From Bacteroidales bacterium (GTDB taxonomy: Bacteria; Bacteroidota; Bacteroidia; Bacteroidales; UBA4417): DNA of 64,000 bases. Positions within the stretch are counted from its first letter, which is position 1. Every line of letters begins with the position of its first letter. The notes under the pieces are model-generated. The model did no database searches and had not been told where the DNA came from. It saw only the letters and a program-made list of their open reading frames with translations. The stretch covers positions 13,734-77,733 of the forward strand of contig JBBQUX010000001.1 in assembly GCA_038212135.1 (NCBI GenBank). The letters are read 5' to 3'. Positions 1 to 64,000 of the stretch are shown here, in pieces. Both the position numbers and the translations under genes were made by a program.

Positions 1-248
1 ATTTCCTCAGGGTCGAGGTCGTAGCCGTGGGTAAGGAATTGCATGGCTTTTGCAACTCGTTCAGGTGTTTTTTCAAGACCTTCGCGGGAAGGATTTTCTC
101 CTATGAGTTTAAGAATTTCATGATAATGGAAAGCAAGATCTTTAATAGTTGACATGTTATAAATGTCGCGCTTTTCGTATCCGTCCTTTATTTCATAATC
201 GTCCATGTTGTTTTCGATCAACATGGGCTTTACTATCTGGCTGCTCAT
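1..248 (-). CDS. folE: GTP cyclohydrolase I (N-terminal part; 3' end lies outside the window)
   Basis: Reverse-strand translation from the ATG at comp(246-248) reads [82 protein letters not shown] and runs off the window edge. The [21 protein letters not shown] block is typical of type I GTP cyclohydrolase. It is absent from the ORF track because the window truncates it. Confidence 0.75.
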
Positions 249-319
249 ATGGTGAATTTTTTAAGTCTGGTTAAGAGTTTGAATTTCAGGCTATAATGGT
301 TGGTTTTATTCCATTTCTA

Positions 320-733
320 TTATTTGCCTAAATATTCAACAAAATTATTTTCGGTTTCATAAATCTTTATGCTGTGCAAAATTGCTCCGATTGAGGATAT
401 TGGTTCAGCAAGTTCATCCCAGATTCCAATGGCAAGATTTTCGGTTGAAGCAAGTTTCCCCGCCATAAAATCAACTTCCAGGTTAATATTCTTATGGTCA
501 AGTTTCTCAATTATGTACCGTTCAATAAGTGCACTCAGGTCTTTCAGATTCACCAGGAAGCCGGTATCCGGATTTATCTCACCTTTCACCGTAACAAAAA
601 GTGTGTAGTTGTGACCGTGCCAGTTCGGATTCGAACATTTTCCAAAAACCTGCAGATTCTGTTCATCGCTGTATTCCGGTTTAAAAAGCCGGTGTGCTGC
701 ATTAAAGCGTTCGCGACGAGTAATATATATCAT
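320..733 (-). CDS. queD: 6-pyruvoyl-tetrahydropterin / 6-carboxy-tetrahydropterin synthase (PTPS/QueD family)
   Basis: 137-aa ORF. RERFNAAHRL...CSNPNWHGHNY carries the Zn-binding His and catalytic Cys motifs of the PTPS family. It sits directly upstream of folE on the same strand. Confidence 0.8.
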   Translation of the reverse strand: MIYITRRERFNAAHRLFKPEYSDEQNLQVFGKCSNPNWHGHNYTLFVTVKGEINPDTGFLVNLKDLSALIERYIIEKLDHKNINLEVDFMAGKLASTENLAIGIWDELAEPISSIGAILHSIKIYETENNFVEYLGK

Positions 734-998
734 TATAATTTGGATTTAGGAGACAAAAGTACAATATTGAATTGATACAGATATAAAACACCCGAAAGAT
801 AAAAGTGTTTAATGAAATTAAAAATAAATTAGACAAACAATAGGATTGAAGATGTTCTCCTTTGAAATTGATTTAGATTTGCCAGGTCTGTTGAAAAACA
901 AAAATCAAACATCAATCTGTTTTCCCATAGGGAATCAACACAAACAGGATAATGAATATAGAATATAAGATTGTACGTAAAGCATTAACGTTCAATAC

Positions 999-1376
999 CT
1001 ACCCTCTTTGTAGCTTAAGAAGCCAGTAAATTTCCAGTCCAAGGTAGAGCATATAATAAATGAGTATAGTAACCGAGAAACGAATGGCATCTGCCTGGTT
1101 TGTGAAGGCATAGCCAGAAATGACAATCAATAGAAGGAGTATCTTGAGCATACTGGCTATCATAAATGTATTGGAAAAGCGGCTGAGCTTTTTCTCACTT
1201 GTGTTGAATAGCAATGCCACGATAATCAGAGTAATGCCGGCAACCAGCAATAAAACCAAAGGCCAGTATTTTGTTATAAAGCCCGCGGCAAAAAAGGATA
1301 CTGCAAACCCGGTTGCAGCCATTACAACTGTAAATATAGTGAGACTGCGGATAAACCGGTTAAGTAATTCCTTCAT
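999..1376 (-). CDS. hypothetical small integral membrane protein (about 4 TM segments)
   Basis: 125-aa ORF composed almost entirely of hydrophobic helices. It follows the AtpZ-like gene on the same strand. No recognisable motif. Confidence 0.55.
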   Translation of the reverse strand: MKELLNRFIRSLTIFTVVMAATGFAVSFFAAGFITKYWPLVLLLVAGITLIIVALLFNTSEKKLSRFSNTFMIASMLKILLLLIVISGYAFTNQADAIRFSVTILIYYMLYLGLEIYWLLKLQRG

Positions 1377-1405
1377 GTAGAAAGGGGAGTTCTGATTATT
1401 AATAG

Positions 1406-1654
1406 TTATTTCTTTCCGATAAGATCCTTCACTGCAGTGTAAATGGACGCAGCAACCGAAATAATAGAGAGTAATACTGTGAAAACAGGAAATCCTGTAT
1501 CAATCCATTGGTCGAGTTTCACGCCTCCGAAAATTCCCAGTCCTATAATGGCAAACATCTGAAATGCCAGGCCCGAATAACGGGCATAGCTTTCGAGAGG
1601 TGGCCGTTTTTCTCCGTCAGGCTTCGGTTTCGACTGGTTCTTCTGATTTTCCAT
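1406..1654 (-). CDS. AtpZ/AtpI-family small membrane protein
   Basis: The ORF track gives 1406-1711. I prefer the internal ATG (MENQKNQSKPK...). A basic N-terminus is followed by YSGLAFQMFAIIGLGIFGGVKLD and a second TM segment, the usual AtpZ/AtpI layout. Confidence 0.55.
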   Translation of the reverse strand: MENQKNQSKPKPDGEKRPPLESYARYSGLAFQMFAIIGLGIFGGVKLDQWIDTGFPVFTVLLSIISVAASIYTAVKDLIGKK

Positions 1655-2012
1655 CGAAGTTTTCCTGGTTTCCCATTTTGCAGGCACCTGTAAAAACGGC
1701 ACCTGGCTCAATGGCCAGTTTATTTGTAAGTATGTCGCCGCTCACAACCGCGTTTGCTTTTAGGCTAAGCAATTCTGTAACTTTTATGTGTGCTTTTACT
1801 TCGCCCGAAATATCAGCATTCTGGCAATTAATTTCACCTTCAACTCTTCCTGTTGAGCCAACCACGACTTTGCCTGATGCCTGTATGGTTCCTTTGATGA
1901 AGCCATCAATGCGCAGGTCGCCGTTCGATTTGATATTGCCTTTTATATCGGTTCCGTTTCCAATAATATTTACTGAAGGGGTTTCGGTGGTTACATTTTT
2001 CGACATAATCAT
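1617..2012 (-). CDS. bactofilin-family polymer-forming cytoskeletal protein
   Basis: Repetitive beta-helix pattern (IKGNIKSNGDLRIDGFIKGTIQASGKVVVGSTGRVEGEINCQNADISGEVKAHIK...) typical of bactofilin (DUF583). Start chosen at MIMSKN. The longer track ORF (to 2063) adds an unlikely leader. Confidence 0.7.
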   Translation of the reverse strand: MIMSKNVTTETPSVNIIGNGTDIKGNIKSNGDLRIDGFIKGTIQASGKVVVGSTGRVEGEINCQNADISGEVKAHIKVTELLSLKANAVVSGDILTNKLAIEPGAVFTGACKMGNQENFDGKSEEPVETEA

Positions 2013-2125
2013 ATAAGTTGTTTTTACCAAAAACAAAAATAGTGCATTAATTGAATTATGCACTATTTGTTAATTAAAAAGTAAATTTTGCAAACAACAA
2101 ATAAACTTTCCCGTTTTGGAAACAA

Positions 2126-4885
2126 CTACTTAAGGTAGTTCTTCCTGAAGAAATTCAGATATCCGTTATATTTTTTCTCGCGGTAAAAAACCGGGTAATT
2201 ATCTATCGAAATTACCATTTGCTTAAAGTCTCCTTTACTTATAGATGCTGTAACATATTCGCTTTTGCCAATGGCATAGTAAAAGTCCATAGCAGCCACG
2301 CTGTTACGGAAACTGCTGATTGATATCATCTGCCATCCGCCGTCGAGCACAATTGCATTTACCGAAAGGTTGGCATTGTTGAAATCTTTTGAAATGAAAT
2401 CGGAAACCCTGATCTTGGTTGCATTCACATTTACATTATTGCCATCAACCATAAGTATATAAAAATGAGTTTGACTGAGGTTAAGTTTGTAGATGTCGGG
2501 AACAACTGTGTCAGACAACTGTAAGAACGGATCGGGTGATGAAGATGATGGAGGAGCAGCTGGTTTGGTGTTCGGCGCATTTGTGTTGGCATTTGCCTGT
2601 GCTGTTGGCGGAGGGGCGTTTTTATCGTATTTCTGCAGTAACTCCTTTGCCAGGGGCGTAATCGGGTGGTTCGGACTCTTCAGTACAAGTTTATTGAGAG
2701 CCACTACCATGGTATCGGTACTTATTGTTTTTCCCAGCGATAATGCCCGCAGGTATTCGAAACGGGGTATGAGGTCCTTGTCTTTGTATTCGCTGATGGC
2801 CTGGTCGCTGTATAGCAATACCATGCGGTACTGGCCTCTTTTGAAGGCCGTATAGGTCTCTTCATAAAGCGTTAACGCACGGTTTTTTCGTGCAAGTACC
2901 TCCTTGTTGTATTCAGGGTCACTGATCATTTGGGCATACTCGGAATCACCGTATTGACCAAGAATAATTTCGCTGTACTTTTTAGCCAGCGCCTCGTCGG
3001 AAATTTCCTTGCCTATCAGATATAACTGGTAGTAAATACGAATAATCTCTTTATTGTCAGGGAAACGCTTTGTGAGTTCCTCGAAGGATTCAACAGAATG
3101 GGGAAAGTCAATCAGCCCGTCTTTATAAATGTAGCCCAGATTAACCAGCGCATTTGCAATAAGCTTGTTGGACGCAGCAATAGCTTCGGGGGTTTTAGGT
3201 ATCTGGGATAAGTATGTTTCGGGACTTTTAGGATCTGTTGAAGCCTTTTTACCACCTGTGGCAGGAGTTTTATTTAGCGAATCAGCAGGCAGTGAAGGAT
3301 CGGGAGGTATTTCATCAAGTTGCGCCACCATACGCTTATTGCTTAGTCTCCAGTTATCTTCCAGTTTGCGGCGTCCCCATTTGCGCATGAACTCCGAAAA
3401 TCCGAAACTGATAGCCGAAGGATTGTAGAAATACCATCCTCCGCCACCGACACCTGCAATATTTTCGTTACGCATGTTCGGTATGCTGCTGATCATAGCA
3501 GTTTCGTTGCGTTGTTGTTCTTCAAGTTCTTTCTGGGCTTCTTCTTCTTTGATCACTTCATCGATGATTTTCTGTATGATCGCTGCCAGCTCTGCTTCGG
3601 GCATCTGAGCCAGTTTCTGAAGGCTATCTTCGTACTGTAGTACACGAAGGTTATTTACCAGGTCGGTTAGTGTAAGTGTCTTTGAACTAATAGCCACGTA
3701 ATCAGGATGCTCAAGAGGAAGAGTTTGCATGGTGGTATCATAGTACATAGCAGCCATTTCATAATTCTGCTTCTTAAATGCCATATCAGCCAGTTGCAGT
3801 GACGATGTTGATTTCTGATAGTCATTCTTTACACTTGTAGCAACCGAAAGTGCCAGGTATTGCATAACAAGAGTATCGTTTTTGTCGAGTATGGCAAGTT
3901 CGGCAAGGGCATAGTATATCTGGTCGAAATACTCTTTGTTTTTTGTGTCCCTTAGCATTTTGTTAAGCTGCTTTTCGAGTTCTGCCTTATTGCCGGTATA
4001 GATATCGAACGACTTGGCCAGGTTGATCCTGGCATTAAAAATCATTTCGAAAGGAGCTGAACTTTTAATTACCTGGGTATAATATTCGGTAGCCTGAGCA
4101 AAATTCTTTTCTTTTTGTGCAATCTGGCCAAGAATAAAATTTATCCTTGCTTTTAGTTTTGGATCGGATGCAAGAGAAAGACCTTGTTTCAGGTTGGTCT
4201 TGGCAGATTCAAGTTTGCCGGTAAGTATATAGTAATCAGCGTACAGAAGTGGTATTTCGCGCTGGATTTTGTAGGGAGGCTTTTGTTTTAAAAACCGTGC
4301 TTCGAATTGCTCTATCTGTAAAGCGGCATCTTCGTATCTTTTTTGTTGAATGAAACTGCGCATGTACCACAAAGAAGCTTCGAGTTCAGTGGTTGTGCCT
4401 GCATATTGCTTCATCAGGTACTCCATGGTGCGGCGCGAATTGGCATATTCCTGCTTATAAAACTGGGCTTCCCCTATAAGCATATAACAATCATCAATCC
4501 ACTTATTGTACTCTTTGTTATCGAAAAACAGCGAATGACGTGGAATGGCTATTCCTGCTTTTTCAATAGCCCTGTCCATGCTGGAATAAATTTTACGTGC
4601 TTCGTCGGCAGTGCCAAAATTATATACTGTGAGAATAGTGTTGTAATTGTCGGCAGCATTTTCTTTCAATGAGGCCTTGCCGGTCTTAAAACTTTCGTTA
4701 CCGTTCCAATAAATGTTATAATGTGTGGTTAGTCCATGATAAGCCCTGCGGGTAAAAGTATTCTTTTTAGTAGAACATGAATACACCAAACCCGCAACAA
4801 GCACAGGTATAAATATAAATTTGAAAAGTACTTTCAATTTCAACGGGGAGAGTTGTGTTTGGTTATCGGATCGCGATTTCAACAA
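2126..4885 (-). CDS. sprE: TPR-repeat lipoprotein, SprE/PorW-like T9SS-associated protein
   Basis: 919-aa ORF with a lipoprotein signal (LVAGLVYSC). The following block CSTKKNTFTRRAYHGLTTHYNIYWNG matches, from memory, the N-terminus of SprE/PorW. The rest is long TPR-like helical repeats with a Pro/Ala-rich linker near the C-terminal domain. Confidence 0.55.
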   Translation of the reverse strand: MLKSRSDNQTQLSPLKLKVLFKFIFIPVLVAGLVYSCSTKKNTFTRRAYHGLTTHYNIYWNGNESFKTGKASLKENAADNYNTILTVYNFGTADEARKIYSSMDRAIEKAGIAIPRHSLFFDNKEYNKWIDDCYMLIGEAQFYKQEYANSRRTMEYLMKQYAGTTTELEASLWYMRSFIQQKRYEDAALQIEQFEARFLKQKPPYKIQREIPLLYADYYILTGKLESAKTNLKQGLSLASDPKLKARINFILGQIAQKEKNFAQATEYYTQVIKSSAPFEMIFNARINLAKSFDIYTGNKAELEKQLNKMLRDTKNKEYFDQIYYALAELAILDKNDTLVMQYLALSVATSVKNDYQKSTSSLQLADMAFKKQNYEMAAMYYDTTMQTLPLEHPDYVAISSKTLTLTDLVNNLRVLQYEDSLQKLAQMPEAELAAIIQKIIDEVIKEEEAQKELEEQQRNETAMISSIPNMRNENIAGVGGGGWYFYNPSAISFGFSEFMRKWGRRKLEDNWRLSNKRMVAQLDEIPPDPSLPADSLNKTPATGGKKASTDPKSPETYLSQIPKTPEAIAASNKLIANALVNLGYIYKDGLIDFPHSVESFEELTKRFPDNKEIIRIYYQLYLIGKEISDEALAKKYSEIILGQYGDSEYAQMISDPEYNKEVLARKNRALTLYEETYTAFKRGQYRMVLLYSDQAISEYKDKDLIPRFEYLRALSLGKTISTDTMVVALNKLVLKSPNHPITPLAKELLQKYDKNAPPPTAQANANTNAPNTKPAAPPSSSSPDPFLQLSDTVVPDIYKLNLSQTHFYILMVDGNNVNVNATKIRVSDFISKDFNNANLSVNAIVLDGGWQMISISSFRNSVAAMDFYYAIGKSEYVTASISKGDFKQMVISIDNYPVFYREKKYNGYLNFFRKNYLK

Positions 4886-5207
4886 TAGTATATTAACTCA
4901 AAGACTGCAAAAATATTTCATTTTTTTCAATTAACCGTTAAAAGACTTGTAATAAAAGCATTTGATGCAGTTGGAAGCTGCTGTTTTTAACTGATTCCGG
5001 TTTCCTGAAGTCATCAGCCTTCTTACGTTAAATATACTGTTATGAAGGATTGTGACTTTTAAACTTGTATTGACTTAAAATGCCAGTTTTTTATATTTCT
5101 TTTCAACTGATACATAATGCACAGATTTTCAGCATTCAATCATCTGTTTTAAGTACTTTTATGAAATTATATTTCAGTGGTTTGGTGCTGAATTTTCTTA
5201 TTTTCGG

Positions 5208-5215
5208 TAGGTTTG
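5208..5215 (+). promoter_or_regulatory. Bacteroidota -7 promoter box (TAnnTTTG)
   Basis: TAGGTTTG lies 32 nt upstream of the M23 peptidase ATG. Confidence 0.4.
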
Positions 5216-5246
5216 CAAAATATTGCAGTTTTTCTGTGAAATTCCT

Positions 5247-6137
5247 ATGGACATTAAATCCGAAAGAACAAAAATCTGGAAGCTGCTGGTCAGGCGTATT
5301 CGTGATCAGTACAGGCTTGTGCTTTTGAATGAGGAAACGCTCGAAGAGCGGATCTCGTTTAAACTGTCGAGGCTGAATGTATTTATTGCCGTCGGTTTGA
5401 TGTCGATTATCCTGGTTTTTATCACTACATACATTATTGCTTTTACCCCTTTGAAGGAATACATACCCGGCTATACCGACGTAACCCTGCAGAGGCGCAT
5501 TTATGAATTGCAACTGCGTTCCGATTCGGTGGCGTTTGCTATGCGTGCCCAGGAAAAATACCTGCAGAACCTTAAAATTGTACTTGGAGGCAATCTGCCA
5601 AATGAAAGGCAAATGGTGCCGGTTGATACTACCCAGGCTCATAAATACCAGAATATAAAAGACAAACGCTCGCCTGAGGATTCAATACTCAGGACTGAAT
5701 ACGACAACGCCAGTAAATACAACCTTTTCCGATCGGATAAATCGACAGGGAAAGGCTCATCCATGCGTAACCTGACTTTCTTTTCACCCGTGAAAGGTAT
5801 TGTAACAAGTGAATTTGAACCTTTGCGTAAGCATTTTGGAATTGATATTGTGGCCGCACGCGACGAAGTTATTAAAGCTGTACAGGATGGTACGGTTATT
5901 TTTTCGGGTTGGACAGTCGAAACCGGCTATGTGATTGCCATTCAACATCCAGATAACGTAATATCGATTTACAAACACAATTCAGTACTGCTGAAAAAGG
6001 AAGGTAATATTGTACATGCCGGCGAATCAGTAGCCATTATCGGTGAGTCCGGCGAACTTTCAACAGGTCCGCACCTGCACCTCGAGTTATGGATAAACGG
6101 TATGCCGGTTAATCCAAATGATTACATAGTTTTTTAG
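5247..6137 (+). CDS. M23-family metallopeptidase (membrane anchored)
   Basis: N-terminal TM segment, then the C-terminal LytM/M23 signature HFGIDIVA...IQHPDNVISIYKHNS...GESGELSTGPHLHLELW. Start taken at the MDIKSERT ATG. Confidence 0.85.
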   Translation: MDIKSERTKIWKLLVRRIRDQYRLVLLNEETLEERISFKLSRLNVFIAVGLMSIILVFITTYIIAFTPLKEYIPGYTDVTLQRRIYELQLRSDSVAFAMRAQEKYLQNLKIVLGGNLPNERQMVPVDTTQAHKYQNIKDKRSPEDSILRTEYDNASKYNLFRSDKSTGKGSSMRNLTFFSPVKGIVTSEFEPLRKHFGIDIVAARDEVIKAVQDGTVIFSGWTVETGYVIAIQHPDNVISIYKHNSVLLKKEGNIVHAGESVAIIGESGELSTGPHLHLELWINGMPVNPNDYIVF

Positions 6138-6170
6138 CAGAAGGACTTTTTAGTGAAAATATTTTTATTT

Positions 6171-6325
6171 AGTGTCAGTAAGAAAACTCATCATTTTGCG
6201 TAAACATGCTCATTTTCTTTAATTTCAGGTTTGGTATACTAAACTCAATCTTCTGTGCGCGAGGACTTTCCCCTACGGGGACTAAGGTGCGCGCGTGGGC
6301 AGAACTCATTTTTAACTCGTTTTCT
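6171..6325 (-). repeat. copy A of an approximately 155-bp dispersed repeat (inverted relative to copy B at 46121-46275)
   Basis: Hand alignment of 6171-6325 against the reverse complement of 46121-46275 gives an ungapped match. It includes a 33-nt identical core, aaactcaatcttctgtgcgcgaggactttcccc, and roughly 75-80% identity overall. Confidence 0.85.
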
Positions 6326-6385
6326 TTTTGACAGTATTTAAATGTTCTACCCTTTTTATGATCAAAATCAATTAATATACGGCAT

Positions 6386-7549
6386 TTGAAAAAACACATA
6401 GCCATTCTTGGATCAACAGGCTCAATAGGTACGCAGGCTCTCGAAGTTGTAAAACAGCATCCCGATAAGCTTGACGTCGAGGTGCTTACCGCTCATTCCA
6501 ATGCATCTTTGCTTATCAGGCAGGCACTGGAGTTTATGCCCAATGCGGTGGTTATTGCCAAAGAAAGCATGTACGAACGCGTTTATGAAGCTCTTGATCC
6601 ATACGATATTAAAGTTTACCGTGGCACTGCATCCATCGAGCAGATTGTTGAAATGGATACCATTGATATGGTGCTGGTTGCACTGGTCGGCTGGAGCGGA
6701 CTCAAGCCTACGCTGCGTGCCATCGAAGCCGGTAAACAGATTGCCCTTGCCAATAAGGAAACCCTTGTAGTTGCCGGGGAGCTTGTGACAAAACTGGCCC
6801 GCGAAAAAGGCGTGAATATATACCCTGTAGATTCGGAACATTCAGCTATTTTTCAATGCCTGGCAGGCGAATTTCATAATCCTGTCGAAAAGATAATTCT
6901 AACTGCATCCGGTGGCCCTTTCCGCGGAATGAAGCGTGATCAATTGCTTCATGTTACCAGGGAGCAAGCCTTAAAACATCCCAACTGGAACATGGGCTGT
7001 AAAGTCACCATCGATTCTGCAACTCTTATGAATAAGGGTCTTGAAGTGATCGAAGCAAAATGGTTGTTTAACCTTCCAGTCGAACAGATTGAAGTTGTGG
7101 TTCATCCGCAAAGTATAATTCACTCGATGGTGCAGTTTGCTGATGGTTCCATTAAAGCCCAGATGGGCATGCCCGATATGCGGCTTCCTATTCAGTATGC
7201 TCTCACTTATCCCCAGCGTTTACCTTCGAAATTTCCAAAATTCAGCTTTGATGAATGCCTGCAATTCACTTTCGAAAAACCGGACAAGGAAAATTTCCGC
7301 TGCCTCAACCTTGCTTACGAGGCCATGCGTTTAGGCGGTAATATACCTTGCATTATGAATGCGGCCGACGAGGTGGCGGTTCATGCTTTTCTGCGCGAAG
7401 AAATATCTTTTTTGCAGATACCCGAACTGATTGAGCAGAGTATGTCGAAAATCAGTTTTGTAAGAACCCCATCTCTCAGTGATTATGAAGAAACTGATGT
7501 TGAAGCACGTGCCGTTGCAAATGAACTTATTCGCAGCTTCAGGAGTTAA
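6386..7549 (+). CDS. dxr: 1-deoxy-D-xylulose-5-phosphate reductoisomerase
   Basis: 387 aa. MKKHIAILGSTGSIGTQAL NADPH-binding N-terminus, plus LANKE, DSEHSA and NKGLE motifs. The start codon appears to be TTG at 6386. Confidence 0.95.
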   Translation: MKKHIAILGSTGSIGTQALEVVKQHPDKLDVEVLTAHSNASLLIRQALEFMPNAVVIAKESMYERVYEALDPYDIKVYRGTASIEQIVEMDTIDMVLVALVGWSGLKPTLRAIEAGKQIALANKETLVVAGELVTKLAREKGVNIYPVDSEHSAIFQCLAGEFHNPVEKIILTASGGPFRGMKRDQLLHVTREQALKHPNWNMGCKVTIDSATLMNKGLEVIEAKWLFNLPVEQIEVVVHPQSIIHSMVQFADGSIKAQMGMPDMRLPIQYALTYPQRLPSKFPKFSFDECLQFTFEKPDKENFRCLNLAYEAMRLGGNIPCIMNAADEVAVHAFLREEISFLQIPELIEQSMSKISFVRTPSLSDYEETDVEARAVANELIRSFRS

Positions 7550-7612
7550 GCCAATAGTTAAGCCTTTAAGCAGGCTAATTTCATCTCACTTAAATCCGAT
7601 ACAAAAAAGCAC

Positions 7613-7620
7613 TAAATTTG
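7613..7620 (+). promoter_or_regulatory. Bacteroidota -7 promoter box (TAnnTTTG)
   Basis: TAAATTTG lies about 50 nt upstream of the rseP ATG. Confidence 0.4.
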
Positions 7621-7671
7621 CACTCCCGTTTTATTCGGGAAACTAGTAAATAATAATCAGGCAACACCCAT

Positions 7672-8994
7672 ATGGTCATTTTAATAAAAGTAGCTCAATT
7701 ACTTCTCAGTTTATCAATTCTCGTGATTTTTCACGAATTCGGGCATTATATTGCCGCACGTGTTTTTAAAATAAGGGTCGAGAAATTCTATCTCTTCTTC
7801 GATCCCTGGTTCTCTCTTTTCAAATTTAAAAAAGGAGATACCGAATATGGCGTAGGCTGGCTACCCTTGGGCGGATACGTGAAAATTTCGGGCATGATTG
7901 ACGAATCCATGGACAAGGAAGCCATGAAACTGCCGCCACAATCTTACGAATTCAGGTCGAAGCCATCGTGGCAGCGTCTTATTGTTATGTTAGGCGGTGT
8001 AACAGTTAATCTTCTGCTTGCAGTTGGAATTTATGTGGTAATGCTTGCGTGGTGGGGGGCAGAATATTTACCTAATTCCGAAGTAAAGTACGGTATCACG
8101 GTTGATACACTTGGTCAGAAGATGGGCCTGCGCAATGGCGATAAAATTCTTTCCATTGATAATAAACCTGTGGATGATTTCTTCAGGATACCGGCTACAA
8201 TTATCCTTGAGAATGCGAAAACCATTCAGATTGAAAGGGATGGCCAGCCATCGGAAATTACAATTGCTGGGGGAATGATTTCGCAGATCATCAATCATAA
8301 GTCGCCCGAATTCATCAGTGTGCGTATTCCTTTCGAAGTGGCTGATTTCGCTCCCGGATCTGGTGCAAAGAGTGCCGGAATGCAGGTAGGAGATAAAATT
8401 ATTGGAATAAACGGGCTTACAACACTGTATTTTGATGAATTCAAAACTGAAGTGCAGCAGCATAAAGGCGAAAGTGTTGATGTAAAAGTTTTGCGTGCTG
8501 CTGATACGGTTGCTATGGCTGTCAAAGTTTCTGACAGGGGACTGATAGGAGTTGCGCCCAAAGCCCCCAATAAATATTTTAATTTTAAGGAACATCACTA
8601 CAATATTATCCAGGCCATTCCGGCTGGAATTTCGATGGCTTACAACAAAACTGCCGATTACCTTAAATCATTAAAACTGCTTTTCAAGCCCGAAGTAAAA
8701 GCTTACGAATCAGTAGGCGGTTTTATTACTATAGGAAGTATTTTCCCTGCAGAATGGGATTGGCAATCCTTCTGGGGGCTAACAGCGTTCCTTTCGCTTA
8801 TGCTTGCTGTTCTGAATATTCTGCCTATCCCGGCACTCGATGGCGGACATGTAATGTTCCTGCTTTACGAGATCATAACAGGACGTAAACCCAGCGATAA
8901 ATTTATGGAATATGCACAAATTACAGGAATGGTATTGCTTTTTGCACTGCTTATTTTCGCCAACGGAAACGATATTGTGAAATTATTCAGGTAA
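7672..8994 (+). CDS. rseP: RIP site-2 metalloprotease RseP (M50 family)
   Basis: 440 aa. HEFGHY zinc motif in TM1, central PDZ-like region, C-terminal NILPIPALDGGH motif. The dxr-rseP adjacency is widely conserved. Confidence 0.9.
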   Translation: MVILIKVAQLLLSLSILVIFHEFGHYIAARVFKIRVEKFYLFFDPWFSLFKFKKGDTEYGVGWLPLGGYVKISGMIDESMDKEAMKLPPQSYEFRSKPSWQRLIVMLGGVTVNLLLAVGIYVVMLAWWGAEYLPNSEVKYGITVDTLGQKMGLRNGDKILSIDNKPVDDFFRIPATIILENAKTIQIERDGQPSEITIAGGMISQIINHKSPEFISVRIPFEVADFAPGSGAKSAGMQVGDKIIGINGLTTLYFDEFKTEVQQHKGESVDVKVLRAADTVAMAVKVSDRGLIGVAPKAPNKYFNFKEHHYNIIQAIPAGISMAYNKTADYLKSLKLLFKPEVKAYESVGGFITIGSIFPAEWDWQSFWGLTAFLSLMLAVLNILPIPALDGGHVMFLLYEIITGRKPSDKFMEYAQITGMVLLFALLIFANGNDIVKLFR

Positions 8995-9018
8995 CGAAAG
9001 TTTGGAATAAATCACAAT

Positions 9019-9060
9019 AAAAAAATCCCGGAATGCTTTCCAGCAGTCCCGGGATTTTTT
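9019..9060. terminator. bidirectional rho-independent terminator
   Basis: aaaaaaATCCCGG-N17-CCGGGATtttttt: a 7-bp GC-rich stem flanked by an A-run and a T-run, between convergent rseP and the adhesin gene. Confidence 0.6.
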
Positions 9061-9107
9061 GCGTAAAGCAGCGACTCTAAAGTATCTCCAAATTGTCAAA
9101 TTCTCTC

Positions 9108-9196
9108 ATCCCCCTTGTCCCTCGCCTCCTTTCTTTCTCCCTTCTCCCATTCCCCTTGTCCCCTTGTCCCCTTGTCTCCCTGTCTCCCACTCCCCC
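9108..9196 (-). repeat. C-rich (plus strand) / G-rich (minus strand) low-complexity tract with CCCCTTGT repeats
   Basis: Ten runs of C>=3 within 89 nt (..CCCCttgtCCCCttgtCCCCttgtctCCCtgtctCCCactCCCCC), ending at the adhesin stop codon. On the adhesin mRNA strand it is G-rich. Confidence 0.85.
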
Positions 9197-12100
9197 TACC
9201 TCACCAGTAAAACCGTTCCCCGAAGCAAAGTCTTACTGAAGCCATCCGGTTTCGATTGATCGGCTAACTTATAGCTAATCACATACGTGTACAATCCGGG
9301 CAAAACATATTGTCCTTTTTGGGTGCCATCCCAGCCACTCTGATAATTGTTGGATTCAAAGATTAACTGGCCCCAACGGTTGTATATAGAGATAGAATAT
9401 TCAAGTAGCACGGTGTTACCGGTTACCGGTCTGAAAACTTCGTTTGTGCCGTCACCATTAGGCGAAAAAGCTGTGGGAATAAAAATGTTTTCCTCGCAGC
9501 GGACAAGTGCAGTTGTATCACTCACCACACATCCGCTAGCATCTGTAACTTTTACCCAATACTGGCCTTCGTCAATAGCTGACAATGAAGAAAGCACACT
9601 GCCGTCGCTCCACAGATAGGAACTGAATCCTGCACCAGTCTGAAGATTTTGCTGAGTTCCGGCACAAAAGTCTTTATCGGATGAAATCTGTATCTCAGGC
9701 GGAGTGTTTACTGTTATTCTTATGCTGTCAGCATCTGTACAACCCACTATATTTGTCGATACCAATTGGTAGTAGCCACTATCCGAAAGGACAACACCCG
9801 TCAATGATAAATTTTGGTTAACTACTTTTACGCCTTTAGGTGTCGTCCATTCATACAAAATTGCATCTCCGTTTGCGATGAGCGATATCTCACCGCTGGT
9901 ACACACATTTTGCATTCCGCTTATTCCTGCAAAATCAGCCGGTGCCAAAACAATGGTAATGGTATTTCCAGGAGCAGATTCGCAGGAACTTTCAGTGCAG
10001 GTAGCGGAAAAATCCGAATTTACTATAAGGCTTGTTGCAAGTGTATTCCCTGTTGAACCATCGCTCCAGGTTATTACTCCACTGCAGCCGTGGGCTGTTA
10101 ACATCGCTGTTTGCCCCGGGCAAACCGTATCGGCCGAAGTTGTTATAACAGGTGGTAATGGATTATCCGAAGCATCCACAACCGCATCAAAGGGTTCTGA
10201 CCTACAGCCATCGAGCTCAACTGTAATATTGTGATAAGTGTCGGGCTGGCATCCGGATATATGATACCATCCATTGGCAAGAGTGTTCCCTGAATGTGTA
10301 ACAGGGGTGACGCCGTATGTAAAATATGCGATATATTCCGTATCAGGATGTAATCCCATAAGTGTAATGATCCCGTCAGGAATGCAAAAAGATGTTGGAG
10401 GTGTAACAAAGTATCCTGATATTTCCGGACGAGGCTTTACAATTACTTCAACCTGTTCGCTGGGAGCAGATGTACAACCATTGAAAGTGCAGGTAGCAGT
10501 ATAATAAGTTGTTGCTAAAGGAGATACAGAATTGTTAGCACCTGTCGCCCCGTCGCTCCAGGTTACTGTGCCATTGCATCCAGTTGCTGACATTCCTGCT
10601 GACTCACCTGGACAAATTGAAAATGAATTCGAGAGAATAGTCGGTGCCGCAGTTGCTCCCGGATCATTCAGATTAACATCAAAAGGAACCGAAGAACATC
10701 CGTTGAGCGTAATATTTATAGTGCTGAAATTACCTGCTGAAAGAGAATCAATAATCAGAACTCCTGATCCATCGGATAATTTTGAAGTGCTCACCGGCAA
10801 TCCGTTAAAATTATAATCAACCTGGTACAAAGCCGATGCCATAAGACCACTAATCGAAATGGAACCATCAATGCCTCCGCAGACTGAAGGATTTAAAGAG
10901 GATGTATCCGAAACAGAAGGTACTGGGTTAACTGTAAGCGTAATTGGGTTTCCCTGAACAGTGCCAGTGCTTATGCACGAAGCATTTGATGTAAGCGTAC
11001 AGTTAATTACATCATTGTTTGCCAGTAAGTTATCGGTGTATGTTTGACTGTTAGCCCCAACATTTGAGCCGTTTTTTCCCCATTGATAAACAGGCATATT
11101 GCCGCCATTGCTGATTGTAGCAGTAAAGGTTACCAAATTCCCGGTGCACGAAGGGTCAATATCAGCTGAAACAGTAATGGTAGGATCTGTAATCGGATTA
11201 ACTGTCATCTTTATTTCATTCGAAGTGCCTTGTGGAGGGCTGGCACAGGATTCATTCGATGTTAATGTGCAGGTTATCAAATCATTGTTAGCCAGAGTAT
11301 TATCCGAATAGGTGGGGCTGTTTGTGCCAATGGGCAATCCGTTTTTCTTCCATTCATATACTGGGCTGGAACCGCCGTTGCTGCTGGTTGTCACAGAAAA
11401 ATCAACTGTGCTTCCAAAACATGAAGGGTTATTGCTTGCAGAGATTGTGATTGTTGGAACAAGGGATGAATTAACTGACATTGTTATGACCTGCGAAGAA
11501 ACCGGATTTGGCAGGGCGCAAGGGGAACTTGAACTTAATTCGACATAAACCTGGTCACCATCATCAGGTATATACGTATAAGTTGGCAGATTCGGAGCAC
11601 CGGCCTGGATGTTGTTCTTATACCAGATGTAATCCGGCGAAGTTCCTTGATTTACAGGTAATGCTGTTATTGTTACCGGATTGCCGGTACAAACCGGGTT
11701 ACTACTGGCTGAAATGGAAACGCCGGCAATTGAAACGGAGCTAACTGTAATATTTAAGATTACCGGATTGCCTGTACAACCGTTGGATGCTGTTTCCATT
11801 ACAGAAAGAACATAGTTCCCGGTGGTAGTCCAGGTTATGTTTATCAGATTCGTACTGGCTGTGTTCGTTATAAACCCTCCGCCTGAAAGCGACCAGACGT
11901 AAACAGAACCGGCTGCCGGAGGTTCAATGGTATAGGGATACATGTATCCGACGCAAACATCCTGAACCCCGGTGGCAATATTATTGATCTGGGGCGTATT
12001 TGGTCTGTTGTTCACAATTATTGTTGTACTATTCGTCGAACCAGGACAACCACCCGGGACGTTACTCACCGTTACTGAATAAGAACCTGCATTTACAGAT

Positions 12101-13947
12101 TGGGCATTAGTGACAGGCAGAGGATTCTGCAAAGTTGAGCTAAATCCATTGGGTCCGCTCCACAAATAGGTAGCCCCTGCAATACTGGATGTTAAATTTA
12201 TATTTTCTCCGCTACAAACAGGTGAATTGCTTCCTGCAATTACTGTAATATTGTTACTGAATTCTATCGAAACCTCATCGCTGCTCTCAGTACAGATTGT
12301 ACCGTTGGTAATTGTCCATCGTAATATATAAATTCCTGTAATAGTAGCGGTAAATGAAGTATTATAGAGTGACTGATTACCAAACGTATATGTACCGGGC
12401 CCTGAGACGAAACTCCATATTCCGGTACCTGTTGCCGGGTTATTGGCAGTCAGGTTAGTTGTTAATACCCCGCATTTCGATTGATCGGGACCGGCATCGG
12501 CAGTGGTTGGAGCAGGAGTAACTGTAATAGTTACATCCACACAACTGCTTGGCGAACATCCGGGACTTGTCCAGCGAACAAAATATGTGGTGGTAACGGC
12601 GGGAGAGAGGATACTTAAAACGTTGCCCACACCAACAGTAGTTCCTGTACAACTGCCCTCCAGCCATTCGAGGGTTGTTCCGCTTCCTCCTATTGCTGTT
12701 AAAGTTATATTCCCCGGATCATTTTCGCATAAAGAAACTGGATTTACTGATGCTGAAGTTGGTGGTGAAGGCGCAGAAGGACCGGTAGTTGCAGCTTCGG
12801 CATAAACTAGTTGATTGTAAGCCCGGCCACGGGCGGCATCATAATTATTTCCATGAGTATTATCATCGTTGTAGCGGAATACATAAACCTGGTAGTACAG
12901 ATTCTCACCACATGAAAGTGATATATTGTCAGTAAAAGAGGTTATTGACGAGGGTGTGATATTTGCAACAACGGTTGCTGATCCTATGATACTGCCGGAA
13001 GCGTATGAGGTTCCATCCGAAGGTGCTGTAAATGAATTTATTGTATTTCGTAAAATAATATATCCCTGAGTTCCATCCGAAGCATATGGGTCAACACTGG
13101 TATTCCAGCTTAATGTAACCTGAGTGAAGCCTCCGTTGGGGGTGGCTGTAAGAGTTGGGGTTGACCATACTGGTTGTCGGGTCTGGTACCAGAAATCTTT
13201 ATTTTGAAAAGACCAGGCTGTGTTGCTGTTGGGCAAACCAAATGAAACCAGAGGTGAATTACTCAGTCCGGTGGCCATACTTGTCCAATTTGTGCCGGAT
13301 AAAGGAGTAAGTGTACCATAGGATGCAAGGTTAGTTCCAGGGACTATAAAAACTGCCGAATTTGCCGCAAGATTTGCCGTATGGTTCAGTTTTGGACCTG
13401 AAATTGAATTAAAAGACCCGGCCGCAGGCACTGCTATTATATGACCGAGGGCATGTACATGATTTCCACTCGCATTTTTCAGTTGTAATAAATCTCCTGC
13501 CCCCGCAATAACTAGTGTTTGATTTGAAGTAGTAAAGTCACCACCACTAAAATAGGTTAAATTATTGGCCGCCAATTCAATATATCCATCATTTGGATTG
13601 ATATCTTGTACATAATTATTGCCGATAGCATCTTTACTTCTATGCCAGATCAATATAATTGTTCCTGCGCGCATATGTTCCCAAAAAGGAATATTTTTAA
13701 ATATTATTGGTGTTTGCCACGACAATTGAACCGAATTATTATCTCCCAATGTCCAATTCCTCATATCAAGATTATCCTGAATGACCAATAGTTCTGTCCA
13801 TTCTTCACTTTGGGTGCTGGTAGTATTGAAAGAAGAATTAAAATAGCTGCTCACCACTGCCTCCTGCGCCTTTAAAGAAGTCAAAAAAACTAAGAATATG
13901 AAGAAAACTAATATCAATTGTCGGCTCAAGCCAAATCCTCTCCTCAT
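9196..13947 (-). CDS. giant cell-surface adhesin-like protein with T9SS type B (gliding-motility-associated) C-terminal sorting domain
   Basis: Start taken at MRRGFGLSRQLILVFFIFLVFLTSLKAQE (signal peptide). The body has many Cys-containing Ig-like modules, including three tandem repeats of about 85 aa and two copies of a CPG...GC.G.(V/I)TWSDG module. The C-terminus IFIPTAFSPNGDGTNEVFRPV...NRWGQLIFES...GWDGT matches the type B sorting domain. Confidence 0.85.
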   Translation of the reverse strand: MRRGFGLSRQLILVFFIFLVFLTSLKAQEAVVSSYFNSSFNTTSTQSEEWTELLVIQDNLDMRNWTLGDNNSVQLSWQTPIIFKNIPFWEHMRAGTIILIWHRSKDAIGNNYVQDINPNDGYIELAANNLTYFSGGDFTTSNQTLVIAGAGDLLQLKNASGNHVHALGHIIAVPAAGSFNSISGPKLNHTANLAANSAVFIVPGTNLASYGTLTPLSGTNWTSMATGLSNSPLVSFGLPNSNTAWSFQNKDFWYQTRQPVWSTPTLTATPNGGFTQVTLSWNTSVDPYASDGTQGYIILRNTINSFTAPSDGTSYASGSIIGSATVVANITPSSITSFTDNISLSCGENLYYQVYVFRYNDDNTHGNNYDAARGRAYNQLVYAEAATTGPSAPSPPTSASVNPVSLCENDPGNITLTAIGGSGTTLEWLEGSCTGTTVGVGNVLSILSPAVTTTYFVRWTSPGCSPSSCVDVTITVTPAPTTADAGPDQSKCGVLTTNLTANNPATGTGIWSFVSGPGTYTFGNQSLYNTSFTATITGIYILRWTITNGTICTESSDEVSIEFSNNITVIAGSNSPVCSGENINLTSSIAGATYLWSGPNGFSSTLQNPLPVTNAQSVNAGSYSVTVSNVPGGCPGSTNSTTIIVNNRPNTPQINNIATGVQDVCVGYMYPYTIEPPAAGSVYVWSLSGGGFITNTASTNLINITWTTTGNYVLSVMETASNGCTGNPVILNITVSSVSIAGVSISASSNPVCTGNPVTITALPVNQGTSPDYIWYKNNIQAGAPNLPTYTYIPDDGDQVYVELSSSSPCALPNPVSSQVITMSVNSSLVPTITISASNNPSCFGSTVDFSVTTSSNGGSSPVYEWKKNGLPIGTNSPTYSDNTLANNDLITCTLTSNESCASPPQGTSNEIKMTVNPITDPTITVSADIDPSCTGNLVTFTATISNGGNMPVYQWGKNGSNVGANSQTYTDNLLANNDVINCTLTSNASCISTGTVQGNPITLTVNPVPSVSDTSSLNPSVCGGIDGSISISGLMASALYQVDYNFNGLPVSTSKLSDGSGVLIIDSLSAGNFSTINITLNGCSSVPFDVNLNDPGATAAPTILSNSFSICPGESAGMSATGCNGTVTWSDGATGANNSVSPLATTYYTATCTFNGCTSAPSEQVEVIVKPRPEISGYFVTPPTSFCIPDGIITLMGLHPDTEYIAYFTYGVTPVTHSGNTLANGWYHISGCQPDTYHNITVELDGCRSEPFDAVVDASDNPLPPVITTSADTVCPGQTAMLTAHGCSGVITWSDGSTGNTLATSLIVNSDFSATCTESSCESAPGNTITIVLAPADFAGISGMQNVCTSGEISLIANGDAILYEWTTPKGVKVVNQNLSLTGVVLSDSGYYQLVSTNIVGCTDADSIRITVNTPPEIQISSDKDFCAGTQQNLQTGAGFSSYLWSDGSVLSSLSAIDEGQYWVKVTDASGCVVSDTTALVRCEENIFIPTAFSPNGDGTNEVFRPVTGNTVLLEYSISIYNRWGQLIFESNNYQSGWDGTQKGQYVLPGLYTYVISYKLADQSKPDGFSKTLLRGTVLLVR

Positions 13948-14422
13948 CGGAGCGAATTGTAAGCAAGAATGCACAAACCAACGCATAGTAATGATGATTT
14001 TTATCTTGTGAAAGAAAACTCTGATTAAGGTTATTTCATTTTCTGAAATTCAGCTGTTCACCTATGAAAACACCTTATTTAATATAGCAAAAATAGATAA
14101 ACTATCTTATTAATTTATAGCGTCACCTTTAATTCAGGATAAGTTGGTTTAGTGGGTTTTATATAATGCACTATAACAGGTATTTACGCCGATTTGGTAA
14201 TCTGGATTACTTCTATCTTTTTCTTATTTCTCATAATGTGTTGCGCTCAGGGCCTTTCCCTGCATTATCTGATGAAAAAACTCTGCCGTTCTGTTCATAG
14301 TAAATTCCGGGGTAAACTGGTTGGGCTGATGTTCTCCGTTTTCTTTCAGATAAATGAAGATAGTTGCATTTTAAGTGCAGAACGCTATGTTAAATGAATT
14401 TCGGATCAGATATTCTACGATG

Positions 14423-15328
14423 TTATTTTTCCTCCACTTTCTCGCTCAGCGATTTAAATCCTTTTCCAAGAATTTCATAAGCATCAAGCACAGCTATAAA
14501 AGCCTCCGGGTCAATCCGGTGCACATACTCCTCAAGCATATACAATTCGCGAGGGCTTACAACGGTGAAAATAATCTGCTTGCTTTTATGGTTATACATG
14601 CCTTCGCCATGCAGGAAAGTGCCACCGCGTTTCAGGTCACTTAAAATTGTATCGCGGATGTCATCGTGTTTATCCGAGATAATAAAAAGTGTTTTGTCGT
14701 ACGAAAAGCCATGCATGGCAGTATCAATCACACGGCCGATCACAAAAATGGTAATCCAGCTGAAAAGCGGGATGCGCCAGTCACCGAAAGCCAAATAGCT
14801 GAGCACAACAATGGATGAATCAACCATCATCATCAGTTGCCCCAATGGCATGCGGGTATATTTTTGCAGTATCATTGCTATTACATCCGAACCTCCGCTT
14901 GTAGCTTTGGCTTTAAAAGTGAATGCAACACCAACTCCAATAAGTAGTCCGCCGAATATGCATGAAACCAGCGGCTCACCCGGCACCAGTGGCAAAGAAC
15001 CATAGAAGTATGATAAGGTATCGACATACACCGATGTAAGTACAAATGCAACTACAGTTTTAACACCAAAGCGGGGGCCCAGTATCCGTGTTCCGATAAT
15101 TGTAAGAGGAATATTAAATGCCAGGGCTGTCAATCCGATGGGAGTTCCCAAAAGGTGATGCAGCATAATGGAGATGCCGTAAATGCCTCCGGGTACAATT
15201 TTATCGGGACTGATAAACAAAACATATCCAGCGGCAACCAGTAAGGTGCCAAAGGCAATAAGTGCATAGGATTTGAACCATCTGGCCGAAAACAGCTTTT
15301 CCTTTTGAAAAATCGATCGTTGAACCAT
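14423..15328 (-). CDS. YitT-family membrane protein (DUF2179 C-terminal domain)
   Basis: 301 aa with five or six TM helices. Contains PGGIYGISIMLHH and ATSGGSDVIAMIL motifs and the C-terminal RGGTFLHGEGMY...AFIAVLDAYEILGKGF domain. Confidence 0.8.
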   Translation of the reverse strand: MVQRSIFQKEKLFSARWFKSYALIAFGTLLVAAGYVLFISPDKIVPGGIYGISIMLHHLLGTPIGLTALAFNIPLTIIGTRILGPRFGVKTVVAFVLTSVYVDTLSYFYGSLPLVPGEPLVSCIFGGLLIGVGVAFTFKAKATSGGSDVIAMILQKYTRMPLGQLMMMVDSSIVVLSYLAFGDWRIPLFSWITIFVIGRVIDTAMHGFSYDKTLFIISDKHDDIRDTILSDLKRGGTFLHGEGMYNHKSKQIIFTVVSPRELYMLEEYVHRIDPEAFIAVLDAYEILGKGFKSLSEKVEEK

Positions 15329-15386
15329 TATTGCAATTTCATTTGTGCGAAGAAAACTTTGAAACTATTCATGCTCTTCAAACCAT

Positions 15387-16304
15387 TTACTCTGTCAGTT
15401 TTTCTCTCAGCGATTTAAATCCCTCTCCAAGTATCTCATTGGCTTCGAGAACGGTTAAAAAGGCAGTAGGATCAATTTCGTGGATATATTCTTCTAAAAG
15501 AGCCATTTCCCTTCGGTTAACAACGGTAAAGATAATGGTTTTGTCGGAGCCGTTATACATGCCTTTGCCCGGGATGTAAGTGCCTCCGCGGTTCAGGTCG
15601 TTAATAATACGGTCGCGTATCTGCTCGAATTTGTCGGATATTATAAACAGAGTTTTGTCAACACTCATACCTTGCAGCACAATATCAATTGTTTTTCCTG
15701 TGATATATATTACGATCCACGAATATAAAGGTATCTTCCAATCGGCAAACACAAGTAATCCGATCAATACAATTGCCGAGTCAACATAAATCATTAACTG
15801 TCCGAGTGGCATTTTTGTGTATCTTGCAATAATCATGGCCACAATATCCGATCCGCCCGAGGTAGCTTTTGATTTAAATATCAAACCAAGTCCGAGTCCG
15901 ATCAGTACACCGCCAAATACGGATGAAAGAAGCGCATCACCGGCAACAAGCGGGGCTTCTCCAAACAAATAAGTAATTGCATCCATAAAAACCGAAGTCA
16001 ACACAAAACCAACAACAGTTTTAACGCCAAACCGGGGACCAAGTATCCTGATACCTATTATAGTAAGCGGAATATTCATTATCAATCCCATCAGTCCGAT
16101 CGGAAGTCCGGTTGGTGCCCATTTAAAAACTCCTTCAGTAAGGTAATGTATCACAATGGCTATGCCATATACACCCCCCGGCACGATTTTATACGGGGAA
16201 ATAAAAAATACAAAACCCGCCGCCAGTATTATTGACCCGATTACAATAAGGCTGTAGCTTATAAACCATTTTTTTGAAAAGATTTTTTCCTGTCGAAAGT
16301 CCAT
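15387..16304 (-). CDS. YitT-family membrane protein (paralog of 14423-15328)
   Basis: 305 aa, colinear with its neighbour and very similar (ILGPRFGVKTVV.FVLTS, KATSGGSD..AMI, RGGT...G.GMY). Confidence 0.8.
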   Translation of the reverse strand: MDFRQEKIFSKKWFISYSLIVIGSIILAAGFVFFISPYKIVPGGVYGIAIVIHYLTEGVFKWAPTGLPIGLMGLIMNIPLTIIGIRILGPRFGVKTVVGFVLTSVFMDAITYLFGEAPLVAGDALLSSVFGGVLIGLGLGLIFKSKATSGGSDIVAMIIARYTKMPLGQLMIYVDSAIVLIGLLVFADWKIPLYSWIVIYITGKTIDIVLQGMSVDKTLFIISDKFEQIRDRIINDLNRGGTYIPGKGMYNGSDKTIIFTVVNRREMALLEEYIHEIDPTAFLTVLEANEILGEGFKSLREKLTE

Positions 16305-16805
16305 AAAATCAGTATTATAACAATATTTTTTAGTATTTTTTTTGGAGGGTGCGAATTTCGGGAGATATTTTGAGATACCACTATAAAACTGAATTAATTT
16401 ATAAGGATTATTTCATGCTTGCGATTTATATGCTATGCAATTTATTCGTTTTGCCATATGAAAGCCACAGAGCAAGCAGAAAGAGCAAAGGTTGAAAGGG
16501 ACTCAATAATCATCAATGCCGGGCACTGACAAAAAATATAGAGATATAGCATGTAAAGCAGGAGACTTTTCATCCTGAATTAGTTTAACAGGATTAATTT
16601 TACTATCACAAGTCTGATACTAAAATGCTACCCGGTAGCCCGGATATCTTCGCAATAAATTGAGAATGGCAACGTTATAGCCTTTATGATCATGTACTCA
16701 ACATGTTTCGGTTCAAAACTTATCAAAACTAATTGAATCATTTTATCAGAGAGTAGTTGCCTAAACCCATTTTTTATTACTTTAGCACGTTTTTTCAGCA
16801 CACTT

Positions 16806-17759
16806 ATGTATTTGGTATTTATGCGCGCAATCCTGTTGGTTTTTATATTTTCGGCCATTTCTATGGGGCTCAGGGCGCAGCAGGATCCACAGTTTACGCA
16901 TAATATGTTTAATAATGCTTTTGTAAATCCTGGTTCATACGGGTTAAGCGATGGTATTACCGTTACCGGCATATTCCGCGAGCAATGGCTTGGTTTTAAG
17001 GACTATAACAACGAAAAGGTTGCCCCGGAAACTCTATTGGTAACAGCTGATTCACCTCTGAAGTTTCTTCATGGCGGGGTAGGGTTGGGCATTGCACAGG
17101 ATAAAGAGGCACAAATAAAAAATATGCTGGTGAAATTGGGTTATGCCTATCACTTAAATCTGGGCAATGCAAAGCTTGGTATTGGTATTAACGCAAATTT
17201 TAATAATAAATCAATCAATAAGGAAAAACTTAACCCCATCGATGAAAGCGATCCGGTAATTGCCGGACTTTCGGCTGATGGAGTGATGATAACCGATATG
17301 TCGGTAGGTGTCTTTTTACAAAAACCACGTTACTACGTAGCATTTTCTTCAACCCAGATACTTGAAACTACCAAGTCATCAGGCGAAGGTGTGGGCTTTT
17401 ACCAGAACAAGCGTCATTATTATGTTACCGGGGGGCATGATATAACACTTCCGGCATTCCAGGGATATGTTTTTACTCCTTCTGTTTTTCTGAAATCTGA
17501 TATGAATACTATCCAGGCTGATATTAATTTAATGGCCCGGTACAATAATAAGATTTGGGGAGGGTTATCATACCGTATCAACGATGCAGTTTCACTTATG
17601 ATCGGGATGGCATACAAAGATCTGGAAATAGGCTATTCATACGACATCCCTACAAGCCAGATAGCGGCAACAGGAAGTCACGAGATTATGGCCCGCTACA
17701 GGTTTAAACTGGAGAGAGACAAAACACGGACAGGATATCGTAATACGCGCTATCTCTGA
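16806..17759 (+). CDS. porP: PorP/SprF-family T9SS outer-membrane protein
   Basis: Signal peptide followed by AQQDPQFTHNMFNNAFVNPGSYG, the characteristic PorP/SprF N-terminus. Beta-strand-rich. Lies immediately upstream of gldK. Confidence 0.8.
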   Translation: MYLVFMRAILLVFIFSAISMGLRAQQDPQFTHNMFNNAFVNPGSYGLSDGITVTGIFREQWLGFKDYNNEKVAPETLLVTADSPLKFLHGGVGLGIAQDKEAQIKNMLVKLGYAYHLNLGNAKLGIGINANFNNKSINKEKLNPIDESDPVIAGLSADGVMITDMSVGVFLQKPRYYVAFSSTQILETTKSSGEGVGFYQNKRHYYVTGGHDITLPAFQGYVFTPSVFLKSDMNTIQADINLMARYNNKIWGGLSYRINDAVSLMIGMAYKDLEIGYSYDIPTSQIAATGSHEIMARYRFKLERDKTRTGYRNTRYL

Positions 17760-17984
17760 TGAATAAGCTTAAGAAATTCAGGTTCTTAGTGAAAATATTT
17801 ACAAACCTGGATAATAAAGAACATAACTTGTCGTTAATTGCATACTGAAATGAGGTCAACAAGTGCCGGAAGGCTTGTTAATTATAGCGTTTGATTATTT
17901 AACCTATAACCGACAATTTTCTTAAGGAATGCCGGATTTAACATTTCAACGGGCTAAAATTGACTCACACCAAACAACACAGCA

Positions 17985-19343
17985 ATGAAAAAACTGCTTT
18001 GCATTTCTCTGATTGCAATACTTTTTGCCAGTTGCCGCAATAGCGGCAATGGAGAACTGATAGGGGTTCAAAACAGAGAGAAGTTCTATCAGCCCGATCC
18101 TTTCGGGATGGCATACGTGCCTATGGGAAGCTATACAATGGGTTCCGGGGACCAGGATGTGCCTTATGCGCATCTTAACAATCCCAGGACTATCACTGTT
18201 ACTGCATTCTATATGGACGAAACCGAAATCACCAATAACGAGTACCGACAGTTCGTTTATTGGGTAAAAGATTCGATCGCCCGCCGTATGCTTGGTGAAA
18301 TCAATGCTGAGCAGTTCCTTATTTCGGAAAATAAAAAAACCGGCGAAGTATATGATCCTCCTTATCTGAACTGGGATGCCGAAATAAAATGGGAAACCGA
18401 AGAAAACCGTGACGCGCTGGAACCCATGTTCCTGCCCGAAAATGAACGATACTACCGGAAGAAAGAAATTGATACCCGTAAATTATTTTACGAATACTAC
18501 TTCATTGATCTGCTTGCAGCTTCGAAGAAAGATTATTCACAGCCTGGTGATTCGAAGAATGCAAACTTTGCAAACCGCCCTCAGGGGATGAAAGATCGTT
18601 CAGTATATGTTCGCAAAGAGGTTATTAATGTTTACCCCGATACACTTGCATGGCTGCACGATTATGCCTATAGCTACAACGACCCCGTCGCACAGAGGTA
18701 TTTCTGGCACCCTGCTTACGATAACTATCCGGTAATTGGTGTCAACTGGAAACAGGCCACCGCCTTCTGTGTTTGGCGTACCCGTTTTCTCGAATCATTC
18801 CTGATGCGTAAAAAAACAGCTGTTCCCAATGAATTCAGGCTTCCTACCGAAGCTGAATGGGAATGGGCCGCCCGTGGCGGAAATTCTTTAAGCCCTTACC
18901 CCTGGGGTGGACCTTATACCCGAAACGATAAAGGATGTTTCCTGGCTAACTTCAAACCCTTACGTGGTAACTATATTGATGATGGAGGTGCCCGAACAGT
19001 TATTGTAGCTCATTATCCTGCCAACGATTTCGGACTATATGACATGTCGGGTAACGTTTCCGAATGGTGTGCCGATGCTTACGACGAATCAGCAAACCAG
19101 TTCACCTGGGACATGAACCCCACCTATTTATATAATGCCAAGGAAGATGATTCGCCCTTGCTGAAGCGTAAACTTGTTCGCGGCGGATCATGGAAAGATA
19201 TTGCCTATTATCTTCAGGTTTCAACACGTGCGTATGAATACCAGGACTCATCGAAATGTTATATAGGATTCCGTTGTGTTCAGGATTTTATGGGACGTCA
19301 GAAGGATGATAACCCTGCACGCGCCTCAAGAATTTATAACTAG
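17985..19343 (+). CDS. gldK: T9SS lipoprotein GldK/PorK (FGE-sulfatase/SUMF1 fold)
   Basis: Lipobox LFASC, then GELIGVQNREKFYQPDPFGMAYVPMGSYTMG and the FGE-type motifs RLPTEAEWEWAARGG and RGGSW. Confidence 0.9.
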   Translation: MKKLLCISLIAILFASCRNSGNGELIGVQNREKFYQPDPFGMAYVPMGSYTMGSGDQDVPYAHLNNPRTITVTAFYMDETEITNNEYRQFVYWVKDSIARRMLGEINAEQFLISENKKTGEVYDPPYLNWDAEIKWETEENRDALEPMFLPENERYYRKKEIDTRKLFYEYYFIDLLAASKKDYSQPGDSKNANFANRPQGMKDRSVYVRKEVINVYPDTLAWLHDYAYSYNDPVAQRYFWHPAYDNYPVIGVNWKQATAFCVWRTRFLESFLMRKKTAVPNEFRLPTEAEWEWAARGGNSLSPYPWGGPYTRNDKGCFLANFKPLRGNYIDDGGARTVIVAHYPANDFGLYDMSGNVSEWCADAYDESANQFTWDMNPTYLYNAKEDDSPLLKRKLVRGGSWKDIAYYLQVSTRAYEYQDSSKCYIGFRCVQDFMGRQKDDNPARASRIYN

Positions 19344-19434
19344 TCTGAATTAAAAAAAAGCAGTTACTTTTTAAAAAAAAGTTCATTAACTATTAAATCT
19401 AAATCATTAATCAATAATAAAATTAATTCACATC

Positions 19435-20478
19435 ATGGGATTTGCAAGTTTTGTCAGTAGTAAAGGTTACAAAAACTTTATGTCGAAGTTGTATGGTATA
19501 GGTGCTTCAGTCGTAATTGTAGGAGCTCTGTTTAAAATCGTACACATTCAGGGCGCTAATGAAATGCTTTTTGTCGGTTTGATCACTGAAGCAATTATTT
19601 TCCTTTTTTCAGCATTTGAACCACCTCATGTGGAGCCTGACTGGAGCCTGGTTTATCCCGAACTTGCAGGAATGTATCACGAAGGTCCGGGATCACCGGG
19701 ATCAGTAAAAAGAACTCCTGGCGGTAAAACGGTTACGCAGGAACTTGACGACATGCTCTCGAAAGCAAAGATAGGCCCTGAACTGATCGAGAGCCTTGGC
19801 GATGGAATGCGTAAAATGAGCGAAAACGTCAGCAAGATGTCGGATGTTACAAGTACTGCCGTTGCCACTGATAATTTTGTAAAAAATGTAAATGAGGCAG
19901 GCAAATCAGCCGGCGAGCTATCTTCATCCTATAAAAGAGTTAGTGATGTGCTGCAACAGGACGCTTCTACAGTTGGTGAGTTTTCGTCGAGCGTAAAATC
20001 CGCAGCGGTATCAGCAGGTACACTTGCTACTGTTTATAATGATGTTTCATCCGCCATCAAAAAGGAAATGTCGGCTACCGAAACTTTTGCCAACAGTATA
20101 TCAGCAGCTACAGATTCAGCTAACCGCTTAGCAGAAAAATATAACGTTTCAGCCGATATTCTAAGCAAATCAGCCGAAATGCTTAATTTCAGTACGCTCG
20201 ACAGCAAAGCCTATAATGATCAGTTGCAGAAAATTTCAACTAATCTGGCCGCTCTCAATACTATTTATGAAGTTCAGTTGAAATCATCCAATGAGCAGAT
20301 TGAAACTACAAACCAGCTCAGGTCAACAGTTGGATCGTTCCTCAGCAGCATGAATGAGTCTTCATCCAATATGACCAAATACCAGCAGGAAATTGACCAG
20401 CTTACAAAGCGGGTTAGTGCACTGAACCAGGTTTATGGTAATATGCTTACTGCTATGAACGTAAACATGAACAAATAA
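19435..20478 (+). CDS. gldL: T9SS motor protein GldL/PorL
   Basis: N-terminus KLYGIGASVVIVGALFKIVHIQGANEMLFVGLITEAIIFLFSAFEPPH, two TM helices with the conserved Glu. The cytoplasmic tail is long and Ser/Ala-rich. Confidence 0.85.
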   Translation: MGFASFVSSKGYKNFMSKLYGIGASVVIVGALFKIVHIQGANEMLFVGLITEAIIFLFSAFEPPHVEPDWSLVYPELAGMYHEGPGSPGSVKRTPGGKTVTQELDDMLSKAKIGPELIESLGDGMRKMSENVSKMSDVTSTAVATDNFVKNVNEAGKSAGELSSSYKRVSDVLQQDASTVGEFSSSVKSAAVSAGTLATVYNDVSSAIKKEMSATETFANSISAATDSANRLAEKYNVSADILSKSAEMLNFSTLDSKAYNDQLQKISTNLAALNTIYEVQLKSSNEQIETTNQLRSTVGSFLSSMNESSSNMTKYQQEIDQLTKRVSALNQVYGNMLTAMNVNMNK

Positions 20479-20529
20479 CCTGCAATCAACAACTTTATAA
20501 ATATTTTACAACACTGAAAACGCTTAATT

Positions 20530-22086
20530 ATGGCTGGATATAAAGAGACGCCGAGGCAAAAAATGATCGGGATGATGTACCTGGTGTTAACTGCCTTACT
20601 GGCACTCAATGTGTCTGTTGAAATTCTGAATGCCTTCCTGATCGTTAACGAAAGTATGGAAACCACCAACAGAACTTTTAGCAGCAAAACTTCTGAATAT
20701 TATGCCCGATTCGAAGATGCTTATAAAAATGATCCCGGTAAAGTTGGTCCTTATTGGGAAAAAGCTCAACAGGCCCGCAAGCTTTCTGACGAATTGAAAA
20801 TCTATTTGAACAACGTAAAGTATGAGGCAATAGCTGTATCCGAAAAAATACCTATCGATTCGGCAAAGGTTCGACCGCTCTACACCATCGGCACAAAAGA
20901 TAAATACGACGAAACTACCGTTTACTTTATTGGGAATTCAGTGGATGGATCCAAAGGGAAAGCAGGTGAAATGCAGACTAAAATTGCAAAGTTCAAACAG
21001 GATTTACTTAGCATTGTTGATGCTGAAGATCGTTCAAGTATCAAAATAGGTCTTGATCTTGACGGTCCGTTTTATGATGCTGACCACAACAAACAGAACT
21101 GGGCCATGCACAACTTTTACCATACCATTCTGGCTGCTGATGTTACCATCCTGAACAAGCTGGTTGCTGAAGTACAAAATGCTGAGCTCGACGTTATTAC
21201 ACACCTCAAAAGTAAGGTTGGAGCCGCTGACTTTAAAATTGACCAGGTTGGCGCAACTGTTGTTCCTAAAAGTCAGTATGTTTTCATGGGCGAGAACTAC
21301 GAAGCTGAAGTTTTTGTAACAGCAATGGATTCCAAGCAGGAATTTACTGCCAATATAGGCGGAATGAGGACCAGCGAGAACGGCGTAATAAAAGTTACTC
21401 TTCCTGCAACTTCACCGGGACCAAAAGTTGTTACCGGGCAGGTGATGTACAAATCTCCTACAGGCGAAGTTAAGCCCTACGAAGTAAAATTTGAATACAT
21501 AGTAGCACCTCCTTCTTTATCGGTCTCCGCTACCAAAATGAACGTGTTCTATGTTGGTGTCGATAATCCGGTCTCAATTTCTGCAGGTGGTGTTTCACCG
21601 GATCAGATAAATGCAAGTATTACCAATGGTTCAATTACCCGTAACGGTGCTATTTGGGTTGTTCGTCCGGGTTCTCCGGGCAAAGCTTCGGTAACAGTAA
21701 ATGCAAAACTTGGCGATCGCATGAAAAGTATGGGGAGTGTTGAGTACCGTGTAAAGAATGTTCCTTCTCCGACTGCTTTTATTGCAAATACTGATGGTGG
21801 TGCTGTGAGCAGAGATCTGGTACTTGCTTCTGGTGCAATAATTCCCCGCATGCCATCAGATTTCGAGTTTGACCTGAATTTTTTGGTTACATCATTCAAG
21901 TTTTCAGGTAACAGAAAAGGTGATCTTGTTGATTACTCAGGGAATGGAAATAGTCTGACAAGTCAAATGAAGGATTTTATCCGTCAGGCCAGGCGTGGTG
22001 ATAAAGTCATTCTGGAAGATATCATGGCCAAAGGTCCTGATGGTAAAACCCGTAAATTGAATTCGATTGTACTTACGCTTCAATAA
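20530..22086 (+). CDS. gldM: T9SS periplasmic motor/shaft protein GldM/PorM
   Basis: N-terminus ETPRQKMIGMMYLVLTALLALNVS, a single TM segment with the conserved Arg. 518 aa. Position between gldL and gldN. Confidence 0.85.
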   Translation: MAGYKETPRQKMIGMMYLVLTALLALNVSVEILNAFLIVNESMETTNRTFSSKTSEYYARFEDAYKNDPGKVGPYWEKAQQARKLSDELKIYLNNVKYEAIAVSEKIPIDSAKVRPLYTIGTKDKYDETTVYFIGNSVDGSKGKAGEMQTKIAKFKQDLLSIVDAEDRSSIKIGLDLDGPFYDADHNKQNWAMHNFYHTILAADVTILNKLVAEVQNAELDVITHLKSKVGAADFKIDQVGATVVPKSQYVFMGENYEAEVFVTAMDSKQEFTANIGGMRTSENGVIKVTLPATSPGPKVVTGQVMYKSPTGEVKPYEVKFEYIVAPPSLSVSATKMNVFYVGVDNPVSISAGGVSPDQINASITNGSITRNGAIWVVRPGSPGKASVTVNAKLGDRMKSMGSVEYRVKNVPSPTAFIANTDGGAVSRDLVLASGAIIPRMPSDFEFDLNFLVTSFKFSGNRKGDLVDYSGNGNSLTSQMKDFIRQARRGDKVILEDIMAKGPDGKTRKLNSIVLTLQ

Positions 22087-22201
22087 ATCTAACGATTTTA
22101 AGCTGATATGAAATAGCCATGATTGTACATCACCCATCAGGGATGATATTATGAAAAATCTGGCGTATTCCATCTGACCCGTAAAAAATAAATATTGACA
22201 G

Positions 22202-23056
22202 ATGAAAAAGAATATTCTGATCATAGCGATCCTGTTGCTTTTCATTGCTGCCAGCAGTAATGCGCAACAGATACTGAATACGCCTCCCCGCGATGGTGTG
22301 GTTGATAAAAGCGAGAAGATCGAGAAAAAACCAATTCCCTATCCCTGGATCAGAAATGCTGATTATGTATGGGAAAAACGCCTGTGGCGCGTTATTGACA
22401 TGCGTGAGAAAATGAATCAGCCCATGTATTATCCTGAAACTCCGCATAATAACTGGCGCAGCTTTATGACTATCATGATGGATGCTATTAAGGAAGGTAG
22501 CCTTACAGCTTATGATGCCAATTCACCTACTGATGAGTTTATTTCCCCGATGTCGTTCAAAGAACTGATGGCAAGTGTGGAGAAAGCTGACTCAATGCAG
22601 TTGCAACGTTCATACCCCCCTTACGATTTTTATGATACCGTTATTGTTAAAAAACTAAATACTACTGATATAAAGAAAATCAGGATTAAGGAAGATTGGT
22701 TTTTCGATAAACAGCGTTCCATGCTAGAAGTTCGCATCATAGGCATTTGCCCGGTAATTGATGTTTTTAATGATGATGGCACCTTTCGTGGTATGAAGCC
22801 TCTTTTCTGGATTTATTTTCCTGAGGCCAGGCCAATTATGGCTAAATCGGAAGTCTTCAACAGGTTTAACGGTGCAGCAAAGCTTACTTACGACGATTTC
22901 TTCTGGAAGAGGATGTTCAGCAGTTATATTTATAAAGTAGATAATCAGTATGATAGAAAAATCGCTGAGTACGCAACCGGTATTGATGCCATATTGGAAT
23001 CGGAACGTATAAAAGAAGATCTTTTTAACTTTGAACAGCAACTCTGGGAATACTAA
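22202..23056 (+). CDS. gldN: T9SS ring protein GldN/PorN
   Basis: 284 aa, signal peptide, WEKRLWRVIDMREKMNQPMYYP and IKEDWFFDKQRS motifs. Last gene of the porP-gldKLMN operon. Confidence 0.8.
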   Translation: MKKNILIIAILLLFIAASSNAQQILNTPPRDGVVDKSEKIEKKPIPYPWIRNADYVWEKRLWRVIDMREKMNQPMYYPETPHNNWRSFMTIMMDAIKEGSLTAYDANSPTDEFISPMSFKELMASVEKADSMQLQRSYPPYDFYDTVIVKKLNTTDIKKIRIKEDWFFDKQRSMLEVRIIGICPVIDVFNDDGTFRGMKPLFWIYFPEARPIMAKSEVFNRFNGAAKLTYDDFFWKRMFSSYIYKVDNQYDRKIAEYATGIDAILESERIKEDLFNFEQQLWEY

Positions 23057-23094
23057 GCTGGTTATATCCCAATTGTATTAGGATGATTTAACAG

Positions 23095-23130
23095 GCAACT
23101 CTTCACTCATGGAGAGTTGCTTTTGTTTTT
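23095..23130 (+). terminator. rho-independent terminator after gldN
   Basis: GCAACTCT-loop-AGAGTTGC (8-bp stem) followed by ttttgttttt. Confidence 0.7.
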
Positions 23131-23131
23131 A

Positions 23132-23139
23132 TACATTTG
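23132..23139 (+). promoter_or_regulatory. Bacteroidota -7 promoter box (TAnnTTTG)
   Basis: TACATTTG lies directly after the gldN terminator and about 65 nt upstream of the recG ATG. Confidence 0.4.
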
Positions 23140-23205
23140 TAGTTTGCCTGGCATCACTGCAAAAGGGTGAAGAAAAATTTCCATTTTTCAATTTTAATTC
23201 TTCTC

Positions 23206-25311
23206 ATGTCCGCTGATCTGCTTCAAACACCTATTGAATATCTCAAGGGAGTCGGCCCCAGGCGCGGCGAACTGCTTCGTAAGGATGCCGGTGTAAGCAC
23301 GTATTACGATATGTTGACATACTATCCCTTCAGGCATGTGGATCGTAGCAGATTTTCGCCTATTGGCGAAATAAACTCCGAAAATATCTACCTGCAGATA
23401 CGGGGCAAAGTTACTGATGTTCAACTGGTCGGTCAGGCCAGAGCATCGCGCCTGGTTGTTACATTACGCGATAATACCGGCTCCATTGACCTGATTTGGT
23501 TCCAGGGAATTAGCTGGGTAAAGGATAAATTCACTCCTGGCAGCGAATGGGTTGTGTTTGGCAAACCCTCCCTGTTTAATGGCCGTTATAATATCTCACA
23601 TCCCGAAACCGAATCGATTGCCGAATTTGTTGCTCAGCCGGCTGATCCGCTTCACCCTATTTACAATTCGTCGGAGAAAATGAAACTCAATGGGTTGAGT
23701 ACCCGTGCTATTTCGAAAATTACACGCACCCTGGTCAACCAGTTAAAAGGTGTAATTCCCGAAACACTGAGTATTACTATTCTCAATGAACTGAAACTTA
23801 TGGATCGTGAGACGGCCTTGGTAAATATTCATTTTCCAACGGATGGTGAAATATTGGAGAAAGCCCGTGCCCGTCTGAAATTCGATGAACTGTTTTTTAT
23901 TCAACTGCGCCTCTTACGTTATAAAATTAACCGTGCCGAGAAAATCAGGGGAAATGTTTTCAGTCATATTGGTGATTTGTTTAACGGATTTTACAAGGAA
24001 CACCTTCCTTTTGAACTTACCAATGCTCAGAAAAAGGTCATCCGCGAAATACGTGCCGATATGGGTTCCGGTAAGCAAATGAACCGATTGTTGCAGGGAG
24101 ATGTTGGCAGTGGAAAAACTTTGGTGGCACTGATGTGTATGCTGATTGCCCTCGACAATGGCTTCCAGGCTTGCCTGATGGCTCCTACCGAAATACTTGC
24201 AAATCAACATTATGCTACAATTACGAAGTTTCTTTCAGGAATGGATGTAAAGGTTGACCTCTTAACCGGAAGCACAAAAAAAGCCCGCCGTAAAGAAATC
24301 CATCCCATGCTGCAATCGGGTGAATTGCACATAATTATAGGTACCCATGCTTTAATAGAGGATACCGTTAAGTTTAGTAACCTCGGCCTGGTTGTGGTTG
24401 ATGAACAACATCGTTTCGGTGTTGCACAGAGGGCAAAAATGTGGAGTAAAAGCGAAGTGCCGCCGCATGTGTTGGTTATGACTGCTACGCCGATTCCCCG
24501 CACACTGGCCATGACTGTGTATGGGGACCTTGACCTTTCGGTGATTGATGAACTTCCGCCTGGACGCAAAGCCATTAAAACGTATCATTTCTATGAATCG
24601 GGTCATGAAAAAGTGTATAATTTCATGCGTCAGCAGATTGCATCAGGAAGACAGATTTATGTTGTGTACCCGCTTATTGAAGAATCAGAAATGCTTGATC
24701 TGAAAAACCTTCAGGATGGATTCGAGCATCTTAAACAAGTGTTTCGCTCACCTCAGTATAGTTTGAGCATGGTTCACGGTCGCAAGAAAGCGGACGAAAA
24801 GGATGCTGAAATGATGCGTTTTAAAAATGGTGAAACTCAGATTTTGGTTGCTACAACAGTTATTGAAGTGGGAGTGGATGTTCCAAATGCTTCGGTGATG
24901 GTGATCGAGAATGCTGAAAGGTTCGGACTTTCACAACTTCACCAGCTTCGTGGCAGGGTCGGGCGTGGGGCCGATCAATCGCATTGCATTCTGATGACCG
25001 GTTTTAATCTTTCAGCTGATGGACGGATACGGATTGATACCATGGTGAGGACAACAGACGGATTCGAAATTTCGGATGTTGACCTGAAACTACGCGGTCC
25101 CGGCGACCTCGAAGGAACCCGTCAAAGCGGAATTCTCGACCTTAAGCTGGCGGATATTGTCCGCGATGAGCAGTTACTCAGAGCATCGCGAAATATTGCG
25201 CAAAAACTTCTTGATGAGGATCCCCACCTTACAAATATTGATAACCAGAGAATGGTTCGTTATCTGAATTATCTGAACAGCAAAAAATCGGAATGGGCAC
25301 AAATAAGTTAG
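23206..25311 (+). CDS. recG: ATP-dependent DNA helicase RecG
   Basis: Wedge domain N-terminus (LQTPIEYLKGVGPRRGELL). Helicase motifs LLQGDVGSGKT, DEQHRFG, TATPIPRT and QLRGRVGRG. ATG at 23206 preferred over the GTG-initiated track ORF. Confidence 0.93.
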   Translation: MSADLLQTPIEYLKGVGPRRGELLRKDAGVSTYYDMLTYYPFRHVDRSRFSPIGEINSENIYLQIRGKVTDVQLVGQARASRLVVTLRDNTGSIDLIWFQGISWVKDKFTPGSEWVVFGKPSLFNGRYNISHPETESIAEFVAQPADPLHPIYNSSEKMKLNGLSTRAISKITRTLVNQLKGVIPETLSITILNELKLMDRETALVNIHFPTDGEILEKARARLKFDELFFIQLRLLRYKINRAEKIRGNVFSHIGDLFNGFYKEHLPFELTNAQKKVIREIRADMGSGKQMNRLLQGDVGSGKTLVALMCMLIALDNGFQACLMAPTEILANQHYATITKFLSGMDVKVDLLTGSTKKARRKEIHPMLQSGELHIIIGTHALIEDTVKFSNLGLVVVDEQHRFGVAQRAKMWSKSEVPPHVLVMTATPIPRTLAMTVYGDLDLSVIDELPPGRKAIKTYHFYESGHEKVYNFMRQQIASGRQIYVVYPLIEESEMLDLKNLQDGFEHLKQVFRSPQYSLSMVHGRKKADEKDAEMMRFKNGETQILVATTVIEVGVDVPNASVMVIENAERFGLSQLHQLRGRVGRGADQSHCILMTGFNLSADGRIRIDTMVRTTDGFEISDVDLKLRGPGDLEGTRQSGILDLKLADIVRDEQLLRASRNIAQKLLDEDPHLTNIDNQRMVRYLNYLNSKKSEWAQIS

Positions 25312-25434
25312 ATACGCAATGTTTGCTTCTCTGACTTATAAAGTGCACATAAAGTCATCTGCCTTGCCTTATGCAATGATATGATTTTGAAAATGCAAAG
25401 ATTTATCCTTCCAATATCAGATCATAGCAACAAT

Positions 25435-26556
25435 CTATAACCCTCCGGTAAAAACAACTTTTCTGATCTGAATATATTTTCCGGTGTTAAGTACCAGGTA
25501 ATAAACACCTGCGGGCACACCAACTGGTTCCCATTCGCATGTATGGCTTCCTGAATTCAAGGTTTCATCAATCAACGTAGTGACGGGCATACCGCTTATG
25601 TCACGCACCTGAAGGAGGACTTTTGTGTTTTCTTTAAGTGTATAACTTATATGCGTCGATGTAACAAACGGATTTGGCGTATTTTGCCCGAGAACAGCGT
25701 TGCTTATAGCAATGGGATCGCTGATGGCGGCAGCAGAAAGTAACGAAGGGCTTCCAGCCTGCACCCATGCGGTATAAATCAGATCAGCCATAGCATGTGA
25801 TGCTTGTTCGAAAAGCGGTGTTGTAAAACTCTTGCTCTTTTCCCAAAGTGCATTCTTGTAAGCTGATGATGATGTATTTGTCGAAAACGTTATGGCATAA
25901 TCATCAGCCATCAGAATGGAATCGCAATAAGTGTAGTTAGTGTACAGATAATCAAATATATACTGGTTAACATCACTTATTTCTACAGCATCAGTCCCTG
26001 AGTATACAATTTCCGAAATATGTGCATTTATCATTGTTGACTCGTAACGTGAATGTATTCCTGAGTTCCCGGTGAATTGTCCGTTGTAATTCCTGGTAAT
26101 GTGCAAGGGCATATGTCCGTCAGCAACATAATGTCCCAGGTCGGCAGCAAAAATCTTGGCTTTTGCGAAGTCAAGCCTTTGCATACAATTTCGAAGCGAA
26201 TCAAAAGTGCGCCCGGTAGCCCAGGGTAAAATACCGTTGTCAATTACAAAAGCATTCCCATACAGCGCAATTACTGAATCGTAGGTCTGCGGAATTCGTC
26301 CGGTGGAAACAAAGAGACTGTAATTATCTATATCAATATAATGCCTGGGGCCTTCAGTTGGATCAGTTGATTTACGGTAATCGGCATCCGATGCATGTTC
26401 AGTCAGAAAAGCTACCCAAGCTTGAAAATCCTGCATTTGCTGATTGTACGAAAGTGATGAAGATTCACTTATTTTACTATGACCGGTTCCTCCCCAACTT
26501 ATCAAAATGAATGATAATGAGAGGATCAGGATTGTTGACAAGAATGACTTTTTCAA
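25435..26556 (-). CDS. S1/P1-type nuclease (zinc-dependent phospholipase C/nuclease fold) with T9SS type A C-terminal sorting domain
   Basis: Signal peptide, then WGGTGH (mature N-terminal Trp/His Zn ligands) and HYVADGHMPLH. The C-terminal 80 aa, NTPNPFVTSTHISYTL...AGVYYLVLNTG...IRKVVF, matches the Por secretion tail pattern. Confidence 0.75.
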   Translation of the reverse strand: MKKSFLSTILILSLSFILISWGGTGHSKISESSSLSYNQQMQDFQAWVAFLTEHASDADYRKSTDPTEGPRHYIDIDNYSLFVSTGRIPQTYDSVIALYGNAFVIDNGILPWATGRTFDSLRNCMQRLDFAKAKIFAADLGHYVADGHMPLHITRNYNGQFTGNSGIHSRYESTMINAHISEIVYSGTDAVEISDVNQYIFDYLYTNYTYCDSILMADDYAITFSTNTSSSAYKNALWEKSKSFTTPLFEQASHAMADLIYTAWVQAGSPSLLSAAAISDPIAISNAVLGQNTPNPFVTSTHISYTLKENTKVLLQVRDISGMPVTTLIDETLNSGSHTCEWEPVGVPAGVYYLVLNTGKYIQIRKVVFTGGL

Positions 26557-26674
26557 ATTGAGAGGTTTAACAGGATGTTAGAAAAAGGTAAAATTACACA
26601 ATTATTGGTTAAGTGAATGAAAATGAATGAAATTGGGTTAAAGTATGACTTCTGGTTTATTGGCTATTATGTTT

Positions 26675-26800
26675 AAAGGTTCAAAAGTTCAAAGGTTCAA
26701 ATACCTTCGGTGTTCAAAGTTCACTAACACTGCAAGCCCGAAGTACAAGTGTTCAAATACCTTTCGGCGGTTAAGATCTCCCAGCACTGCCTAACCCTGA
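26675..26800. repeat. degenerate tandem repeats (GTTCAAA words; two units of about 45-47 bp at a 55-bp period)
   Basis: aggttcaaaagttcaaaggttcaaa, then gttcaaataccttcggtgttcaaagttcactaacactgcaagccc, and 55 nt later gttcaaatacctttcggcggttaagatctcccagcactgcctaaccc. Confidence 0.8.
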
Positions 26801-26901
26801 CTTAAAGATGTCAACTTTATTTTTTTATAGGATTATTTGCACATCCGACATTACCTATCCAACATCCAAGATTTTCCACACATAGAAAGCCAATTATTCC
26901 T

Positions 26902-26909
26902 TAAATTTG
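26902..26909 (+). promoter_or_regulatory. Bacteroidota -7 promoter box (TAnnTTTG)
   Basis: TAAATTTG lies 22 nt upstream of the pheT ATG. Confidence 0.45.
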
Positions 26910-26930
26910 CGCCTCCGAAAAGAATTTACT

Positions 26931-29399
26931 ATGAAAATTTCGTACAAATGGCTGAAAGAATACACCAATGTCAGTCTTCCCCCGGTTGAAGTAGCAAGAA
27001 TATTGACTGATTGTGGTTTAGAAGTTGAAGCTATCGAAGAATATGAATCCATAAAAGGAGGCCTGAAAGGAATTGTAATAGGCCATGTGCTTTCAACGCA
27101 ACGCCATCCAAATGCAGATAAACTTACCTGCTGCAAGGTTGATGTTGGTGAAGGCAAAGTACTGGATATTGTTTGTGGTGCTCCTAATGTAGCTGCAGGC
27201 CAGCGTGTGCCGGTAGCAACAATCGGCACGGTACTCTTCAGGGGGGATGAATCTTTTACCATTAAAGCCGGCAAACTACGCGGCGAACCCAGTGATGGGA
27301 TGATTTGTGCCGAGGATGAACTTGGCCTCGGTGATTCACATGCAGGCATAATGGTGTTGAATGAAAATGCTATTGTTGGCTCCGCTGCTGCTGAATATTT
27401 TGGAGTAGATTCGGATACAATTCTGGAAGTCGCAATAACGCCAAACCGTGCTGATGCTACCTCGCATATCGGTGTGGCCCGCGACCTGGTTTCGGCCATT
27501 ACTAACCGCGAAAAGCAGCATAACAGCATTTTTCTTTCCCGTCCTTCAGTTGATGAGTTCAAAATAGATAATAATTCACTGCCGATCACGGTAAGTATTG
27601 AAAATCCCGAAGCTTGCCGAAGATATACCGGAGTCACAGTAAGCGGGTTACAGGTTAAACCCTCGCCGACATGGCTACAGGATAGATTGAAAGCAGTCGG
27701 GCTGCGTCCGATCAATAACATAGTTGATATTACCAATTTTGTGCTGATGGAAACCGGTCAGCCTTTGCACGCATTTGATGCCGCTTATGTTACCGGAAAC
27801 CAGGTTATTGTAAAGAAAATGCCTGCTGGTACAAAGTTCGTTACGCTCGATGGTGTTGATCGCAGTCCTGGCACTAACGACCTGATGATTTGTAATGATA
27901 GAGAACCAATGTGTATTGCCGGAGTATTTGGCGGAGCTAAATCGGGGGTTACCGAAAAAACTACCGCCATATTTCTCGAAAGTGCATATTTCGATGGGAC
28001 TCATGTGCGTAAAACTTCTAAACTGCATGGTTTAAAAACGGATGCTTCATTCCGTTTCGAACGGGGAGCCGATCCGAATATGACTGTTTATGCACTCAAA
28101 CGTGCCGCTTTACTGATGAAAGAAATTGCCGGTGGAAATATCTCCTCGGAAATTGTAGATGTATACCCCGAAGTGATCAGGAATGCTGAAATTGAAGTTT
28201 CGTTCAAAAGAATTAATACACTGATTGGTAAACAGATTGACAAGGAGACAGTTAAAGGCATTCTTACTTCGCTTGAAATAGACATTTTATCAGAAACAGA
28301 AGATGTTTTACTGCTTTCCGTTCCTCCCTTTAAAGTTGACGTTACCCGTGAGGCTGATGTAGTTGAAGAAATACTACGTATTTACGGATACAATAACATT
28401 GATTTCAGCGATTCACTAAAATCATCACTTTCATACAGCCGCAAACCTGATCCTGAAAAGCTCCAGCAAAAACTGGCTGACTTCCTGAGCAACAATGGTT
28501 TCAACGAAATACTCACCAATTCGCTTACCAGTTCGGCATACTACGAGAAGTCCGGCGTTTTCAATTTTGATCAATGCGTAAAAATACTAAACCCACTGAG
28601 CAGTGAACTTGGAGTAATGCGCCAGACTTTACTTTACAGCGGGCTCGAAAGTATTTCGCACAACCTCAACCGTCGCATGGCCGATCTCAAATTCTATGAA
28701 TTCGGGAATGTGTACCAGTATAATACTGCTCAGGCTGATAGTAGTGATGTAACCAAAAAATATTCAGAACGCAAAAAACTTTCGATATTTGTAACGGGCA
28801 GTCAGCAAGACGAAAGTTGGTATATGGCTTCCCGAAAAACGGATTATCATTTCCTGAAATCGCTGGTGTTTGCAACACTCCGCAAAACCGGAATTGCCCT
28901 GCAAAAACTCAGTGCTGTGGAAATTGAAAAAAATGTATTCGCCGAAGGTGAAGCATTCTGCATCAATACTAAGCCACTTGTAAGTATTGGACGTCTAAGC
29001 ACTTCTATCCTGAAACAGTTTGATATTAAACAGGATGTTTTCTATGCCGAAATCCACTGGAGTGCTTTGCTCCGTGAGGTGAAGCCCGATAATATAAAGT
29101 TCAGCGAGATAAGCCGTTTCCCGGAAGTTCGCCGCGACCTTGCACTGCTTCTCGATAAGAGTGTTAAATTTATTGATATTGAAACACTTGCCTATAAAAA
29201 CGGGAAAGGAATTTTACGCGCAGTAAACCTGTTTGATGTGTATGAAGGTGAGAAAATTGAAGCAGGTAAAAAATCCTATGCCGTGAGTTTTACTATGCAG
29301 GACGACCAGAAAACGCTGACAGATAATGATATTGAAAAACTGATGAAACGCCTTACCGAAGTCTTTGAAAAAGAAATGGGTGTAGTGATCCGGAAATAG
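26931..29399 (+). CDS. pheT: phenylalanine--tRNA ligase beta subunit
   Basis: MKISYKWLKEY N-terminus, tRNA-binding OB domain (HPNADKLTCCKVDVGEG), B3/4 and B5 domains, C-terminal FDVYEG motif. Confidence 0.93.
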   Translation: MKISYKWLKEYTNVSLPPVEVARILTDCGLEVEAIEEYESIKGGLKGIVIGHVLSTQRHPNADKLTCCKVDVGEGKVLDIVCGAPNVAAGQRVPVATIGTVLFRGDESFTIKAGKLRGEPSDGMICAEDELGLGDSHAGIMVLNENAIVGSAAAEYFGVDSDTILEVAITPNRADATSHIGVARDLVSAITNREKQHNSIFLSRPSVDEFKIDNNSLPITVSIENPEACRRYTGVTVSGLQVKPSPTWLQDRLKAVGLRPINNIVDITNFVLMETGQPLHAFDAAYVTGNQVIVKKMPAGTKFVTLDGVDRSPGTNDLMICNDREPMCIAGVFGGAKSGVTEKTTAIFLESAYFDGTHVRKTSKLHGLKTDASFRFERGADPNMTVYALKRAALLMKEIAGGNISSEIVDVYPEVIRNAEIEVSFKRINTLIGKQIDKETVKGILTSLEIDILSETEDVLLLSVPPFKVDVTREADVVEEILRIYGYNNIDFSDSLKSSLSYSRKPDPEKLQQKLADFLSNNGFNEILTNSLTSSAYYEKSGVFNFDQCVKILNPLSSELGVMRQTLLYSGLESISHNLNRRMADLKFYEFGNVYQYNTAQADSSDVTKKYSERKKLSIFVTGSQQDESWYMASRKTDYHFLKSLVFATLRKTGIALQKLSAVEIEKNVFAEGEAFCINTKPLVSIGRLSTSILKQFDIKQDVFYAEIHWSALLREVKPDNIKFSEISRFPEVRRDLALLLDKSVKFIDIETLAYKNGKGILRAVNLFDVYEGEKIEAGKKSYAVSFTMQDDQKTLTDNDIEKLMKRLTEVFEKEMGVVIRK

Positions 29400-29566
29400 T
29401 TTCAATTCAATTGTTTTCTAAGAGAAAGCCGGGCTCAGTTCCGGTTTTTTCTTGTTAACATGTGAAATAATTTGGATCCCGATTCCCAAATACTCCATTT
29501 TTGTCATTTTGTCAGCAATACTGCCAAAAATAGTTAAACGAATAAAATATTTACCGGGAATAGCGT

Positions 29567-29574
29567 TAACTTTG
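29567..29574 (+). promoter_or_regulatory. Bacteroidota -7 promoter box (TAnnTTTG)
   Basis: TAACTTTG lies 33 nt upstream of the sigma54-activator ATG. Confidence 0.4.
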
Positions 29575-29606
29575 CAGAGTAATAGCCTTTGAGGCAAAGA
29601 AATACA

Positions 29607-30833
29607 ATGGATATAATTTCAATAAAACAGCGTTTTGGTATTATAGGCAATTCGGCGTTGCTCGAGAGAGCCATAGATATAGCCAGGCAGGTTGCCCCGA
29701 CTGATCTTAGTGTTCTGATTACCGGCGAAAGCGGGGTTGGGAAAGAAATCTTCCCGCAGATTATTCACCACCTTAGTGCCCGCAAACATGGGCCATATAT
29801 TGCTGTAAACTGTGGTGCAATTCCCGAAGGTACAATTGACTCGGAATTGTTCGGTCACGAAAAGGGCTCATTTACAGGTGCTCACGAAGCCCGGAAAGGA
29901 TATTTTGAAGTTGCAAACGGTGGTACCATTTTTTTGGATGAAGTGGCAGAACTTCCTTTGTCAACTCAAGTGAGATTGCTGCGGGTGCTTGAATCAGGAG
30001 AGTTTTTTAAAGTAGGTTCGTCAAAAAGCCAGAAAACAGATGTGCGCGTTGTAGCGGCAACTAATGTTGATGTGCAACTGGCAATTGATCATGACAAGTT
30101 CAGGCAGGATTTGTTCTACCGGCTGAATTCGGTGCCTATCGCAGTGCCTGCTTTGCGCGAGCGTAAAGACGATATTGTATTGTTGTTCCGTAAGTTTGCT
30201 TCCGATTTTGCCGAAAAATACCGCATGCCTGCCCTCGAACTCGATGAGGAATCAAAACAGATAATGATGAACTACCGTTGGACCGGTAATATCAGGCAGC
30301 TTAAAAATTTTACTGAGCAGATTTCGATTATCGAACGTAACAGGAATATTTCTGCGGCTATCCTTCAACGCTATCTGCCCGAAACAACCCGGCGTGATTT
30401 ACCGGTTCTTTTTAAGGACGCACACAAAGGTAATGAGATGTCCGAAAGGGAATTGCTTTATAAAGTACTGTTTGATATGCGCCGCGATATCACTGATCTC
30501 AAAAAATTGGTCGGTGAAATTATTGGTCACGATGAAGTTGACAACCATTTCACGAATTCAGCTACCCATATCCCGGAGCATTTTATAAAAGATCCTCAAC
30601 GAGCGGATGTAAGCAGGGTAGTAGTTCACGACAGGGCTCAGCCGGTTGATGATGAACCGTTTGTGCATGGGGAAGTCATGGAGGAATCGCTTTCGCTTCA
30701 GGATCGCGAACTCGAACTTATACGTCGCGCGCTCGATAAACACGAAGGCCGCCGCCGCAACGCCGCCAAGGAACTTGGGATTTCGGAACGAACATTGTAC
30801 CGTAAGATTAGAGAATATGGAATTAAAGGTTAA
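29607..30833 (+). CDS. sigma-54-dependent transcriptional activator (AAA+ plus Fis-type HTH, no N-terminal sensory/receiver domain)
   Basis: The AAA+ domain starts within the first ~15 residues (IIGNS..L..A). Walker A GESGVGKE, GAFTGA-like GSFTGA loop, Walker B IFLDE, C-terminal HTH AAKELGISERTLYRKI. Confidence 0.85.
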   Translation: MDIISIKQRFGIIGNSALLERAIDIARQVAPTDLSVLITGESGVGKEIFPQIIHHLSARKHGPYIAVNCGAIPEGTIDSELFGHEKGSFTGAHEARKGYFEVANGGTIFLDEVAELPLSTQVRLLRVLESGEFFKVGSSKSQKTDVRVVAATNVDVQLAIDHDKFRQDLFYRLNSVPIAVPALRERKDDIVLLFRKFASDFAEKYRMPALELDEESKQIMMNYRWTGNIRQLKNFTEQISIIERNRNISAAILQRYLPETTRRDLPVLFKDAHKGNEMSERELLYKVLFDMRRDITDLKKLVGEIIGHDEVDNHFTNSATHIPEHFIKDPQRADVSRVVVHDRAQPVDDEPFVHGEVMEESLSLQDRELELIRRALDKHEGRRRNAAKELGISERTLYRKIREYGIKG

Positions 30834-31371
30834 AAGTTGCCACCGGCCAAAACTTTCGCCATTACGTTTGATTGTGTCACTTTCACTTTTTATGGCACTT
30901 TTCACATTTCTGATGGTACAAGGCTGTAGCTATTCGTTTACAGGTGCCAGTATTTCACCCAGTGTTAAAACGCTCTCGGTAAGTTATCTGCCAAACAATG
31001 CGTCGCTTGTTCAGCCTACGCTGAGCCGGAAATTAACCGAAGCTATCAGGGATAAGTTTACCAGTCAATCAGGTTTAAATCTGGTAAGTGCAAACGGTGA
31101 CCTTAATATTGAGGGAGAAATAACCCGGTATTCTACTGAACCAGTTGCTATTACGGCTGATCAGCAAGGCGCTATGCAACGATTGACCATTACGGTAAAC
31201 ATTCGATATACAAATAAACAGGATCCCAAACAGGATTTTGAAACCAGCTTCTCCCGTTTCAGTCAATATGACGCGCAAAGACGGCTTTCCGAAGTTGAGG
31301 ATGACTTGATCGATCTTATTAATGATGAACTGGCTCAGGATATTTTTAATAAGGCACTTGCAAACTGGTAA
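30817..31371 (+). CDS. lptE: LptE-like LPS-assembly lipoprotein
   Basis: Start ATG overlaps the end of the activator gene. Lipobox MVQGC followed by SYSFTGASI, as in Bacteroidota LptE-like proteins. Conserved position between the sigma54 activator and secG. Confidence 0.55.
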   Translation: MELKVKSCHRPKLSPLRLIVSLSLFMALFTFLMVQGCSYSFTGASISPSVKTLSVSYLPNNASLVQPTLSRKLTEAIRDKFTSQSGLNLVSANGDLNIEGEITRYSTEPVAITADQQGAMQRLTITVNIRYTNKQDPKQDFETSFSRFSQYDAQRRLSEVEDDLIDLINDELAQDIFNKALANW

Positions 31372-31454
31372 TTAAAACAGAATTCTGCAATAGTTCCTCA
31401 ATATGAGCGAATTAGCCTCAAAAAATTAATTGCCTGGATTCTGAAAGGTTTATG

Positions 31455-31510
31455 TAGAGGTTAAGGCTGAGTGGTGAAACCTTAACCTTAACCTAAACCT
31501 TAACCTAAGT
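31455..31510. repeat. hairpin plus CCTTAAC tandem words
   Basis: gaGGTTAAGGctgagtggtgaaaCCTTAACCttaacctaaaccttaacctaag: an 8-bp inverted repeat followed by four or five degenerate CCTTAAC units. Confidence 0.8.
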
Positions 31511-31646
31511 TACAAAAGAGTAAAAAAGTGAGATACTGCCAAAAAGATTAATGATTGAATAAGTTTTTTAGTCCTCAGTTTTTATCTGAACTAAAATTTT
31601 TCAAAAAAAAGTACACTGTTCGAAATTAGATTTCCTGACCTGAAAA

Positions 31647-32612
31647 ATGACACCTGAAACATTTAACCGCTATCTTAAAGATCCTTCGCTGCTTGATAGC
31701 CATTCAGTAGATGAACTGTGGTTATTGGTAAAGGAATACCCTTATTTTCAGGTAGCACGTATGCTGTTGGCCAGGAACCTTTACAATACTGGGCACGAAG
31801 CATATCCTCTTTCGCTGCGACTGGCAGCCGCTTATGCAGGCGACCGAAGCAAACTCAAGGCTTTGATTGAAGGAATCCCGGTTGTAGGTAAAGAAAAAAT
31901 GAAAACTGAAGTACCTTCGTCAATAAGTACTGAGCAGGAATTCAATGATATCAATGAAATTGGCACTGTTCAATCAGAAGATATCCGGGTAGCATCATTT
32001 GAGAAACAAGCCGGATTAAGTTCAGATATTTTAGCGGAATCAGGCATCGAAAATACCAATGCTACATTTGCCGATTCATCTGAAATACTTTTAACCGGGA
32101 AAAAGCAGGAAAGTGAACCGGAATATGTAAAAACTGAAAATTATCCTGCGCAGGAAGATGCGGGAATGCATAAAGGCGGCATTCAGAGGTTGAAGGCAGG
32201 GTATGCCGAAAGTATATCTGATCCTTTAATAGACAGTATATTCGCAAGATTAAGCGAGGCGCAGATTACTGTAGACGCAGATACTGCAGGAAAAACTGAG
32301 GCTGAAAAACCTGAAGGCGCAGCTGCTAACGAAGAGATTTTAATTCCCCGCAATGAACTGGTTGATAAATTTATACGTGATGAGCCGCGGATCGGTTCGC
32401 CAAAGCGTGAATTCTTTAATGCCGAAGATATTGCCAGGCAAAGCGCAAGCCTGCCCGATGACCTTGTGAGTGAAACGCTGGCCCGGATTTATGAGCAACA
32501 AGGTTTCTATATTCTGGCAATAAAAATTTATGAAAAACTCATGTTGCTTATTCCCGAAAAAAGTAGTTACTTTGCAGGCCAAATTAAAGAAATTAATACT
32601 AAACGTAAGTAA
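31647..32612 (+). CDS. hypothetical protein (helical/TPR-like ends, acidic low-complexity centre)
   Basis: 321-aa ORF between lptE-like and secG, in the same orientation. No catalytic motif recognised. Confidence 0.6.
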   Translation: MTPETFNRYLKDPSLLDSHSVDELWLLVKEYPYFQVARMLLARNLYNTGHEAYPLSLRLAAAYAGDRSKLKALIEGIPVVGKEKMKTEVPSSISTEQEFNDINEIGTVQSEDIRVASFEKQAGLSSDILAESGIENTNATFADSSEILLTGKKQESEPEYVKTENYPAQEDAGMHKGGIQRLKAGYAESISDPLIDSIFARLSEAQITVDADTAGKTEAEKPEGAAANEEILIPRNELVDKFIRDEPRIGSPKREFFNAEDIARQSASLPDDLVSETLARIYEQQGFYILAIKIYEKLMLLIPEKSSYFAGQIKEINTKRK

Positions 32613-32643
32613 CACATTTATAAATACATAAAAACAATAGAGT

Positions 32644-32979
32644 ATGAATGCTTTTATTTTTGTTTCTGTCCTGATCCTTATCGCTTGTGTGCTCATGATA
32701 CTTGTTGTATTGGTTCAGAACTCAAAAGGTGGTGGACTGGCATCCAATTTTTCTTCATCCAATCAGTATATGGGAGTTCGCAAAACAGCCGATTTTCTTG
32801 AGAAATTTACCTGGGGATTAGCTGTTTCCTTACTCGTACTTAGCCTGTTATCAATTGCTGTTATCCCAAGAGGCGTCAGCAAACAGGGTGCTTCCGATAC
32901 AGAACTTCGTCAGAATATTGATGAAAATGCACAGCCGGTTCAGGATTTCCAGACCCCCCCTGCAGAAGAGAAAAAATAG
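32644..32979 (+). CDS. secG: preprotein translocase subunit SecG
   Basis: 111 aa. First TM segment followed by LVQNSKGGGLAS, the SecG signature, then a second TM segment. Confidence 0.85.
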   Translation: MNAFIFVSVLILIACVLMILVVLVQNSKGGGLASNFSSSNQYMGVRKTADFLEKFTWGLAVSLLVLSLLSIAVIPRGVSKQGASDTELRQNIDENAQPVQDFQTPPAEEKK

Positions 32980-33002
32980 TATTTCAAAACTTTACGACAT
33001 GG

Positions 33003-33041
33003 AATGTCAGAATGTCACGTGCATTCTGACATTTTTTTTTT
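33003..33041 (+). terminator. rho-independent terminator after secG
   Basis: Perfect 12-bp stem AATGTCAGAATG / CATTCTGACATT, 7-nt loop, then T10. Confidence 0.85.
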
Positions 33042-33239
33042 GTCCGGTTATATATTTTCTTTTAAGTATAGGTTAAAGCGCACTATTGAAGTGCTATAAT
33101 GTTACTATCCAATAAACTAGGTCTTCAGCTGAAATGTCTGCTCTCCATGTCATTTCCCTCTTTGGCACGAATTATGAGTACTCCATTATCATTCAGGATA
33201 AAATTATCTAATCATTAAACATAAAATTAATTTAAAAAC

Positions 33240-33518
33240 ATGGCACAGGTAAATGTAAAACCGTTGGCCGACCGAGTATTGGTTGAGCCGGCAGCAGCCG
33301 AACAAAAAACAGCGGGTGGAATTATAATCCCCGACACCGCAAAAGAAAAACCACAAAAAGGCAAGGTGGTAGCCATTGGAAATGGCAAAAAAGATGAACC
33401 CCTCACAGTAAAAGTCGGCGATCAGGTTTTGTACGGAAAATACTCCGGAACCGAAATCAACATCGAAGGCAAGGATTATCTTATCATGCGTGAAAGCGAT
33501 ATACTGGCTGTGATATAA
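33240..33518 (+). CDS. groES: co-chaperonin GroES
   Basis: 92 aa: [12 protein letters not shown]...[22 protein letters not shown]. Confidence 0.97.
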
Positions 33519-33542
33519 TTATTAACAAAAAAAACTTAAGAT

Positions 33543-35180
33543 ATGAAAGGTAAAGAAATAATTTTCGAAAGCGAAGCCCGCGATCGCATGAAAAAAGGCG
33601 TTGATGCTTTAGCGAATGCAGTAAAAGTAACACTCGGCCCTAAAGGACGCAATGTGATTCTCGAAAAAACCTACGGTGCTCCACAGATCACCAAGGACGG
33701 TGTGACTGTTGCTAAAGAGATAGAAATGAAAGACGCCGTCGAAAATATGGGTGCCCAGATGGTTAAAGAAGTAGCTTCAAAAACTGCCGATGTAGCCGGA
33801 GATGGAACCACTACTGCGACCGTACTTGCACAGTCAATTATTGCCACAGGTTTAAAAAATGTTACAGCAGGTGCAAACCCAATGGATTTGAAACGTGGTA
33901 TTGAAAAAGCAGTTGCAATAGTGGTTGCTGATTTGAAAAAACAATCAAAAGAAGTTGGCAACAGCATCGAAAAGATACAGCAGGTAGCTACGGTTTCGGC
34001 TAATAACGACCAAACCATTGGCAAACTGTTAGCTGAAGCTATGGAAAAAGTATCAAAAGAAGGTGTTATCACCATCGAAGAAGCTAAAGGTATCGAAACA
34101 ACTGTAAAAGTTGTTGAAGGTATGCAGTTCGACCGTGGCTATATTTCACCTTATTTTGTTACTGATGCTGAAAAAATGGAAGTGGTTTTCGAAAACCCGT
34201 ACATCCTGATCCACGACAAGAAAATCAGCAGCATGAAGGATTTCCTTCCTGTATTGGAAAAAGTGGTTCAAACCAGCCGTCCTCTGCTTATTATTGCTGA
34301 AGATGTTGATGGAGAGGCACTTGCAACATTAGTAGTAAATAAAATCCGTGGCTCACTCAAAATTGTAGCTGTAAAAGCTCCCGGTTTTGGTGATCGTCGC
34401 AAGGAAATGCTCCAGGATATCGCCATCCTTACCGGTGGAACTGTTATTTCGGAAGAACAGGGATACCGCCTCGAAGATGCCGACCTGAGTTACCTCGGAC
34501 AAGCTGAAAAAATTAATATTGATAAAGATAACACTACCATTGTAAGCGGAAAAGGCGCAAAAGAGGGTATTGTTGCCCGCGTTAGCCAGATCAAAGCACA
34601 GATCGAAACTACTACTTCGGATTACGATCGCGAAAAACTTCAGGAGCGCCTTGCTAAACTCAGTGGTGGTGTAGCGGTTATTTATGTTGGAGCAGCCAGC
34701 GAAATGGAAATGAAGGAAAAGAAAGACCGTTTCGACGATGCACTTCATGCAACCCGTGCCGCTATTGAAGAAGGAACTATTCCTGGTGGTGGTGTTGCTT
34801 ACATTCGTGCTATTGCTGCATTGGAAAATGTAAAAACTGAAAATGAAGACGAAGAATTGGGAATCAGGATCGTGAAGCGCGCTCTTGAAGAACCACTTCG
34901 CCAGATAGTTGCCAACGCAGGACTCGAAGGCTCTATTATCGTTCAGAAAGTGAAAGACGGTAAGGATGATTTCGGCTTTAATGCACGTACCGAGGTTTAC
35001 GAACATCTGTACAAAAGCGGTGTAATTGATCCTACAAAGGTTGCCCGCATAGCTCTTGAAAATGCAGCTTCCATTGCAGGAATGTTACTCACAACCGAAT
35101 GCGTTATTTCCGAAATAAAAGAAGACAAAGAACCATCTATGCCAAATCCTGGTATGGGCGGCATGGGTGGAATGTACTAG
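33543..35180 (+). CDS. groEL: chaperonin GroEL
   Basis: 545 aa: [25 protein letters not shown]-terminal GGMGGM tail. Confidence 0.98.
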
Positions 35181-35210
35181 AAGTAGATCCCGTTTTTGTT
35201 GAATACTTTT

Positions 35211-35241
35211 CAAAGCCCTGCTTCTGCGGGGCTTTGCTTTT
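35211..35241 (+). terminator. rho-independent terminator after groEL
   Basis: CAAAGCCC-loop-GGGCTTTG followed by cttttaaa. Confidence 0.6.
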
Positions 35242-35468
35242 AAAGCATGCAAAGCTCCTGGCAAATCTTTATCTATGAATACTTATTTTTCAGCAAACAG
35301 AAGAATAACAAATGGTGTTATATCCGATATTTCATCGGGTTGAATTCCGGTATGGTAAATACGGGCCTAAGATCAAGGAATAGGCCTTTTCACTACCGGA
35401 AATTACTCGCTTTAGGTCTGAAGCCTGACGTTTCCAGTAGTGAAAAACCGGGTTTAAAAAGTTTCTGA

Positions 35469-37862
35469 TCATTTTGACTTCAGCCATATGTCCTGATTGT
35501 TGTAGAACAATCTCCCGGAATCGGCATTCATCTGATAAAAATCAACGTCTTTTTGCCTCACAAGCAGATCGTCAGCATAAATGTTTCCTTTCGAATCATC
35601 TTTCCCTTTTAGAACGATATACATCCTGTTTTTAGGATTTTTTACTGTAAAAATGCACTCAACCAATGACCAATTGCCATTTATTACTTCACTCTGTTCG
35701 GGGAAACATGTTACCGATTCCCAGGTATCAGCGGCTTCGTCGTATTCTTCAATCATGAGCCGAAGCCAGTTGTTAAGGGCATCTTTTGATGCATTATACA
35801 TCCAGATACTTATTTCGTAACTTTCGCCAGCCGAAAAGGTACCCGGGGCAAACTCAGCAAATGTATGTTTGCCTTTCTTTTTACATTGAAACCCGCCTTT
35901 GCCACGAAACGGTTTATCTGATTTCAGGTTCTCAAATCCGGAATAAAAGAAACAAGAAGAATCATCGGAAACAGTAAATTGATTCCGCTTAAAAAGCTTC
36001 TTCTCATTCATTTTGTAAGTATCGAAAACAGATTGGGCGTTATTGCTGAAAAGATCGTCACTGCGCAAAGAAAATAGCGATATCCCTTCATCTTGATAAA
36101 GGAGCTGGCTTTTTCGAATTATTAGTTCTTCGTAAGCACTTATTGCATCAATGGTTCTGACCACAAGGAAGGGTTTACCTGAAGGCATATCGGTAAGTAT
36201 ATCTTTTGAATAAAAGTCGGGTGAAACGATTTGAACAATATTCTTGCTTTCACGTATGGATGTTCTGGTAAGATTAGCGCATACCAGCGGAATACCCGTG
36301 TGGTAGGAAAGAACAATTGAAGCTTTCATGATTTGTTCGTTCCTTGGCCTCGAAAAATTCTCTGAGCCCTGGTAAAAGAATGGTAATGATATAATGGCCT
36401 GGAATTCATCGGGATTCACTGCCTTTATTGCTTTTTGGAACGATGGAGTCAGAAGTTTGTCGTTAAAGATATTTTTCGACTTGTACAATGTATTAGTTGC
36501 TTCGGCGTGATAAGGCAGCCCTTCGGTGATGTTTAAAATTCCGGCAAAAAGACCAAGTGATATTATCAGGGTCTTCCGTATTCGGTTCAGGTGGTACACG
36601 ATATAAAGTTGCTGGATAGAAACAGCCCCAAAAACCATAGCGGCAAAATAAAACGGCCATGTAAATCTGCCAGTTGCCCTGAATTGTTTAACTATAGGGA
36701 CCATTTCGAGCAGAAAAGGAATCTGCTTGAACGGGAAAGCCAGGGCAAATAATAAAACGATACATGCTGCCACCAACGATATATTAAGAACCTTGTTGCC
36801 AAAGAATATTCCAGGGAAGGAGGTCAGTTTTTTCTTATTGAATATCCTGATAATAGATAAAACCAAAACAGCAAATATCAGTAATGTTGTCGAAAACCCA
36901 ACATAGCTCCACGCTTCCCACTGCTGCCTTATAATGTTGCCGGTTGCTGCATTAAGAACCGGTGCTAATGGCGGATGGTTGGGCAGGAATACATCGTCAA
37001 ATTCAGCGTTGTAAAGGAAAAATCCACTTGGGTTATCTGTTCTGCCGGTATGCGTATCAGATATTCTGGCAAAAACATAGAAGAGTAAAAGCGGAATGAT
37101 TAAAGCTGCAAAAAGCCGCATATAGTGCTGTATTGGCTCCCTTTGGTTAATATCGGAAATGAACTTACCGCCTGCAACCAATATAATGAAGAATATAACT
37201 ATAACGCCCAAATAGGCATGAATAACAAGCCAGAATAGCAAATTAAAAAAGAGAAGTATGGGGTAAATCAGTTTGCCCTTATGGGTAAAGCTTTTGAGTA
37301 TTAATAACCACGACAATGGGATCGCAAGGCTGTACGAAAGCGAAAGATGTCCTCCCAGGCGAAAAATTTGTGGTGATAGTAGCGTGATACCTATGCTGAA
37401 CAACAGGCTGAACCAGTTACTGACCCCTAGTTCTCTGAGAAGGAAATAACAGGTAATAAATGTAAGAAAAATTGAAAGTATTAAAATAAGGTTCAGTATG
37501 CCAATACTTTGGGTACTGAAAAAGGAGAATGACGATGAACAGAGTTTTATAAAAGTTGCTAGCACGGGATGGCAGTCCGTATAGAGAATGTTTTCTCCGT
37601 AAGGATAATTCATCCCTTCAAAATTCAGGTAAGTGCTGCCGTGTTTTATGTGGTAACTATAAGTAAAATAATTTTTCAGCGCATCTCCGCTGTCGTTGAA
37701 CAGATACTTGTCGGGATGTAAGAGAGCCTTCCCGTAAAAGGAAAAAGTGAAAATTATGCTGAAAGCAACAAGGATGAAAAACGGAAGGTTTTTCTTCACA
37801 ACAGTTTTATTAAATTGAGATAATGAACTCCTGTCGAACATTTTCGGCAGGTCGAAAAGCAT
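35469..37862 (-). CDS. large polytopic membrane protein with soluble C-terminal beta-rich domain (possible GT-C-type glycosyltransferase; function uncertain)
   Basis: 797-aa ORF with about 12 hydrophobic helices in the first ~430 aa, then a hydrophilic ~370-aa C-terminal region. No diagnostic motif recognised, so the functional guess rests on architecture only. Confidence 0.7.
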   Translation of the reverse strand: MLFDLPKMFDRSSLSQFNKTVVKKNLPFFILVAFSIIFTFSFYGKALLHPDKYLFNDSGDALKNYFTYSYHIKHGSTYLNFEGMNYPYGENILYTDCHPVLATFIKLCSSSFSFFSTQSIGILNLILILSIFLTFITCYFLLRELGVSNWFSLLFSIGITLLSPQIFRLGGHLSLSYSLAIPLSWLLILKSFTHKGKLIYPILLFFNLLFWLVIHAYLGVIVIFFIILVAGGKFISDINQREPIQHYMRLFAALIIPLLLFYVFARISDTHTGRTDNPSGFFLYNAEFDDVFLPNHPPLAPVLNAATGNIIRQQWEAWSYVGFSTTLLIFAVLVLSIIRIFNKKKLTSFPGIFFGNKVLNISLVAACIVLLFALAFPFKQIPFLLEMVPIVKQFRATGRFTWPFYFAAMVFGAVSIQQLYIVYHLNRIRKTLIISLGLFAGILNITEGLPYHAEATNTLYKSKNIFNDKLLTPSFQKAIKAVNPDEFQAIISLPFFYQGSENFSRPRNEQIMKASIVLSYHTGIPLVCANLTRTSIRESKNIVQIVSPDFYSKDILTDMPSGKPFLVVRTIDAISAYEELIIRKSQLLYQDEGISLFSLRSDDLFSNNAQSVFDTYKMNEKKLFKRNQFTVSDDSSCFFYSGFENLKSDKPFRGKGGFQCKKKGKHTFAEFAPGTFSAGESYEISIWMYNASKDALNNWLRLMIEEYDEAADTWESVTCFPEQSEVINGNWSLVECIFTVKNPKNRMYIVLKGKDDSKGNIYADDLLVRQKDVDFYQMNADSGRLFYNNQDIWLKSK

Positions 37863-37916
37863 TGTGGCAAAACTACAAAAAACAGTTCTGGATTGTACAC
37901 TTTAATCCGTTTAAAC

Positions 37917-38705
37917 TTAATTGACTTTTATTAATTTACCTTCACCGGTTGAAACTCCCGAAATTTCGGGTGGGTTACCTTTATAATAAATGTTACCCAA
38001 TGAGCTGATTTCGTATCCAAGCTGATAGTTCACATTTATATAGCAATCATTTGTGCTGCTGCTCCTGATGAAGAGAAACTCCGATTCCAGGTCATGGCAA
38101 TGAAATGGGCCATAGGCTCCTGAAAAAATAAAGCTCACTCCTGTTTTACCGCTGATTTTCATATCAACCGAACCATTAATTATACTGAGTTTTGCTGTAC
38201 CCGTTTCTATAATTAAGTCTATATATCCGGAACCTCCTGTGGATGAAACGGTTAATGAATCTTCGCGCAAGGTATCTGTATTGGTAACTGTGCTTGTTGC
38301 TTCATATTGCAGATCAAGTAAATGTGGCAGGGTGACATATGCAGTGATTTCTTTATCGTACGATCGTACCCAGTTAAATTTGTTTTTATTCCTGATGGTA
38401 AGCGTACTGTCGCTAAAAGTTGTTTCGATACCCGAAAGTATGTTTTCGCCTCCTTCGAGTTTAATGCTGTATGCGTTTCCCTGCGTTATGACAAGGTTTA
38501 CATCATCGTTCAGGTATATTTTCGTATAATTTTCATCTACTGTCCTGGTAATTGTCACAATTTTACCTGTGCTTTTCGCAAAATCAAAAAAATGATCTTT
38601 CTCACAGGAAGGGAAAAGTACTGCACTAACCGTCAGCATTGTCAGAAACAGGGTCTTGTTTGTCAACCCCATAAGAAAGGTAATAATATATGATGGTATC
38701 TTCAT
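37917..38705 (-). CDS. DUF2807 / head-GIN-domain lipoprotein
   Basis: Start chosen at MKIPSYI, where the ATG overlaps the upstream stop as ATGA. Lipobox FPSC. Repetitive beta-helix-like pattern ending in SSLGNIYYKGNP, typical of DUF2807. Confidence 0.6.
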   Translation of the reverse strand: MKIPSYIITFLMGLTNKTLFLTMLTVSAVLFPSCEKDHFFDFAKSTGKIVTITRTVDENYTKIYLNDDVNLVITQGNAYSIKLEGGENILSGIETTFSDSTLTIRNKNKFNWVRSYDKEITAYVTLPHLLDLQYEATSTVTNTDTLREDSLTVSSTGGSGYIDLIIETGTAKLSIINGSVDMKISGKTGVSFIFSGAYGPFHCHDLESEFLFIRSSSTNDCYINVNYQLGYEISSLGNIYYKGNPPEISGVSTGEGKLIKVN

Positions 38706-39850
38706 ATTCTTCCTCCGTAAACCCATGGAATTTTATATCCTAACCCGATTCCCACAAAATCAGCCTGTCCGAAGTGGGTGCGTAAGGTGAGGTTAGCAAA
38801 AAGGCCTTTAGTAATCTGGTATTGCAACCCAAGTTTAAAATATGAATGAGTTGGGGCAAGTTTTCCTTTTAAGTAAAATCCAAGACCAAAGCTGTACGAA
38901 AGTTTCGACATGCTGAGCTGGTAAACCGGTCCCACACCCAGGCGCATTAGCTCACTTTTGCTTTCGTAGGGGATTTTATAAAGATCGGCAAAATAGAAAT
39001 CGGATTCATTGTATGTGTAATCGAACCCGATGCCGGCACTGCTTTTGAACGAAAACTGTTTTATTACACTTCCTGAAAAATTGTAGATCATAAAGGTGCG
39101 GCCATATTCACTCCCCATATCTTTAACAGCAGCTGTGGCCCCAAATGAAAAATCAATCGATTTGGTCCCGGGAAATTCAAATGTATAAAGCGAAGGCATC
39201 ACTTTCCTGTTCATGTAGGTGTTTTCTTTACTCAGGCGGTACGCAAATGCCAGGTTTATGGATGGTGTGTTGATTCCGTAATTCGGTGTTTTTGTCGACC
39301 CGTTCGAGAAATGCATAAGTGCAAGACCAACAGCCGCATTCATGCGGGGATTGAACCGCCAGCGATATTCGGCCATCAGGTTAATGGCTGCATTTACATG
39401 CGAACCAATGGCGATATACTTGTAGTTTTCCAGCCTGTCGAAGCATTCGGTGAGGTACGCAAGTCCCAGACCAACCCGAAAATTCAATTCATGCTTATTG
39501 TTCCTGATAATTGGGTAGTTAACATACGGAAATACCGCATTGGCACTTCCCAGGAACTGCGAATTGCCCATTTGTGAATACCAGTAACTTATACCGATAA
39601 ATGGATATCCATACATGGACTGCCAGCGTTCGCGGCCGTATGTTTCTTTTCCCAGGTTTATCTCGAATGAAGGGAAGTGAGCATTGAAAATCTTCATTTC
39701 GAGGTGATGATTAATCATAAAACCATAGTTCACCCGTCCTTCGAGTAACAGGTTTGAACCCCAGAGTTTATGCTGAGCTGATGCCTGTACTTTCAGGAGT
39801 AAGAGCATAACTAACAGTAAAACAGGTATTTTTGCTTTCGTTTGGGGCAT
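38702..39850 (-). CDS. outer-membrane beta-barrel protein, PagL-like acyloxyacyl hydrolase family (tentative)
   Basis: 382 aa with a signal peptide (KVQASAQ). Alternating aromatic/Gly-rich beta-strand pattern. The N-terminal block EGRVNYGFMINHH resembles Bacteroidota proteins annotated as acyloxyacyl hydrolase (from memory). Confidence 0.45.
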   Translation of the reverse strand: MPQTKAKIPVLLLVMLLLLKVQASAQHKLWGSNLLLEGRVNYGFMINHHLEMKIFNAHFPSFEINLGKETYGRERWQSMYGYPFIGISYWYSQMGNSQFLGSANAVFPYVNYPIIRNNKHELNFRVGLGLAYLTECFDRLENYKYIAIGSHVNAAINLMAEYRWRFNPRMNAAVGLALMHFSNGSTKTPNYGINTPSINLAFAYRLSKENTYMNRKVMPSLYTFEFPGTKSIDFSFGATAAVKDMGSEYGRTFMIYNFSGSVIKQFSFKSSAGIGFDYTYNESDFYFADLYKIPYESKSELMRLGVGPVYQLSMSKLSYSFGLGFYLKGKLAPTHSYFKLGLQYQITKGLFANLTLRTHFGQADFVGIGLGYKIPWVYGGRI

Positions 39851-40053
39851 TTATTGTAGTAATAAAAATGGCCTGTCGAAGGCCATCAGGATAACGCAAA
39901 ATTACGGCCATTCGTGCATGTGACAAAGTTTTTATTTCGGGAAGGTTCTTTTTGATGAATTCGCTCAGCTGTGAATCAGTTAATTAGCTGGTTTTTGATC
40001 CTGCAAAGCTTCAAAATTCTCGAATTTTTCAGTGTTGCGAAAATTTCAATCTT

Positions 40054-40104
40054 TCGTCTCCCGACATCCGACATCCGCCTCCCGTCTTCCGCCTTCCGTC
40101 TTCC
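40054..40104. repeat. CT-rich mini tandem repeats (GACATCC x2; CCGTCTTCC words)
   Basis: tcgtctcccGACATCCGACATCCgcctcCCGTCTTCCgccttCCGTCTTCC, in the divergent region between the PagL-like gene and mazG. Confidence 0.8.
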
Positions 40105-40156
40105 AACCTTTTTCCATCTCCCCATTTTCTTCTTATTCCTACGAGTTATCAACCTC

Positions 40157-40978
40157 ATGCAACCGGATTTCCTGCATTACGTACCTTTGGAAAAAATTCC
40201 GGAAATGGATCAACGACTTGCAGAATTTGAGCGACTACTGAAAATAATGGATGAGCTCAGGGCTCAGTGCCCATGGGATAAAGAACAAACCTTCGACTCA
40301 CTGAGGCATCTTACCATCGAAGAAACCTATGAGCTTTCGGATGCTATCCTGAAAAAGAACCCCGACGAAATCCGTATGGAACTTGGTGATCTGATGCTGC
40401 ATATGGTTTTTTATGCCAAGTTAGGCGAAGAAGCAGGTTCATTCGGCATTGCTGATGTACTTAGTGGGATCAACGAAAAACTGATCAACCGGCATCCGCA
40501 TATTTACGGAGATGTGAAAGTGAGCAACGCAACCGATGTTAAAGACAATTGGGAAAAGATTAAACTCAAAGAAGGCCGTGAATCAGTTCTCGAAGGTGTA
40601 CCCATGTCACTTCCTGCCATGGTGAAGGCGTACCGCATACAGGATAAAGTGCGCGGCGTAGGGTTCGACTGGGATAATGTTACCCAGGTATGGGAAAAGG
40701 TAGAAGAAGAAATTGCCGAGTTAAAGTATGAACTGAACAACGGCCACGATAAAGACCGGACCGAAGATGAATTTGGTGATCTGTTATTTGCACTTATTAA
40801 CTATGCCCGCTTCATCGATGTAAATCCCGAAACAGCACTCGAACGCACCAACCGCAGATTTATCAGCCGTTTTAAACATCTTGAAAAAGCAGTGAATGCC
40901 GAAGGAAAGAACCTTCAGGAGATGAACCTGGCAGAAATGGACGTGTATTGGGGAAAGGCGAAAGCGGCGGAGGGCTGA
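40157..40978 (+). CDS. mazG: nucleoside triphosphate pyrophosphohydrolase MazG
   Basis: From MQPDFLHYVP. Two MazG EExxE-type repeats (LTIEETYELSDAI, WEKVEEEIAELK...EDEFGDLLFALIN). The track ORF start at 39971 is a spurious extension through the CT-rich repeat. Confidence 0.88.
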   Translation: MQPDFLHYVPLEKIPEMDQRLAEFERLLKIMDELRAQCPWDKEQTFDSLRHLTIEETYELSDAILKKNPDEIRMELGDLMLHMVFYAKLGEEAGSFGIADVLSGINEKLINRHPHIYGDVKVSNATDVKDNWEKIKLKEGRESVLEGVPMSLPAMVKAYRIQDKVRGVGFDWDNVTQVWEKVEEEIAELKYELNNGHDKDRTEDEFGDLLFALINYARFIDVNPETALERTNRRFISRFKHLEKAVNAEGKNLQEMNLAEMDVYWGKAKAAEG

Positions 40979-41129
40979 AACTATATTTGTGGCTTAAATT
41001 TCATAAGAAGCAGGAATTGAACAGCTTGAAGAGTGAAAAATAATTCTCTTACACGCTTTAAGAACAAAACTTACTATCATGTTGTCATTCGTTAGTCATT
41101 TGTAAAATGCAGATGGGAAACAGGCTTAA

Positions 41130-41235
41130 CAATTTACGATTTTGGATTTACGAGGTTCGATTGGGGAGACTTAAATTTCTTATTCGTAAATCATCCTGAG
41201 TATTCGTAAATTGTATTTCGTAAATCGTAAATTTC
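41130..41235. repeat. TCGTAAAT / ATTTACGA word repeats
   Basis: ATTTACGA occurs twice (41132-41153) and its complement TCGTAAAT four times (41183-41231), in the convergent region between mazG and the ZIP gene. Confidence 0.8.
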
Positions 41236-41287
41236 TATTTTCCAGCAGGGTGCATAAAAGTCATGAAGTTGATCGTTAGCTACTAAT

Positions 41288-42103
41288 TTATCCTAATGCA
41301 ACATCCAGAAGCATCATCGTAGCAAAACCTAACATGGCACCAATGGTTGATAAGTCTGTTTCATTGCCGGTTTGCGACTCCGGGATCAATTCTTCCACTA
41401 CCACGAAAATCATAGCACCTGCAGCAAACGAAAGCGCGTAAGGCAGTAAAGGAGTTACCGTTAAAACAAGGTAAGCACCCAATACGCCTGCAATAGGCTC
41501 AACTGCTCCCGAAAGCTGGCCATAGTTGAAGGCTTTTAGCCGGGAAAACCCTTCTCTCCGCAATGGAATTGAAACCGCAGCTCCTTCAGGAAAATTCTGT
41601 AGCCCGATACCTATAGCCAGGGCTATTGCACCGGCCAGTAAACCTGTATCCGGATTATGCGCCAGAGCACCAAAGGCAACTCCAACCGCCAGCCCTTCCG
41701 GAATATTGTGAAGCGTAATTGCTAAAACAAGGAGCACACTTCGTTGCCACTGCGTTTTTATACCTTCCGCTTTATCAACAGCTAGTCCCATATGTAAGTG
41801 AGGCAGAATCTTGTCAATCAATAATAGAAAAGCTCCTCCTGACAAAAAACCTACCAGAGCCGGAACCCACGGAATTGAACCACTCTCTTCCGCCATTTCT
41901 ATTGCAGGTTTCAGCAGCGACCAGAAACTGGCTGCAATCATTACTCCTGCTGCAAAACCCAGCATCGAATTAAGTATTTTTTTGTTAATGGTTTTAAAGA
42001 AAAAAACCATTGAAGAACCTAAGGCTGTTACAAACCAGGTAAACAGCGTTGCCCCGAGAGCCAGCAACATCGGATTGTATTCGAGTAACCAATCAAAGTT
42101 CAT
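41288..42103 (-). CDS. zupT: ZIP-family divalent metal (Zn/Fe/Mn) transporter
   Basis: 271 aa, about 8 TM helices, ZIP signature HNIPEGLAVG and QNFPEGAAV. Confidence 0.88.
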   Translation of the reverse strand: MNFDWLLEYNPMLLALGATLFTWFVTALGSSMVFFFKTINKKILNSMLGFAAGVMIAASFWSLLKPAIEMAEESGSIPWVPALVGFLSGGAFLLLIDKILPHLHMGLAVDKAEGIKTQWQRSVLLVLAITLHNIPEGLAVGVAFGALAHNPDTGLLAGAIALAIGIGLQNFPEGAAVSIPLRREGFSRLKAFNYGQLSGAVEPIAGVLGAYLVLTVTPLLPYALSFAAGAMIFVVVEELIPESQTGNETDLSTIGAMLGFATMMLLDVALG

Positions 42104-42947
42104 AGTTGTGTCCGTTTCGTTTTTGTTTTTTTGGAATATTCCAACTGAATCCTACCGAAAAATAATTCATTTTTTGATTCAAGCCCACGCCAAATGAAAA
42201 ATCAAGTTGCAAATTTTCTCTTACAAGATATGTTATTCCCGAATCAAAGTTGGATATCCAATCTGTAAATTCAACAAATTCATCATAGGTTTCAATATAT
42301 GCGCCTATTCGTTTTGTTATACCTGTTCCCAGAACAACTGAGTAGGTTAAATATCCTGTTTCCGTATTAAAGTAATTGTACCCTACATTGTAACCAAGGT
42401 CTAAAAATTTAGTCAGGCTATGCGAAATGGCAAGCTTATTCACGATACCTGCATTTCCATTTGTTATACTTACCGCTCCGGTTGGCAAAACAAGGTGCGA
42501 AATAAAAGCAATCTCGGTATTGATATCCGGATTCTTTAAAATTTGAATCTTGACCCCTAGTTCCAGATCGCTTAATCCAAAGTTTTCTTCGGAAGTTTGT
42601 TCATTTTTAAAAGAAATCAATTGCTCAACCAGTCTCAGTTCGATATTTTTAGTAAGACCGTATCTGAATAAAGTGTTTGGTATCAGAAGCAACTTCTGCG
42701 AACTGTTGTTAAAATTATAATTTCCACTCATTACACCACACTCAATCTGGAAGCCTTTTAAAGGAATAATTGTAGACGATTCGGTTTGGTCTGGCCTGTC
42801 GGTAACAATTTCCGGTAAAACTAATTCTGTAATTTGCTGAAATTCAGGAATTTTTTTGTCTGTAACAGCAGTTGTTTGTGCTACTGAACAGTGCACAAAA
42901 AAAGTTAGAAAAAGGGAAGTTAGTATTTTAAGTAAGATTGATTTCAT
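42093..42947 (-). CDS. outer-membrane beta-barrel transporter-like protein (MetA-pathway/phenol-degradation-like family, tentative)
   Basis: Signal peptide MKSILLKILTSLFLTFFVHCSVAQ, alternating beta-strand pattern, C-terminal ...SVGFSWNI. Overlaps the ZIP gene by 11 nt, suggesting an operon. Confidence 0.55.
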   Translation of the reverse strand: MKSILLKILTSLFLTFFVHCSVAQTTAVTDKKIPEFQQITELVLPEIVTDRPDQTESSTIIPLKGFQIECGVMSGNYNFNNSSQKLLLIPNTLFRYGLTKNIELRLVEQLISFKNEQTSEENFGLSDLELGVKIQILKNPDINTEIAFISHLVLPTGAVSITNGNAGIVNKLAISHSLTKFLDLGYNVGYNYFNTETGYLTYSVVLGTGITKRIGAYIETYDEFVEFTDWISNFDSGITYLVRENLQLDFSFGVGLNQKMNYFSVGFSWNIPKKQKRNGHNYEL

Positions 42948-42980
42948 GCTTTTTGGAAAATAGAAGTGCAAAACTAATAA

Positions 42981-42998
42981 TGTTAGACGAACCTAACA
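42981..42998. promoter_or_regulatory. candidate DtxR/MntR operator (TGTTAG-N6-CTAACA palindrome)
   Basis: Perfect 6-bp arms in the 106-bp divergent region between the DtxR-family gene and the OMP-ZIP operon. The half-site resembles the GTTAG/CTAAC core of the classical DtxR box, but the spacing differs. Confidence 0.35.
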
Positions 42999-43020
42999 AA
43001 TAAAGTTTTAAAAATATTTG

Positions 43021-43028
43021 TATTTTTG
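43021..43028 (+). promoter_or_regulatory. Bacteroidota -7 promoter box (TAnnTTTG)
   Basis: TATTTTTG lies 26 nt upstream of the DtxR-family ATG. Confidence 0.35.
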
Positions 43029-43053
43029 TTGTCAAATACCCGATCAACCCAAA

Positions 43054-43707
43054 ATGGTAAGCTCAACGGAAGAAAACTACTTAAAGGCTTTATTGAAACT
43101 CACTTTCGAAAGTGAAACAAATGAAGCAGGGACGAATGAATTAGCCGGACTTCTGGCATTGAAGCCTGCTACTGTTAACGACATGCTTAAGAAGCTTAAA
43201 GAGAAGCAGTTGGTTGACTATAGAAAGTATGGAAAAATCACACTGTCGCCGAAAGGGAAGAAAATTGCAATAGAAGTATTAAGAAAGCATCGTTTATGGG
43301 AGACCTTTTTATATAAAAAATTTAAATTTACCTGGGACGAAGTTCACGAAGTGGCTGAACAACTGGAACATATACAATCAGTAAAGTTGGTTGATAAACT
43401 CGACGATTTTTTAGGATACCCGAAGTTTGACCCTCACGGTGAGCCAATCCCTGATTCGAGAGGGGAAATGAAGCAAAATTTTAAAAATAACCTTGCGGAG
43501 GTTAAGGTAGGAAATAGTTGCAAAATGGTTTCTGTAAAGGATAATTCAAGCTCATTTTTACAATATGTTGATAAAGTTGGGTTGGCGATTAACAGCCAGA
43601 TTCGGGTTATATCAAAACAGGAATATGATGCTTTGATAGTGATCGAAGTCAATGAAAAAACTTCGACAGTAAGCCAGAAATTTGCTGAAAATATCTTCGT
43701 TGCCTGA
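43054..43707 (+). CDS. DtxR/MntR-family metal-dependent transcriptional repressor (with C-terminal FeoA/SH3-like domain)
   Basis: STEENYLKALLKL N-terminus, wHTH (ELAGLLALKPATVNDMLKKL), metal-site helix HRLWETFL...EVHEVAEQLEH, C-terminal SH3-like domain. Confidence 0.85.
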   Translation: MVSSTEENYLKALLKLTFESETNEAGTNELAGLLALKPATVNDMLKKLKEKQLVDYRKYGKITLSPKGKKIAIEVLRKHRLWETFLYKKFKFTWDEVHEVAEQLEHIQSVKLVDKLDDFLGYPKFDPHGEPIPDSRGEMKQNFKNNLAEVKVGNSCKMVSVKDNSSSFLQYVDKVGLAINSQIRVISKQEYDALIVIEVNEKTSTVSQKFAENIFVA

Positions 43708-43741
43708 TCAGTTCCATTAACCGGAATCATAGATTTTGAAG

Positions 43742-44332
43742 CTAATCCGTATACGAATCGATTGATATTATTTTATTCGAGATTGCGTAAATTGTAAGTC
43801 CTGCCTGGCTTTTAATTCCTGTTTTCTGAATTATATTTTTGCGGTGGCTTACAACGGTATGAATACTGATATTAAGTTTCTCGCCAATTTCCTTGTCCGA
43901 TAATCCGTGTACCAATTGTATCAGAACCTCCATTTCGCGTTCGGTAATTTGTTCGCTTACTGTATTTTCAGACACATGAGCTGCATTATGAACCTGTTTG
44001 TAAATAGTGCTGATAATGGTTTCAGGAGTATCGGTAATATGTAACAGGCTGCCGGAAACTGAAAGTATTTCTTTATCAAAATAGGAATAAATAAGCCCGA
44101 TCCATTTGAATTGCGTAATTGTGCGTTTAAGTTGTACAAAATGCCTGGTATTGTTTTGTATCTGCGCAGGGTTTAGTATTACAATAGCAATTTTTTCTTT
44201 TAGTCCCGTATGTTCGGGTTCTTCCATATTTTCGAGCCGGTAAACCTGAAAATGATAGTGCGACCGGAGCAAAACATTGGCCAATCCCTAGTAAATAATA
44301 TATGAAGGTTCTATTATAGCTATATGAATCAT
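43742..44332 (-). pseudogene. LuxR-family regulator (receiver-like N-domain plus LuxR HTH) interrupted by an in-frame TAG at codon 15
   Basis: Reading the reverse strand from the ATG at comp(44330-44332) gives MIHIAIIEPSYIIY-TAG-GLANVLLRSHY..., continuing in frame into the 180-aa track ORF. That ORF otherwise needs a TTG start. C-terminal LuxR HTH: TEREMEVLIQLVHGLSDKEIGEKLNISIHTVVSHRKNI. Confidence 0.6.
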
Positions 44333-44475
44333 ATGTTTAACCAATTTTTTCCTTGTTTTCAAAGTTTTATCACGAGTGGGATCAGGATAGTTTCTTCGAT
44401 CAGGGAATGAATATTAAGCACATACTCGAGTTCAATCAGGCTGAAAAGTGATTTCCGGCGGTTTACCGGATTGCT

Positions 44476-45018
44476 TTATAGTGAGACATGATGTAGCAGC
44501 AGGTTTTTCAGATCGGTAAGTTTCGATTCAATATCGGTATGATGTTCAAGGTATTCCGTTCCCGAAAATTTGGTGACTTCATTTTTGTGGTTTGGTGCTT
44601 TGCTGTGAAGAAGGCTTCGGAAATAGGGGAAAGCAATACCCTCTTCATAATCCAGGTGCTCTGATACTTCCAGGAAATAGTCGTTAAAAAATTTCTCGAT
44701 CATCCGGATTTCAGCAGTGGGATTTTTCTCAAACAATTTCTTAATATGTTCCTGTATCTCCGGGTATTTGTCGTATTTAAAATAGTAGTGGCTGTTTCTT
44801 AAAAAACCGATAATCGTTTCAATATGCTCGAAATCAAAAACGTCGGAAACGGATGGTGAAAATCCATTATAGAGGTTGGCAAACGTAATAAACACCTTTT
44901 CATTAATTCCATTTTCGGAGCAAAGTTGCTTTACAGTTTTTTCATGCATAACCAGATCGAGCCCGAAATGTTCCAGTAACAGTAACAGGTAGGGATTCTC
45001 AAAGATGAGATCCGCCAT
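44476..45018 (-). CDS. hemerythrin-like (HHE cation-binding) domain protein (tentative)
   Basis: 180 aa, all-helical. His/Glu-rich helices (EVSEHLDYEE, EYLEHHTDIESKL). This kind of protein often sits next to LuxR-type regulators in Bacteroidota (from memory). Confidence 0.45.
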   Translation of the reverse strand: MADLIFENPYLLLLLEHFGLDLVMHEKTVKQLCSENGINEKVFITFANLYNGFSPSVSDVFDFEHIETIIGFLRNSHYYFKYDKYPEIQEHIKKLFEKNPTAEIRMIEKFFNDYFLEVSEHLDYEEGIAFPYFRSLLHSKAPNHKNEVTKFSGTEYLEHHTDIESKLTDLKNLLLHHVSL

Positions 45019-45129
45019 TGTAATGTCCGGGTTTAATATAGGTTTTGGTGGTTTGATACATCTGGGTTAGCTATTTCATTAGGGTAAAATTAATTAAAAT
45101 AATTCACTGTCATAAGTAAATTAATATTG

Positions 45130-45137
45130 TAAATTTG
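45130..45137 (+). promoter_or_regulatory. Bacteroidota -7 promoter box (TAnnTTTG)
   Basis: TAAATTTG lies 27 nt upstream of the CDF ATG. Confidence 0.4.
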
Positions 45138-45163
45138 GTTCATAAACTGTCGGAGATATCCTG

Positions 45164-46081
45164 ATGCAACCCAAATCCCTGAAAAAATTTATTTACCTGG
45201 CGATTGCAGCTGCTGTTACTACAATCTCTTTAAAGCTTTTGGCCTACTACCTGACGGGCTCGGTAGGATTGTTTTCCGATGCACTCGAGTCGTTCGTTAA
45301 CCTGATTGCTGCTGTCATTGCTCTTTTTATGATTACCCTGGCCGAGAAACCTGCTGACGAGGAACATGCATTTGGACATTACAAAGCAGAGTACTTTTCA
45401 AGTGCTATCGAAGGTGGTTTGATTGTACTCGCAGCATTCAGTATTATATGGTCGGCTATTCCAAGACTTATACATCCGCAGCCACTCGAAAATGTAGGAA
45501 TCGGGTTGCTTGTTGCTGTGGGAGCTACAGCTATTAACCTTGTGGTAGGATTGATTCTGATTAAGAATGGGCGAAAAAATCACTCCATCGCTCTCGAAGC
45601 CGATGGCAGGCATCTAATGACTGATGTTTATACTTCAGTTGGTGTTTTGATAGGTATTGGCCTTGTGAAACTTTCGGGTTGGCTGGTACTCGACGCGATA
45701 GTCGCTATAGGTGTTGCGTTGAATATATTATGGGCGGGATATCAGCTGATGCGCCGTTCGGCAATGGGTTTGCTCGATACAGGGATACCTGCCGAAGAGC
45801 GTGCCAAAATAATTAAAGCTTTGGAGCCATTAAAATCAGAGAATCTTGATTATCATTCGCTTATGACCAGGCAGGCCGGCCAACGCAAGTTCATAGCGGT
45901 TCATGTGCTGATGCCGGGCCAATGGACCATACAGGAAGGTCACAACAAAGTTGAAAAGATTGAAAAAGACATACGTAATCTTTTTGATTCACCTGTAACC
46001 GTTTTCACGCACCAGGAGCCTATTGATGATGCTATTTCATTCAGTGATATCGGGCTGGACAGGAACGAACCTGCAATCTGA
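45164..46081 (+). CDS. cation diffusion facilitator (CDF) family metal efflux transporter
   Basis: 305 aa, six TM helices. CDF metal-site motifs (SDALESFVN in TM2, HLMTDVYTS in TM5) and a C-terminal cytoplasmic domain. Confidence 0.88.
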
Positions 46082-46120
46082 AAAATACAGCTGATTATTA
46101 TTGGTTATTTAGTGTGTATT

Positions 46121-46275
46121 AGAAAACGAGTTTAAAATGAGTTTTGCCAACGCTCACCCCTTAGTCCCCGAAGGGGAAAGTCCTCGCGCACAGAAGATTG
46201 AGTTTTGTACACCGAATCTAAGATTGATGGAAATGAACATTTTTACATAAAACGATGTATTTTCTTAGTAACACT
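46121..46275 (+). repeat. copy B of the approximately 155-bp dispersed repeat (inverted relative to 6171-6325)
   Basis: See copy A. Begins 40 nt after the CDF stop codon. Confidence 0.85.
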
Positions 46276-46553
46276 ATTTATGTATTTGATTATTCAATTT
46301 TTAAGAATGGCAATTGTGCTTCTGATAATTATTGTCTTTGAATTGTCCAATTCCAGGCAATTTTCCGGATAGTTTTGTATTACAAAAATCACATATGAAA
46401 ACTTATAAATATAAGAAAATATTTAATAATGAAAAACATTATACTATTAAATTAGTAACAGGCATTAATAAGCGTAACTTTACTCAACTTTAAATTATGC
46501 CATATAGCCATTATTTAGAGTCAAACTATATTCTTGTATCTAAAACATCGGTG

Positions 46554-47843
46554 ATGAAAAAAAAATTCTTTTTATTTGTGCTTGTACCAAGTTTTTTTTT
46601 GTGTTTCTCATGTAAAAAAGAGACCACTACAATTCCTGCAACAGGCGGCGCATATGTTGTATTTGCGTGGAATGACCTCGGAATGCATTGTCTTAATCCA
46701 TCGTACGACGAAATGGTAATCCTGCCTCCTTTTAACACAGTAAATGTACAGGTTGTAAAAAGGGGAGATCCTCCACAAATTATTACCACAGGAATAACTG
46801 TTGAATACAACCTTATTAATAATACTTCGTCTTACGGTAAAAGGTTTTATGGTGGATTCTGGACAAATTTTACCGCTTTGTTCGGAGGTACGCCTCCTGC
46901 AAACAATATTGGGCTTACAGGCACTGCTCTTTCGGGAACAATGACTGCCAAAACCGACCACTTTTCAGCGGAAGGAATGCCTGTTGTTCCGGTGAATGAT
47001 GCCGGAATATGGGACCCTTTCCAGGTTATTGAGGTTAGGGTTAAAGATGCATCAGGTAATTTACTTGCAATAACGCAGGCAACTGTTCCTACTTCCGACG
47101 AAATAAATTGTGCAAAGTGTCATACTGAAGCTACAGGCAGTGTATTTACAAACATATTAAATGCCCACGACGCAGCCCATGGTACCACATTGGTGAACCA
47201 GAAACCGGTTTTATGTGCTAAATGCCATGGCAGTCCTGCCTTGGGTACTACCGGTCCGGGAACATCAGGCAAATATTTTTCACAGGCAATTCATGGATTT
47301 CATGCAACCAAAAGTGCAACCTGCTATGATTGCCACCCCGGAACATCAACCAAATGCAACAGGAGTATTGCCCATGGAGGGAACAATAGCGACGGCTATT
47401 GTACAACCTGTCATGGCGATATGGCAAATGTGGCATCAACTATTGAAAATGGAAGAGTACCATGGGTAACAGAGCCAAAATGCATAAAGTGCCATACTGG
47501 TGTTAGCGGTGTAGAAACAAACACATTGCTTTACCGCAATTCAGTCGGACATGGTAATGTTTACTGTACTGCTTGCCATGGAAGTCCACACGCTATGTAT
47601 CCTTCACGCGAAGCGAAAGACAATTATCAACCCAATCAATACCAGGGTAGCAAAATTAAAACGATCGGGAGTTGTGGCGTTTGCCACGACAGTTCCAAAG
47701 GTGAAGGCTCGGGAGGTGAATTTTCCAGCACACATGGTGGTACAAATCCGGAACATCAGAATACATGTCATGTCTGCCACACGGCCATTTCTTCAAATAC
47801 GGCCAACTGGCCTCATGGTTATTCATGGAAAAATTCAAATTAG
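46554..47843 (+). CDS. octaheme c-type cytochrome lipoprotein (8 x CXXCH), unknown family
   Basis: Start at MKKKFFLFVLVPSFFLCFSC (lipobox). A heme-free N-terminal domain of about 170 aa (WNDLGMHC...) is followed by CAKCH, CAKCH, CYDCH, CTTCH, CIKCH, CTACH, CGVCH and CHVCH. Confidence 0.85.
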   Translation: MKKKFFLFVLVPSFFLCFSCKKETTTIPATGGAYVVFAWNDLGMHCLNPSYDEMVILPPFNTVNVQVVKRGDPPQIITTGITVEYNLINNTSSYGKRFYGGFWTNFTALFGGTPPANNIGLTGTALSGTMTAKTDHFSAEGMPVVPVNDAGIWDPFQVIEVRVKDASGNLLAITQATVPTSDEINCAKCHTEATGSVFTNILNAHDAAHGTTLVNQKPVLCAKCHGSPALGTTGPGTSGKYFSQAIHGFHATKSATCYDCHPGTSTKCNRSIAHGGNNSDGYCTTCHGDMANVASTIENGRVPWVTEPKCIKCHTGVSGVETNTLLYRNSVGHGNVYCTACHGSPHAMYPSREAKDNYQPNQYQGSKIKTIGSCGVCHDSSKGEGSGGEFSSTHGGTNPEHQNTCHVCHTAISSNTANWPHGYSWKNSN

Positions 47844-48067
47844 GGTCATTTGCAAACGTCAAAACATATGATTGATCCAGATGGGGTATAAATTTCTTAT
47901 TGTACGATCAGTAAGTGTAAACCTGAATTAGATCTAATATGGATGCTTAATAATCTGGCTTTACTTAAAATCCTTTTAGAGTGTAAATGCATCTAAAACT
48001 GATTAGTATCATAAAAATAAATGCCGGATTAATGGGTATAAAAATCCATAAACGTATTTAAATCAAT

Positions 48068-48075
48068 TAACTTTG
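48068..48075 (+). promoter_or_regulatory. Bacteroidota -7 promoter box (TAnnTTTG)
   Basis: TAACTTTG lies 56 nt upstream of the ATG at 48131. Confidence 0.4.
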
Positions 48076-48130
48076 TAAATGCTATAGCCAATATAGCTCC
48101 TGTAAAAAATAGTCCTTCAAATCAAACAAT

Positions 48131-49561
48131 ATGAAAAAGCACAGACCCAAATTCATTTTGCTGATGATAGTTCTTTTGCCGGTACTGATGGCATCAGTTA
48201 CATCAGATGAGTATGTAGTATTAAGTTGGAATGATTTAGGCATGCATTGTGCCAATAAAGATTTTTCAACTATGGTAATACTACCACCTTACAACAACCT
48301 GAAAGCGCAGGTAATTAAACGAGGCAATGCAACCACTATGCCGCAGTTAATAACAACCGGTCTCACTGTTACTTATGAAATTCCTGGTAATACATATTCG
48401 GTTGGTAAAACAAATTTCTGGACATATTCGCTAGGTTTGTTTGGCGTTTCTATACCCAATACCGGACTTACCGGTGCCGGATTAACCGGGACGATGGCAA
48501 TGAATACGAATGAATATTTTCAGGATGGTATACCACTTACCCCTTATCAGGATAATAATCTGGTTACAGAATCGCCTTTTCAACTTGCGATGATCAAGGT
48601 GAAAGACGGAGGTGGGAATTTACTCGCACAAACCCAACCAGTAATTCCGGTTTCGAATGAAATTAATTGTGTAAGTGCCGGATGCCATAATAGCGAACAG
48701 GCAATTTTAAATGAACATGAACTGGAAGGTGGTTTTAATCCCAATAACAAACCAGTGAAATGTTCGAGCTGTCACTCCGATAATGCTTTAGGTGCTCCGG
48801 GCGTTCCGGGCTTACCCTCTTTTTCTGAGGTAATCCACAAGAAACACGGCAGCATCACAAATGATTGTTATAAATGCCATCCGGGGCCAAACACTCAATG
48901 CTTTAGGGATATAATGCATACAGGAGGCATGGTTTGCCAGGATTGCCATGGAAATGTTTCACATGTTGGCCAAACTATTCAAAATGGAAGGCAACCTTGG
49001 CTGCAGGAGCCTTCGTGTGGCGAAGCTGCTTGTCATGGTGCTAATTATTCGCCAGAACCAAACAAGTTATACCGTAATTCGAGGGGGCATGCTAATTTGT
49101 ATTGTTCGGCATGTCACGGATCGCCTCATGCTATTGTTCCAACCGAACAGGCAAATGATAACGTTCAGAGCATTGCCGTTCAAGGTTGGGCCGGAACACT
49201 ATCGAAATGCTCGGTATGTCATGGTATTACCCCCAATTTGCCTGGTCCTCACGGGATTATGGGAACCGGTATCATAGAAATAAGCGGGACTGTTCCAAAA
49301 ACCACTCATCTGGATCCTGTTTTTCCTAATCCTGTTAATTCTCAGACCCATATAGGATTAAAGGTAAAAGAAGCCGGAAACATTAAAGTTGAAGTATTTT
49401 CATCAACCGGGAAATACATTGAAACAATTTTCAGCGCTCAGATTACACCCGGTGAATATATAATTGACTTTAATACCGGAAACCTGGCAAACGGAGTTTA
49501 TACCTGCATTATGCTGGCCGGAAAAGCAAAAGACACTAAAAGTTTTATTATCAGCCGATAG
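48131..49561 (+). CDS. multiheme c-type cytochrome (5 x CXXCH plus 2 x CX4CH) with T9SS type A C-terminal sorting domain; paralog of 46554-47843
   Basis: Signal peptide. N-domain colinear with the paralog (WNDLGMHCANKDF..MVILPPYNN). Heme motifs CVSAGCH, CSSCH, CYKCH, CQDCH, CGEAACH, CSACH, CSVCH. The last ~85 aa, FPNPVNSQTHIGLKV...GNIKVEVFSSTGKYIET...ANGVYTCIM...KSFIISR, fit the Por secretion tail pattern. Confidence 0.85.
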   Translation: MKKHRPKFILLMIVLLPVLMASVTSDEYVVLSWNDLGMHCANKDFSTMVILPPYNNLKAQVIKRGNATTMPQLITTGLTVTYEIPGNTYSVGKTNFWTYSLGLFGVSIPNTGLTGAGLTGTMAMNTNEYFQDGIPLTPYQDNNLVTESPFQLAMIKVKDGGGNLLAQTQPVIPVSNEINCVSAGCHNSEQAILNEHELEGGFNPNNKPVKCSSCHSDNALGAPGVPGLPSFSEVIHKKHGSITNDCYKCHPGPNTQCFRDIMHTGGMVCQDCHGNVSHVGQTIQNGRQPWLQEPSCGEAACHGANYSPEPNKLYRNSRGHANLYCSACHGSPHAIVPTEQANDNVQSIAVQGWAGTLSKCSVCHGITPNLPGPHGIMGTGIIEISGTVPKTTHLDPVFPNPVNSQTHIGLKVKEAGNIKVEVFSSTGKYIETIFSAQITPGEYIIDFNTGNLANGVYTCIMLAGKAKDTKSFIISR

Positions 49562-49582
49562 AAATACTAACAGAGATATAAT

Positions 49583-49617
49583 AAAAAAGTCCCTGGAGAG
49601 CATTCAGGGACTTTTTT
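49583..49617 (+). terminator. rho-independent terminator after the T9SS cytochrome gene
   Basis: aaaaaaGTCCCTG-loop-CAGGGACtttttt. Confidence 0.7.
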
Positions 49618-49710
49618 GATGTTGAAAATGTAAGACTCTGAATAAGGATTTTGTAATACATAAACGGGGTAAGATATACTGCTTGCTTGCAAGATTTATT
49701 CCGGGCAAAT

Positions 49711-49756
49711 AAAAAAAGCCTCACTTCGGTTTTATACGGATGAGGCTTTTAAAAAA
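49711..49756 (-). terminator. rho-independent terminator after the cytochrome c peroxidase gene
   Basis: AAGCCTCA-N17-TGAGGCTT flanked by A/T runs. On the minus strand the stem is followed by a T-run. Confidence 0.6.
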
Positions 49757-49767
49757 TTAATAAATAC

Positions 49768-50811
49768 TTATGGCATAACAGGAACCACTTTGGCATCAGC
49801 CGGAACTTCACCTGTCAGTGCTTTCATGAATGCTGTTATTTCACTTGTTTGTTCAGGTGTTAATTCCTTATTTAATTGTCCTTTGGCCATTATCTGAATA
49901 GTTTTGTCCATTTCTTTTATACTTCCATCGTGCAGGTATGGCCAGGTTTCGGCTATGTTGCGCAACGAAGGCACTTTAAAGAAGTATTTGTCAGCTTCAG
50001 TTTTAGTTGCAGCCATTTTCCCAAAATCATCTACGGTGCTCCCTGTGAGCTCTTTATGAGTTCCAAATAAGGGGTATTTCTGGAACATGTTTCCACCTAA
50101 CAACGGACCCATATGACATGCCGTGCAGCCTGTTTCTATAAAGGCTTTGCAGCCTTTCAACTCCTGATCGTTAAGAACGCTAAGGTCGCCGCCAAGGAAT
50201 TTGTCGAATTTACTGGGTGTAAGCAATGTGCGTTCAAAAGCAGCAATGGAATTTCTCATGTTTGTGAACGAAACGGGCTGTTTGTCATCCGGGAAGGCGG
50301 CTTCGAACATTTTCTTATACCCTTCATTTTTGGTCAGCCTTGCCATTACTTCTTTTTCATCGGGCATGCTCATTTCAACTGGATTCATAACAGGTCCGCC
50401 AGCCTGTTCTTCCACATCTTTCATCCTTCCATCCCAGAACTGCACGAAATGTAAAGCAGCATTTAGTACGGTTGGCGAATTTCTGCTTCCTAATTTCCCG
50501 TTATCGCCCGGGCTGGTCGGTTTGTTATCAACGCCAAACGTAGCCAGATTGTGACAAGTGTTACAGCTTTCAGTATTGTTTAATGAAAGCCTGTTGTCGT
50601 AATACAAAGTTTTACCAAGCAACACTTTTTCGGTAGTTACTGCATTGCCAGGATTAACGGCTTCGTCAGGTAAAGGCTGAAACAGGTTTTTAGCCAGCAT
50701 AAGCACTGAGTCAGCATTGAGCCCTGAAACCTGATCTTTGCTCTGTTTGTTGTTACATGCAAATGTGAGAACCACAATTGCGGTAATGACCGGAATAAAT
50801 AGATTTTTCAT
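49768..50811 (-). CDS. ccpA: di-heme cytochrome c peroxidase (CCP/MauG family)
   Basis: Start at MKNLFIPV (signal/lipobox-like TFAC). CNTCHNL and CTACHMG heme motifs, FWDGR, and VPSLRNIAETWPYLHDGS, characteristic of bacterial CCP. Confidence 0.9.
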   Translation of the reverse strand: MKNLFIPVITAIVVLTFACNNKQSKDQVSGLNADSVLMLAKNLFQPLPDEAVNPGNAVTTEKVLLGKTLYYDNRLSLNNTESCNTCHNLATFGVDNKPTSPGDNGKLGSRNSPTVLNAALHFVQFWDGRMKDVEEQAGGPVMNPVEMSMPDEKEVMARLTKNEGYKKMFEAAFPDDKQPVSFTNMRNSIAAFERTLLTPSKFDKFLGGDLSVLNDQELKGCKAFIETGCTACHMGPLLGGNMFQKYPLFGTHKELTGSTVDDFGKMAATKTEADKYFFKVPSLRNIAETWPYLHDGSIKEMDKTIQIMAKGQLNKELTPEQTSEITAFMKALTGEVPADAKVVPVMP

Positions 50812-50885
50812 GATGATTTTTAATTGGTTTAAATTAAGTGATATTATTATTTTTTTGAATTGGATATGACAGTTTATCAAAGTTA

Positions 50886-51608
50886 TTAATCATCGTCTTC
50901 ATCCTTCTCTTTACTATTTATCTGGTTTTTCTGTTCCGGATTTTCTGCTTCAGGAGAGATTTTTTGAGTAGTAATTGAGTATGGGACTATTGCCAAAGCA
51001 GCCAGTATGCCTGTCGCAGCAACAATTTTCTGAAATGAATTCAGCTTGATACCTTCTGCATCAATGTTTTTGTAGCCCGTAAAAATAGATAATAATGTTC
51101 CCGCTTTTTTGTTAAAAATAAAATCAACAATGTTACCGAGCAAATGCGCAATCACAAGCCCGATAAGGATATTCACAGCAATCTCGTGGATTTCTTTTAG
51201 TGAATCTTCTGACAAACCGGTTTGAACGAAAGCAAACAGACCTTGTCCTTCCGATGCCAGCAATAAAATTCCTGATACAACGATTATCAGGCTGAAAATT
51301 ATGATCCCCAACATTACGACCGATGCCGCAGGATTATGACCAGGTGACTGACTCTTACTTTCCTTCATATTGGCAGCAAATTTTTTGAGAGAATTCACCC
51401 CGATAGGGAAATCGCTGAACCTTGAGTATTTTGGGCCGACAAAGCCCCATATTATCCTGAAAATGATCAGTATCCCAACCATATATCCAACGGATGAATG
51501 AAAATTCAGCAATTCTTCTTCGCCTGATAAAATGTAAGCGGCAACCATTCCGATTACCAGAAGCCAATGGAAAATCCGTGTTGGCAAACTCCAGATGTAT
51601 GTTTTCAT
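50886..51608 (-). CDS. cytochrome b561 / Ni-Fe-hydrogenase b-type cytochrome family membrane protein
   Basis: 240 aa. PTRIFHWLLVIGMVAAY, SVGYMVGILIIFRIIWGF and HEIAVNILIGLVIAHLLG provide the conserved His pairs in 4 TM helices. Acidic C-terminal tail. Confidence 0.8.
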   Translation of the reverse strand: MKTYIWSLPTRIFHWLLVIGMVAAYILSGEEELLNFHSSVGYMVGILIIFRIIWGFVGPKYSRFSDFPIGVNSLKKFAANMKESKSQSPGHNPAASVVMLGIIIFSLIIVVSGILLLASEGQGLFAFVQTGLSEDSLKEIHEIAVNILIGLVIAHLLGNIVDFIFNKKAGTLLSIFTGYKNIDAEGIKLNSFQKIVAATGILAALAIVPYSITTQKISPEAENPEQKNQINSKEKDEDDD

Positions 51609-51653
51609 AGTTTTTAGAATTAAAGTTTGAGTGTTAATTTTTGATTATATGTT

Positions 51654-52514
51654 TTATTCTTTCCCGGATGGTTCATAATGAATGTGAACCTCACAGCGTT
51701 CAATCCGGCCGCAAATTATTTTTTCGACCTTGTGCGAAATGGCGTGAGCCTCGCTTATGTTCAATTCCGGATCAACATGTATGGTTATATTTACAAATGT
51801 GTCGGCTCCGGCTACCCTTACTTTTAAATCGTGGTAATAACTCACTTCAGGAATGAGTTGAATCATGGAGGAAATTTCATCGCTGAGTGTAAGCGGGCTG
51901 CGGTCGAGAAGTACATCTATCGCTTTTTTACCAAGCCTGTATGATACTGTGAGAACGATTAATGCTACTCCAAGAGCGGCAACCGAATCGGCTGCAAAAA
52001 GGCCGAAATTCGCACAAATCAATCCGATCAGAACAACTACTGAACTCCATATATCAGTGGAAAAATGAAGCGCATCAGCCTCCAGTGCCTGGCTATTGTA
52101 CTTTCGCGCTACTTTATATAAAGCTCTCGAACGTGACACATCAACAATGATTGAAGATATGACTACAATATAACTCCAGATTGTTACTTCAATGTGGATA
52201 TTGCCTGTTAACAAACGGTTTACAGCTTCGTTTACGATCCATACACAGGTAATGATAAGCAATATTGTTTCAAGAAGAGCTGAGAAATTTTCGGTTTTTC
52301 CATGACCAAAGTGATGATGCTTATCAGCCGGCTTGTCAGAAACTCTAACTGTAAAATATGTGATTACAGCAGCAACAAGGTCCAGAGCCGAATGTAGTGC
52401 TTCCGATAAGATACCGAGACTTCCGGTGAGTAAACCGACTATGAGTTTAAACCCGGTTAAAAAGATGGCCGCAAATACTGATATTCCGGCTACTCTCTTT
52501 TTCTCTTTTTCCAT
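51654..52514 (-). CDS. cation diffusion facilitator (CDF) family metal efflux transporter
   Basis: 286 aa. SEALHSALDLVA (TM2) and ALHFSTDIWSS (TM5) CDF motifs, plus a C-terminal cytoplasmic domain. Confidence 0.88.
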   Translation of the reverse strand: MEKEKKRVAGISVFAAIFLTGFKLIVGLLTGSLGILSEALHSALDLVAAVITYFTVRVSDKPADKHHHFGHGKTENFSALLETILLIITCVWIVNEAVNRLLTGNIHIEVTIWSYIVVISSIIVDVSRSRALYKVARKYNSQALEADALHFSTDIWSSVVVLIGLICANFGLFAADSVAALGVALIVLTVSYRLGKKAIDVLLDRSPLTLSDEISSMIQLIPEVSYYHDLKVRVAGADTFVNITIHVDPELNISEAHAISHKVEKIICGRIERCEVHIHYEPSGKE

Positions 52515-52632
52515 GAAAAAGGTAATAATAATGTTACTTCTAACGTGCTGCTTGTTATTGCTTACACCAGAATTGTCAGTATAACCAGGGAAATAAAGCT
52601 GGAAAGAGACAACTGGAGTAAAACGGAATTTA

Positions 52633-52932
52633 TTAGCAGGATTGTTTGGGTGGTTGCCAGATGGAAGAGAGGAAATAGCTGAATTCAGGCTGAGCTTTCA
52701 TAAATAAATGCAGGTGGTTAGAAAGGTCAGAGCCAGAAAATATAATAGAACTCTTCTGGAAAAAATGATCGCCAAACGAAATAGTATGGTGATGCGGTCC
52801 GTCAGTATTGCCGGTATGAAAAGGGATATGTGTTGTGTTAATATTTGCATACAAAGAAATACTTTCATCCACACTCATCAGCAGAGCGATCATAACAGCT
52901 AAAACAGCAGCTATATATCTTAATTTCTTCAT
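52633..52932 (-). CDS. small secreted/anchored His-rich hypothetical protein
   Basis: Start at MKKLRYIAAVLAVMIALLM (signal or anchor). His-rich mature part (THIPFHTGNTDGPHHHTISFGDH..NHLHL). First ORF of the reverse-strand CDF/cyt b/CCP gene string. Coding status is not certain. Confidence 0.45.
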   Translation of the reverse strand: MKKLRYIAAVLAVMIALLMSVDESISLYANINTTHIPFHTGNTDGPHHHTISFGDHFFQKSSIIFSGSDLSNHLHLFMKAQPEFSYFLSSIWQPPKQSC

Positions 52933-53216
52933 ATCAGCAGCAAAAATACAAAAACAATCTGGTTTGATCATTCTCCCAACTTTATTCAAAGTCGCAAGCT
53001 TTGGATGAGTGAGCCTGAAAATTGCAATATAGTTATACATATTTACGTTCTTAAATACGTGAATAGGTTTAATGTTTTCTGATGATTAAGTTTGAATCTA
53101 AAGCATTGCTAAATAGTTGATTAAATAAAATTATGATTAAAGCAGCAAGCGACCGATTTCTACAAATCTAGTATCCCTTTTATGGTTTTCCTGCTGCTCT
53201 ATGTGCAAAAAAATAA

Positions 53217-53237
53217 AATTTAGAATGTTTCTAAATT
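53217..53237. promoter_or_regulatory. perfect 21-bp palindrome AATTTAGAA-TGT-TTCTAAATT (candidate operator)
   Basis: 9-bp perfect arms, 35 nt upstream of the TACCTTTG -7 box of the multiheme operon, in the 403-bp divergent intergenic region. Confidence 0.35.
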
Positions 53238-53271
53238 AGAACAGGTCAGTGACGAGGTCTTCCAAATCCGT

Positions 53272-53279
53272 TACCTTTG
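53272..53279 (+). promoter_or_regulatory. Bacteroidota -7 promoter box (TAnnTTTG)
   Basis: TACCTTTG lies 57 nt upstream of the ATG at 53336. Confidence 0.4.
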
Positions 53280-53335
53280 ATTTCTTGTATTACCCGATTT
53301 TCAGCTGTATAACTGAATAAAAAAGCTAGAAGAAC

Positions 53336-54205
53336 ATGAATAAAGCAGTTCACAGAATTTACCTGGCAGGATTATCACTTATAGTATTAATTGCATTTGC
53401 TGCAATTACATTAAAAGGATACCAATATTATAAAATCAGTCTCGAAGAACGTTTTTTTCATCCGGATCATACCATCCTTAAACCAAGTGGTTTTTGGGGT
53501 CATGGAATGGGAATAGTTGGCTCCATTTTTATGATCCTTGGTGTAACCCTGTATATGGCCCGTAAGAGGTACAGAGTATTCTCGCGGTTGGGCTTTTTAA
53601 AACACTGGCTCGAATTTCATATTTTTTTGTGTACGTTGGGTCCTATCCTTGTACTTTTTCATACCGCCTTTAAATTCGGTGGCATAGTTGCAATCAGTTT
53701 CTGGAGCATGGTAGCTGTTTTCCTGAGTGGAATTATCGGAAGGTTTATCTATATTCAGATTCCGCGAACAATCGAAGGACGCGAATTAAGTCTTTCTGAA
53801 GTTAGAGGTATGAAAGGTGATATCGGTAACACATTAAGCCATTCGATTCAATTGGATGAAGGAAGCCGGAATGTAATTGCGGATTCAATAAAGGTAAAAC
53901 CAGAACTTTATCATAGTAATTTCTTTGTACGCACTTTTAGGAAATATGTTGACGACAGAAAGTCACTTGGTAGTGTAAAGACTGTTTTGAAAAAAAATAA
54001 TCTTTCCAAATCGCAACGGATTGAAGTGTTGAACCTTGTAGAAAATGAAATTTCACTCAACAGGAGGATTGAACGGCTTGTATTAATGCAGAATTTATTT
54101 AAATACTGGCACGTGGCACATTTGCCATTTGCCCTGGTGATGCTTGTAATTATGGTAATACATGTTGCAGTTACCATTGTATTTGGTTATAAATGGATAT
54201 TCTAG
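53336..54205 (+). CDS. polytopic membrane protein with paired conserved-looking His residues (unknown family)
   Basis: 289 aa. Four N-terminal TM helices ([23 protein letters not shown]), a soluble loop of about 110 aa, and a final TM segment [23 protein letters not shown]. First gene of the operon. Confidence 0.75.
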
Positions 54206-55542
54206 TTATGGATGAGATGCTTTTAGAGAAGGTGGTTATTTATTCCCTGGTAATTCTGTTTTGCCTGGTTATTGTATTTATTTATTTGCGCAAGCAGAAA
54301 CGGGAATCGAAAAAAGTGGAGGAAAAAATTGTTATTGCAAAACGGGATGGAATGTACGAGCCTGTATCGTTGCACCCGGTAATTGACGAAGGCAGTTGTA
54401 TACGAACTGGTGCATGCATTGCTGCCTGTCCGGAAAAGGATATTCTGGGTATAAAAGATGGTAAAGCAACAACGATAAATGCTTCTAAATGTATCGGACA
54501 TGGGGCTTGTTTCCATGCCTGTCCAACAGAAGCTATAACACTGGTAATAGGTACCGAAAAGCGTGGCGTTGAACTGCCTCATATTAATCAGAACTTCGAA
54601 ACCAATGTTGACGGAATTTATATTGCAGGTGAGTTAGGAGGAATGGGTCTGATAAAAAATGCCGTTGAACAGGGCAGGCAAGCCGTCGAAAATCTGGCAA
54701 AAACCCTTCGCAAAGCGCACCAGGCAACTTACGACCTCGTAATTATAGGTGCTGGTCCTGCAGGAATTTCTGCTTCGCTCACTGCAAAAAAACATAACCT
54801 CAACTTTCTGACTCTTGAACAGGATACCCTGGGAGGAACTGTTTTTACTTTCCCCAGGCAAAAAATTGTAATGACTTCAGCCATGGATCTCCCTCTGTAT
54901 GGCAAAGTGAAATTATTCGAAACCAGTAAACCGGCACTACTTGATTTATGGAATTCAGCACTTACAAAGAATGGCATTAGTATTCAAGAAAACACAAAAG
55001 TAGAATCGATAACAGCCGAAAACGGGCATTTTAATATCGAAACACTTACGGGACAGCATATTACAGCAAAAACCGTTTTGCTGGCCATCGGGCGAAGAGG
55101 TACGCCGCGTAAACTTGGTGTTGAAGGAGAAATGCAGGAAAAAGTAGCTTACCGGCTCCTGGAACCGGAAGATATAAGCGGGAAAAACATTATGGTTGTT
55201 GGCGGAGGTGATTCGGCCATTGAGTCCGCTTTGCTGCTGGCTGATCATAATAATGTTACTCTTTCCTACCGCAGTGAAGCTTTTAACCGAATAAAGCAGA
55301 AAAATAGCGAAAAGATAAAAGATGCCATAATTTCGGGCAAGGTGAAAGTGCTTTTCAACACAAATCCGGTTCGCATTAACAAGGATTCAGTTGTGCTTAC
55401 AACCAGCATGGAAGAGGAGGAACTTTATATTGAAAATGACCTGGTTTATATTTTTGCCGGCGGTGAACTCCCGATTCAATTCCTGGAAAAGGCTGGTATC
55501 CATATCACTAAAAAGTTCGGGGAAGCAATAATGAAACATTGA
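54193..55542 (+). CDS. membrane-anchored 2x[4Fe-4S] ferredoxin-domain / FAD-NAD(P)-binding (thioredoxin-reductase-like) oxidoreductase
   Basis: N-terminal TM segment ([19 protein letters not shown]). Cluster motifs [12 protein letters not shown] and [12 protein letters not shown]. Dinucleotide folds [13 protein letters not shown] and [13 protein letters not shown]. Its start overlaps the upstream gene by 13 nt. Confidence 0.85.
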
Positions 55543-55568
55543 AATTGATATTTTAGGCAAAACTGCAC

Positions 55569-57170
55569 ATGACATTCAGAATTAAACATATTGTAAGTTT
55601 ATTTGCACTGGCAGCTTTTCTCTGCTTTTCAGCAAAAGCTCAGATATCGCCGGGTGAACTTGCCAAAGTGCATTCGCATCTCGAAGGCATTTCGAACTGC
55701 ACAAAATGTCATACGCTGGGCGATAAGGTATCTAATGACAAATGCCTGGCCTGCCATACCGAAATAAAAACCCGCATTGATCAAAAAAGAGGCTACCACT
55801 CATCCCCACAGGTTAAAGGCAAACAATGCGCCAGCTGCCATAATGATCACCATGGGCTGACTTTTCAGATCATACGATTCGACAAGGATAAATTTATTCA
55901 CGATCTGGCAGGATACAAGTTAACTGGTGCTCACAGCAGGAAAAAATGTGAGGATTGTCACAAGGCTGCTTTTATTTCCGATGTAAAAATCAAAGCAAAA
56001 AAGTTTACTTACCTCGGGCTAAAAACTGAATGTCTGGCCTGTCACGCTGATTATCACCAAAAAACACTTTCGACTAATTGCGCCGAATGCCACACGGATG
56101 AAAAGTTTAAGCCGGCATCAAAATTCGATCATAACAAGTCTAAATTTAAATTGGCAGGTAAGCACCAGGATATTGCCTGCGCCGAATGCCACAAGACTTC
56201 GGTAAGGAATGGACAGAAATTCCAGGAATTCAAAGGGGTAAAAGCCACCAACTGTACTAACTGCCACAAAGATGTTCATGACAATAAGTTTGGGCAGAAT
56301 TGTGCTGAATGTCATAATAATGAGTCGTTTACTGTTGTAGGAGGCGTGAAGAATTTCGATCACAGCAAGGCTGATTTTAAACTGGAAGGCAAACATGTGA
56401 ATGTAGCCTGTAAAAAATGTCATAAAGTAAAACTAACAACACCTTTATTCTTTAAACGCTGCACCGAATGTCACACTGATTATCATGGCAAAGAATTCGC
56501 GAAAAACGGCGTTTCTCCCGATTGTTCTGCCTGCCACAATGAGAAGGGTTTTACTGAATTTTCATATACCATCGAGCAGCACAACGCCGGTGTTTTCCCA
56601 TTAAAAGGAGCTCATGTTGCAACTCCATGTTTCGCATGTCACAAAAAAGAGGAGAAATGGAAATTTAAAGAAATAGGTAAAAACTGCAAAGATTGCCACC
56701 TCGACATTCACAATACATTTATCAGCAGCAAGTATTATCCTGAAGCAAATTGTGAATCATGCCACAATCTGAACCGCTGGAGTGCAGTGGAGTTTGACCA
56801 TAAAAAAACACAGTTTGAACTTGAAGGTGCTCATACGAAGCAAACCTGCCGCGATTGTCATTTCAATAAAGAAAAGACGGGACACGCAAATCAAAAATTT
56901 TCAGGATTAGCTACCAACTGCACCAATTGTCATACAGATGTGCATTTCAAACAGTTTGAAGACAATGGAGTCACGGATTGTAAAAAATGCCATAATTCCG
57001 ATTCATTTAAACCCGCTTCAAAATTCGATCACGGCAAAGCGCGATTTTTGCTGGATGGAAAACACGTGAATGTGGCTTGCATAAAGTGCCACAAAGAAGT
57101 AACAGAACAAGGCGTAACTTTTGTATTGTACAAAACAAATAAAACGAAATGCGAAGACTGTCATCTATAA
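55569..57170 (+). CDS. 20-heme c-type cytochrome (cytochrome c3/c7-like, doubled-CXXCH architecture)
   Basis: Signal peptide (..CFSAKAQ). 20 CXXCH motifs in 533 aa, counted by hand. Six copies of the F(D/I)Hx(K)xxFxLxG(K/A)Hx4-5CxxCH module. Confidence 0.9.
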   Translation: MTFRIKHIVSLFALAAFLCFSAKAQISPGELAKVHSHLEGISNCTKCHTLGDKVSNDKCLACHTEIKTRIDQKRGYHSSPQVKGKQCASCHNDHHGLTFQIIRFDKDKFIHDLAGYKLTGAHSRKKCEDCHKAAFISDVKIKAKKFTYLGLKTECLACHADYHQKTLSTNCAECHTDEKFKPASKFDHNKSKFKLAGKHQDIACAECHKTSVRNGQKFQEFKGVKATNCTNCHKDVHDNKFGQNCAECHNNESFTVVGGVKNFDHSKADFKLEGKHVNVACKKCHKVKLTTPLFFKRCTECHTDYHGKEFAKNGVSPDCSACHNEKGFTEFSYTIEQHNAGVFPLKGAHVATPCFACHKKEEKWKFKEIGKNCKDCHLDIHNTFISSKYYPEANCESCHNLNRWSAVEFDHKKTQFELEGAHTKQTCRDCHFNKEKTGHANQKFSGLATNCTNCHTDVHFKQFEDNGVTDCKKCHNSDSFKPASKFDHGKARFLLDGKHVNVACIKCHKEVTEQGVTFVLYKTNKTKCEDCHL

Positions 57171-60010
57171 TCCTGTCGTTGGTACTTTCATTAAGTCTGG
57201 TGGCCCAGAAATCGCCTCATGGTGATACTTTCAAAGCCAATTGCGACGATTGCCATAAAACCGATGGCTGGAAGGTTGATTTTAAAACAGTTTCCTTTGA
57301 TCATAATGGAACAAAATTCCCTCTTGTTGGTCAGCACCAGGCTGTGAATTGTAAGCAATGCCATACTTCACCCGAATTTGCCAAAGCACAAACGGAATGC
57401 AATTCGTGCCATACAGATATTCACGAACAAACGGTTGGTAATGAATGTGCCAGGTGTCATACTCCAAATTCCTGGATGGTAACTAATATAACCCAACTTC
57501 ATCAACAGAGCCGTTTCCCGCTTATTGGCCCTCATACGGTTGCTGATTGCCGGGATTGTCATAAAAATCTTTTATCGGCTACAACTCCGGCATCCCCATC
57601 AGCTTCACTTCTCCGGTTCGATCCTTTAGGTGTCGAATGTTATGATTGTCATAAAGAGGATTATACTACTGCAAAAGAACCTGATCATGTAGCAGGAGAT
57701 TATCCGACAAACTGTATCGAATGTCATACTATTAATTCATTTGAATGGAAAGGAGCAGGCATCAACCATAATTTCTTTCCGCTTGAGGGAGGGCATAACA
57801 ATATTGATTGTAAAAAATGTCATACTTCCGGAACCTATGCAACTATACCTGCTGAGTGTAATTCCTGTCACCAGCCTGATTATACGTCAACTCAAAATCC
57901 CAATCATACTTCACTCAATTTTTCGAATGACTGCAGCAAATGTCATTCCCTAAATCCCGGTTGGAAACCAGCGGAATATTTAGACCATGATGCGCAGTCA
58001 TTTCCAATATATTCGGGAAAACACAAAGGAGAATGGGAAAATTGTTCCGATTGCCATACAAATCCGTCAAATTATGCTCAGTTCACATGTACTGATTGCC
58101 ACGAGCATAACAAAGGTGATACGGACGAACAACATGGAGATGTTAGTGGTTACGAATACAACAGCATGGCCTGCTTTGCCTGTCACCCGACAGGCGATAG
58201 AGAAGGAAGTTTCGATCATAATAAATCAAGCTTCCCCTTAACCGGGGCTCACACCACAACGGCTTGTGCCGATTGTCATACAACGGGATACGCAGGCACT
58301 CCGAACGTGTGTGCAAGCTGCCACATAAATAATTATAATCAATCTACTAATCCAAATCACAAAGCACCCGGCAGTAAGTTTACCGAGGATTGTGCCGCCT
58401 GCCATACTACCAACACCGGATGGAAACCTGCTACTTACCCTGTGCATTCGAACCTTGAGGGAGCTCACGTTCCTATCGCCAACGATTGTGCAGCCTGCCA
58501 TAACGGAAGTTATACAACCTTGCCCTCAACTTGCTACGATTGCCACACTACAGATTATACGCAATCAAATAATCCTTCTCATGCTAGTGCTCAGTTCCCG
58601 ACAACCTGCGCTGATTGCCACACTCAGGCAGCATGGAAACCCGCAACTTTCAATCATGATGGTCAGTACTTCCCAATTTATTCAGGGAAACATAACGGGG
58701 AATGGGATAATTGTTCTGATTGTCATACAAATCCAGCGGATTATAAAGTTTATACCTGTACTTCTGCCTGTCACCTGAAACCAAAAATGGATAGTGAACA
58801 TCAGGGCGTTGGTGGTTATCTATACAACAGCCCCTCCTGCCTGGGATGCCATCCGGATGGAACAGCACAAGGTTTTGACCATAATGCTGCCGGGTTCCCT
58901 TTAACCGGCGGGCATGCGACAGTATTATGCATAAATTGTCATACCAGTGGATATGCCGGAACCTCGCCTGTTTGTGCGGGCTGTCATACTCCTGCTTTTA
59001 ACCAATCTGTTAATCCAAATCATACTTCGCTTGGAATACCTACCGATTGTGCAGCCTGTCATACAACCAATCCGGGCTGGAGTCCGGCAACTTTTGCAAC
59101 GCACAACAATTATTATGTTATTGCCGGTGCTCATGTGCCTATTGCAAATGAATGTGCCACCTGCCATAATGGAAATTATATTAATTCGCCTAATACTTGC
59201 TTTGGTTGTCATGCTTCATCCTACAACCAGACCACTAATCCAAATCATGCTGCAGCGCAATATGCTACTACCTGTGAAGATTGTCACACGCAAAGTGCCT
59301 GGTCGCCATCAACTTTTAACCATAATACCACATATCCGCTAACAGGAGCACATTCAGCAATCGCCAGTAATTGTTCGCAGTGTCATCCGAACGGATATTC
59401 CAATACTCCTAATACATGTGCAGGATGCCACCAAAACAATTATAACCAGGCAACGAATCCGAATCATATTTCTCTTGGAGTGTCCAACGATTGTGCTGTT
59501 TGCCATACAACAAACCCTGGCTGGCAACCTGCTGCCTTTCCGGTTCATAACAATTACTATGTTTTAGCCGGGGCTCACGTATCTGCTGATTGTGCCGATT
59601 GCCACAATGGTAATTATAACACCACACCCAATACATGTGCAGGGTGCCATATGAATGACTATAACCAGACTAATGATCCGAACCATGCTTCGGCACAGTT
59701 CCCGACAAGTTGTGAAGATTGTCATACGCAGACTGCATGGCAACCTTCAACTTTCAATCATGACGGACAATATTTCCCGATTTATTCAGGTAAACATAAT
59801 GGTGTGTGGAATACCTGTTCGGATTGCCATCCTAACTCAGCAAACTATGCAGTATATACCTGCACTACCTCGTGCCATCCGCAGAATTCCACTAACAATG
59901 CGCATAACGGGGTAAGTGGGTACCAGTATCTGAGTAGTGCCTGCCTGAATTGTCACCCTAATGGAAATGGGGATAAGAAGATCTTTATTAATGATATAAG
60001 GAATAATTAA
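57149..60010 (+). CDS. giant multiheme c-type cytochrome (35 x CXXCH plus 2 x CX3CH in 953 aa)
   Basis: Signal peptide MRRLSSIILSLVLSLSLVAQ. Heme motifs counted by hand. Three-fold repeated module (..FPIYSGKH.G.W..CSDCH.N...Y...TCT..CH......H.GV.GY.Y.S..C..CHP.G). Eight copies of CxxCH-x3-[YF]-x5-P-x-H. The start overlaps the 20-heme gene by 22 nt. Confidence 0.9.
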   Translation: MRRLSSIILSLVLSLSLVAQKSPHGDTFKANCDDCHKTDGWKVDFKTVSFDHNGTKFPLVGQHQAVNCKQCHTSPEFAKAQTECNSCHTDIHEQTVGNECARCHTPNSWMVTNITQLHQQSRFPLIGPHTVADCRDCHKNLLSATTPASPSASLLRFDPLGVECYDCHKEDYTTAKEPDHVAGDYPTNCIECHTINSFEWKGAGINHNFFPLEGGHNNIDCKKCHTSGTYATIPAECNSCHQPDYTSTQNPNHTSLNFSNDCSKCHSLNPGWKPAEYLDHDAQSFPIYSGKHKGEWENCSDCHTNPSNYAQFTCTDCHEHNKGDTDEQHGDVSGYEYNSMACFACHPTGDREGSFDHNKSSFPLTGAHTTTACADCHTTGYAGTPNVCASCHINNYNQSTNPNHKAPGSKFTEDCAACHTTNTGWKPATYPVHSNLEGAHVPIANDCAACHNGSYTTLPSTCYDCHTTDYTQSNNPSHASAQFPTTCADCHTQAAWKPATFNHDGQYFPIYSGKHNGEWDNCSDCHTNPADYKVYTCTSACHLKPKMDSEHQGVGGYLYNSPSCLGCHPDGTAQGFDHNAAGFPLTGGHATVLCINCHTSGYAGTSPVCAGCHTPAFNQSVNPNHTSLGIPTDCAACHTTNPGWSPATFATHNNYYVIAGAHVPIANECATCHNGNYINSPNTCFGCHASSYNQTTNPNHAAAQYATTCEDCHTQSAWSPSTFNHNTTYPLTGAHSAIASNCSQCHPNGYSNTPNTCAGCHQNNYNQATNPNHISLGVSNDCAVCHTTNPGWQPAAFPVHNNYYVLAGAHVSADCADCHNGNYNTTPNTCAGCHMNDYNQTNDPNHASAQFPTSCEDCHTQTAWQPSTFNHDGQYFPIYSGKHNGVWNTCSDCHPNSANYAVYTCTTSCHPQNSTNNAHNGVSGYQYLSSACLNCHPNGNGDKKIFINDIRNN

Positions 60011-60020
60011 AGTCTTGATT

Positions 60021-61643
60021 ATGAAACTTATACTTCCTGTATTTTTATTATTGTTAGTTGGTTCTGGCCTGAAAGGACAAACAACCGGCGGAACTAAAGA
60101 AGGGACTGTATCGTATATCACTTCGCTGAGTGTTTATGTGAAATTTGAAACAACTGAAAGTATCTCAGTAGGGGATACCCTGTTTACTTTTAAGGATTCA
60201 AAAATGGTTCCTGCCCTCATAGTAAAGGAACTGTCTTCTATTTCATGCGTTTGTACCCCATTGGTATCAATAAAATTATCATTGAATGATAAAATACAAT
60301 CCCGGCCAAAAATTATAAAACCTGTCGAAAATCAGAATGTTGTGGTTGTGCCTGTCGTGAAGCCAGTGGAGGTGATAACAGATACAGTGGCGTCAAAAAA
60401 AGTAACTCCTGCTGAACCAAAGCAAAGTATCAGCGGACGAATTTCAGTTTCTTCGTATTCGAATTTTTCGAATGTCTCGGATTTTTCCCAACGCATGAGA
60501 TACACTTTTTCGATGAATGCGCAAAATATCAGTGATTCGAAGTTCTCGGCCGAAACTTACATTTCATTTGTGCACAAAATGAACGAATGGAGCGAAGTAC
60601 AGGAAGATATTTTCAATGGATTAAAGATTTACAGCCTGTCGGTCAATTATGCTTTTAACAAGAATAACACTATCTGGTTTGGCCGGAAGATAAATCCACG
60701 TCTTTCGAATGTTGGAGCAATTGACGGGCTTCAGTACGAAACCAAATTCAAATCCTTTACAGCTGGAGCCTTTTTCGGGTCAAGGCCTGATTATATGAAC
60801 TATAGTTTTAATGCCAGTTTGTTGCAATACGGCGGATATTTTAGCCACGATTATTTGAATAAAAAGGGTGGAAGTGCGCAAACTTCTTTGGCTTTTGTTG
60901 AGCAAAAAAATAACGGCAATACCGACCGGAGATTTGCTTATTTACATCATTCCAATTCGCTGCTGCCTAAGCTTTATTTCTTCGGATCTATCGAATTTGA
61001 CCTTTACAACAAAGTACTGAATTCACAGGATAGTTCTTACACCCGGGACTATACGCCCAATCTTTCGAACATATATTTTTCGCTCCGGTACAAAGTGATT
61101 AAGCAATTATCAATATCTGTATCATACAGTGAAAGGCAGAATATCATTTATTATGAAACCTACAAAAGCATCGTTGATCAGTTGCTCGAAGAAGCCACAA
61201 TGAGGGGTTTCATGTTCCAGGTAAACTACCGCCCGATAAAAAACATGACTATCGGTGCAAATGCCGGCTACCGTGTTAGCAAAAAAGATCCTGGGCCATC
61301 AAAAAACCTATATACTTACCTCACATACAGCAATGTGCCCTGGATTAATGCTTCCGCAACTATTTCGGCCACCTTGTTGCAAACAAGCTATCTTTCGGGA
61401 AACATATATAGTTTCGGCCTTTCACGTGACCTGGTGCCGGGCAAGTTATACGGCGGAGTTAGTTACAGACACGTAAACTATAAATTCCAGAGCGCAGAGA
61501 CTCCCTTAATTCAGAATATGGGTGAGATGAACCTGACCTGGCGAATTATGAAGAAACTTTCGCTTTCAGCTAATTATGAAGGCACCTTTGAAAAGGGAAG
61601 AAACTACGATCGTATCTATATTAATCTTACGCAACGTTTCTAA
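60021..61643 (+). CDS. predicted outer-membrane beta-barrel protein (unknown family)
   Basis: Signal peptide MKLILPVFLLLLVGSGLKGQ. N-terminal soluble domain of about 130 aa, then a long alternating hydrophobic/aromatic strand pattern with frequent Y/F/G/N/S. The terminal residue is Phe (...YINLTQRF), the classic OMP C-terminal signature. Starts 10 nt after the giant cytochrome gene. Confidence 0.65.
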   Translation: MKLILPVFLLLLVGSGLKGQTTGGTKEGTVSYITSLSVYVKFETTESISVGDTLFTFKDSKMVPALIVKELSSISCVCTPLVSIKLSLNDKIQSRPKIIKPVENQNVVVVPVVKPVEVITDTVASKKVTPAEPKQSISGRISVSSYSNFSNVSDFSQRMRYTFSMNAQNISDSKFSAETYISFVHKMNEWSEVQEDIFNGLKIYSLSVNYAFNKNNTIWFGRKINPRLSNVGAIDGLQYETKFKSFTAGAFFGSRPDYMNYSFNASLLQYGGYFSHDYLNKKGGSAQTSLAFVEQKNNGNTDRRFAYLHHSNSLLPKLYFFGSIEFDLYNKVLNSQDSSYTRDYTPNLSNIYFSLRYKVIKQLSISVSYSERQNIIYYETYKSIVDQLLEEATMRGFMFQVNYRPIKNMTIGANAGYRVSKKDPGPSKNLYTYLTYSNVPWINASATISATLLQTSYLSGNIYSFGLSRDLVPGKLYGGVSYRHVNYKFQSAETPLIQNMGEMNLTWRIMKKLSLSANYEGTFEKGRNYDRIYINLTQRF

Positions 61644-61700
61644 AGACTGCTAATTACCTGAAAAGAGTCAATTTTAGTTTAAATCTCAAAATACATTTTT

Positions 61701-62435
61701 ATGAAACCCAAAACAGTGGTCATTGCCATTGCTATTATGGTAGGTGTAATCCTGATAGCAGTTCCTTTTATCAACAGTAAGAAGGATAGAAAGGCTCTTG
61801 ATTTGCCTCCGGGTACTCATGAAGTAACCATTGCAGAAGTGATTCAAACTAATAAATATACCTATTTTCTTGTAGAAGAAAACGACAGTGAATACTGGAT
61901 TGCTGTAACCAAACGCGAAGCTAGCAAAGGTGATGTGATTTATTATTCCAATCCGTTGGAAATGAATAATTTCGTGAGTAAAGAGTTGGGCCGCACATTC
62001 CCCACCATATTCTTTGTGCAGGATGTAAGTGAAAAGCCATTTCCTGATGAAAATACTGCATCGCCGCAGATGGCACAAAAGAAACCGGAAATCGTAAAAA
62101 TGGATAATGTAAAAATAGATCCGGTTAAGGGAGGTATATCCATTTCAGACTTGTACGATGGGCAGGCTAAATATGCTGGTAAAACAGTTATTATTCGCGG
62201 GGTCGTTGTGCGGTATAACCATATGGTAATGGGGAAAAACTGGGTACATATTCAGGATGGTACTGAATCCTCCGGTCAGTTCGATCTTGCAATTACAACG
62301 AAGGACAGCCTTGCCGTAGGGAATACAGTTACTTTCACCGGAGCAATCAGCCTTAACAAAGATTTTGGCTCAGGATATTTCTATAAGGTAATTATGGAGG
62401 ATGCGAAAGCTTCTGATATAATTTCAATTGAATAA
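61701..62435 (+). CDS. membrane-anchored hypothetical protein with two similar halves (possible OB-fold-like domains)
   Basis: N-terminal TM segment (VVIAIAIMVGVILIAVPF). Two segments share a layout (..TIAEVIQTNKYTYFLVEENDSEYWIAV..KGDVI vs ..SISDLYDGQAKYAGKTVIIRGVVV..NWVHIQDGT...AITT...VGNTVTFTG). Last gene of the operon. Confidence 0.7.
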   Translation: MKPKTVVIAIAIMVGVILIAVPFINSKKDRKALDLPPGTHEVTIAEVIQTNKYTYFLVEENDSEYWIAVTKREASKGDVIYYSNPLEMNNFVSKELGRTFPTIFFVQDVSEKPFPDENTASPQMAQKKPEIVKMDNVKIDPVKGGISISDLYDGQAKYAGKTVIIRGVVVRYNHMVMGKNWVHIQDGTESSGQFDLAITTKDSLAVGNTVTFTGAISLNKDFGSGYFYKVIMEDAKASDIISIE

Positions 62436-62773
62436 ATAATCCGAATGTAGTTTTCCTAAGTGTTTTCAGACTTTTGAATATGTATATTTTTGTTGACGGT
62501 TCTGATATGCCAATAATTCCGGATACTGATATGTTGTTTGTTGAAACACAAAAAGAATGTGACCCGGCTTTCTGTAAATGTTTTTTGGACATTGACTTTT
62601 ATGTTGAAAGCCTTGTTATGCGTTCGTTGTTTATTTTTTTCGTGTCTGAGTCGCGATTATTTTTTTAATGAAGGCTGGAAGTTCAATTTTGTTTTGGTCT
62701 GCAATTATTCGTATAGCATCATAATATTTTACCTTGTCTGCTTTCCAATGTAAGTCGAGCCGCCTAATTTCTT

Positions 62774-63142
62774 TCATGGCAATTGCATACATAGCATTTT
62801 CCTTGACCAAGGTTCATAAAGCTTGTTTTTGAAAACTTTAGGGACAGAAATTCTCCCTTCAACTCTGTTAAGACGGAGTTTTGTTGTGTCGCCGGATTTA
62901 TATGCAGCAATTGATTTTCCTCCGTTTGATTTTACTTTGAAAGTTTCTAAAGGCATTCCCGCATCACGTACATCTCGCACAACTCGTGGAGGATGGTTGT
63001 ATCCGTATCTGTTTTCAAGGTCTTCGGTTGTAATAAAACCGTGTTTAAGAATGTGATCAACTACTATTTTCGCCCTTTTGTTTGTGATCGAAGTTATATA
63101 GGCTAAAAATTCTTTCGGATAAGTAGCTTTGTTTTTACTCAT
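62774..63142 (-). CDS. hypothetical protein with wHTH-like N-terminus; possible truncated restriction endonuclease partner of the adjacent methyltransferase remnant
   Basis: Start at MSKNKATYPKEF, where the ATG overlaps the methyltransferase stop (ATGAGTAA). The block HGFITTEDLENRYGYNHPPRVVRDVRDAGMPLETFKVKS..GKSIAAYK resembles N-termini of HNH-type endonucleases linked to methyltransferases (from memory). The ORF stops where the catalytic Cys/His region would be expected. Confidence 0.45.
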   Translation of the reverse strand: MSKNKATYPKEFLAYITSITNKRAKIVVDHILKHGFITTEDLENRYGYNHPPRVVRDVRDAGMPLETFKVKSNGGKSIAAYKSGDTTKLRLNRVEGRISVPKVFKNKLYEPWSRKMLCMQLP

Positions 63143-63949
63143 AGTTTGCAAAGAGTTCCGTTTGGTATGTCTGTTTTTCTGGTTCTATATTCGTTGCAAC
63201 TTTAGCAACCAAAGCTGGTGAAAGATATATTACTTCATATGTAATTTCATTTCTGCTAAGGAGTGTGGCCTGTGAAGAGCGGCCTGCATTTATTTCTATT
63301 TTCTTCAAATTCAGATTTTCGGGTAACGGATTACCATAAGTCTTGTCGCCTGTTCTGCCATCAAAGCTTAAAATGTAAGGGACATTTTTGTGATTTAGTT
63401 CAAAAAGTGAAACTACAAAACTTTCAAATTCGATATTGCCAGAGTAATTAAACCCGCCATTTAAGCCTGTTCCTTTGATAGGGTGGATCCATATAAACCA
63501 GATCATTTGGTGTAGCTAATTCAAGAATATTCAAATAATCTGCCGAATAAACTTCGGTTTTACTTTTTAGCAATTGTGAACTCTCAAAATATCGTCTCTC
63601 ATCATTTGTGGACTTCGGCCAAGTCTTCTTTTGTCTGGGCTTTGATTAAAGCCGCCTTTTGAATTATAACGAACCGCTGCCTTTACGCACTTTGCTATCA
63701 GAAATAATAAATACTCGGGATTTTTTCATCCCAAAGTTGTGTCAATGGTTCATTGATGTCATTTATTATGAAGTGATTTGCTTTAAAATAATAGGCAGAC
63801 GAAATAGTAATTGCTGCTGAACCTGCAAATGGTTCTATCAGGCGGTCAAAGTTGACTGGAAAGTAACGCAAAATCTGGTCTGCCAGGTTCCGCTTGCTAC
63901 CTTGATATGGAATAGGATGTGGTAATTTCATCAAGTCAGTTTTAAACAA
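63135..63949 (-). pseudogene. Dam-type (D12 class) N6-adenine DNA methyltransferase, disrupted by at least three frameshifts
   Basis: Four reverse-strand segments lie in different frames. (1) MKLPHPIPYQGSKRNLA...IEPFAGSAA (SAM motif), ending at a stop. (2) VRYNSKGGFNQSPDKRR..., ending at a stop. (3) LLKSKTEVYSADYLNILELATPNDLVYMDPPYQ (DPPY motif), ending at a stop. (4) KGTGLNGGFNYSG...PYILSFDGRTG...YEVIYLSP. Confidence 0.7.
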
Positions 63950-64000
63950 AAATAGTCTAAATTTTCAAATTTCGGAAGTCTTTTTACAATGACGCATAAC

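Follow-up and report, generated by a model that had tools for sequence, protein, structure and literature searches.

A heptaheme c-type cytochrome with a type IX secretion sorting domain, a predicted extracellular electron-transfer protein of a Lentimicrobiaceae-like bacterium

Results

The cytochrome gene and its transcription signals

In the window, which is the whole 64-kb stretch of DNA analyzed, an uninterrupted ORF was found whose 476-aa product is a multiheme c-type cytochrome ending in a type A C-terminal sorting domain (CTD) of the type IX secretion system (T9SS). The nearest orthologs of this protein share 80-82% identity with it and come from Lentimicrobiaceae/Bacteroidales MAGs, and the host is Lentimicrobiaceae-like. 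The gene and its product have the following features:

48068..48075 (+): TAACTTTG, fitting the Bacteroidota -7 promoter consensus TAnnTTTG (direct reading)
48131..49561 (+), stop codon included: heptaheme cytochrome gene with a T9SS type A CTD (ORF call, motif and profile searches)
48131..48199 (+): Sec (SPI-type) signal peptide, aa 1-23 (direct reading)
48200..48655 (+): N-terminal beta-sandwich domain, aa 24-175, with a near-invariant WNDLGMHC loop containing His39 and Cys40 (AlphaFold2, conservation)
48656..49270 (+): heptaheme domain, aa 176-380 (motif search, conservation)
49271..49318 (+): variable linker, aa 381-396, in which the CTD would be cut off (ortholog identity)
49319..49558 (+): T9SS type A CTD, aa 397-476, with FPNPV..., NGVYTC and KSFIISR (PF18962, TIGR04183, AlphaFold2)
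49582..49618 (+): intrinsic terminator, a hairpin with a T-run 21 nt past the stop codon (direct folding)

The promoter-like TAACTTTG is located 56 bp 5' of the ATG inside a 287-bp AT-rich spacer; with six specified bases in AT-rich DNA, this match could be due to chance. A sigma-70 consensus scan gave no excess over shuffled sequences. The terminator has a folding free energy of -22.5 kcal/mol (z-score -7.2), a value not reached by any of 200 shuffled sequences; it was found by direct folding, while a scan limited to loops of at most 8 nt did not detect it. The gene looks monocistronic.

Signal peptide and N-terminal beta-sandwich

The N-terminus, MKKHRPKFILLMIVLLPVLMA followed by SV, contains a basic n-region and a 14-residue hydrophobic core without a lipobox cysteine, with likely cleavage following LMA at about aa 21. 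AlphaFold2 (AF2) predicts a helix at residues 5-19, and the pattern MKKHRxKF...MASVTSDE is kept in close orthologs. These features agree with an earlier reading of the DNA made from sequence only, in which a Sec signal had been noted. The following region, aa 24-175, is all-beta in the AF2 model with a pLDDT of about 95, and residues G37, M38 and H39 of its loop are conserved at 95% or more among 80 representatives of the family. Cys40 and Cys257 are both present in 70 of these 80 sequences and both absent in 8, the two exceptions being N-terminally truncated. This co-variation (Fisher p 1.6e-9, not corrected for phylogeny) fits a disulfide formed outside the cytoplasm.

Seven hemes with conserved candidate ligands

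Seven heme motifs are present in the heptaheme domain, C180-x4-CH186, C211xxCH215, C246xxCH250, C269xxCH273, C296-x4-CH302, C325xxCH329 and C360xxCH364. The sequence-only reading had thus counted correctly, with the refinement that two of the motifs (CVSAGCH at aa 180 and CGEAACH at aa 296) are of the non-canonical CX4CH form, the other five (aa 211, 246, 269, 325 and 360) being CXXCH. Exactly this 5+2 pattern occurs in all 120 closest homologs listed, and all 21 motif cysteines and histidines are invariant in the 80 representatives (36-56% identical to the query), indicating that the seven motifs are not a product of chance. Besides these, exactly seven more histidines are conserved at 95-100% in the same 80 sequences: H39 in the beta-sandwich loop, and H196, H236, H239, H320, H333 and H374 inside the heptaheme domain, where each of the six candidate distal ligands is present in 79-80 of the 80. 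By these conservation counts, seven invariant motifs matched by seven further histidines suggest that all the hemes are bis-His and of the electron-transfer type, without an open catalytic site.

In database searches, the heptaheme domain gave weak Pfam matches to Cytochrome_C7 and c3_2. A sequence search of the PDB returned nothing relevant (best E 0.059), and a profile search against the PDB gave only motif-level matches, the best being ActA (1.3e-4) and NrfA (3.9e-4), with MtrF at E 0.16. In Foldseek, the full AF2 model found only Ig-like local matches with TM below 0.2 and the core-only model found no match at E<=1e-3, the apo model of the heme domain being a poor query. As there is no usable structural relative, assignments to the MtrC/OmcA family, to nanowire cytochromes and to NrfA were rejected. 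Specifically, the protein has seven hemes, lacks a lipobox and does not match TIGR03507 or the Pfam MtrC-MtrF_II-IV model at E<=0.01; the nanowire subunits OmcS, OmcE and OmcZ were absent from the PDB sequence, profile and Foldseek matches, the last obtained with the same poor apo query; and for the catalytic reductases NrfA, HAO, OTR and MccA there was no NCBIfam or Pfam match.

An alternative would be an enzyme that uses its hemes for catalysis on a soluble substrate, for example an oxidoreductase for nitrite, hydroxylamine, sulfite or tetrathionate, the beta-sandwich being part of its active site. In its favor are the weak local profile matches to NrfA and ActA and the extreme conservation of the WNDLGMHC loop. 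We regard this as very unlikely, because the NrfA matches cover only the spacing of the heme motifs, no curated NrfA, HAO or OTR model is matched, no CXXCK motif is found, and each of the seven hemes has a conserved candidate sixth histidine, which leaves no obviously open coordination site.

The C-terminal domain and the T9SS genes

The CTD occupies the extreme C-terminus (aa 397-474 of 476) and matches Pfam PF18962 with 36.6 bits (gathering cutoff 27) over profile positions 1-75 of 75. For NCBIfam TIGR04183, with a cutoff of 23, the whole cytochrome scores 27.6 bits and the last 86 aa alone 32.4 bits, so that the sorting domain proposed in the sequence-only reading is above cutoff in both profiles. 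AF2 models it as a beta-sandwich of six to seven strands (405-412, 416-424, 429-438, 441-448, 455-463 and 466-474) with a pLDDT of 88-96. Among orthologs, dN/dS of the CTD is about 0.08-0.19, consistent with purifying selection; since synonymous sites are saturated, these ratios are approximate and used only qualitatively. The linker ahead of the CTD is free to vary, with only 38-50% identity among orthologs whose cores are 81-90% identical.

T9SS genes and two further cargo genes are encoded in the same window:

2126-4885 (-): PorW/SprE (NF052312, 661 bits; cutoff 250)
9196-13986 (-): type B CTD protein, a further T9SS cargo (profile search)
16806..23056 (+): the whole T9SS block porP-gldKLMN (NCBIfam), all five genes well above cutoff, as follows
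16806-17759 (+): PorP/SprF (240.7 bits)
17985-19343 (+): GldK (576.4 bits)
19435-20478 (+): GldL (225.5 bits)
20530-22086 (+): GldM (383.8 bits)
22202-23056 (+): GldN (238.3 bits)
25435-26556 (-): type A CTD protein, a further T9SS cargo (profile search)

The core machinery had been described as complete. This holds for the porP-gldKLMN block and for that block only, as SprA/Sov, PorV, PorU and PorZ were not found within the 64 kb, and a working T9SS is therefore an assumption. The likeness of the cytochrome CTD to that of the protein at 25435-26556, also pointed out before, was borne out by BLASTP (33.9 bits, E 2e-8, 25% identity); the latter CTD passes TIGR04183 with 31.6 bits and stays below the PF18962 cutoff of 27 with 19.8 bits. 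The designation of that protein as a nuclease is weak, with S1-P1 nuclease at 16.2 bits and Zn_dep_PLPC at 17.7 bits, both under their cutoffs.

A large cytochrome family with exchangeable anchors

The beta-sandwich and the seven hemes together form a core of about 370 aa, which belongs to a large unnamed family without a solved relative. Searching with this core gave 335 representative clusters at E<1e-30. One distant representative comes from Anaerolineae. PF18962 was found in about 105 of the 120 closest homologs listed. A second, unrelated family of c554/MtrC-like octaheme cytochromes, searched with a query from which the CTD had been removed, carried PF18962 in 116 of the top 120 matches listed. 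Multiheme cytochromes with a T9SS CTD, for which a survey had been proposed, are thus common. Together with the profile scores above, all checks by sequence that the earlier reading had suggested came out in its favor. The JGI automated label for such proteins reads 'type IX secretion system substrate protein/cytochrome c554/c'-like protein'.

The CTD is mostly retained in orthologs labelled Bacteroidota and Calditrichota and in one 'Chlorobiota' MAG, and the Bacteroidales orthologs also include dockerin-like and unidentified C-terminal variants. Relatives from Ignavibacteria and Zixibacteria have dockerin-type tails, as in the homolog of locus L054 (Dockerin_1, 30.3 bits against a cutoff of 22.9). 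Among the 80 representatives, the core is fused to Por_Secre_tail (14/80), FlgD_ig, fn3, SLH, dockerin, cohesin, CARDB or Big_7 domains, and 35 of the 80 match Pfam MtrC/MtrF domain II/IV. Lineages without the CTD have other extracellular display modules (dockerin, SLH, fn3, Ig) in its place, which is an independent argument that the core works outside the cell.

These data bear on a periplasmic location, in which the protein would be an electron carrier and its C-terminal domain a vestigial or repurposed Ig-like domain without an export function. Most multiheme cytochromes are indeed periplasmic, and the HMM scores of the CTD are moderate, 9.6 and 4.6 bits over the cutoffs. However, the domain is matched end to end and at the extreme C-terminus, is under purifying selection, is kept in the great majority of close homologs and most Bacteroidota/Calditrichota orthologs, and elsewhere is swapped for other surface-display modules instead of being simply lost, and T9SS genes are present in the window. 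We therefore consider periplasmic retention very unlikely.

The same data touch on what happens after export. Type A CTD cargo is released to the medium in some Bacteroidota and not anchored, so the outer face of the cell, where the sequence-only reading had placed the protein, could also mean the medium. The cytochrome might then be a soluble or matrix protein that shuttles electrons, contributes to a conductive biofilm matrix or polymerizes into filaments. Dockerin and cohesin modules in relatives suggest assembly onto extracellular scaffolds, and tandem paralogs with differing tails are common (L005, L009, L022 and L035, in addition to the octaheme paralog in the window). On the other side, there is no sequence or fold likeness to OmcS, OmcE or OmcZ, the ActA/NrfA profile matches are local only, and anchored and released forms are not separable by sequence alone. 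We judge a released cytochrome of this kind to be rather improbable.

Neighboring genes

The following genes surround the cytochrome gene:

41288-42103 (-): ZIP (profile search)
42093-42971: ORF without a family match
43018-43707: MntR/DtxR-like regulator (153.8 bits, under the cutoff of 350)
45164-46081: CDF (profile search)
46497..47843 (+): octaheme paralog, upstream, with eight CXXCH motifs and a beta-sandwich plus heme core 43-47% identical
51654-52514: CDF (profile search)
53336..61643 (+): five-gene conduit-like module, a candidate electron supplier and putative partner (profile and motif searches)

The octaheme paralog lacks a CTD and probably starts at M20 (46554). Its N-terminus (...FFLCFSC, followed by KKE) reads as lipoprotein-like, and it matches Pfam MtrC/MtrF_II-IV with 34.3 bits (cutoff 30).

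The module, beginning about 3.8 kb downstream of the heptaheme gene, encodes a 289-aa membrane protein, a FeS/FAD oxidoreductase, a 20-heme cytochrome, a large cytochrome with 35 CXXCH and 2 CX3CH motifs, and a 542-aa putative barrel. The last of these (60015-61643) had no Pfam, NCBIfam or PDB match, and is taken as a putative outer-membrane barrel from its signal peptide, terminal ...LTQRF and position in the cluster. The gene order of the module is kept in 24 of 31 Bacteroidota loci. The heptaheme gene and the module are both present in four genomes, and in none of the 31 conduit loci except the window, its close relative and L034 does the heptaheme gene lie within 10 kb of the module; in the close relative (L002/L089) the two are about 22 kb apart. 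In the Calditrichaceae locus L034, the same kind of module is located directly downstream of a heptaheme-CTD ortholog and is co-oriented with it.

When ORFs were called in 80 homolog loci and clustered all-against-all, no conserved functional partner was found, the largest neighbor cluster being common to only 8 of the 80. The recurrent neighbors examined were lineage-specific housekeeping genes (sigma-54 activator, FabG, PheT, GroEL and glycogen phosphorylase). Context thus cannot define the function, the window and L034 excepted.

The metal-related neighbors raise the possibility that the cytochrome, still exported by T9SS to the surface or beyond, serves metal acquisition or redox protection and not respiration, either by reducing Fe(III)/Mn(IV) for assimilatory uptake through ZIP or Feo or in oxidant handling with an adjacent di-heme peroxidase. 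The ZIP, regulator and two CDF genes surround the cytochrome gene in the window, and on the opposite strand it is adjoined by genes for a di-heme peroxidase of the CCP/MauG family (PF03150, 177 bits) and for a cytochrome b561. At L020, which encodes a 55%-identical homolog, an MntR-like regulator, a counterpart of ORF 42093-42971 and ZIP form a trio directly downstream; CDF genes are close to the homologs of L002 and L015, and FeoAB is 6 kb away from that of L081. These associations, however, are seen in only about 4-5 of the approximately 80 loci, all of them Bacteroidales, and may be inherited synteny. Moreover, the neighbors differ in strand or belong to other units, the cytochrome gene has its own terminator, seven hemes would be a large investment for an assimilatory reductase, and the sole linkage seen across phyla is to the multiheme/barrel module (L034). 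A role in metal acquisition or redox protection is thus unlikely in our view, though worth keeping in mind.

Discussion

A proposed route to the cell surface

We lean towards the view that the product is an extracellular, electron-transferring heptaheme c-type cytochrome that leaves the cell via T9SS, and that T9SS probably serves to bring redox proteins to the cell surface. From the heme motifs, the CTD, the T9SS genes, the anatomy of the family and the gene linkage, we infer how the protein would be loaded with heme, secreted and anchored, which way electrons would flow and what its physiological partner would be, along the following lines. The N-terminal signal would direct Sec export, after which the cytochrome c maturation system of the host would attach seven hemes covalently in the periplasm, and the protein would fold into a beta-sandwich and a heme domain, probably with a Cys40-Cys257 disulfide staple. 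The type A CTD would then be recognized by T9SS, and the folded holo-protein would cross the outer membrane. Subsequently, the CTD would be cut off in the linker around aa 381-396, and the mature cytochrome of about 40 kDa would be attached to the surface or released. There, the seven hemes, apparently all bis-His, may carry electrons from or to the cell, with Fe(III)/Mn(IV) minerals, humics, conductive particles and partner cells as candidate acceptors or donors outside it. The likeliest source of electrons would be a trans-outer-membrane conduit, for example the neighboring module of 20-heme cytochrome, 35-heme cytochrome and putative barrel.

Implications

Nearly all that is understood of extracellular electron transfer comes from Shewanella and Geobacter, whose surface cytochromes are lipoproteins or filaments and depend on type II secretion (T2SS) for export. 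Anaerobic digesters and bioelectrochemical systems repeatedly contain Bacteroidota such as Lentimicrobium. We put forward, as a tentative generalization that we find attractive yet somewhat doubtful, that T9SS may be what generally exports extracellular multiheme cytochromes in those lineages of the Fibrobacterota-Chlorobiota-Bacteroidota (FCB) group that possess it, such as Bacteroidota and Calditrichota, where extracellular electron transfer would be T9SS-dependent, and that the heptaheme core may define a class of terminal surface reductases with a new structure, moved between envelopes by exchange of its anchor (T9SS CTD, dockerin, SLH or lipid).

If so, extracellular electron transfer by abundant bacteria of sediments, digesters and groundwater would need T9SS, T9SS would gain a class of cargo in the form of a covalently cofactor-loaded redox protein, and electroactivity across a superphylum would have a concrete, testable export route. 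Current predictors of extracellular cytochromes for metagenomes rest on proteobacterial models; the combination of a multiheme core and PF18962 would be a simple genomic marker. It would also draw attention to a large cytochrome family without a solved relative, and a conserved core with swappable anchors would lend itself to structural studies and to the engineering of surface display.

The sequence-only reading had been aware of no characterized example of such a protein. In agreement with this, our full-text literature searches turned up no paper in which multiheme cytochromes are connected with T9SS, Por or type IX secretion, and to our knowledge no cargo of this system that carries covalently attached heme has been characterized. 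In the genome paper on Melioribacter, Por domains come up only in connection with CAZymes, and the Labilibaculum papers tentatively ascribe metal reduction to NrfHA.

Comparison with known systems

The module at 53336-61643 follows the same logic as the porin-cytochrome conduits of Geobacter (OmbB-OmaB-OmcB and ExtABCD) and Shewanella (MtrAB), with a periplasmic multiheme cytochrome, a very large multiheme cytochrome and a putative barrel, and the heptaheme cytochrome could be its extracellular partner. However, neither synteny nor a family match connects the module with the characterized conduits, and the heptaheme gene is a separate transcription unit that in most genomes does not adjoin the module. 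A comparable 'gigantic porin-multiheme cytochrome cluster', likewise without synteny or family match to characterized conduits, is reported for a related Lentimicrobium MAG that was recovered only from incubations with conductive carbon, and conductive-particle consortia repeatedly include Bacteroidota such as Lentimicrobium (PMC13013709).

Surface cytochromes of Gram-positive/monoderm bacteria, such as Thermincola OcwA, and the nanowire cytochromes OmcS, OmcE and OmcZ are, like the predicted window cytochrome, extracellular multiheme proteins proposed as terminal reductases, and some relatives of the core have SLH domains as do wall-anchored proteins; however, no sequence or fold relationship to the window cytochrome is detectable. 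With MtrC, OmcA and MtrF of Shewanella, it shares a predicted cell-surface role in electron transfer through bis-His multihemes and the combination of beta-domains with heme domains, and the upstream paralog and a good part of the family match the Pfam MtrC/MtrF domain II/IV. In contrast to the 2x5 hemes and two beta-barrels of those proteins, it has seven hemes in one domain and one beta-sandwich, is not a lipoprotein, and is predicted to be exported by T9SS and not by T2SS.

The characterized T9SS cargos known to us are proteases, glycosidases, adhesins and S-layer proteins. Similar to type A cargos such as gingipains and ChiA, the window cytochrome has a Sec signal and a C-terminal beta-sandwich of about 80 aa above both profile cutoffs, in which the PxP, GxY and K-x-hydrophobic end motifs are readable, and T9SS genes lie within its genome window. 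Different from these cargos, its passenger is a multiheme c-type cytochrome, which would need covalent cofactor insertion in the periplasm before export.

A seven-heme cytochrome gene with a type IX sorting domain

The ORF at 48131-49561 (+) is intact and encodes a 476-aa product, bearing out the cytochrome gene claimed by the sequence-only reading. Read directly, the N-terminal sequence MKKHRPKFILLMIVLLPVLMA|SV follows the basic, hydrophobic, small-residue order of a Sec/SPI signal without a lipobox Cys, and the AF2 model places a helix at residues 5-19, in agreement with the Sec signal claimed earlier. The claimed count of seven heme motifs also stood, but not all of them are canonical: five are CXXCH (aa 211, 246, 269, 325 and 360) and two are CX4CH (aa 180 and 296). 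A strong terminator (hairpin plus T-run, -22.5 kcal/mol, z -7.2) lies 21 nt past the stop, and TAACTTTG, 56 bp 5' of the gene, matches the Bacteroidota -7 consensus, possibly by chance; the gene is apparently transcribed on its own.

The last 80 residues (aa 397-476), forming the predicted C-terminal sorting domain (CTD), aligned end to end with the T9SS type A sorting-domain profile. In the profile scoring that the sequence-only reading had proposed, both curated cutoffs were passed, with 36.6 bits for PF18962 (cutoff 27) and 27.6 bits for TIGR04183 (cutoff 23; 32.4 bits for the tail by itself). Compared with its four nearest orthologs, the CTD shows 64-72% identity and a dN/dS of ~0.08-0.19 (to be read qualitatively, given saturated dS), while the 16-residue linker ahead of it is 38-50% and the core 81-90% identical. 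In each property of a T9SS type A cargo that sequence can test, the protein conforms, and its actual export is predicted.

The window holds six T9SS components and three predicted T9SS cargos, the heptaheme protein and these genes among them:

2126-4885 (-), PorW/SprE, T9SS lipoprotein, 661 bits
9196-13986 (-), T9SS type B sorting-domain protein, 1595 aa, TIGR04131 47.8 bits (cutoff 35)
25435-26556 (-), comparison ORF ('nuclease'), CTD passing TIGR04183 at 31.6 bits, Pfam 19.8 bits (below 27)

The machinery had been called complete, which holds for the porP-gldKLMN block but not beyond it, since the window lacks SprA, PorV and PorU. Likewise, the CTD pattern said to be shared with the comparison ORF was recovered by alignment with the heptaheme CTD (E 2e-8), but its nuclease label is weak, the S1-P1 nuclease and Zn phospholipase C matches falling below cutoff (16-18 bits). 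No NCBIfam match was found for the ORFs at 35469-37862 (-), 38702-39850 (-) and 61701-62435 (+), of 797, 382 and 244 aa.

A conserved core with one candidate ligand for each heme

The closest loci, from Lentimicrobiaceae and other Bacteroidales MAGs, share 80-82% identity, and exactly five plus two heme motifs are kept in 120/120 nearest homologs. With the 396-aa region minus the CTD as query against cluster representatives, 1659 clusters matched at E<=1e-3, of which 335 reached E<=1e-30; the ~370-aa core sits within proteins of 390-1250 aa, and family members are labelled 'hypothetical protein' or 'T9SS type A sorting domain-containing protein' in databases. The 21 motif residues do not vary at all across an alignment of 80 sequences that share 36-56% identity with the query, and exactly seven further His (H39, H196, H236, H239, H320, H333 and H374) are conserved at 95-100%. 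By motif and conservation, the protein is a multiheme c-type cytochrome, and the seven extra His provide one candidate sixth ligand for each heme, pointing to low-spin hemes that transfer electrons, and away from a catalytic site. That the protein is a catalytic enzyme is disfavoured, both by these seven His and by the lack of a match to any curated enzyme family.

Cys40 adjoins His39 within a near-invariant WNDLGMHC loop. Among the family representatives, Cys40 and Cys257 are both present in 70/80 and both absent in 8/80, the two exceptions each being N-terminally truncated (Fisher p 1.6e-9, uncorrected for phylogeny). The simplest reading suggests a disulfide joining the GMHC loop of the beta-sandwich N-domain to the heme domain, which would fit a protein outside the cytoplasm.

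The confident AF2 model (pLDDT 91.8 full length, 91.2 core) runs from a beta-sandwich through a helix-poor heme domain and a linker to the CTD, which is likewise a beta-sandwich. PDB sequence search found no related solved structure, and profile search against PDB gave motif-level matches only (ActA 1.3e-4, NrfA 3.9e-4, MtrF 0.16). With the full model, the Foldseek matches were all local and Ig-like; with the core, none reached E<=1e-3.

Varied display modules on a single core

The core is fused to Por_Secre_tail (14/80 representatives), FlgD_ig, fn3, SLH, dockerin, cohesin, CARDB, Big_7 and other Ig-like modules. By taxon label, the CTD is the usual end of Bacteroidota, Calditrichota and 'Chlorobiota' MAG orthologs, and a dockerin-type module is the C-terminus of Ignavibacteria and Zixibacteria orthologs (Dockerin_1 30.3 bits in homolog locus L054, cutoff 22.9). 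In some paralogs from Bacteroidales, the C-terminal domain is dockerin-like or unidentified. Two further cytochromes bear on this pattern:

46497-47843 (+), octaheme paralog, probable start 46554, just 5' of the heptaheme gene
L012:15836-17356 (+), unrelated c554/MtrC-like octaheme cytochrome with a T9SS CTD, PF18962 44.2 bits

The paralog shares the beta-sandwich and heme core (43-47% identical) and has an additional C-terminal heme with the motif WPHGYSWKNSN, a lipoprotein-like signal and no CTD. Tandem family pairs with differing tails recur in five other loci (L005, L009, L022, L031 and L035). The L012 octaheme cytochrome adjoins a family homolog in Calditrichaceae; searched minus its CTD, it gave 1782 matches, and PF18962 was present in 116 of the best 120, indicating that CTD-tagged multiheme cytochromes are recurrent in T9SS-bearing FCB-group lineages; a survey for such proteins had been suggested by the sequence-only reading. 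Some of these relatives carry the JGI name 'type IX secretion system substrate protein/cytochrome c554/c'-like protein'.

A single core with varied display modules would be expected of a protein working outside the cell across envelope types. Together, selection, anchor swapping and generality suggest a functional tail and an extracellular core; a periplasmic cytochrome with a vestigial CTD is disfavoured, being opposed by the first two.

Neighbouring genes and a candidate electron source

Metal and peroxidase genes surround the heptaheme gene:

41288-46081 and 51654-52514, metal-homeostasis cluster: ZIP (-), MntR/DtxR-like regulator (+), two CDF transporters; also a LuxR-type regulator (-) and a weak RIC/hemerythrin-like protein (-)
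49768-51608 (-), di-heme cytochrome c peroxidase/MauG/MbnH-family protein (PF03150 177 bits; lipoprotein-like signal), then cytochrome b561 (PF01292 90.8 bits); convergent with the heptaheme gene

These ZIP, MntR/DtxR-like, CDF, CCP/MauG-type and b561 neighbours suggest a role in metal acquisition or redox protection, and MntR-like, unknown and ZIP genes recur directly 3' of a 55%-identical homolog (L020); against this role, such neighbours occur in few loci only, all Bacteroidales. In Lentimicrobiaceae loci L082-L089, a trio of b561, CDF and a small ORF adjoins the multiheme module.

That five-gene module starts 3.8 kb 3' of the heptaheme gene:

53336-54205 (+), membrane protein, 289 aa
54193-55542 (+), FeS/FAD oxidoreductase
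55569-57170 (+), 20-heme cytochrome
57149-60010 (+), cytochrome with 35 CXXCH and 2 CX3CH motifs
60015-61643 (+), putative outer-membrane barrel, 542 aa, signal-bearing, ending ...LTQRF, no family or PDB match

Its gene order is kept in 24/31 Bacteroidota loci, and the position of the 244-aa ORF after the barrel gene is kept in several related loci. The module resembles the 'gigantic porin-multiheme cytochrome cluster' of a Lentimicrobium MAG (PMC13013709), whose description there makes no mention of secretion. The module is a strong candidate electron source for the heptaheme cytochrome. Both are present in four genomes, and their linkage is recovered in a second phylum, a Calditrichaceae locus (L034) having the ortholog directly 5' of a like module and co-oriented. 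Overall, the link is loose: a heptaheme gene within 10 kb is missing from most conduit loci, and the neighbours at most heptaheme loci are housekeeping genes.

Proposed route and comparison with known systems

T9SS cargos cross the inner membrane via Sec, fold in the periplasm, are recognized by their CTD and pass a wide outer-membrane translocon; once the CTD has been cut off, they either become attached to a surface glycolipid or are set free. Because c-type cytochromes also acquire their hemes in the periplasm, neither the order nor the compartment of the two pathways conflicts, from which we infer a sequence of steps leading outside the cell. The heptaheme protein would be exported via Sec, undergo heme loading and disulfide formation in the periplasm, be exported by the T9SS and lose its CTD by cleavage in the variable linker, leaving, outside the cell, a seven-heme mature form of ~40 kDa that may be released instead of anchored. 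Electrons may reach it from the neighbouring 20-heme/35-heme/barrel module. The earlier T9SS-export interpretation is supported at the sequence level, export itself being predicted, and the consistent, purely computational support points to T9SS cargo and surface cytochrome combined in one protein.

In a full-text literature search, no paper was found tying T9SS to multiheme cytochromes or extracellular electron transfer; both labels, T9SS substrate and cytochrome, already stand side by side in automated annotation. The CTD-cytochrome architecture, widespread and without a report in the literature searched, is plausible as a mechanism and lends itself to direct testing. Identities as a nanowire cytochrome or a catalytic multiheme reductase were rejected, as was MtrC/OmcA family membership (wrong heme count, no lipobox, no model match). 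Like MtrC/OmcA, the heptaheme protein is predicted to serve as a surface terminal electron-transfer protein; unlike them, it would reach the surface by another secretion system.

Follow-up and report, generated by a model that had tools for sequence, protein, structure and literature searches.

A conserved five-gene cluster of Bacteroidota and Ignavibacteriota as a candidate electron-export chain from flavoprotein to outer-membrane barrel

Five colinear genes (g1–g5) of a Bacteroidales bacterium may specify a single hard-wired chain for electron export, bypassing the quinone pool, a reading given a probability of about 0.5. The genes lie in a window of 64,000 nucleotides, meaning the whole stretch of DNA analysed (Table 1). 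The proposed quinone-independent route resembles NADPH oxidases (NOX) at its start, and would lead from NAD(P)H through FAD, Fe-S clusters and heme b to a heme c wire and an outer-membrane conduit. It is built on gene content, motifs, conservation, linkage and a predicted barrel fold. The cluster is conserved but uncharacterised, and the literature search found no experimental data on it. If the reading is true, fermenting bacteria may offload electrons onto minerals, humics or partner cells.

Table 1. Genes and flanking signals of the cluster, in window coordinates
Feature	Position	Strand	Description
g1	53336-54205	+	289 aa; membrane protein, candidate di-heme cytochrome b
g2	54193-55542	+	449 aa; TM-anchored ferredoxin-like + FAD/NAD(P)H protein
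g3	55569-57170	+	533 aa; Sec-exported 20-heme cytochrome c
g4	57149-60010	+	953 aa; Sec-exported 37-heme cytochrome c
g5	60021-61643 (ATG; TTG alternative at 60015)	+	540 aa; predicted outer-membrane barrel
g6	61701-62435	+	244 aa; membrane-anchored, optional accessory of unknown function
Palindrome, perfect 9+9, AATTTAGAA-tgt-TTCTAAATT	53217-53237	.	upstream of g1; direct reading
TACCTTTG, TAnnTTTG match (Bacteroidota -7 promoter box)	53273-53280	+	consensus match only
Terminator-like hairpin + T-run	62640-62656	+	first one 3' of the gene array; consensus scan

The six packed same-strand ORFs at 53336-62435 described in the first-pass annotation were recovered when coordinates and junctions were recomputed (-13, +26, -22, +10 and +57 nt, in order from g1 to g6). 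The g4/g5 junction is +10 nt with the ATG of g5 and +4 nt with the alternative TTG; g5 orthologues begin at the position equivalent to the ATG. Translational coupling is suggested by the overlaps of 13 nt between g1 and g2 and of 22 nt between g3 and g4. "Six-gene operon" holds for this tight packing but not for conservation as a block, which is limited to g1–g5. All five genes are present in 60 species-representative loci, and 59 of these keep them colinear as g1-g2-g3-g4-g5. Another 20 loci are incomplete, 19 of them truncated at a contig end. One locus (L078) keeps g1-g2 with neither cytochrome nor barrel nearby. Only about 23 of 80 loci have a g6 orthologue near the cluster: it follows g5 in 9, lies divergently upstream of g1 in 11 and is placed elsewhere in 3. 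The conserved unit is thus the five genes g1–g5, kept together across many lineages in the comparative-genomic check of block co-occurrence, and g6 is an optional, mobile accessory outside the core. Taken as a whole, the earlier observation is partly confirmed, and the interpretation drawn from it partly supported.

The g1 product was previously called a polytopic, His-rich membrane protein, and it has 12 His and five TM helices predicted from hydropathy, with charge bias used for topology. A cytoplasmic helical insert of ~115 aa is predicted ahead of the last helix. The protein belongs to a large unnamed membrane-protein family with at least 7386 homologues, or at least 2954 clusters at 50% identity. 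In 53 representatives (28–49% identity) no His other than H95, H109, H262 and H276 is invariant; these four form two i/i+14 pairs, His95/His109 on TM3 and His262/His276 on the last TM helix, and these two helices are parallel, sharing one in-to-out orientation. No Pfam or NCBIfam cut-off is passed, those of heme-b families included, and the neighbouring cytochrome b561 family gave no match when profiles were compared. Sub-threshold matches recur in the 53 members to DUF4405 (34/53), Ferric_reduct (20/53) and Ni_hydr_CYTB (9/53). Given the paired invariant His and the recurrent matches to heme-b families, g1 is read as a di-heme cytochrome b; the His pattern would be the signature of such a protein, and heme b its probable cofactor. 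The AlphaFold model of g1 (pLDDT 59.7) is too poor for use. Relatives at 28–34% identity still adjoin a g2-type gene or directly precede a g3-type cytochrome with a QISPGxL N-terminus, one of them in an organism of 65% GC.

The g2 protein consists of one N-terminal TM helix, a dicluster ferredoxin-like domain (Fer4_10, 3.6e-11) and a Pyr_redox_2/3 flavoprotein domain (Pyr_redox_3, 1.6e-40). Judged from a positively charged stretch after the TM helix, the catalytic domains are cytoplasmic. The flavin domain is of the TrxR/YpdA/FNR type binding FAD and NAD(P)H; among solved structures, YpdA/Bdr (7a76, 7a7b) and TrxR-type ferredoxin-NADP reductases (3ab1, 2zbw) come closest. The flavin domain has zero Cys, and hence no redox-active disulfide. 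Its homology is what suggests NAD(P)H as the electron donor and an outward direction of electron flow. The Fe-S domain has only six Cys, in two Cx5Cx3CP motifs (CxxTxxCxxxCP and CxxHxxCxxxCP), the second Cys being replaced by Thr in 71 of 79 orthologues in the first motif and by His in 79 of 79 in the second. Two three-Cys motifs of this kind depart from the canonical 2x[4Fe-4S] domain, so that the first-pass description of a TM-anchored 2x[4Fe-4S]+FAD/NAD(P) oxidoreductase stands for the anchor, the ferredoxin-like and the flavoprotein domains only. Pfam and NCBIfam searches found no NapC/CymA/ImcH-type protein in the cluster. The earlier impression that no inner-membrane entry module is visible is nevertheless set aside: g1, with its di-heme-b His signature, and the linked g2 are, as judged from their sequences, the putative entry module.

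The two Sec-signal cytochromes had been credited with 20 and about 37 heme motifs, roughly one per 26 residues, and the counts are 20 and 37. The g3 product carries 20 CXXCH, 44 His and one Met, with the last heme at the extreme C-terminus, and matches Pfam Cytochrome_C7 (1.3e-26). Of 51 orthologues, 48 have exactly 20 hemes. Conservation extends to the mature N-terminus, QISPGELxxVHSHLEG..NCTxCH, which recurs in distant loci, where the gene lies directly 3' of g1. The g4 product carries 35 CXXCH and two CX3CH (75 His; ~26–27 residues per heme). It is built from a conserved 13-heme core (residues 1–355) and eight triheme modules of ~74 residues, in which heme spacings of 15, 25–27 and 30–35 residues repeat. 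Its orthologues have 13 to 64 hemes, 55 of 58 obeying a 13+3n rule; no sequence relative was found in the PDB. With 44 His for 20 hemes and 75 for 37, all hemes of both proteins are plausibly bis-His.

The g5 product has the signal peptide and C-terminal Phe (...TQRF) noted before. After the signal peptide come a small periplasmic beta domain (about residues 27–93), conserved and with an invariant CxC, and a disordered linker; structure prediction gave an AlphaFold2 model with a beta-barrel of ~22 strands (pLDDT 73). Pfam and NCBIfam gave no match to g5, and its more than 1769 homologues are every one named 'hypothetical'. Foldseek retrieved only generic large outer-membrane barrels (FimD, PfeA, AlgE) at TM 0.3–0.46. 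The protein thus models as an outer-membrane barrel unrelated to MtrB, and the pairing of multiheme cytochrome genes with an adjoining gene for a large outer-membrane barrel, as earlier proposed, holds for g3 and g4 beside g5.

In NADPH oxidase and ferric-reductase systems, among them bacterial SpNOX and two-component MsrQ-Fre, electrons enter a transmembrane cytochrome b from an NAD(P)H flavoprotein in the cytoplasm and are delivered to the outer face; in this cytochrome, His ~13–14 residues apart on two parallel helices hold two bis-His hemes. The proposed layout of g1 and g2 is the same, and the sub-threshold Ferric_reduct matches point the same way. Unlike these systems, g1 is below every family threshold and has the insert ahead of its last helix (~115 residues), while g2 combines a TrxR/YpdA-type two-dinucleotide-fold with an Fe-S domain and an anchor instead of FNR-type FAD_binding_8/NAD_binding_6; a multiheme cytochrome c would take the place of O2, Fe-chelates or MsrP as acceptor.

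The cluster is best classed among porin-cytochrome systems, as a variant with a different composition, as had been anticipated. With Geobacter Pcc (OmaB-OmbB-OmcB; ExtABCD/ExtEFG) it shares a porin-like barrel gene adjoining multiheme cytochrome genes, and the modelled ~22 strands of g5 fall in the 18–22 reported for Pcc porins (PMC4245776), a likeness by strand number. It differs in heme numbers (20 and 13+3n, against 5–14 in periplasmic and ~12 in outer lipoprotein Pcc cytochromes), in having no lipoprotein cytochrome within g1–g5, in reaching only 42 bits with NCBIfam Ext models (cut-off 200), and in its own entry module of Fe-S flavoprotein and cytochrome b where Geobacter uses the quinol oxidases ImcH/CbcL. 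Shewanella MtrCAB (MtoAB/PioAB) is similar in the concept of an outer-membrane barrel that encloses a wire of hemes, and g3 and g4 are weakly above the Pfam cut-off for MtrC/MtrF domain II/IV (47 and 58 bits vs 30). However, g5 does not match MtrB_PioB, MtrB is outside its top 50 structural matches, and it has ~22 instead of 26–28 strands; scores reach 42 and 27 bits with the DmsE/MtrA decaheme model (cut-off 192) and 24 bits with the OmcA/MtrC model (cut-off 209), and CymA is absent from the cluster. The Pfam/NCBIfam profile searches of the gene products thus agree with the first-pass view that no MtrA/MtrB-like sequence is present: membership of the MtrA, MtrB and MtrC families is rejected, the curated cut-offs being missed widely. 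Geobacter c7-type triheme-repeat 'nanowire' cytochromes (GSU1996 type) are likewise modular polymers of triheme units, and Cytochrome_C7 is the best Pfam match of both g3 and g4. The proteins described here are far longer (up to 64 hemes) and sit in a cluster with a barrel, a cytochrome b and a flavoprotein; the NCBIfam model for the GSU1996 type, TIGR04257, is matched weakly by g3 only (21 bits vs 40).

A 'giant PCC-like cluster' with a porin and adjoining 61-heme and 20-heme cytochromes was reported in a Lentimicrobium genome (PMC13013709; bioRxiv 10.1101/2025.08.12.669901), and described as lacking synteny to characterised PCCs. It almost certainly belongs to the same cluster family, and its 61 hemes obey the 13+3n rule. 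The text available notes the cluster without going into its distribution, the g1/g2 module, the constancy of 20 hemes or the 13+3n rule; in the literature searched, such clusters come up only in this brief mention of a "giant PCC".

In the proposed chain, g2 would be tethered at the cytoplasmic face of the inner membrane, with an FNR/YpdA-like FAD site that oxidises NAD(P)H and feeds electrons through two non-canonical Fe-S clusters, one with the invariant His in a ligand position. The g1 protein, with one heme near each membrane face (putative ligands H95+H262 and H109+H276), would carry these electrons across in the manner of NOX/ferric-reductase or MsrQ proteins. The conserved N-terminus of g3 may dock onto g1. 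Known heme wires extend ~0.8–1 nm per heme, so that a fixed chain of 20 hemes would span ~16–20 nm of periplasm. End-to-end transfer would follow from the C-terminal heme of g3 to the N-terminal heme of g4, whose 13-heme core may sit in or against the 22-strand barrel of g5, the variable triheme tail (0–17 modules) lengthening the wire. Acceptors would be insoluble or macromolecular, e.g., Fe/Mn oxides, humics, conductive particles or partner cells. Electron export from NAD(P)H conserves no energy, and the benefit must therefore be redox balance; the chain would be an electron sink regenerating NAD(P)+ in fermentative anaerobes. The conduit idea is drawn from architecture, as surface exposure and reduction of extracellular acceptors are predictions.

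The whole system could instead be confined to the periplasm, with g1/g2 feeding g3/g4 as a large electron store (capacitor) or a reductase of acceptors in solution (chelated Fe(III), quinone-like humics or sulfur species, for instance), which would enter through g5 as an ordinary solute porin. The signal peptides of both cytochromes are plain Sec ones, and neither protein has a lipobox, T9SS C-terminal domain or other recognisable surface route, so that both could be purely periplasmic; the similarity of g5 to generic barrels only, including solute channels (AlgE) and general porins, and the apparently all-bis-His hemes, which suit storage or transfer, agree with this. However, a 22-strand barrel with a conserved periplasmic domain, found strictly beside cytochromes, is unlike the pattern of general porins, g3 fixed at 20 hemes next to a freely variable g4 is awkward for a simple store, and neither a catalytic (open-coordination) heme nor a further reductase subunit is present. 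Periplasmic confinement is on balance rather unlikely.

Entry through quinol is doubtful. Here g1 would be a quinol:cytochrome c oxidoreductase like the b-type part of CbcL in an ordinary respiratory branch, and g2 would reduce quinone nearby from NAD(P)H or act separately or as a regulator. Quinol is where known pathways of extracellular electron transfer begin (PMC6295460), and the weak Ni_hydr_CYTB and DUF4405 matches of the g1 family are to families including quinone-reactive cytochromes b. The g1/g2 overlap and their adjacency from 81% down to 28% identity argue instead for a physical complex, and the membrane anchor of g2 and its Fe-S relay ending in a His-containing motif suit protein-to-protein transfer. 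A reversed wire, with Fe(II), reduced humics, cathodes or partner cells as sources of incoming electrons, is very improbable. Flow through porin-cytochrome conduits can go both ways (PMC8258643) and nothing in the sequence fixes the direction of flow, but reduction of NAD(P)+ (~-320 mV) against an inside-negative potential needs energy, Pfam and NCBIfam revealed no coupling subunit, and the carriers are mostly fermentative.

Carriers are anaerobic Bacteroidota, Lentimicrobiaceae among them, and Ignavibacteriota; the same core is found in Ignavibacteriaceae and in a cultured isolate, Sunxiuqinia sp. A32. Nearly all are uncultured genomes, mostly of fermentative lineages. The host has proteins with T9SS sorting domains, in support of the earlier view that it bears a T9SS.

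Both sites noted ahead of g1, the TAnnTTTG box (56 nt 5' of the ATG) and the perfect palindrome, are present. The palindrome core pattern occurs once here against 0.4 expected by chance (one mismatch allowed) and in 0 of 91 related loci, so there is no evidence for its function and its role is doubtful. Promoter-like and terminator-like sites in the region do not outnumber those in shuffled controls. The consensus scan gave no convincing + strand terminator within the operon, and the first terminator-like hairpin lies beyond g6, as had been noted. The g6 product was described as membrane-anchored with two similar halves; an internal duplication is undetectable (BLAST E = 0.96; hhalign probability 0.3%), but the anchor is present as one TM segment (residues 6–24). 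Its Pfam match, GW, is marginal only, and its orthologues are mostly lipoproteins, with a lipobox Cys in most.

The genes g1 to g5 (a candidate di-heme cytochrome b, an Fe-S flavoprotein, two multiheme cytochromes c and an outer-membrane barrel protein) form a real, widespread and uncharacterised cluster, which is followed in the window by g6, a membrane-anchored accessory (see table). The six ORFs lie where the first-pass annotation had placed them, with junctions from g1 to g6 of -13, +26, -22, +10 and +57 nt. The six-gene unit proposed there, a porin-cytochrome electron conduit, holds in part: g1-g5 are kept as a block, and g6 is accessory only. An in-frame TTG is available to g5, and the start in its orthologues is Met instead. 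The TAnnTTTG match and the 9+9 palindrome reported in front of g1 are present, and no convincing + strand terminator was found inside the array. Promoter-like and terminator-like site counts showed no excess over shuffled controls. The palindrome was rejected as a conserved operator, its core being absent from 91 of 91 related loci.

Features of the gene array and its surroundings (window positions)
Feature	Position	Strand	Length	Remarks
Ig-like and PKD domain protein	9196-13986	-	1596 aa	CHU_C type IX secretion signal domain
Octaheme cytochrome c	46497-47843	+	448 aa	Cytochrome_C7, MtrC/MtrF domain and paired-CXXCH matches
Cytochrome c, 5 CXXCH	48131-49561	+	476 aa	T9SS C-terminal sorting domain Por_Secre_tail, 5.5e-9
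Divergent set	49768-52514	-		CCP_MauG di-heme cytochrome c peroxidase, cytochrome b561 (Ni_hydr_CYTB), cation-diffusion-facilitator (CDF) transporter
Small ORF	52633-53040			upstream of cluster
9+9 palindrome	53217-53237
TAnnTTTG match	53273-53280			TACCTTTG
g1	53336-54205	+	289 aa
g2	54193-55542	+	449 aa
g3	55569-57170	+	533 aa
g4	57149-60010	+	953 aa
In-frame TTG for g5	60015
g5	60021-61643	+	540 aa	counted from ATG
g6	61701-62435	+	244 aa
Terminator-like site	62640-62656			first beyond array
Three short consecutive ORFs	62774-63949	-		last starts like D12-class (Dam-type) adenine methyltransferase (...PYQGSKR...FAGSAA...), frame broken

In a scan of one genome per species, at least 571 genomes encode a g1 relative, and the best 80 loci were examined in detail. 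These are Bacteroidota throughout, including Bacteroidales, Lentimicrobiaceae, Salinivirgaceae, Prolixibacteraceae/Draconibacterium, Marinilabiliales and Rikenellaceae, and come chiefly from anoxic lakes, sediments and subsurface sites. All five genes occur in 60 of the 80 loci, in the same order in 59 of them; a contig end explains 19 of the 20 incomplete loci, and the remaining one (L078) has g1-g2 alone. Median identity to the window proteins is 71% for g2, 66% for g1, 58% for g3, 52% for g5 and 50% for g4. Ignavibacteriaceae have the g1-g5 core too, accompanied by a TPR gene, and so does a cultured isolate, Sunxiuqinia sp. A32. Two loci, from Ignavibacteriaceae and a 57% GC relative (L085 and L087), have a small TPR-repeat protein beside g2, and in L087 g1 and g2 are separated by the gene of an 808-aa protein that bears a T9SS sorting domain.

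Where the g1 relative is more distant (28-34% identity), the next gene is of g2 type in two loci (L088, L089) and on the P0388 contig, and a g3-type cytochrome comes directly behind g1 in three others (L090, L091 and L092, the last from a 65% GC organism). Among two high-GC relatives, whose contigs are short, the gene context could be read in L092 only. Those distant cytochromes retain the mature N-terminus Q-I/L-S-P-G-x-L-x-x-x-H...L-E-G..N-C-T-x-C-H. That g1 has g2, a g3-type cytochrome or both as neighbours throughout the family argues that the three work together. L088 and L089, with a g1 relative of 28% identity, represent another partner set for the same g1-g2 entry module: g1-g2 are preceded by genes for an AMIN-domain protein of 993 aa and a protein of 273 aa without heme motifs, and about 5 kb upstream there is a g3-type cytochrome with 23 hemes.

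The g1 family comprises at least 7386 homologues and has no family assignment in Pfam or NCBIfam; a profile search gave 2954 clusters at 50% identity, 304 with E <= 1e-30. An alignment of 53 representatives, each just 28-49% identical to g1, has ten invariant columns, four of which are His, two in the third TM helix (H95, H109) and two in the last (H262, H276); no other His is invariant among the 53. Both pairs are spaced i/i+14, and hydropathy and charge bias, with cues such as an RKRYR loop before TM3 and a long basic insert before the last helix, predict an in-to-out orientation for both helices. The residues would therefore pair up to give one site near each membrane face, the His geometry of di-heme transmembrane cytochromes b. 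In ferric reductases and NOX enzymes, two bis-His heme b sites are formed by His about 13-14 residues apart on parallel TM helices, and g1, with its predicted topology, shares this His pattern. Among the 53 members, sub-threshold matches to three heme-b membrane families recur on the helices that carry these His: Ferric_reduct (20 members; best score 17.3 bits, cut-off 28) and its clan relatives DUF4405 (34; 25.2 bits, cut-off 26.7) and Ni_hydr_CYTB (9; 21.2 bits, cut-off 30.1). None of them reaches its gathering threshold. Heme b binding by g1 is thus strongly predicted from sequence, and g1 is the candidate inner-membrane entry module, which the first-pass annotation overlooked. No similarity to the family of the neighbouring cytochrome b561 emerged when the two profiles were compared (hhalign probability 0.3%). 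An AlphaFold2 model of g1, built from 34 sequences at 74-92% identity, was discarded (pLDDT 59.7, Foldseek matches all with E > 1).

In the Fe-S flavoprotein g2, a single N-terminal TM helix is followed by a Lys/Arg-rich stretch, which places the remainder of the protein in the cytoplasm; a ferredoxin-like domain comes next, and then a flavoprotein domain of Pyr_redox_3/2 type (Pfam Pyr_redox_3, 1.6e-40). Among solved structures, YpdA/Bdr and thioredoxin-reductase-type ferredoxin-NADP+ reductases (7a76, 7a7b, 3ab1, 2zbw) come closest, and g2 shares with them the FAD/NAD(P)H fold of two dinucleotide-binding domains lacking a CxxC redox disulfide. The flavin domain contains no Cys, so g2 cannot act as a disulfide reductase, and since it scores 153 bits with the YpdA equivalog model (cut-off 340) it is a relative, not an orthologue, of YpdA. 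The natural reading is that g2 would be an FNR-like NAD(P)H:Fe-S oxidoreductase. The canonical 2x[4Fe-4S] domain ascribed to it earlier was not borne out. Only six Cys are invariant among 79 orthologues, and the second Cys is missing in both motifs (residues 69-80 and 100-111), the first of which reads C-I-x-T-G-A-C-x-x-A-C-P; it is replaced by Thr in 71 of 79 sequences in one motif and by His in all 79 in the other. Cx5Cx3CP motifs, as in succinate dehydrogenase and actinobacterial ferredoxins, point to [3Fe-4S] clusters or clusters with non-Cys ligands. This pattern suggests that the g2 clusters may be [3Fe-4S] or His-ligated, which is unusual in a dicluster domain.

The heme counts of the two cytochromes agree with those first given, 20 CXXCH in g3 and 37 motifs in g4 (35 CXXCH and two CX3CH). 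His residues total 44 for the 20 hemes of g3 and 75 for the 37 hemes of g4, and Met is nearly absent, a composition that fits hemes predicted to be all bis-His and of the transfer type. Exactly 20 hemes are found in 48 of 51 g3 orthologues. Those of g4 have between 13 and 64, and 13+3n fits 55 of 58. Residues 1-355 of the window g4, the stretch that aligns with the shortest orthologues, carry 13 hemes, and the rest consists of eight triheme modules of about 74 residues with a repeated spacing of 15 / 25-27 / 30-35. A giant PCC-like cluster reported from a Lentimicrobium genome has cytochromes with 61 and 20 hemes, and the number 61 also fits 13+3n (PMC13013709). The genes g3 and g4 overlap by 22 nt; the last heme of g3 is at its C-terminus, and the first of g4 is just behind the signal peptide. 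In both proteins, as in their orthologues, the Sec signal is of type I and lacks a lipobox Cys, and g3 and g4 have no T9SS domain or other export signal. In PDB sequence searches g3 gave a single weak match, Thermincola OcwA (6qvm, E = 1e-3), and g4 nothing useful.

Known linear heme wires (MtrA, GSU1996, OmcS) extend about 0.8-1 nm per heme. At that scale g3 would be some 16-20 nm long and the g4 core some 10-13 nm, and the variable modules would lengthen the wire by up to about 40-50 nm. In six loci (L028, L047, L052, L063, L081, L082) a long g4-type gene is accompanied by another, in many cases of the minimal form with 13 hemes, which suggests that the g4 core was duplicated; in L028 the barrel gene lies between the two.

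An AlphaFold2 model (pLDDT 73) supports the barrel fold proposed for g5: the signal peptide is followed by a small beta domain (residues 27-93), then by a disordered linker, and a barrel of about 22 strands ends in Phe. The beta domain is highly conserved, has an invariant S-C-V-C motif and recurs in the barrel protein of the distant L091 locus; it may serve as a plug or as a docking site for a cytochrome. The linker, about 35 low-confidence residues, is rich in Pro, Val and Lys. No Pfam match (E <= 0.1) or NCBIfam family was found for g5, and Foldseek returned generic large outer-membrane barrels only (TM 0.3-0.46), with no specific structural relative and MtrB absent from the top 50. In the accessory g6 a single hydrophobic segment lies at the N-terminus, and no family match was convincing; the two similar halves described for it correspond to no detectable internal duplication, and a PDB sequence search gave nothing useful. 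Its homologues, mostly lipoproteins, follow g5 in 9 loci, precede g1 in divergent orientation in 11 and have another place in the vicinity in 3.

Among characterised systems, the porin of MtrCAB/MtoAB/PioAB (Pfam MtrB_PioB) has 26-28 strands, whereas g5 does not match that model and has about 22. Models of cytochromes c7/c3 match g3 and g4, as does, more weakly, that of the MtrC/MtrF domain; the curated cut-offs for MtrA/DmsE, OmcA/MtrC, ExtN and HmcA are all missed widely. The MtrA/DmsE decaheme model (TIGR03508, cut-off 192.2) yields 42.0 bits for g3 and 27.4 bits for g4, proteins with 20 and 37 hemes in place of 10; that of the MtrC/OmcA decaheme lipoprotein (TIGR03507, cut-off 209.3) yields 24.3 bits for g3, and both proteins are without a lipobox Cys. 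The earlier view that no MtrA/MtrB-type protein is encoded thus stands, and the cluster falls outside the Mtr family. As in Geobacter Pcc/Ext clusters, the porin-like gene adjoins the multiheme cytochrome genes, directly behind g3-g4 in 59 of 60 five-gene loci. The NCBIfam ExtN/ExtO score is 42 bits, far below the cut-off of 200, and by these profiles the cluster cannot be placed in the Pcc/Ext families. The seven-gene Bacteroidetes cluster of PMC8258643 was rejected as the same system, because six cytochromes and a barrel make a different architecture.

The main reading, given a probability of about 0.5, is that electrons would pass from NAD(P)H through FAD and Fe-S (g2) and two hemes b (g1) to g3 and then g4, with g5 as outer-membrane sheath or dock. 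The chain would be a quinone-independent electron sink of fermentative anaerobes. In proposed working the cluster resembles porin-cytochrome conduits, and the g1/g2 entry module resembles NOX and MsrQ-Fre, but family thresholds are missed and the dehydrogenase fold differs. Entry from quinol through g1 appears improbable. The cluster contains no quinol dehydrogenase of NapC/CymA, ImcH or CbcL type, as had been noted, and the sole match is a sub-threshold Cytochrom_NNT in g3 (18.4 bits, cut-off 24.1). The main weakness of the chain from NAD(P)H lies at the outer membrane, which g3 or g4 would have to cross, neither having a lipobox or T9SS domain. A store or reductase confined to the periplasm, with g5 as a solute porin, is rather unlikely. 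Electron uptake, the same components working inward, is given very little credence.

In its fullest form, which is tentative and somewhat doubtful, the outward chain becomes a hitherto undescribed "NOX-to-nanowire" pathway. Independently of quinone, an Fe-S flavoprotein and a di-heme cytochrome b of a new family would feed cytoplasmic NAD(P)H electrons straight into a rigid periplasm-spanning 20-heme rod and then a length-adjustable 13+3n-heme wire, which would run through the dedicated 22-strand g5 and project from the cell. Since the cluster occurs in hundreds of fermentative Bacteroidota and Ignavibacteriota species of anoxic lakes, sediments and digesters, fermenters would then have a major part in the direct reduction of minerals and humics and would act as partners when electrons pass between species. 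Both phyla are abundant fermenters of anoxic sediments, lake hypolimnia, peat and digesters and are usually omitted when metal and humic reduction or direct interspecies electron transfer is modelled. Electron export by the cluster would change the list of organisms counted as electroactive and would explain the shift of fermentation to acetate with acceptors or conductive particles. Among routes of extracellular electron transfer, this one would be the first to be entered through an NAD(P)H-linked pair of flavoprotein and cytochrome b in place of a quinol oxidase. The fixed 20-heme and 13+3n design offers a natural experiment on heme-wire length and cell-envelope dimensions, and g1 and g5 represent large families at present without any annotation. 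The literature notes such clusters in passing only, a lake survey mentioning unnamed Bacteroidetes PCC operons (bioRxiv 10.1101/2020.04.01.018762). The literature searched held no description of g1/g2 or of the heme-number rules, no experiment on the cluster, and nothing specific on a quinone-independent or NAD(P)H-linked entry module or on porin-cytochrome systems of Prolixibacter, Bacteroidota or Bacteroidales.

Several neighbouring genes of the window were considered as cluster parts. The 5-heme cytochrome about 4 kb upstream is predicted to be secreted or surface-attached from its Por_Secre_tail domain, and the N-terminus of the octaheme cytochrome (...FFLCFSCK) could be a lipoprotein signal; both were rejected, being beside the cluster in no other locus. 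The genes for the peroxidase, cytochrome b561 and the CDF transporter were likewise rejected, as b561 and CDF co-occur in close relatives only; with the small ORF upstream of the cluster, these two are found in about 8-10 such loci. The CHU_C domain of the 1596-aa protein confirms the T9SS use assumed earlier for the host. Two of the three short ORFs downstream of the array have no Pfam match, and the group may be a decayed methyltransferase or restriction-modification remnant.

Follow-up and report, generated by a model that had tools for sequence, protein, structure and literature searches.

The stretch of DNA analysed here (the window) comprises 64,000 nucleotides of a Bacteroidales genome, and its forward strand carries two overlapping genes followed by a cluster of cytochrome and porin genes. 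The first gene of the pair (53336..54205, +) encodes a membrane protein of 289 amino acids, referred to below as the IMP. The second (54193..55542, +), recognized by Pfam and NCBIfam profile matches, encodes a Fe-S flavoprotein of 449 amino acids. The overlap of 13 nt indicated in the first-pass annotation of this locus was found at 54193-54205. Downstream, on the same strand, there are the genes of a cytochrome c with a signal peptide, 20 CxxCH motifs and Cytochrome_C7/c3 domains (55569..57170, +), a second cytochrome c, of 953 aa, in which 35 CxxCH motifs were counted (57149..60010, +), a 542-aa predicted outer-membrane barrel (60015..61643, +) and, as the last gene of the operon, a protein of 244 aa that matches the GW domain weakly (PF13457, E 2.6e-4; 61701..62435, +). 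The 20-haem cytochrome is probably the periplasmic electron acceptor of the module. A scan for promoters and terminators returned counts equal to the chance expectation.

The structure of the 289-aa protein was modelled with AlphaFold2. The single-sequence model was poor (pLDDT 63), and the model built on an alignment of 75 homologues (pLDDT 92.5, pTM 0.82) was used instead. It displays helices at residues 3-33, 53-78, 88-109 and 116-140. A further, long one spans 225-282, and its C-terminal part (about 255-282) is the fifth hydrophobic membrane span, with the C-terminus of the protein 7 residues past it. In total, there are five membrane helices, the same number proposed earlier from the bare sequence. 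The soluble loop of about 110 amino acids that had been described together with them is a helical insert between TM4 and TM5 (residues 141-250; 53756..54085, +), formed in the model by helices 153-170, 175-185 and 196-220 and by the start of helix 225-282. Also the pairs of histidines that had drawn attention to this protein were recovered, and they turned out to be invariant or nearly so among the 75 homologues: H95/H109 on TM3 (53618..53662, +; H95 in 74/75 and H109 in 75/75) and H262/H276 on TM5 (54119..54163, +; both in 75/75). The two residues of each pair are spaced as H-x13-H, within the conserved motifs W91-x3-H95-x13-H109 of TM3 and W258-x3-H262-x13-H276 of TM5, while TM4 contains the conserved motif S131-G-x-x-G135-R136.

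Concerning the topology of the IMP, its positive charge clusters in the N-terminus, in loop 2 (RKR) and in the 110-aa loop, where the homologue alignment gives a median of 20 K+R versus 13 D+E. By the positive-inside rule, the N-terminus would be inside, the insert is predicted to be cytoplasmic, and the loop pattern would locate H95 and H262 at the cytoplasmic side and H109 and H276 at the periplasmic side. With such an orientation, the 110-aa loop and the cytoplasm-side pair of histidines would face the flavoprotein, and the insert is a candidate docking surface for it.

No Pfam match at E <= 0.01, and no NCBIfam match of its own, was obtained with the 289-aa protein. Among the 75 family members, sub-threshold Pfam matches were observed to DUF4405 (54/75), Ferric_reduct PF01794 (35/75, best E 2.8e-5) and Ni_hydr_CYTB (20/75), all of which we take to be haem-b membrane families. 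So, of the relationship to DUF families or ferric reductases contemplated in the first-pass annotation, there is a sub-threshold trace in the family, but no match of the 289-aa protein itself. Structural searches were not informative as to relatives. Foldseek against the PDB gave a best match of E 0.35, which is meaningless, and a wide search with VIA-align returned only generic helical bundles, none of them above the background of helical proteins. This includes the di-haem proteins among the VIA-align matches (7ah0, 6y9b, 4o6y and 1kqg_C): the de novo di-haem bundle 7ah0 (Z 9.9), STEAP1 (6y9b_C; Z 8.2, with an rmsd of 6.2 for 156 residues) and cytochrome b561 (Z 7.8) all stayed within that background. 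The IMP family profile had no match among PDB sequences, and hhalign indicated that the family is unrelated to the cytochrome b561 gene present in the window itself (50886-51608). As judged from its sequence, the 289-aa protein is probably a membrane protein with two b haems.

The membrane protein is not something new: it fits the conserved 'inner membrane protein' (IMP) of the PCC3/PCC4 porin-cytochrome clusters of He et al. 2017 (PMC5566968), both by published description and by motifs. That protein, of about 300 amino acids, has five helices, SGxxG on TM4 and WX3HX13H on TM3 and TM5 (PMC5566968), and a pair of b haems was already predicted for it in that work (He, Barco, Emerson & Roden 2017, PMC5566968). 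Its length, helix number, SGxxG and both WX3HX13H motifs are shared by the 289-aa protein, and so are the genomic neighbours, i.e. a periplasmic cytochrome with 20-odd haems, another cytochrome of larger size and a barrel. The difference lies in the flavoprotein: PCC3/PCC4 clusters, as published, have four genes and an IMP that exchanges electrons with quinones, whereas here an anchored Fe-S flavoprotein of the NAD(P)H type is a constant fifth component. It is for the 449-aa partner that no describing paper was found in the literature searched, the coverage of which was incomplete.

In the model of He et al. 2017 (PMC5566968), the IMP is a cytochrome b active with quinones. One alternative to be weighed is that it acts here as a quinol:cytochrome c oxidoreductase, the flavoprotein being either a regulator or a NAD(P)H:quinone reductase of the NDH-2 kind that would load the local quinone pool and never touch the haems of the IMP. 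It agrees with this that the published PCC3 clusters of betaproteobacteria, including those of Gallionellaceae, are described with four genes and no flavoprotein, so that the IMP may use another donor, e.g. quinol. Published PCC3 clusters of proteobacteria include Slit_0867-0870 and Slit_1446-1449. Ni_hydr_CYTB, to which some IMP relatives give weak matches, is a quinone-reactive family. In addition, the genome (82% complete) encodes NuoH, so a quinone pool is probably present, with MenA detected only below threshold.

The 449-aa protein has an N-terminal membrane anchor (residues 13-32; 54229..54288, +), corresponding to the single TM helix reported earlier, with the acidic N-terminus predicted outside and RKQKRESKK inside. 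The anchor is conserved as a hydrophobic segment in 133/134 homologues, and the net charge is higher after it than before it in all 134. This charge bias indicates an N-out/C-in orientation, with all the flavin and Fe-S parts predicted to be cytoplasmic. The main weakness conceded in the first-pass annotation was the topology of a normally cytoplasmic flavoprotein serving periplasmic cytochromes. With the N-in orientation of the IMP, and as far as charge can tell, this objection is largely answered: the flavin and Fe-S parts and the 110-aa loop would lie on the same, cytoplasmic, side, and topology would not bar the hand-off of electrons.

After the anchor, there is a ferredoxin-like domain (residues 61-117; 54373..54543, +) matched by Pfam Fer4_10 (residues 61-111) and Fer4_21. 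It contains cluster motif I, C69-x2-T72-x2-C75-x3-C79-P, and cluster motif II, C100-x2-H103-x2-C106-x3-C110-P, which had been described as two CxxxGxCxxxCP motifs of a di-cluster ferredoxin. The six motif cysteines and His103 are invariant across 134 homologues, and position 72 is occupied by Thr in 72 of them, by Cys in 51 and by Ser in 11. The eight-Cys pattern of 2x[4Fe-4S] proteins (two CxxCxxCxxxCP) does not occur in the 449-aa protein. So, although both motifs are there and the Fer4 profiles match, neither motif is canonical, and the replacement of the second Cys by Thr72 or His103 makes the di-cluster ferredoxin label only loosely valid.

Further on there is a FAD/NAD(P)H body made of two Rossmann folds (residues 180-442; 54730..55518, +; Pyr_redox_3 at 183-440, E 1.6e-40) with the motifs GAGPAG (186-191) and GGGDSA (337-342), in good agreement with the two thioredoxin reductase-like Rossmann folds initially recognized. 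Both motifs, as well as Y359-R360, R366 and K368, are invariant in the 134 homologues, and the NAD(P)-site residues do not vary. Among solved structures, its closest relatives are YpdA/Bdr (7a76 and 7a7b, E 5e-22 and 2e-20) and the TrxR-type ferredoxin-NADP reductases 3ab1 and 6gar; the likeness to them consists in a two-Rossmann FAD/NAD(P)H fold (residues 180-445) without the CxxC of thioredoxin reductase. Nevertheless, the YpdA family cut-off was not reached (TIGR04018, 153.1 bits vs 339.9), nor was that of thioredoxin reductase (TIGR01292, 83.6 bits vs 343; redox CxxC absent), and, unlike YpdA/Bdr, the 449-aa protein has the membrane anchor and the ferredoxin-like domain added and no cysteine in the flavin body. 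A disulfide-reductase function was considered and rejected for the latter reason, the last cysteine of the protein being C110. NDH-2 enzymes, to which the quinol-entry alternative resorts, are membrane-associated two-Rossmann flavoproteins too; they are, however, devoid of a Fe-S domain, while the ferredoxin-like domain and His103 are invariant here.

With respect to the distribution of both genes, a full-length flavoprotein partner was found in 30 of 301 genomes of the phylum, and the IMP was present in 30/30 of these, a co-occurrence which is perfect in the genomes sampled. In the sole IMP-only genome among the 301 searched, the IMP is broken by a stop codon and the cytochrome cluster is absent. 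The flavoprotein gene is directly 3' of the IMP gene in 75/75 Bacteroidales loci. Farther out within the phylum it is placed after the porin, and in a distant GC-rich soil clade, probably Acidobacteriota, it is found again after the IMP, ending a cluster of different order (shared identity of 44-49% for the flavoprotein and about 30% for the IMP). The flavoprotein gene is inside the cytochrome/porin cluster under three different gene orders. Where the loci have room, the 20-haem cytochrome adjoins the gene pair in 69/69 Bacteroidales loci, and barrel homologues are behind the cytochromes in 55/55. A pair commonly occurring without cytochromes, which the first-pass annotation said would imply an unrelated function, is not what these loci contain. 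The whole cluster occurs on plasmid pEMTOL02 of the cultured Emticicia oligotrophica DSM 17448, in which the flavoprotein gene is EMTOL_RS21095. The preservation of the pair across phyla, together with the 2716 representative clusters (E <= 1e-3) of the 289-aa family, indicates that the pair is not due to chance. No IMP-flavoprotein fusion was found among the longer homologues obtained with the 289-aa query and its alignment, which is weak evidence; a fused form would have spoken strongly for the module. A 418-aa protein with the front half of the IMP and the back half of the flavoprotein was discarded as an apparent deletion chimera and not a designed fusion.

A true homologue of the IMP (hhalign probability 99.2%, E 5.7e-20) was found also in proteobacterial plasmids, within a cassette located in metal-resistance islands. 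There, its gene lies between that of a NAD(P)H reductase and that of a c3-type cytochrome. The reductase is a membrane-anchored FAD_binding_6 + NAD_binding_1 + 2Fe-2S protein, with a fold unrelated to that of the 449-aa protein. IMP homologues of different phyla have, next to them, NAD(P)H/flavin/Fe-S reductases of two unrelated kinds; direct electron hand-off is the simpler explanation for this, which argues against quinol entry. The latter is also disfavoured by the fact that quinols are too oxidising as donors of MsrQ (PMC12525009). We consider quinol entry unlikely.

The same cassette is relevant to another interpretation, namely that the pair is a maturation helper giving the periplasm the reductant needed to attach roughly 55 haems to two giant cytochromes, by keeping either haem iron or CxxCH reduced, with no catabolic flow. 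In the Emticicia plasmid the pair is directly behind the cytochrome c biogenesis gene ccsA, and many related loci encode, right after the IMP gene and before its neighbour, a TPR protein that resembles the TPR domain of CcmH/CycH weakly. However, no biogenesis gene adjoins the pair in the window, the only cytochrome of the proteobacterial cassette is a small c3 one, in metal-resistance islands, and a NAD(P)H dehydrogenase plus two Fe-S sites and two haems seems too heavy a machinery for a stoichiometric task. We give very little credit to this interpretation.

By a small margin of confidence, we incline to believe that the pair is a two-component exporter, similar to NADPH oxidases (NOX) and to MsrQ-Fre, that would take electrons from NAD(P)H and deliver them to haems in the periplasm. 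The 449-aa protein would be held at the cytoplasmic face by its N-terminal anchor and would oxidise NAD(P)H at the FAD. The next stations of the electrons would be its two Fe-S sites, one with an invariant ligand set of the His(Cys)3 type, and the other with three Cys and Thr in this clade, so that it could be a [3Fe-4S] cluster. The cytoplasm-side b haem of the 289-aa protein (H95/H262) would be the point of electron entry, with transfer across the membrane to the periplasm-side b haem (H109/H276). The periplasmic 20-haem cytochrome would be reduced next, and the larger cytochrome and the outer-membrane barrel would take the electrons outward. Such a route would be free of quinones and driven by the redox drop and the membrane potential, so that it would work as a sink for electrons and not as a site of coupling. 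The first-pass annotation had left the source as either NAD(P)H or the quinone pool; from the genomic context NAD(P)H is favoured, which suggests that the cytochrome/porin 'wire' may be fed straight from cytoplasmic NAD(P)H, not from quinols. Its proposal that electrons enter the conduit through this pair, at the inner membrane, is strongly supported by comparison (co-occurrence, linkage and the plasmid cassette), while the biochemical steps are predictions: haem binding, cluster types, donor, direction of flow and contact between both proteins are inferred. It should be said against the exporter that a bare di-haem export dissipates membrane potential and would be an odd choice for a respiratory pathway.

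The proposed route resembles that of NADPH oxidases and ferric reductases (FRD, PF01794), i.e. from NAD(P)H to flavin, to two stacked b haems on TM3/TM5 and to the outside, with the same His spacing and helix order and two bis-His pairs on TM3/TM5. However, instead of six helices the IMP has five, with the sixth missing and the 110-aa cytoplasmic insert added, and the single polypeptide of NOX/FRD, with its FNR-type dehydrogenase, is replaced here by two proteins, with a TrxR-type two-Rossmann fold and Fe-S sites. The division between two proteins is found in E. coli MsrQ-Fre, where the reductant of a haem-b membrane protein is a NAD(P)H flavoenzyme of the cytoplasm, separate from it (PMC12525009). 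Like MsrQ, the IMP has no dehydrogenase domain of its own and would hand electrons to a periplasmic redox protein, which is the molybdoenzyme MsrP for MsrQ and would be a multihaem cytochrome c here. In contrast, MsrQ has six helices, one haem and FMN, versus five helices and four predicted haem-ligand histidines in the IMP. Its partner Fre is soluble, lacks Fe-S and is encoded apart, versus an anchored Fe-S partner whose gene overlaps that of the IMP. With CymA, ImcH and CbcL the pair would share the role of inner-membrane entry to periplasmic multihaem cytochromes. These are c-type multihaem (or b/c) quinol oxidases at the inner membrane. Unlike them (NapC/NirT-CymA, ImcH and CbcL), neither protein of the pair contains a single CxxCH, and a NAD(P)H-type flavoprotein is attached.

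Electrons could also flow inward: a donor outside the cell (Fe(II), reduced humics, a cathode or a partner cell) would supply them to the cytochromes, and the di-haem protein would pass them on for the reduction of NAD(P)+. PCC3 was discovered in bacteria that oxidise Fe(II), with electron uptake being proposed, and TrxR-type ferredoxin-NADP reductases are reversible in principle. We hold this direction to be quite improbable, because it opposes the inside-negative membrane potential, NAD(P)+ reduction is uphill from most extracellular donors and the cluster encodes no energy-coupling subunit. Besides, the PCC3 genes of Sideroxydans ES-1 are down-regulated on Fe(II), and the hosts are Bacteroidales of the Lentimicrobiaceae type, described as fermenters.

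Returning to the outward flow of electrons from NAD(P)H, it can be extended, as a conjecture that falls somewhat short of an even case, to the PCC3-type conduits of Bacteroidota and of the soil clade that is probably Acidobacteriota, and likewise to the smaller, three-gene plasmid cassette. All of them would be fed from NAD(P)H without quinones, via an unrecognised class of two-component exporter made of an anchored flavin/Fe-S dehydrogenase and a five-helix di-haem b protein, with at least two separate recruitments of the dehydrogenase, from unrelated folds. To our knowledge, all characterised Gram-negative pathways of extracellular electron transfer start at a quinol dehydrogenase. A route started by NAD(P)H would, if true, be a different design, with no energy conserved at entry, and could let fermenters and other non-respirers shed electrons onto minerals, humics, electrodes or partner cells. 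PCC3 clusters in metagenomes from soil, peat, lakes and digesters would then have to be read differently, too, as published models leave the inner-membrane step of PCC3 blank. This can be put to the test directly, as both proteins are small enough for co-expression and the plasmid-borne cluster of Emticicia oligotrophica DSM 17448 belongs to a cultured strain. On that plasmid, a GW-domain protein is encoded at the position equivalent to that of the 244-aa gene of the window.

P0001, a 289-aa membrane protein (53336-54205, + strand), and P0002, a 449-aa anchored flavoprotein (54193-55542, +), are encoded by genes whose coordinates give the 13-nt overlap reported in the first-pass annotation. 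They head a same-strand run of six genes with overlaps or short gaps between them, which continues with a cytochrome c of 20 haems (55569-57170, +), a second cytochrome of 953 aa that carries 35 CxxCH motifs (57149-60010, +), a predicted outer-membrane barrel of 542 aa (60015-61643, +) and, closing the operon, a protein of 244 aa that matches the GW domain weakly (61701-62435, +). The closest public-genome relatives were MAGs of Lentimicrobiaceae and other Bacteroidales. The genes divergent from the operon (49768-53040, - strand) encode a CDF metal exporter, a cytochrome b561-type protein, a di-haem cytochrome c peroxidase and a further protein of 135 aa; no relation was found between the b561-type protein and the family of P0001.

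P0001 itself gave no match to any Pfam or NCBIfam model, and its family comprised 2716 representative clusters at E <= 1e-3 and 205 at E <= 1e-30. An AlphaFold2 model with 75 diverse homologues as input (pLDDT 92.5, pTM 0.82) predicts the five membrane helices described earlier, plus an all-helical insert of ~110 residues between helices 4 and 5. The His pairs noted on first reading proved to be conserved in these homologues, with H109, H262 and H276 in 75/75 and H95 in 74/75, and W91, W258, S131, G132, G135 and R136 were near-invariant. The resulting signature, WX3HX13H on TM3 and TM5 and SGxxG on TM4, is that of the conserved "inner membrane protein" (IMP) of the PCC3 and PCC4 porin-cytochrome clusters, which He et al. 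2017 (PMC5566968) interpreted as a b-type protein with two haems, similar to the ferric-reductase domain and to cytochrome b. Because the signatures are equal, P0001 is, by its sequence, a member of the IMP family, whose function is a predicted one. The membrane protein and the cluster type were already described in 2017; the flavoprotein partner and an NAD(P)H-fed reading were not found in the literature searched.

When each of the 75 relatives was scanned against Pfam, sub-threshold matches to DUF4405 were obtained for 54 (best E 1.6e-5), and matches to Ferric_reduct (PF01794) for 35 (best E 2.8e-5) and to Ni_hydr_CYTB for 20. All three are haem-b membrane families, and the scans provide weak, independent support for haem binding by P0001. 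Foldseek with the P0001 model returned no match. In a wide VIA-align search, the designed di-haem bundle 7ah0 (Z 9.9) appeared among many unrelated helical bundles at similar Z, and STEAP1 (Z 8.2), cytochrome b561 (Z 7.8) and FdnI (Z 7.3) likewise scored like unrelated helical bundles. Many small genomes that belong to a single family, f22, have ORFs of ~190-200 aa (G134:C6:98137-98496 and others) that matched only residues 53-147 of P0001 (TM2-TM4; E 1e-4 to 1e-6), and are possibly a truncated relative of the superfamily.

P0002 consists of a hydrophobic N-terminal helix, a ferredoxin-like domain (residues 61-117, Fer4 profiles), a linker and a two-Rossmann FAD/NAD(P)H body. The latter, claimed earlier as two thioredoxin-reductase-like folds, was recognized as Pyr_redox_3 (E 1.6e-40), and its GAGPAG and GGGDSA motifs were invariant, together with Y359-R360, R366 and K368, in an alignment of 134 homologues from the fetched loci. 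The Arg-rich site past the second Rossmann strand can be read as fitting NADPH. The best curated relative was YpdA/Bdr, with 153 bits against a cut-off of 340, and the nearest solved structures were YpdA/Bdr and ferredoxin-NADP reductases of the thioredoxin-reductase type. A role as disulfide reductase was ruled out, since P0002 has no cysteine past residue 110. The two cluster motifs of the first-pass annotation are both present, but neither is canonical: motif II is C-x2-H-x2-C-x3-CP in 134/134 homologues, and the second position of motif I is Thr in 72, Cys in 51 and Ser in 11. A missing second Cys in such a motif marks [3Fe-4S] or alternatively ligated clusters, and His(Cys)3 clusters often occur at the point where electrons exit a protein. 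In several genomes of the phylum, proteins of ~780-1060 aa with a larger, different architecture (G177:C44, G165:C91, G265:C47, G169:C121 and others) also contain a P0002-like body, which matches residues 127-442 at 33-39% identity.

Concerning topology, the positive-inside rule places the N-terminus of P0001 inside. The N-terminus (8 residues) had a median K+R of 2, the TM2-TM3 loop (13 residues) one of 5, and the large insert a net charge of +7, while loop 1 was about neutral (median K+R 3 versus D+E 2 over 28 residues) and loop 3 and the C-terminus had K+R of 1 and 0. By this rule the ~110-residue insert is predicted to be cytoplasmic; of the four His, H95 and H262 would lie close to the cytoplasmic side of the membrane, H109 and H276 close to its periplasmic side. 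The N-terminal helix of P0002 occurs in 133/134 homologues. Because the charge past the helix was more positive than ahead of it in 134/134 (medians +4 versus -2), the Fe-S and flavin domains are predicted to be cytoplasmic, as their cofactors require. Together, the two charge patterns predict a hand-off geometry at the cytoplasmic face. So, the earlier worry that flavoprotein and cytochromes lie on opposite sides of the membrane is eased in that the charges allow such a hand-off, although its geometry is predicted rather than demonstrated.

The same 301 genomes of the phylum were searched with P0001 and with P0002. Full-length IMP homologues were found in 31, and full-length partners (E <= 1e-90, covering ~residues 8-449) in 30, all of them within those 31. 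In the IMP-only genome (G177:C5:99301-100173, locus L034) the IMP is broken by a TAA stop and has neither a partner nor cytochromes nearby, apparently a decayed remnant of the cluster. In closer relatives the partner directly follows the IMP, in some cases with a small TPR protein in between. Members of the phylum that are more distant have it at the opposite end of the cluster, immediately behind the barrel gene, and these two genes are still neighbours in assemblies that are broken within the repetitive cytochrome genes. Of 80 public-genome Bacteroidales loci, counting those with room, the partner came right after the IMP in 75/75, with the 20-haem cytochrome in 69/69 and the barrel in 55/55. 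A distant IMP (P0276, 32% identical) used as metagenome query retrieved GC-rich contigs from soil and peat, whose probable assignment to Acidobacteriota is a lead given by the protein atlas alone. Their order is cytochrome, cytochrome, barrel, ~270-aa protein, IMP, partner. A match to the partner (44-49% identical where full length) starts within ~150 nt of the IMP gene in every such locus with downstream sequence but one, L192, where the partner aligns in part and the gap is 465 nt. Since the linkage is kept over three gene orders and down to ~30% IMP identity, there is strong comparative evidence that IMP and partner form a functional unit. No intact pair without cytochromes was found among the genomes and loci searched.

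A tblastn search of plasmids located a complete cluster of this type on pEMTOL02, a 100-kb plasmid of the cultured Cytophagales strain Emticicia oligotrophica DSM 17448 (L227, NC_018749.1 78197-90781). Its order is that of the window with ccsA ahead: ccsA, IMP, "NAD(P)-binding domain-containing protein", two c3-family cytochromes, a 538-aa hypothetical protein and a GW-domain protein. The last occupies the position of the 61701-62435 gene, whose product is probably a conserved sixth component of the cluster. The plasmid location hints at horizontal spread. The ccsA neighbour and the TPR gene of related clusters, which in many of them has weak similarity to the CcmH/CycH TPR domain, might suggest that the pair helps cytochrome maturation; these being the sole points in its favour, we regard that role as very improbable.

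The same plasmid search also yielded shorter IMP-like genes, from Alteromonas, Sphingobium, Legionella, Methylophaga and Acetobacter. Of these, the Alteromonas protein has the same motifs and matched the family profile with an hhalign probability of 99.2% (E 5.7e-20), which identifies it at the sequence level as a true IMP homologue. It belongs to a three-gene cassette (Alteromonas macleodii pAM1A3, L228:4974-8457; also L229, L230, L231 and L232), in which the IMP homologue (240-252 aa) lies between a "2Fe-2S iron-sulfur cluster-binding protein" and a ~250-codon gene in 5/5 records examined, the latter annotated as c-type cytochrome in 3/5. The cassette regions carry copper or heavy-metal resistance genes (e.g. 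multicopper oxidase, CopB, DUF411), and the cassette may supply periplasmic reducing power for metal handling. In the Alteromonas 2Fe-2S protein, a signal-like N-terminus and a Met-rich stretch precede a single membrane helix with KMRR after it, and FAD_binding_6, NAD_binding_1 and Fer2 domains come next; judged by these domains, it is an anchored NAD(P)H dehydrogenase whose fold is unrelated to that of P0002. Thus two unrelated putative NAD(P)H/flavin/Fe-S enzymes with the same predicted anchoring are each encoded next to an IMP homologue and a c-type cytochrome of the periplasm, as expected if the family moves electrons from a cytoplasmic dehydrogenase to the periplasm.

The first-pass annotation had left the input as NAD(P)H or the quinone pool. 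That quinol feeds the IMP, as proposed by He et al. 2017, agrees with the genome encoding NuoH and with the published Gallionellaceae PCC3 clusters, four genes described without a flavoprotein; the invariant Fe-S domain of P0002 and the analogous NAD(P)H-type partner in Proteobacteria speak against it, and it seems unlikely. It seems somewhat probable that NAD(P)H feeds P0002, and through it P0001 and the multihaem conduit; haem binding, donor identity and flow direction are the least secure parts. NAD(P)H would reduce the FAD of P0002, whose two Fe-S sites would relay the electrons to the P0001 haem on the cytoplasmic side; from there they would go on to the periplasm-side haem, and then via the 20-haem cytochrome to the large cytochrome and barrel. 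The inside-negative membrane potential would favour this outward flow through the di-haem protein, and would be consumed by it. Inward uptake to NAD(P)+ would be doubly uphill in a cluster without coupling subunit, and is considered quite unlikely. The nearest tested precedent is the ferric-reductase-domain protein MsrQ of E. coli, whose haem potential of ~-250 mV means that quinols cannot be its donors (PMC12525009). The NAD(P)H-fed reading is of interest as it can be tested in the cultured Emticicia strain. Electron export would suit fermentative hosts: according to published descriptions Lentimicrobiaceae ferment carbohydrates, and conductive carbon enriched for a Lentimicrobium MAG that carries a 61+20-haem cluster (PMC13013709).

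Some minor observations concern the surroundings of the IMP gene. A ~200-aa TPR protein is encoded right after it in many related clusters (L035:9599-10213, L045:9986-10570 and L058:10410-10988), while the window has no such gene. The GC-rich soil clade has a gene for a conserved ~270-285-aa protein that lies directly upstream of the IMP gene and overlaps it (L152:9183-10004, L154:9150-9992 and others). Queries with P0001 and with the family alignment returned no longer protein in which IMP and flavoprotein are fused. Finally, the metagenomic proteins P0199 and P0292 (418 aa) join the first 171 residues of an IMP to the final third of the flavoprotein's body, which looks like an internal deletion across the two adjacent genes.
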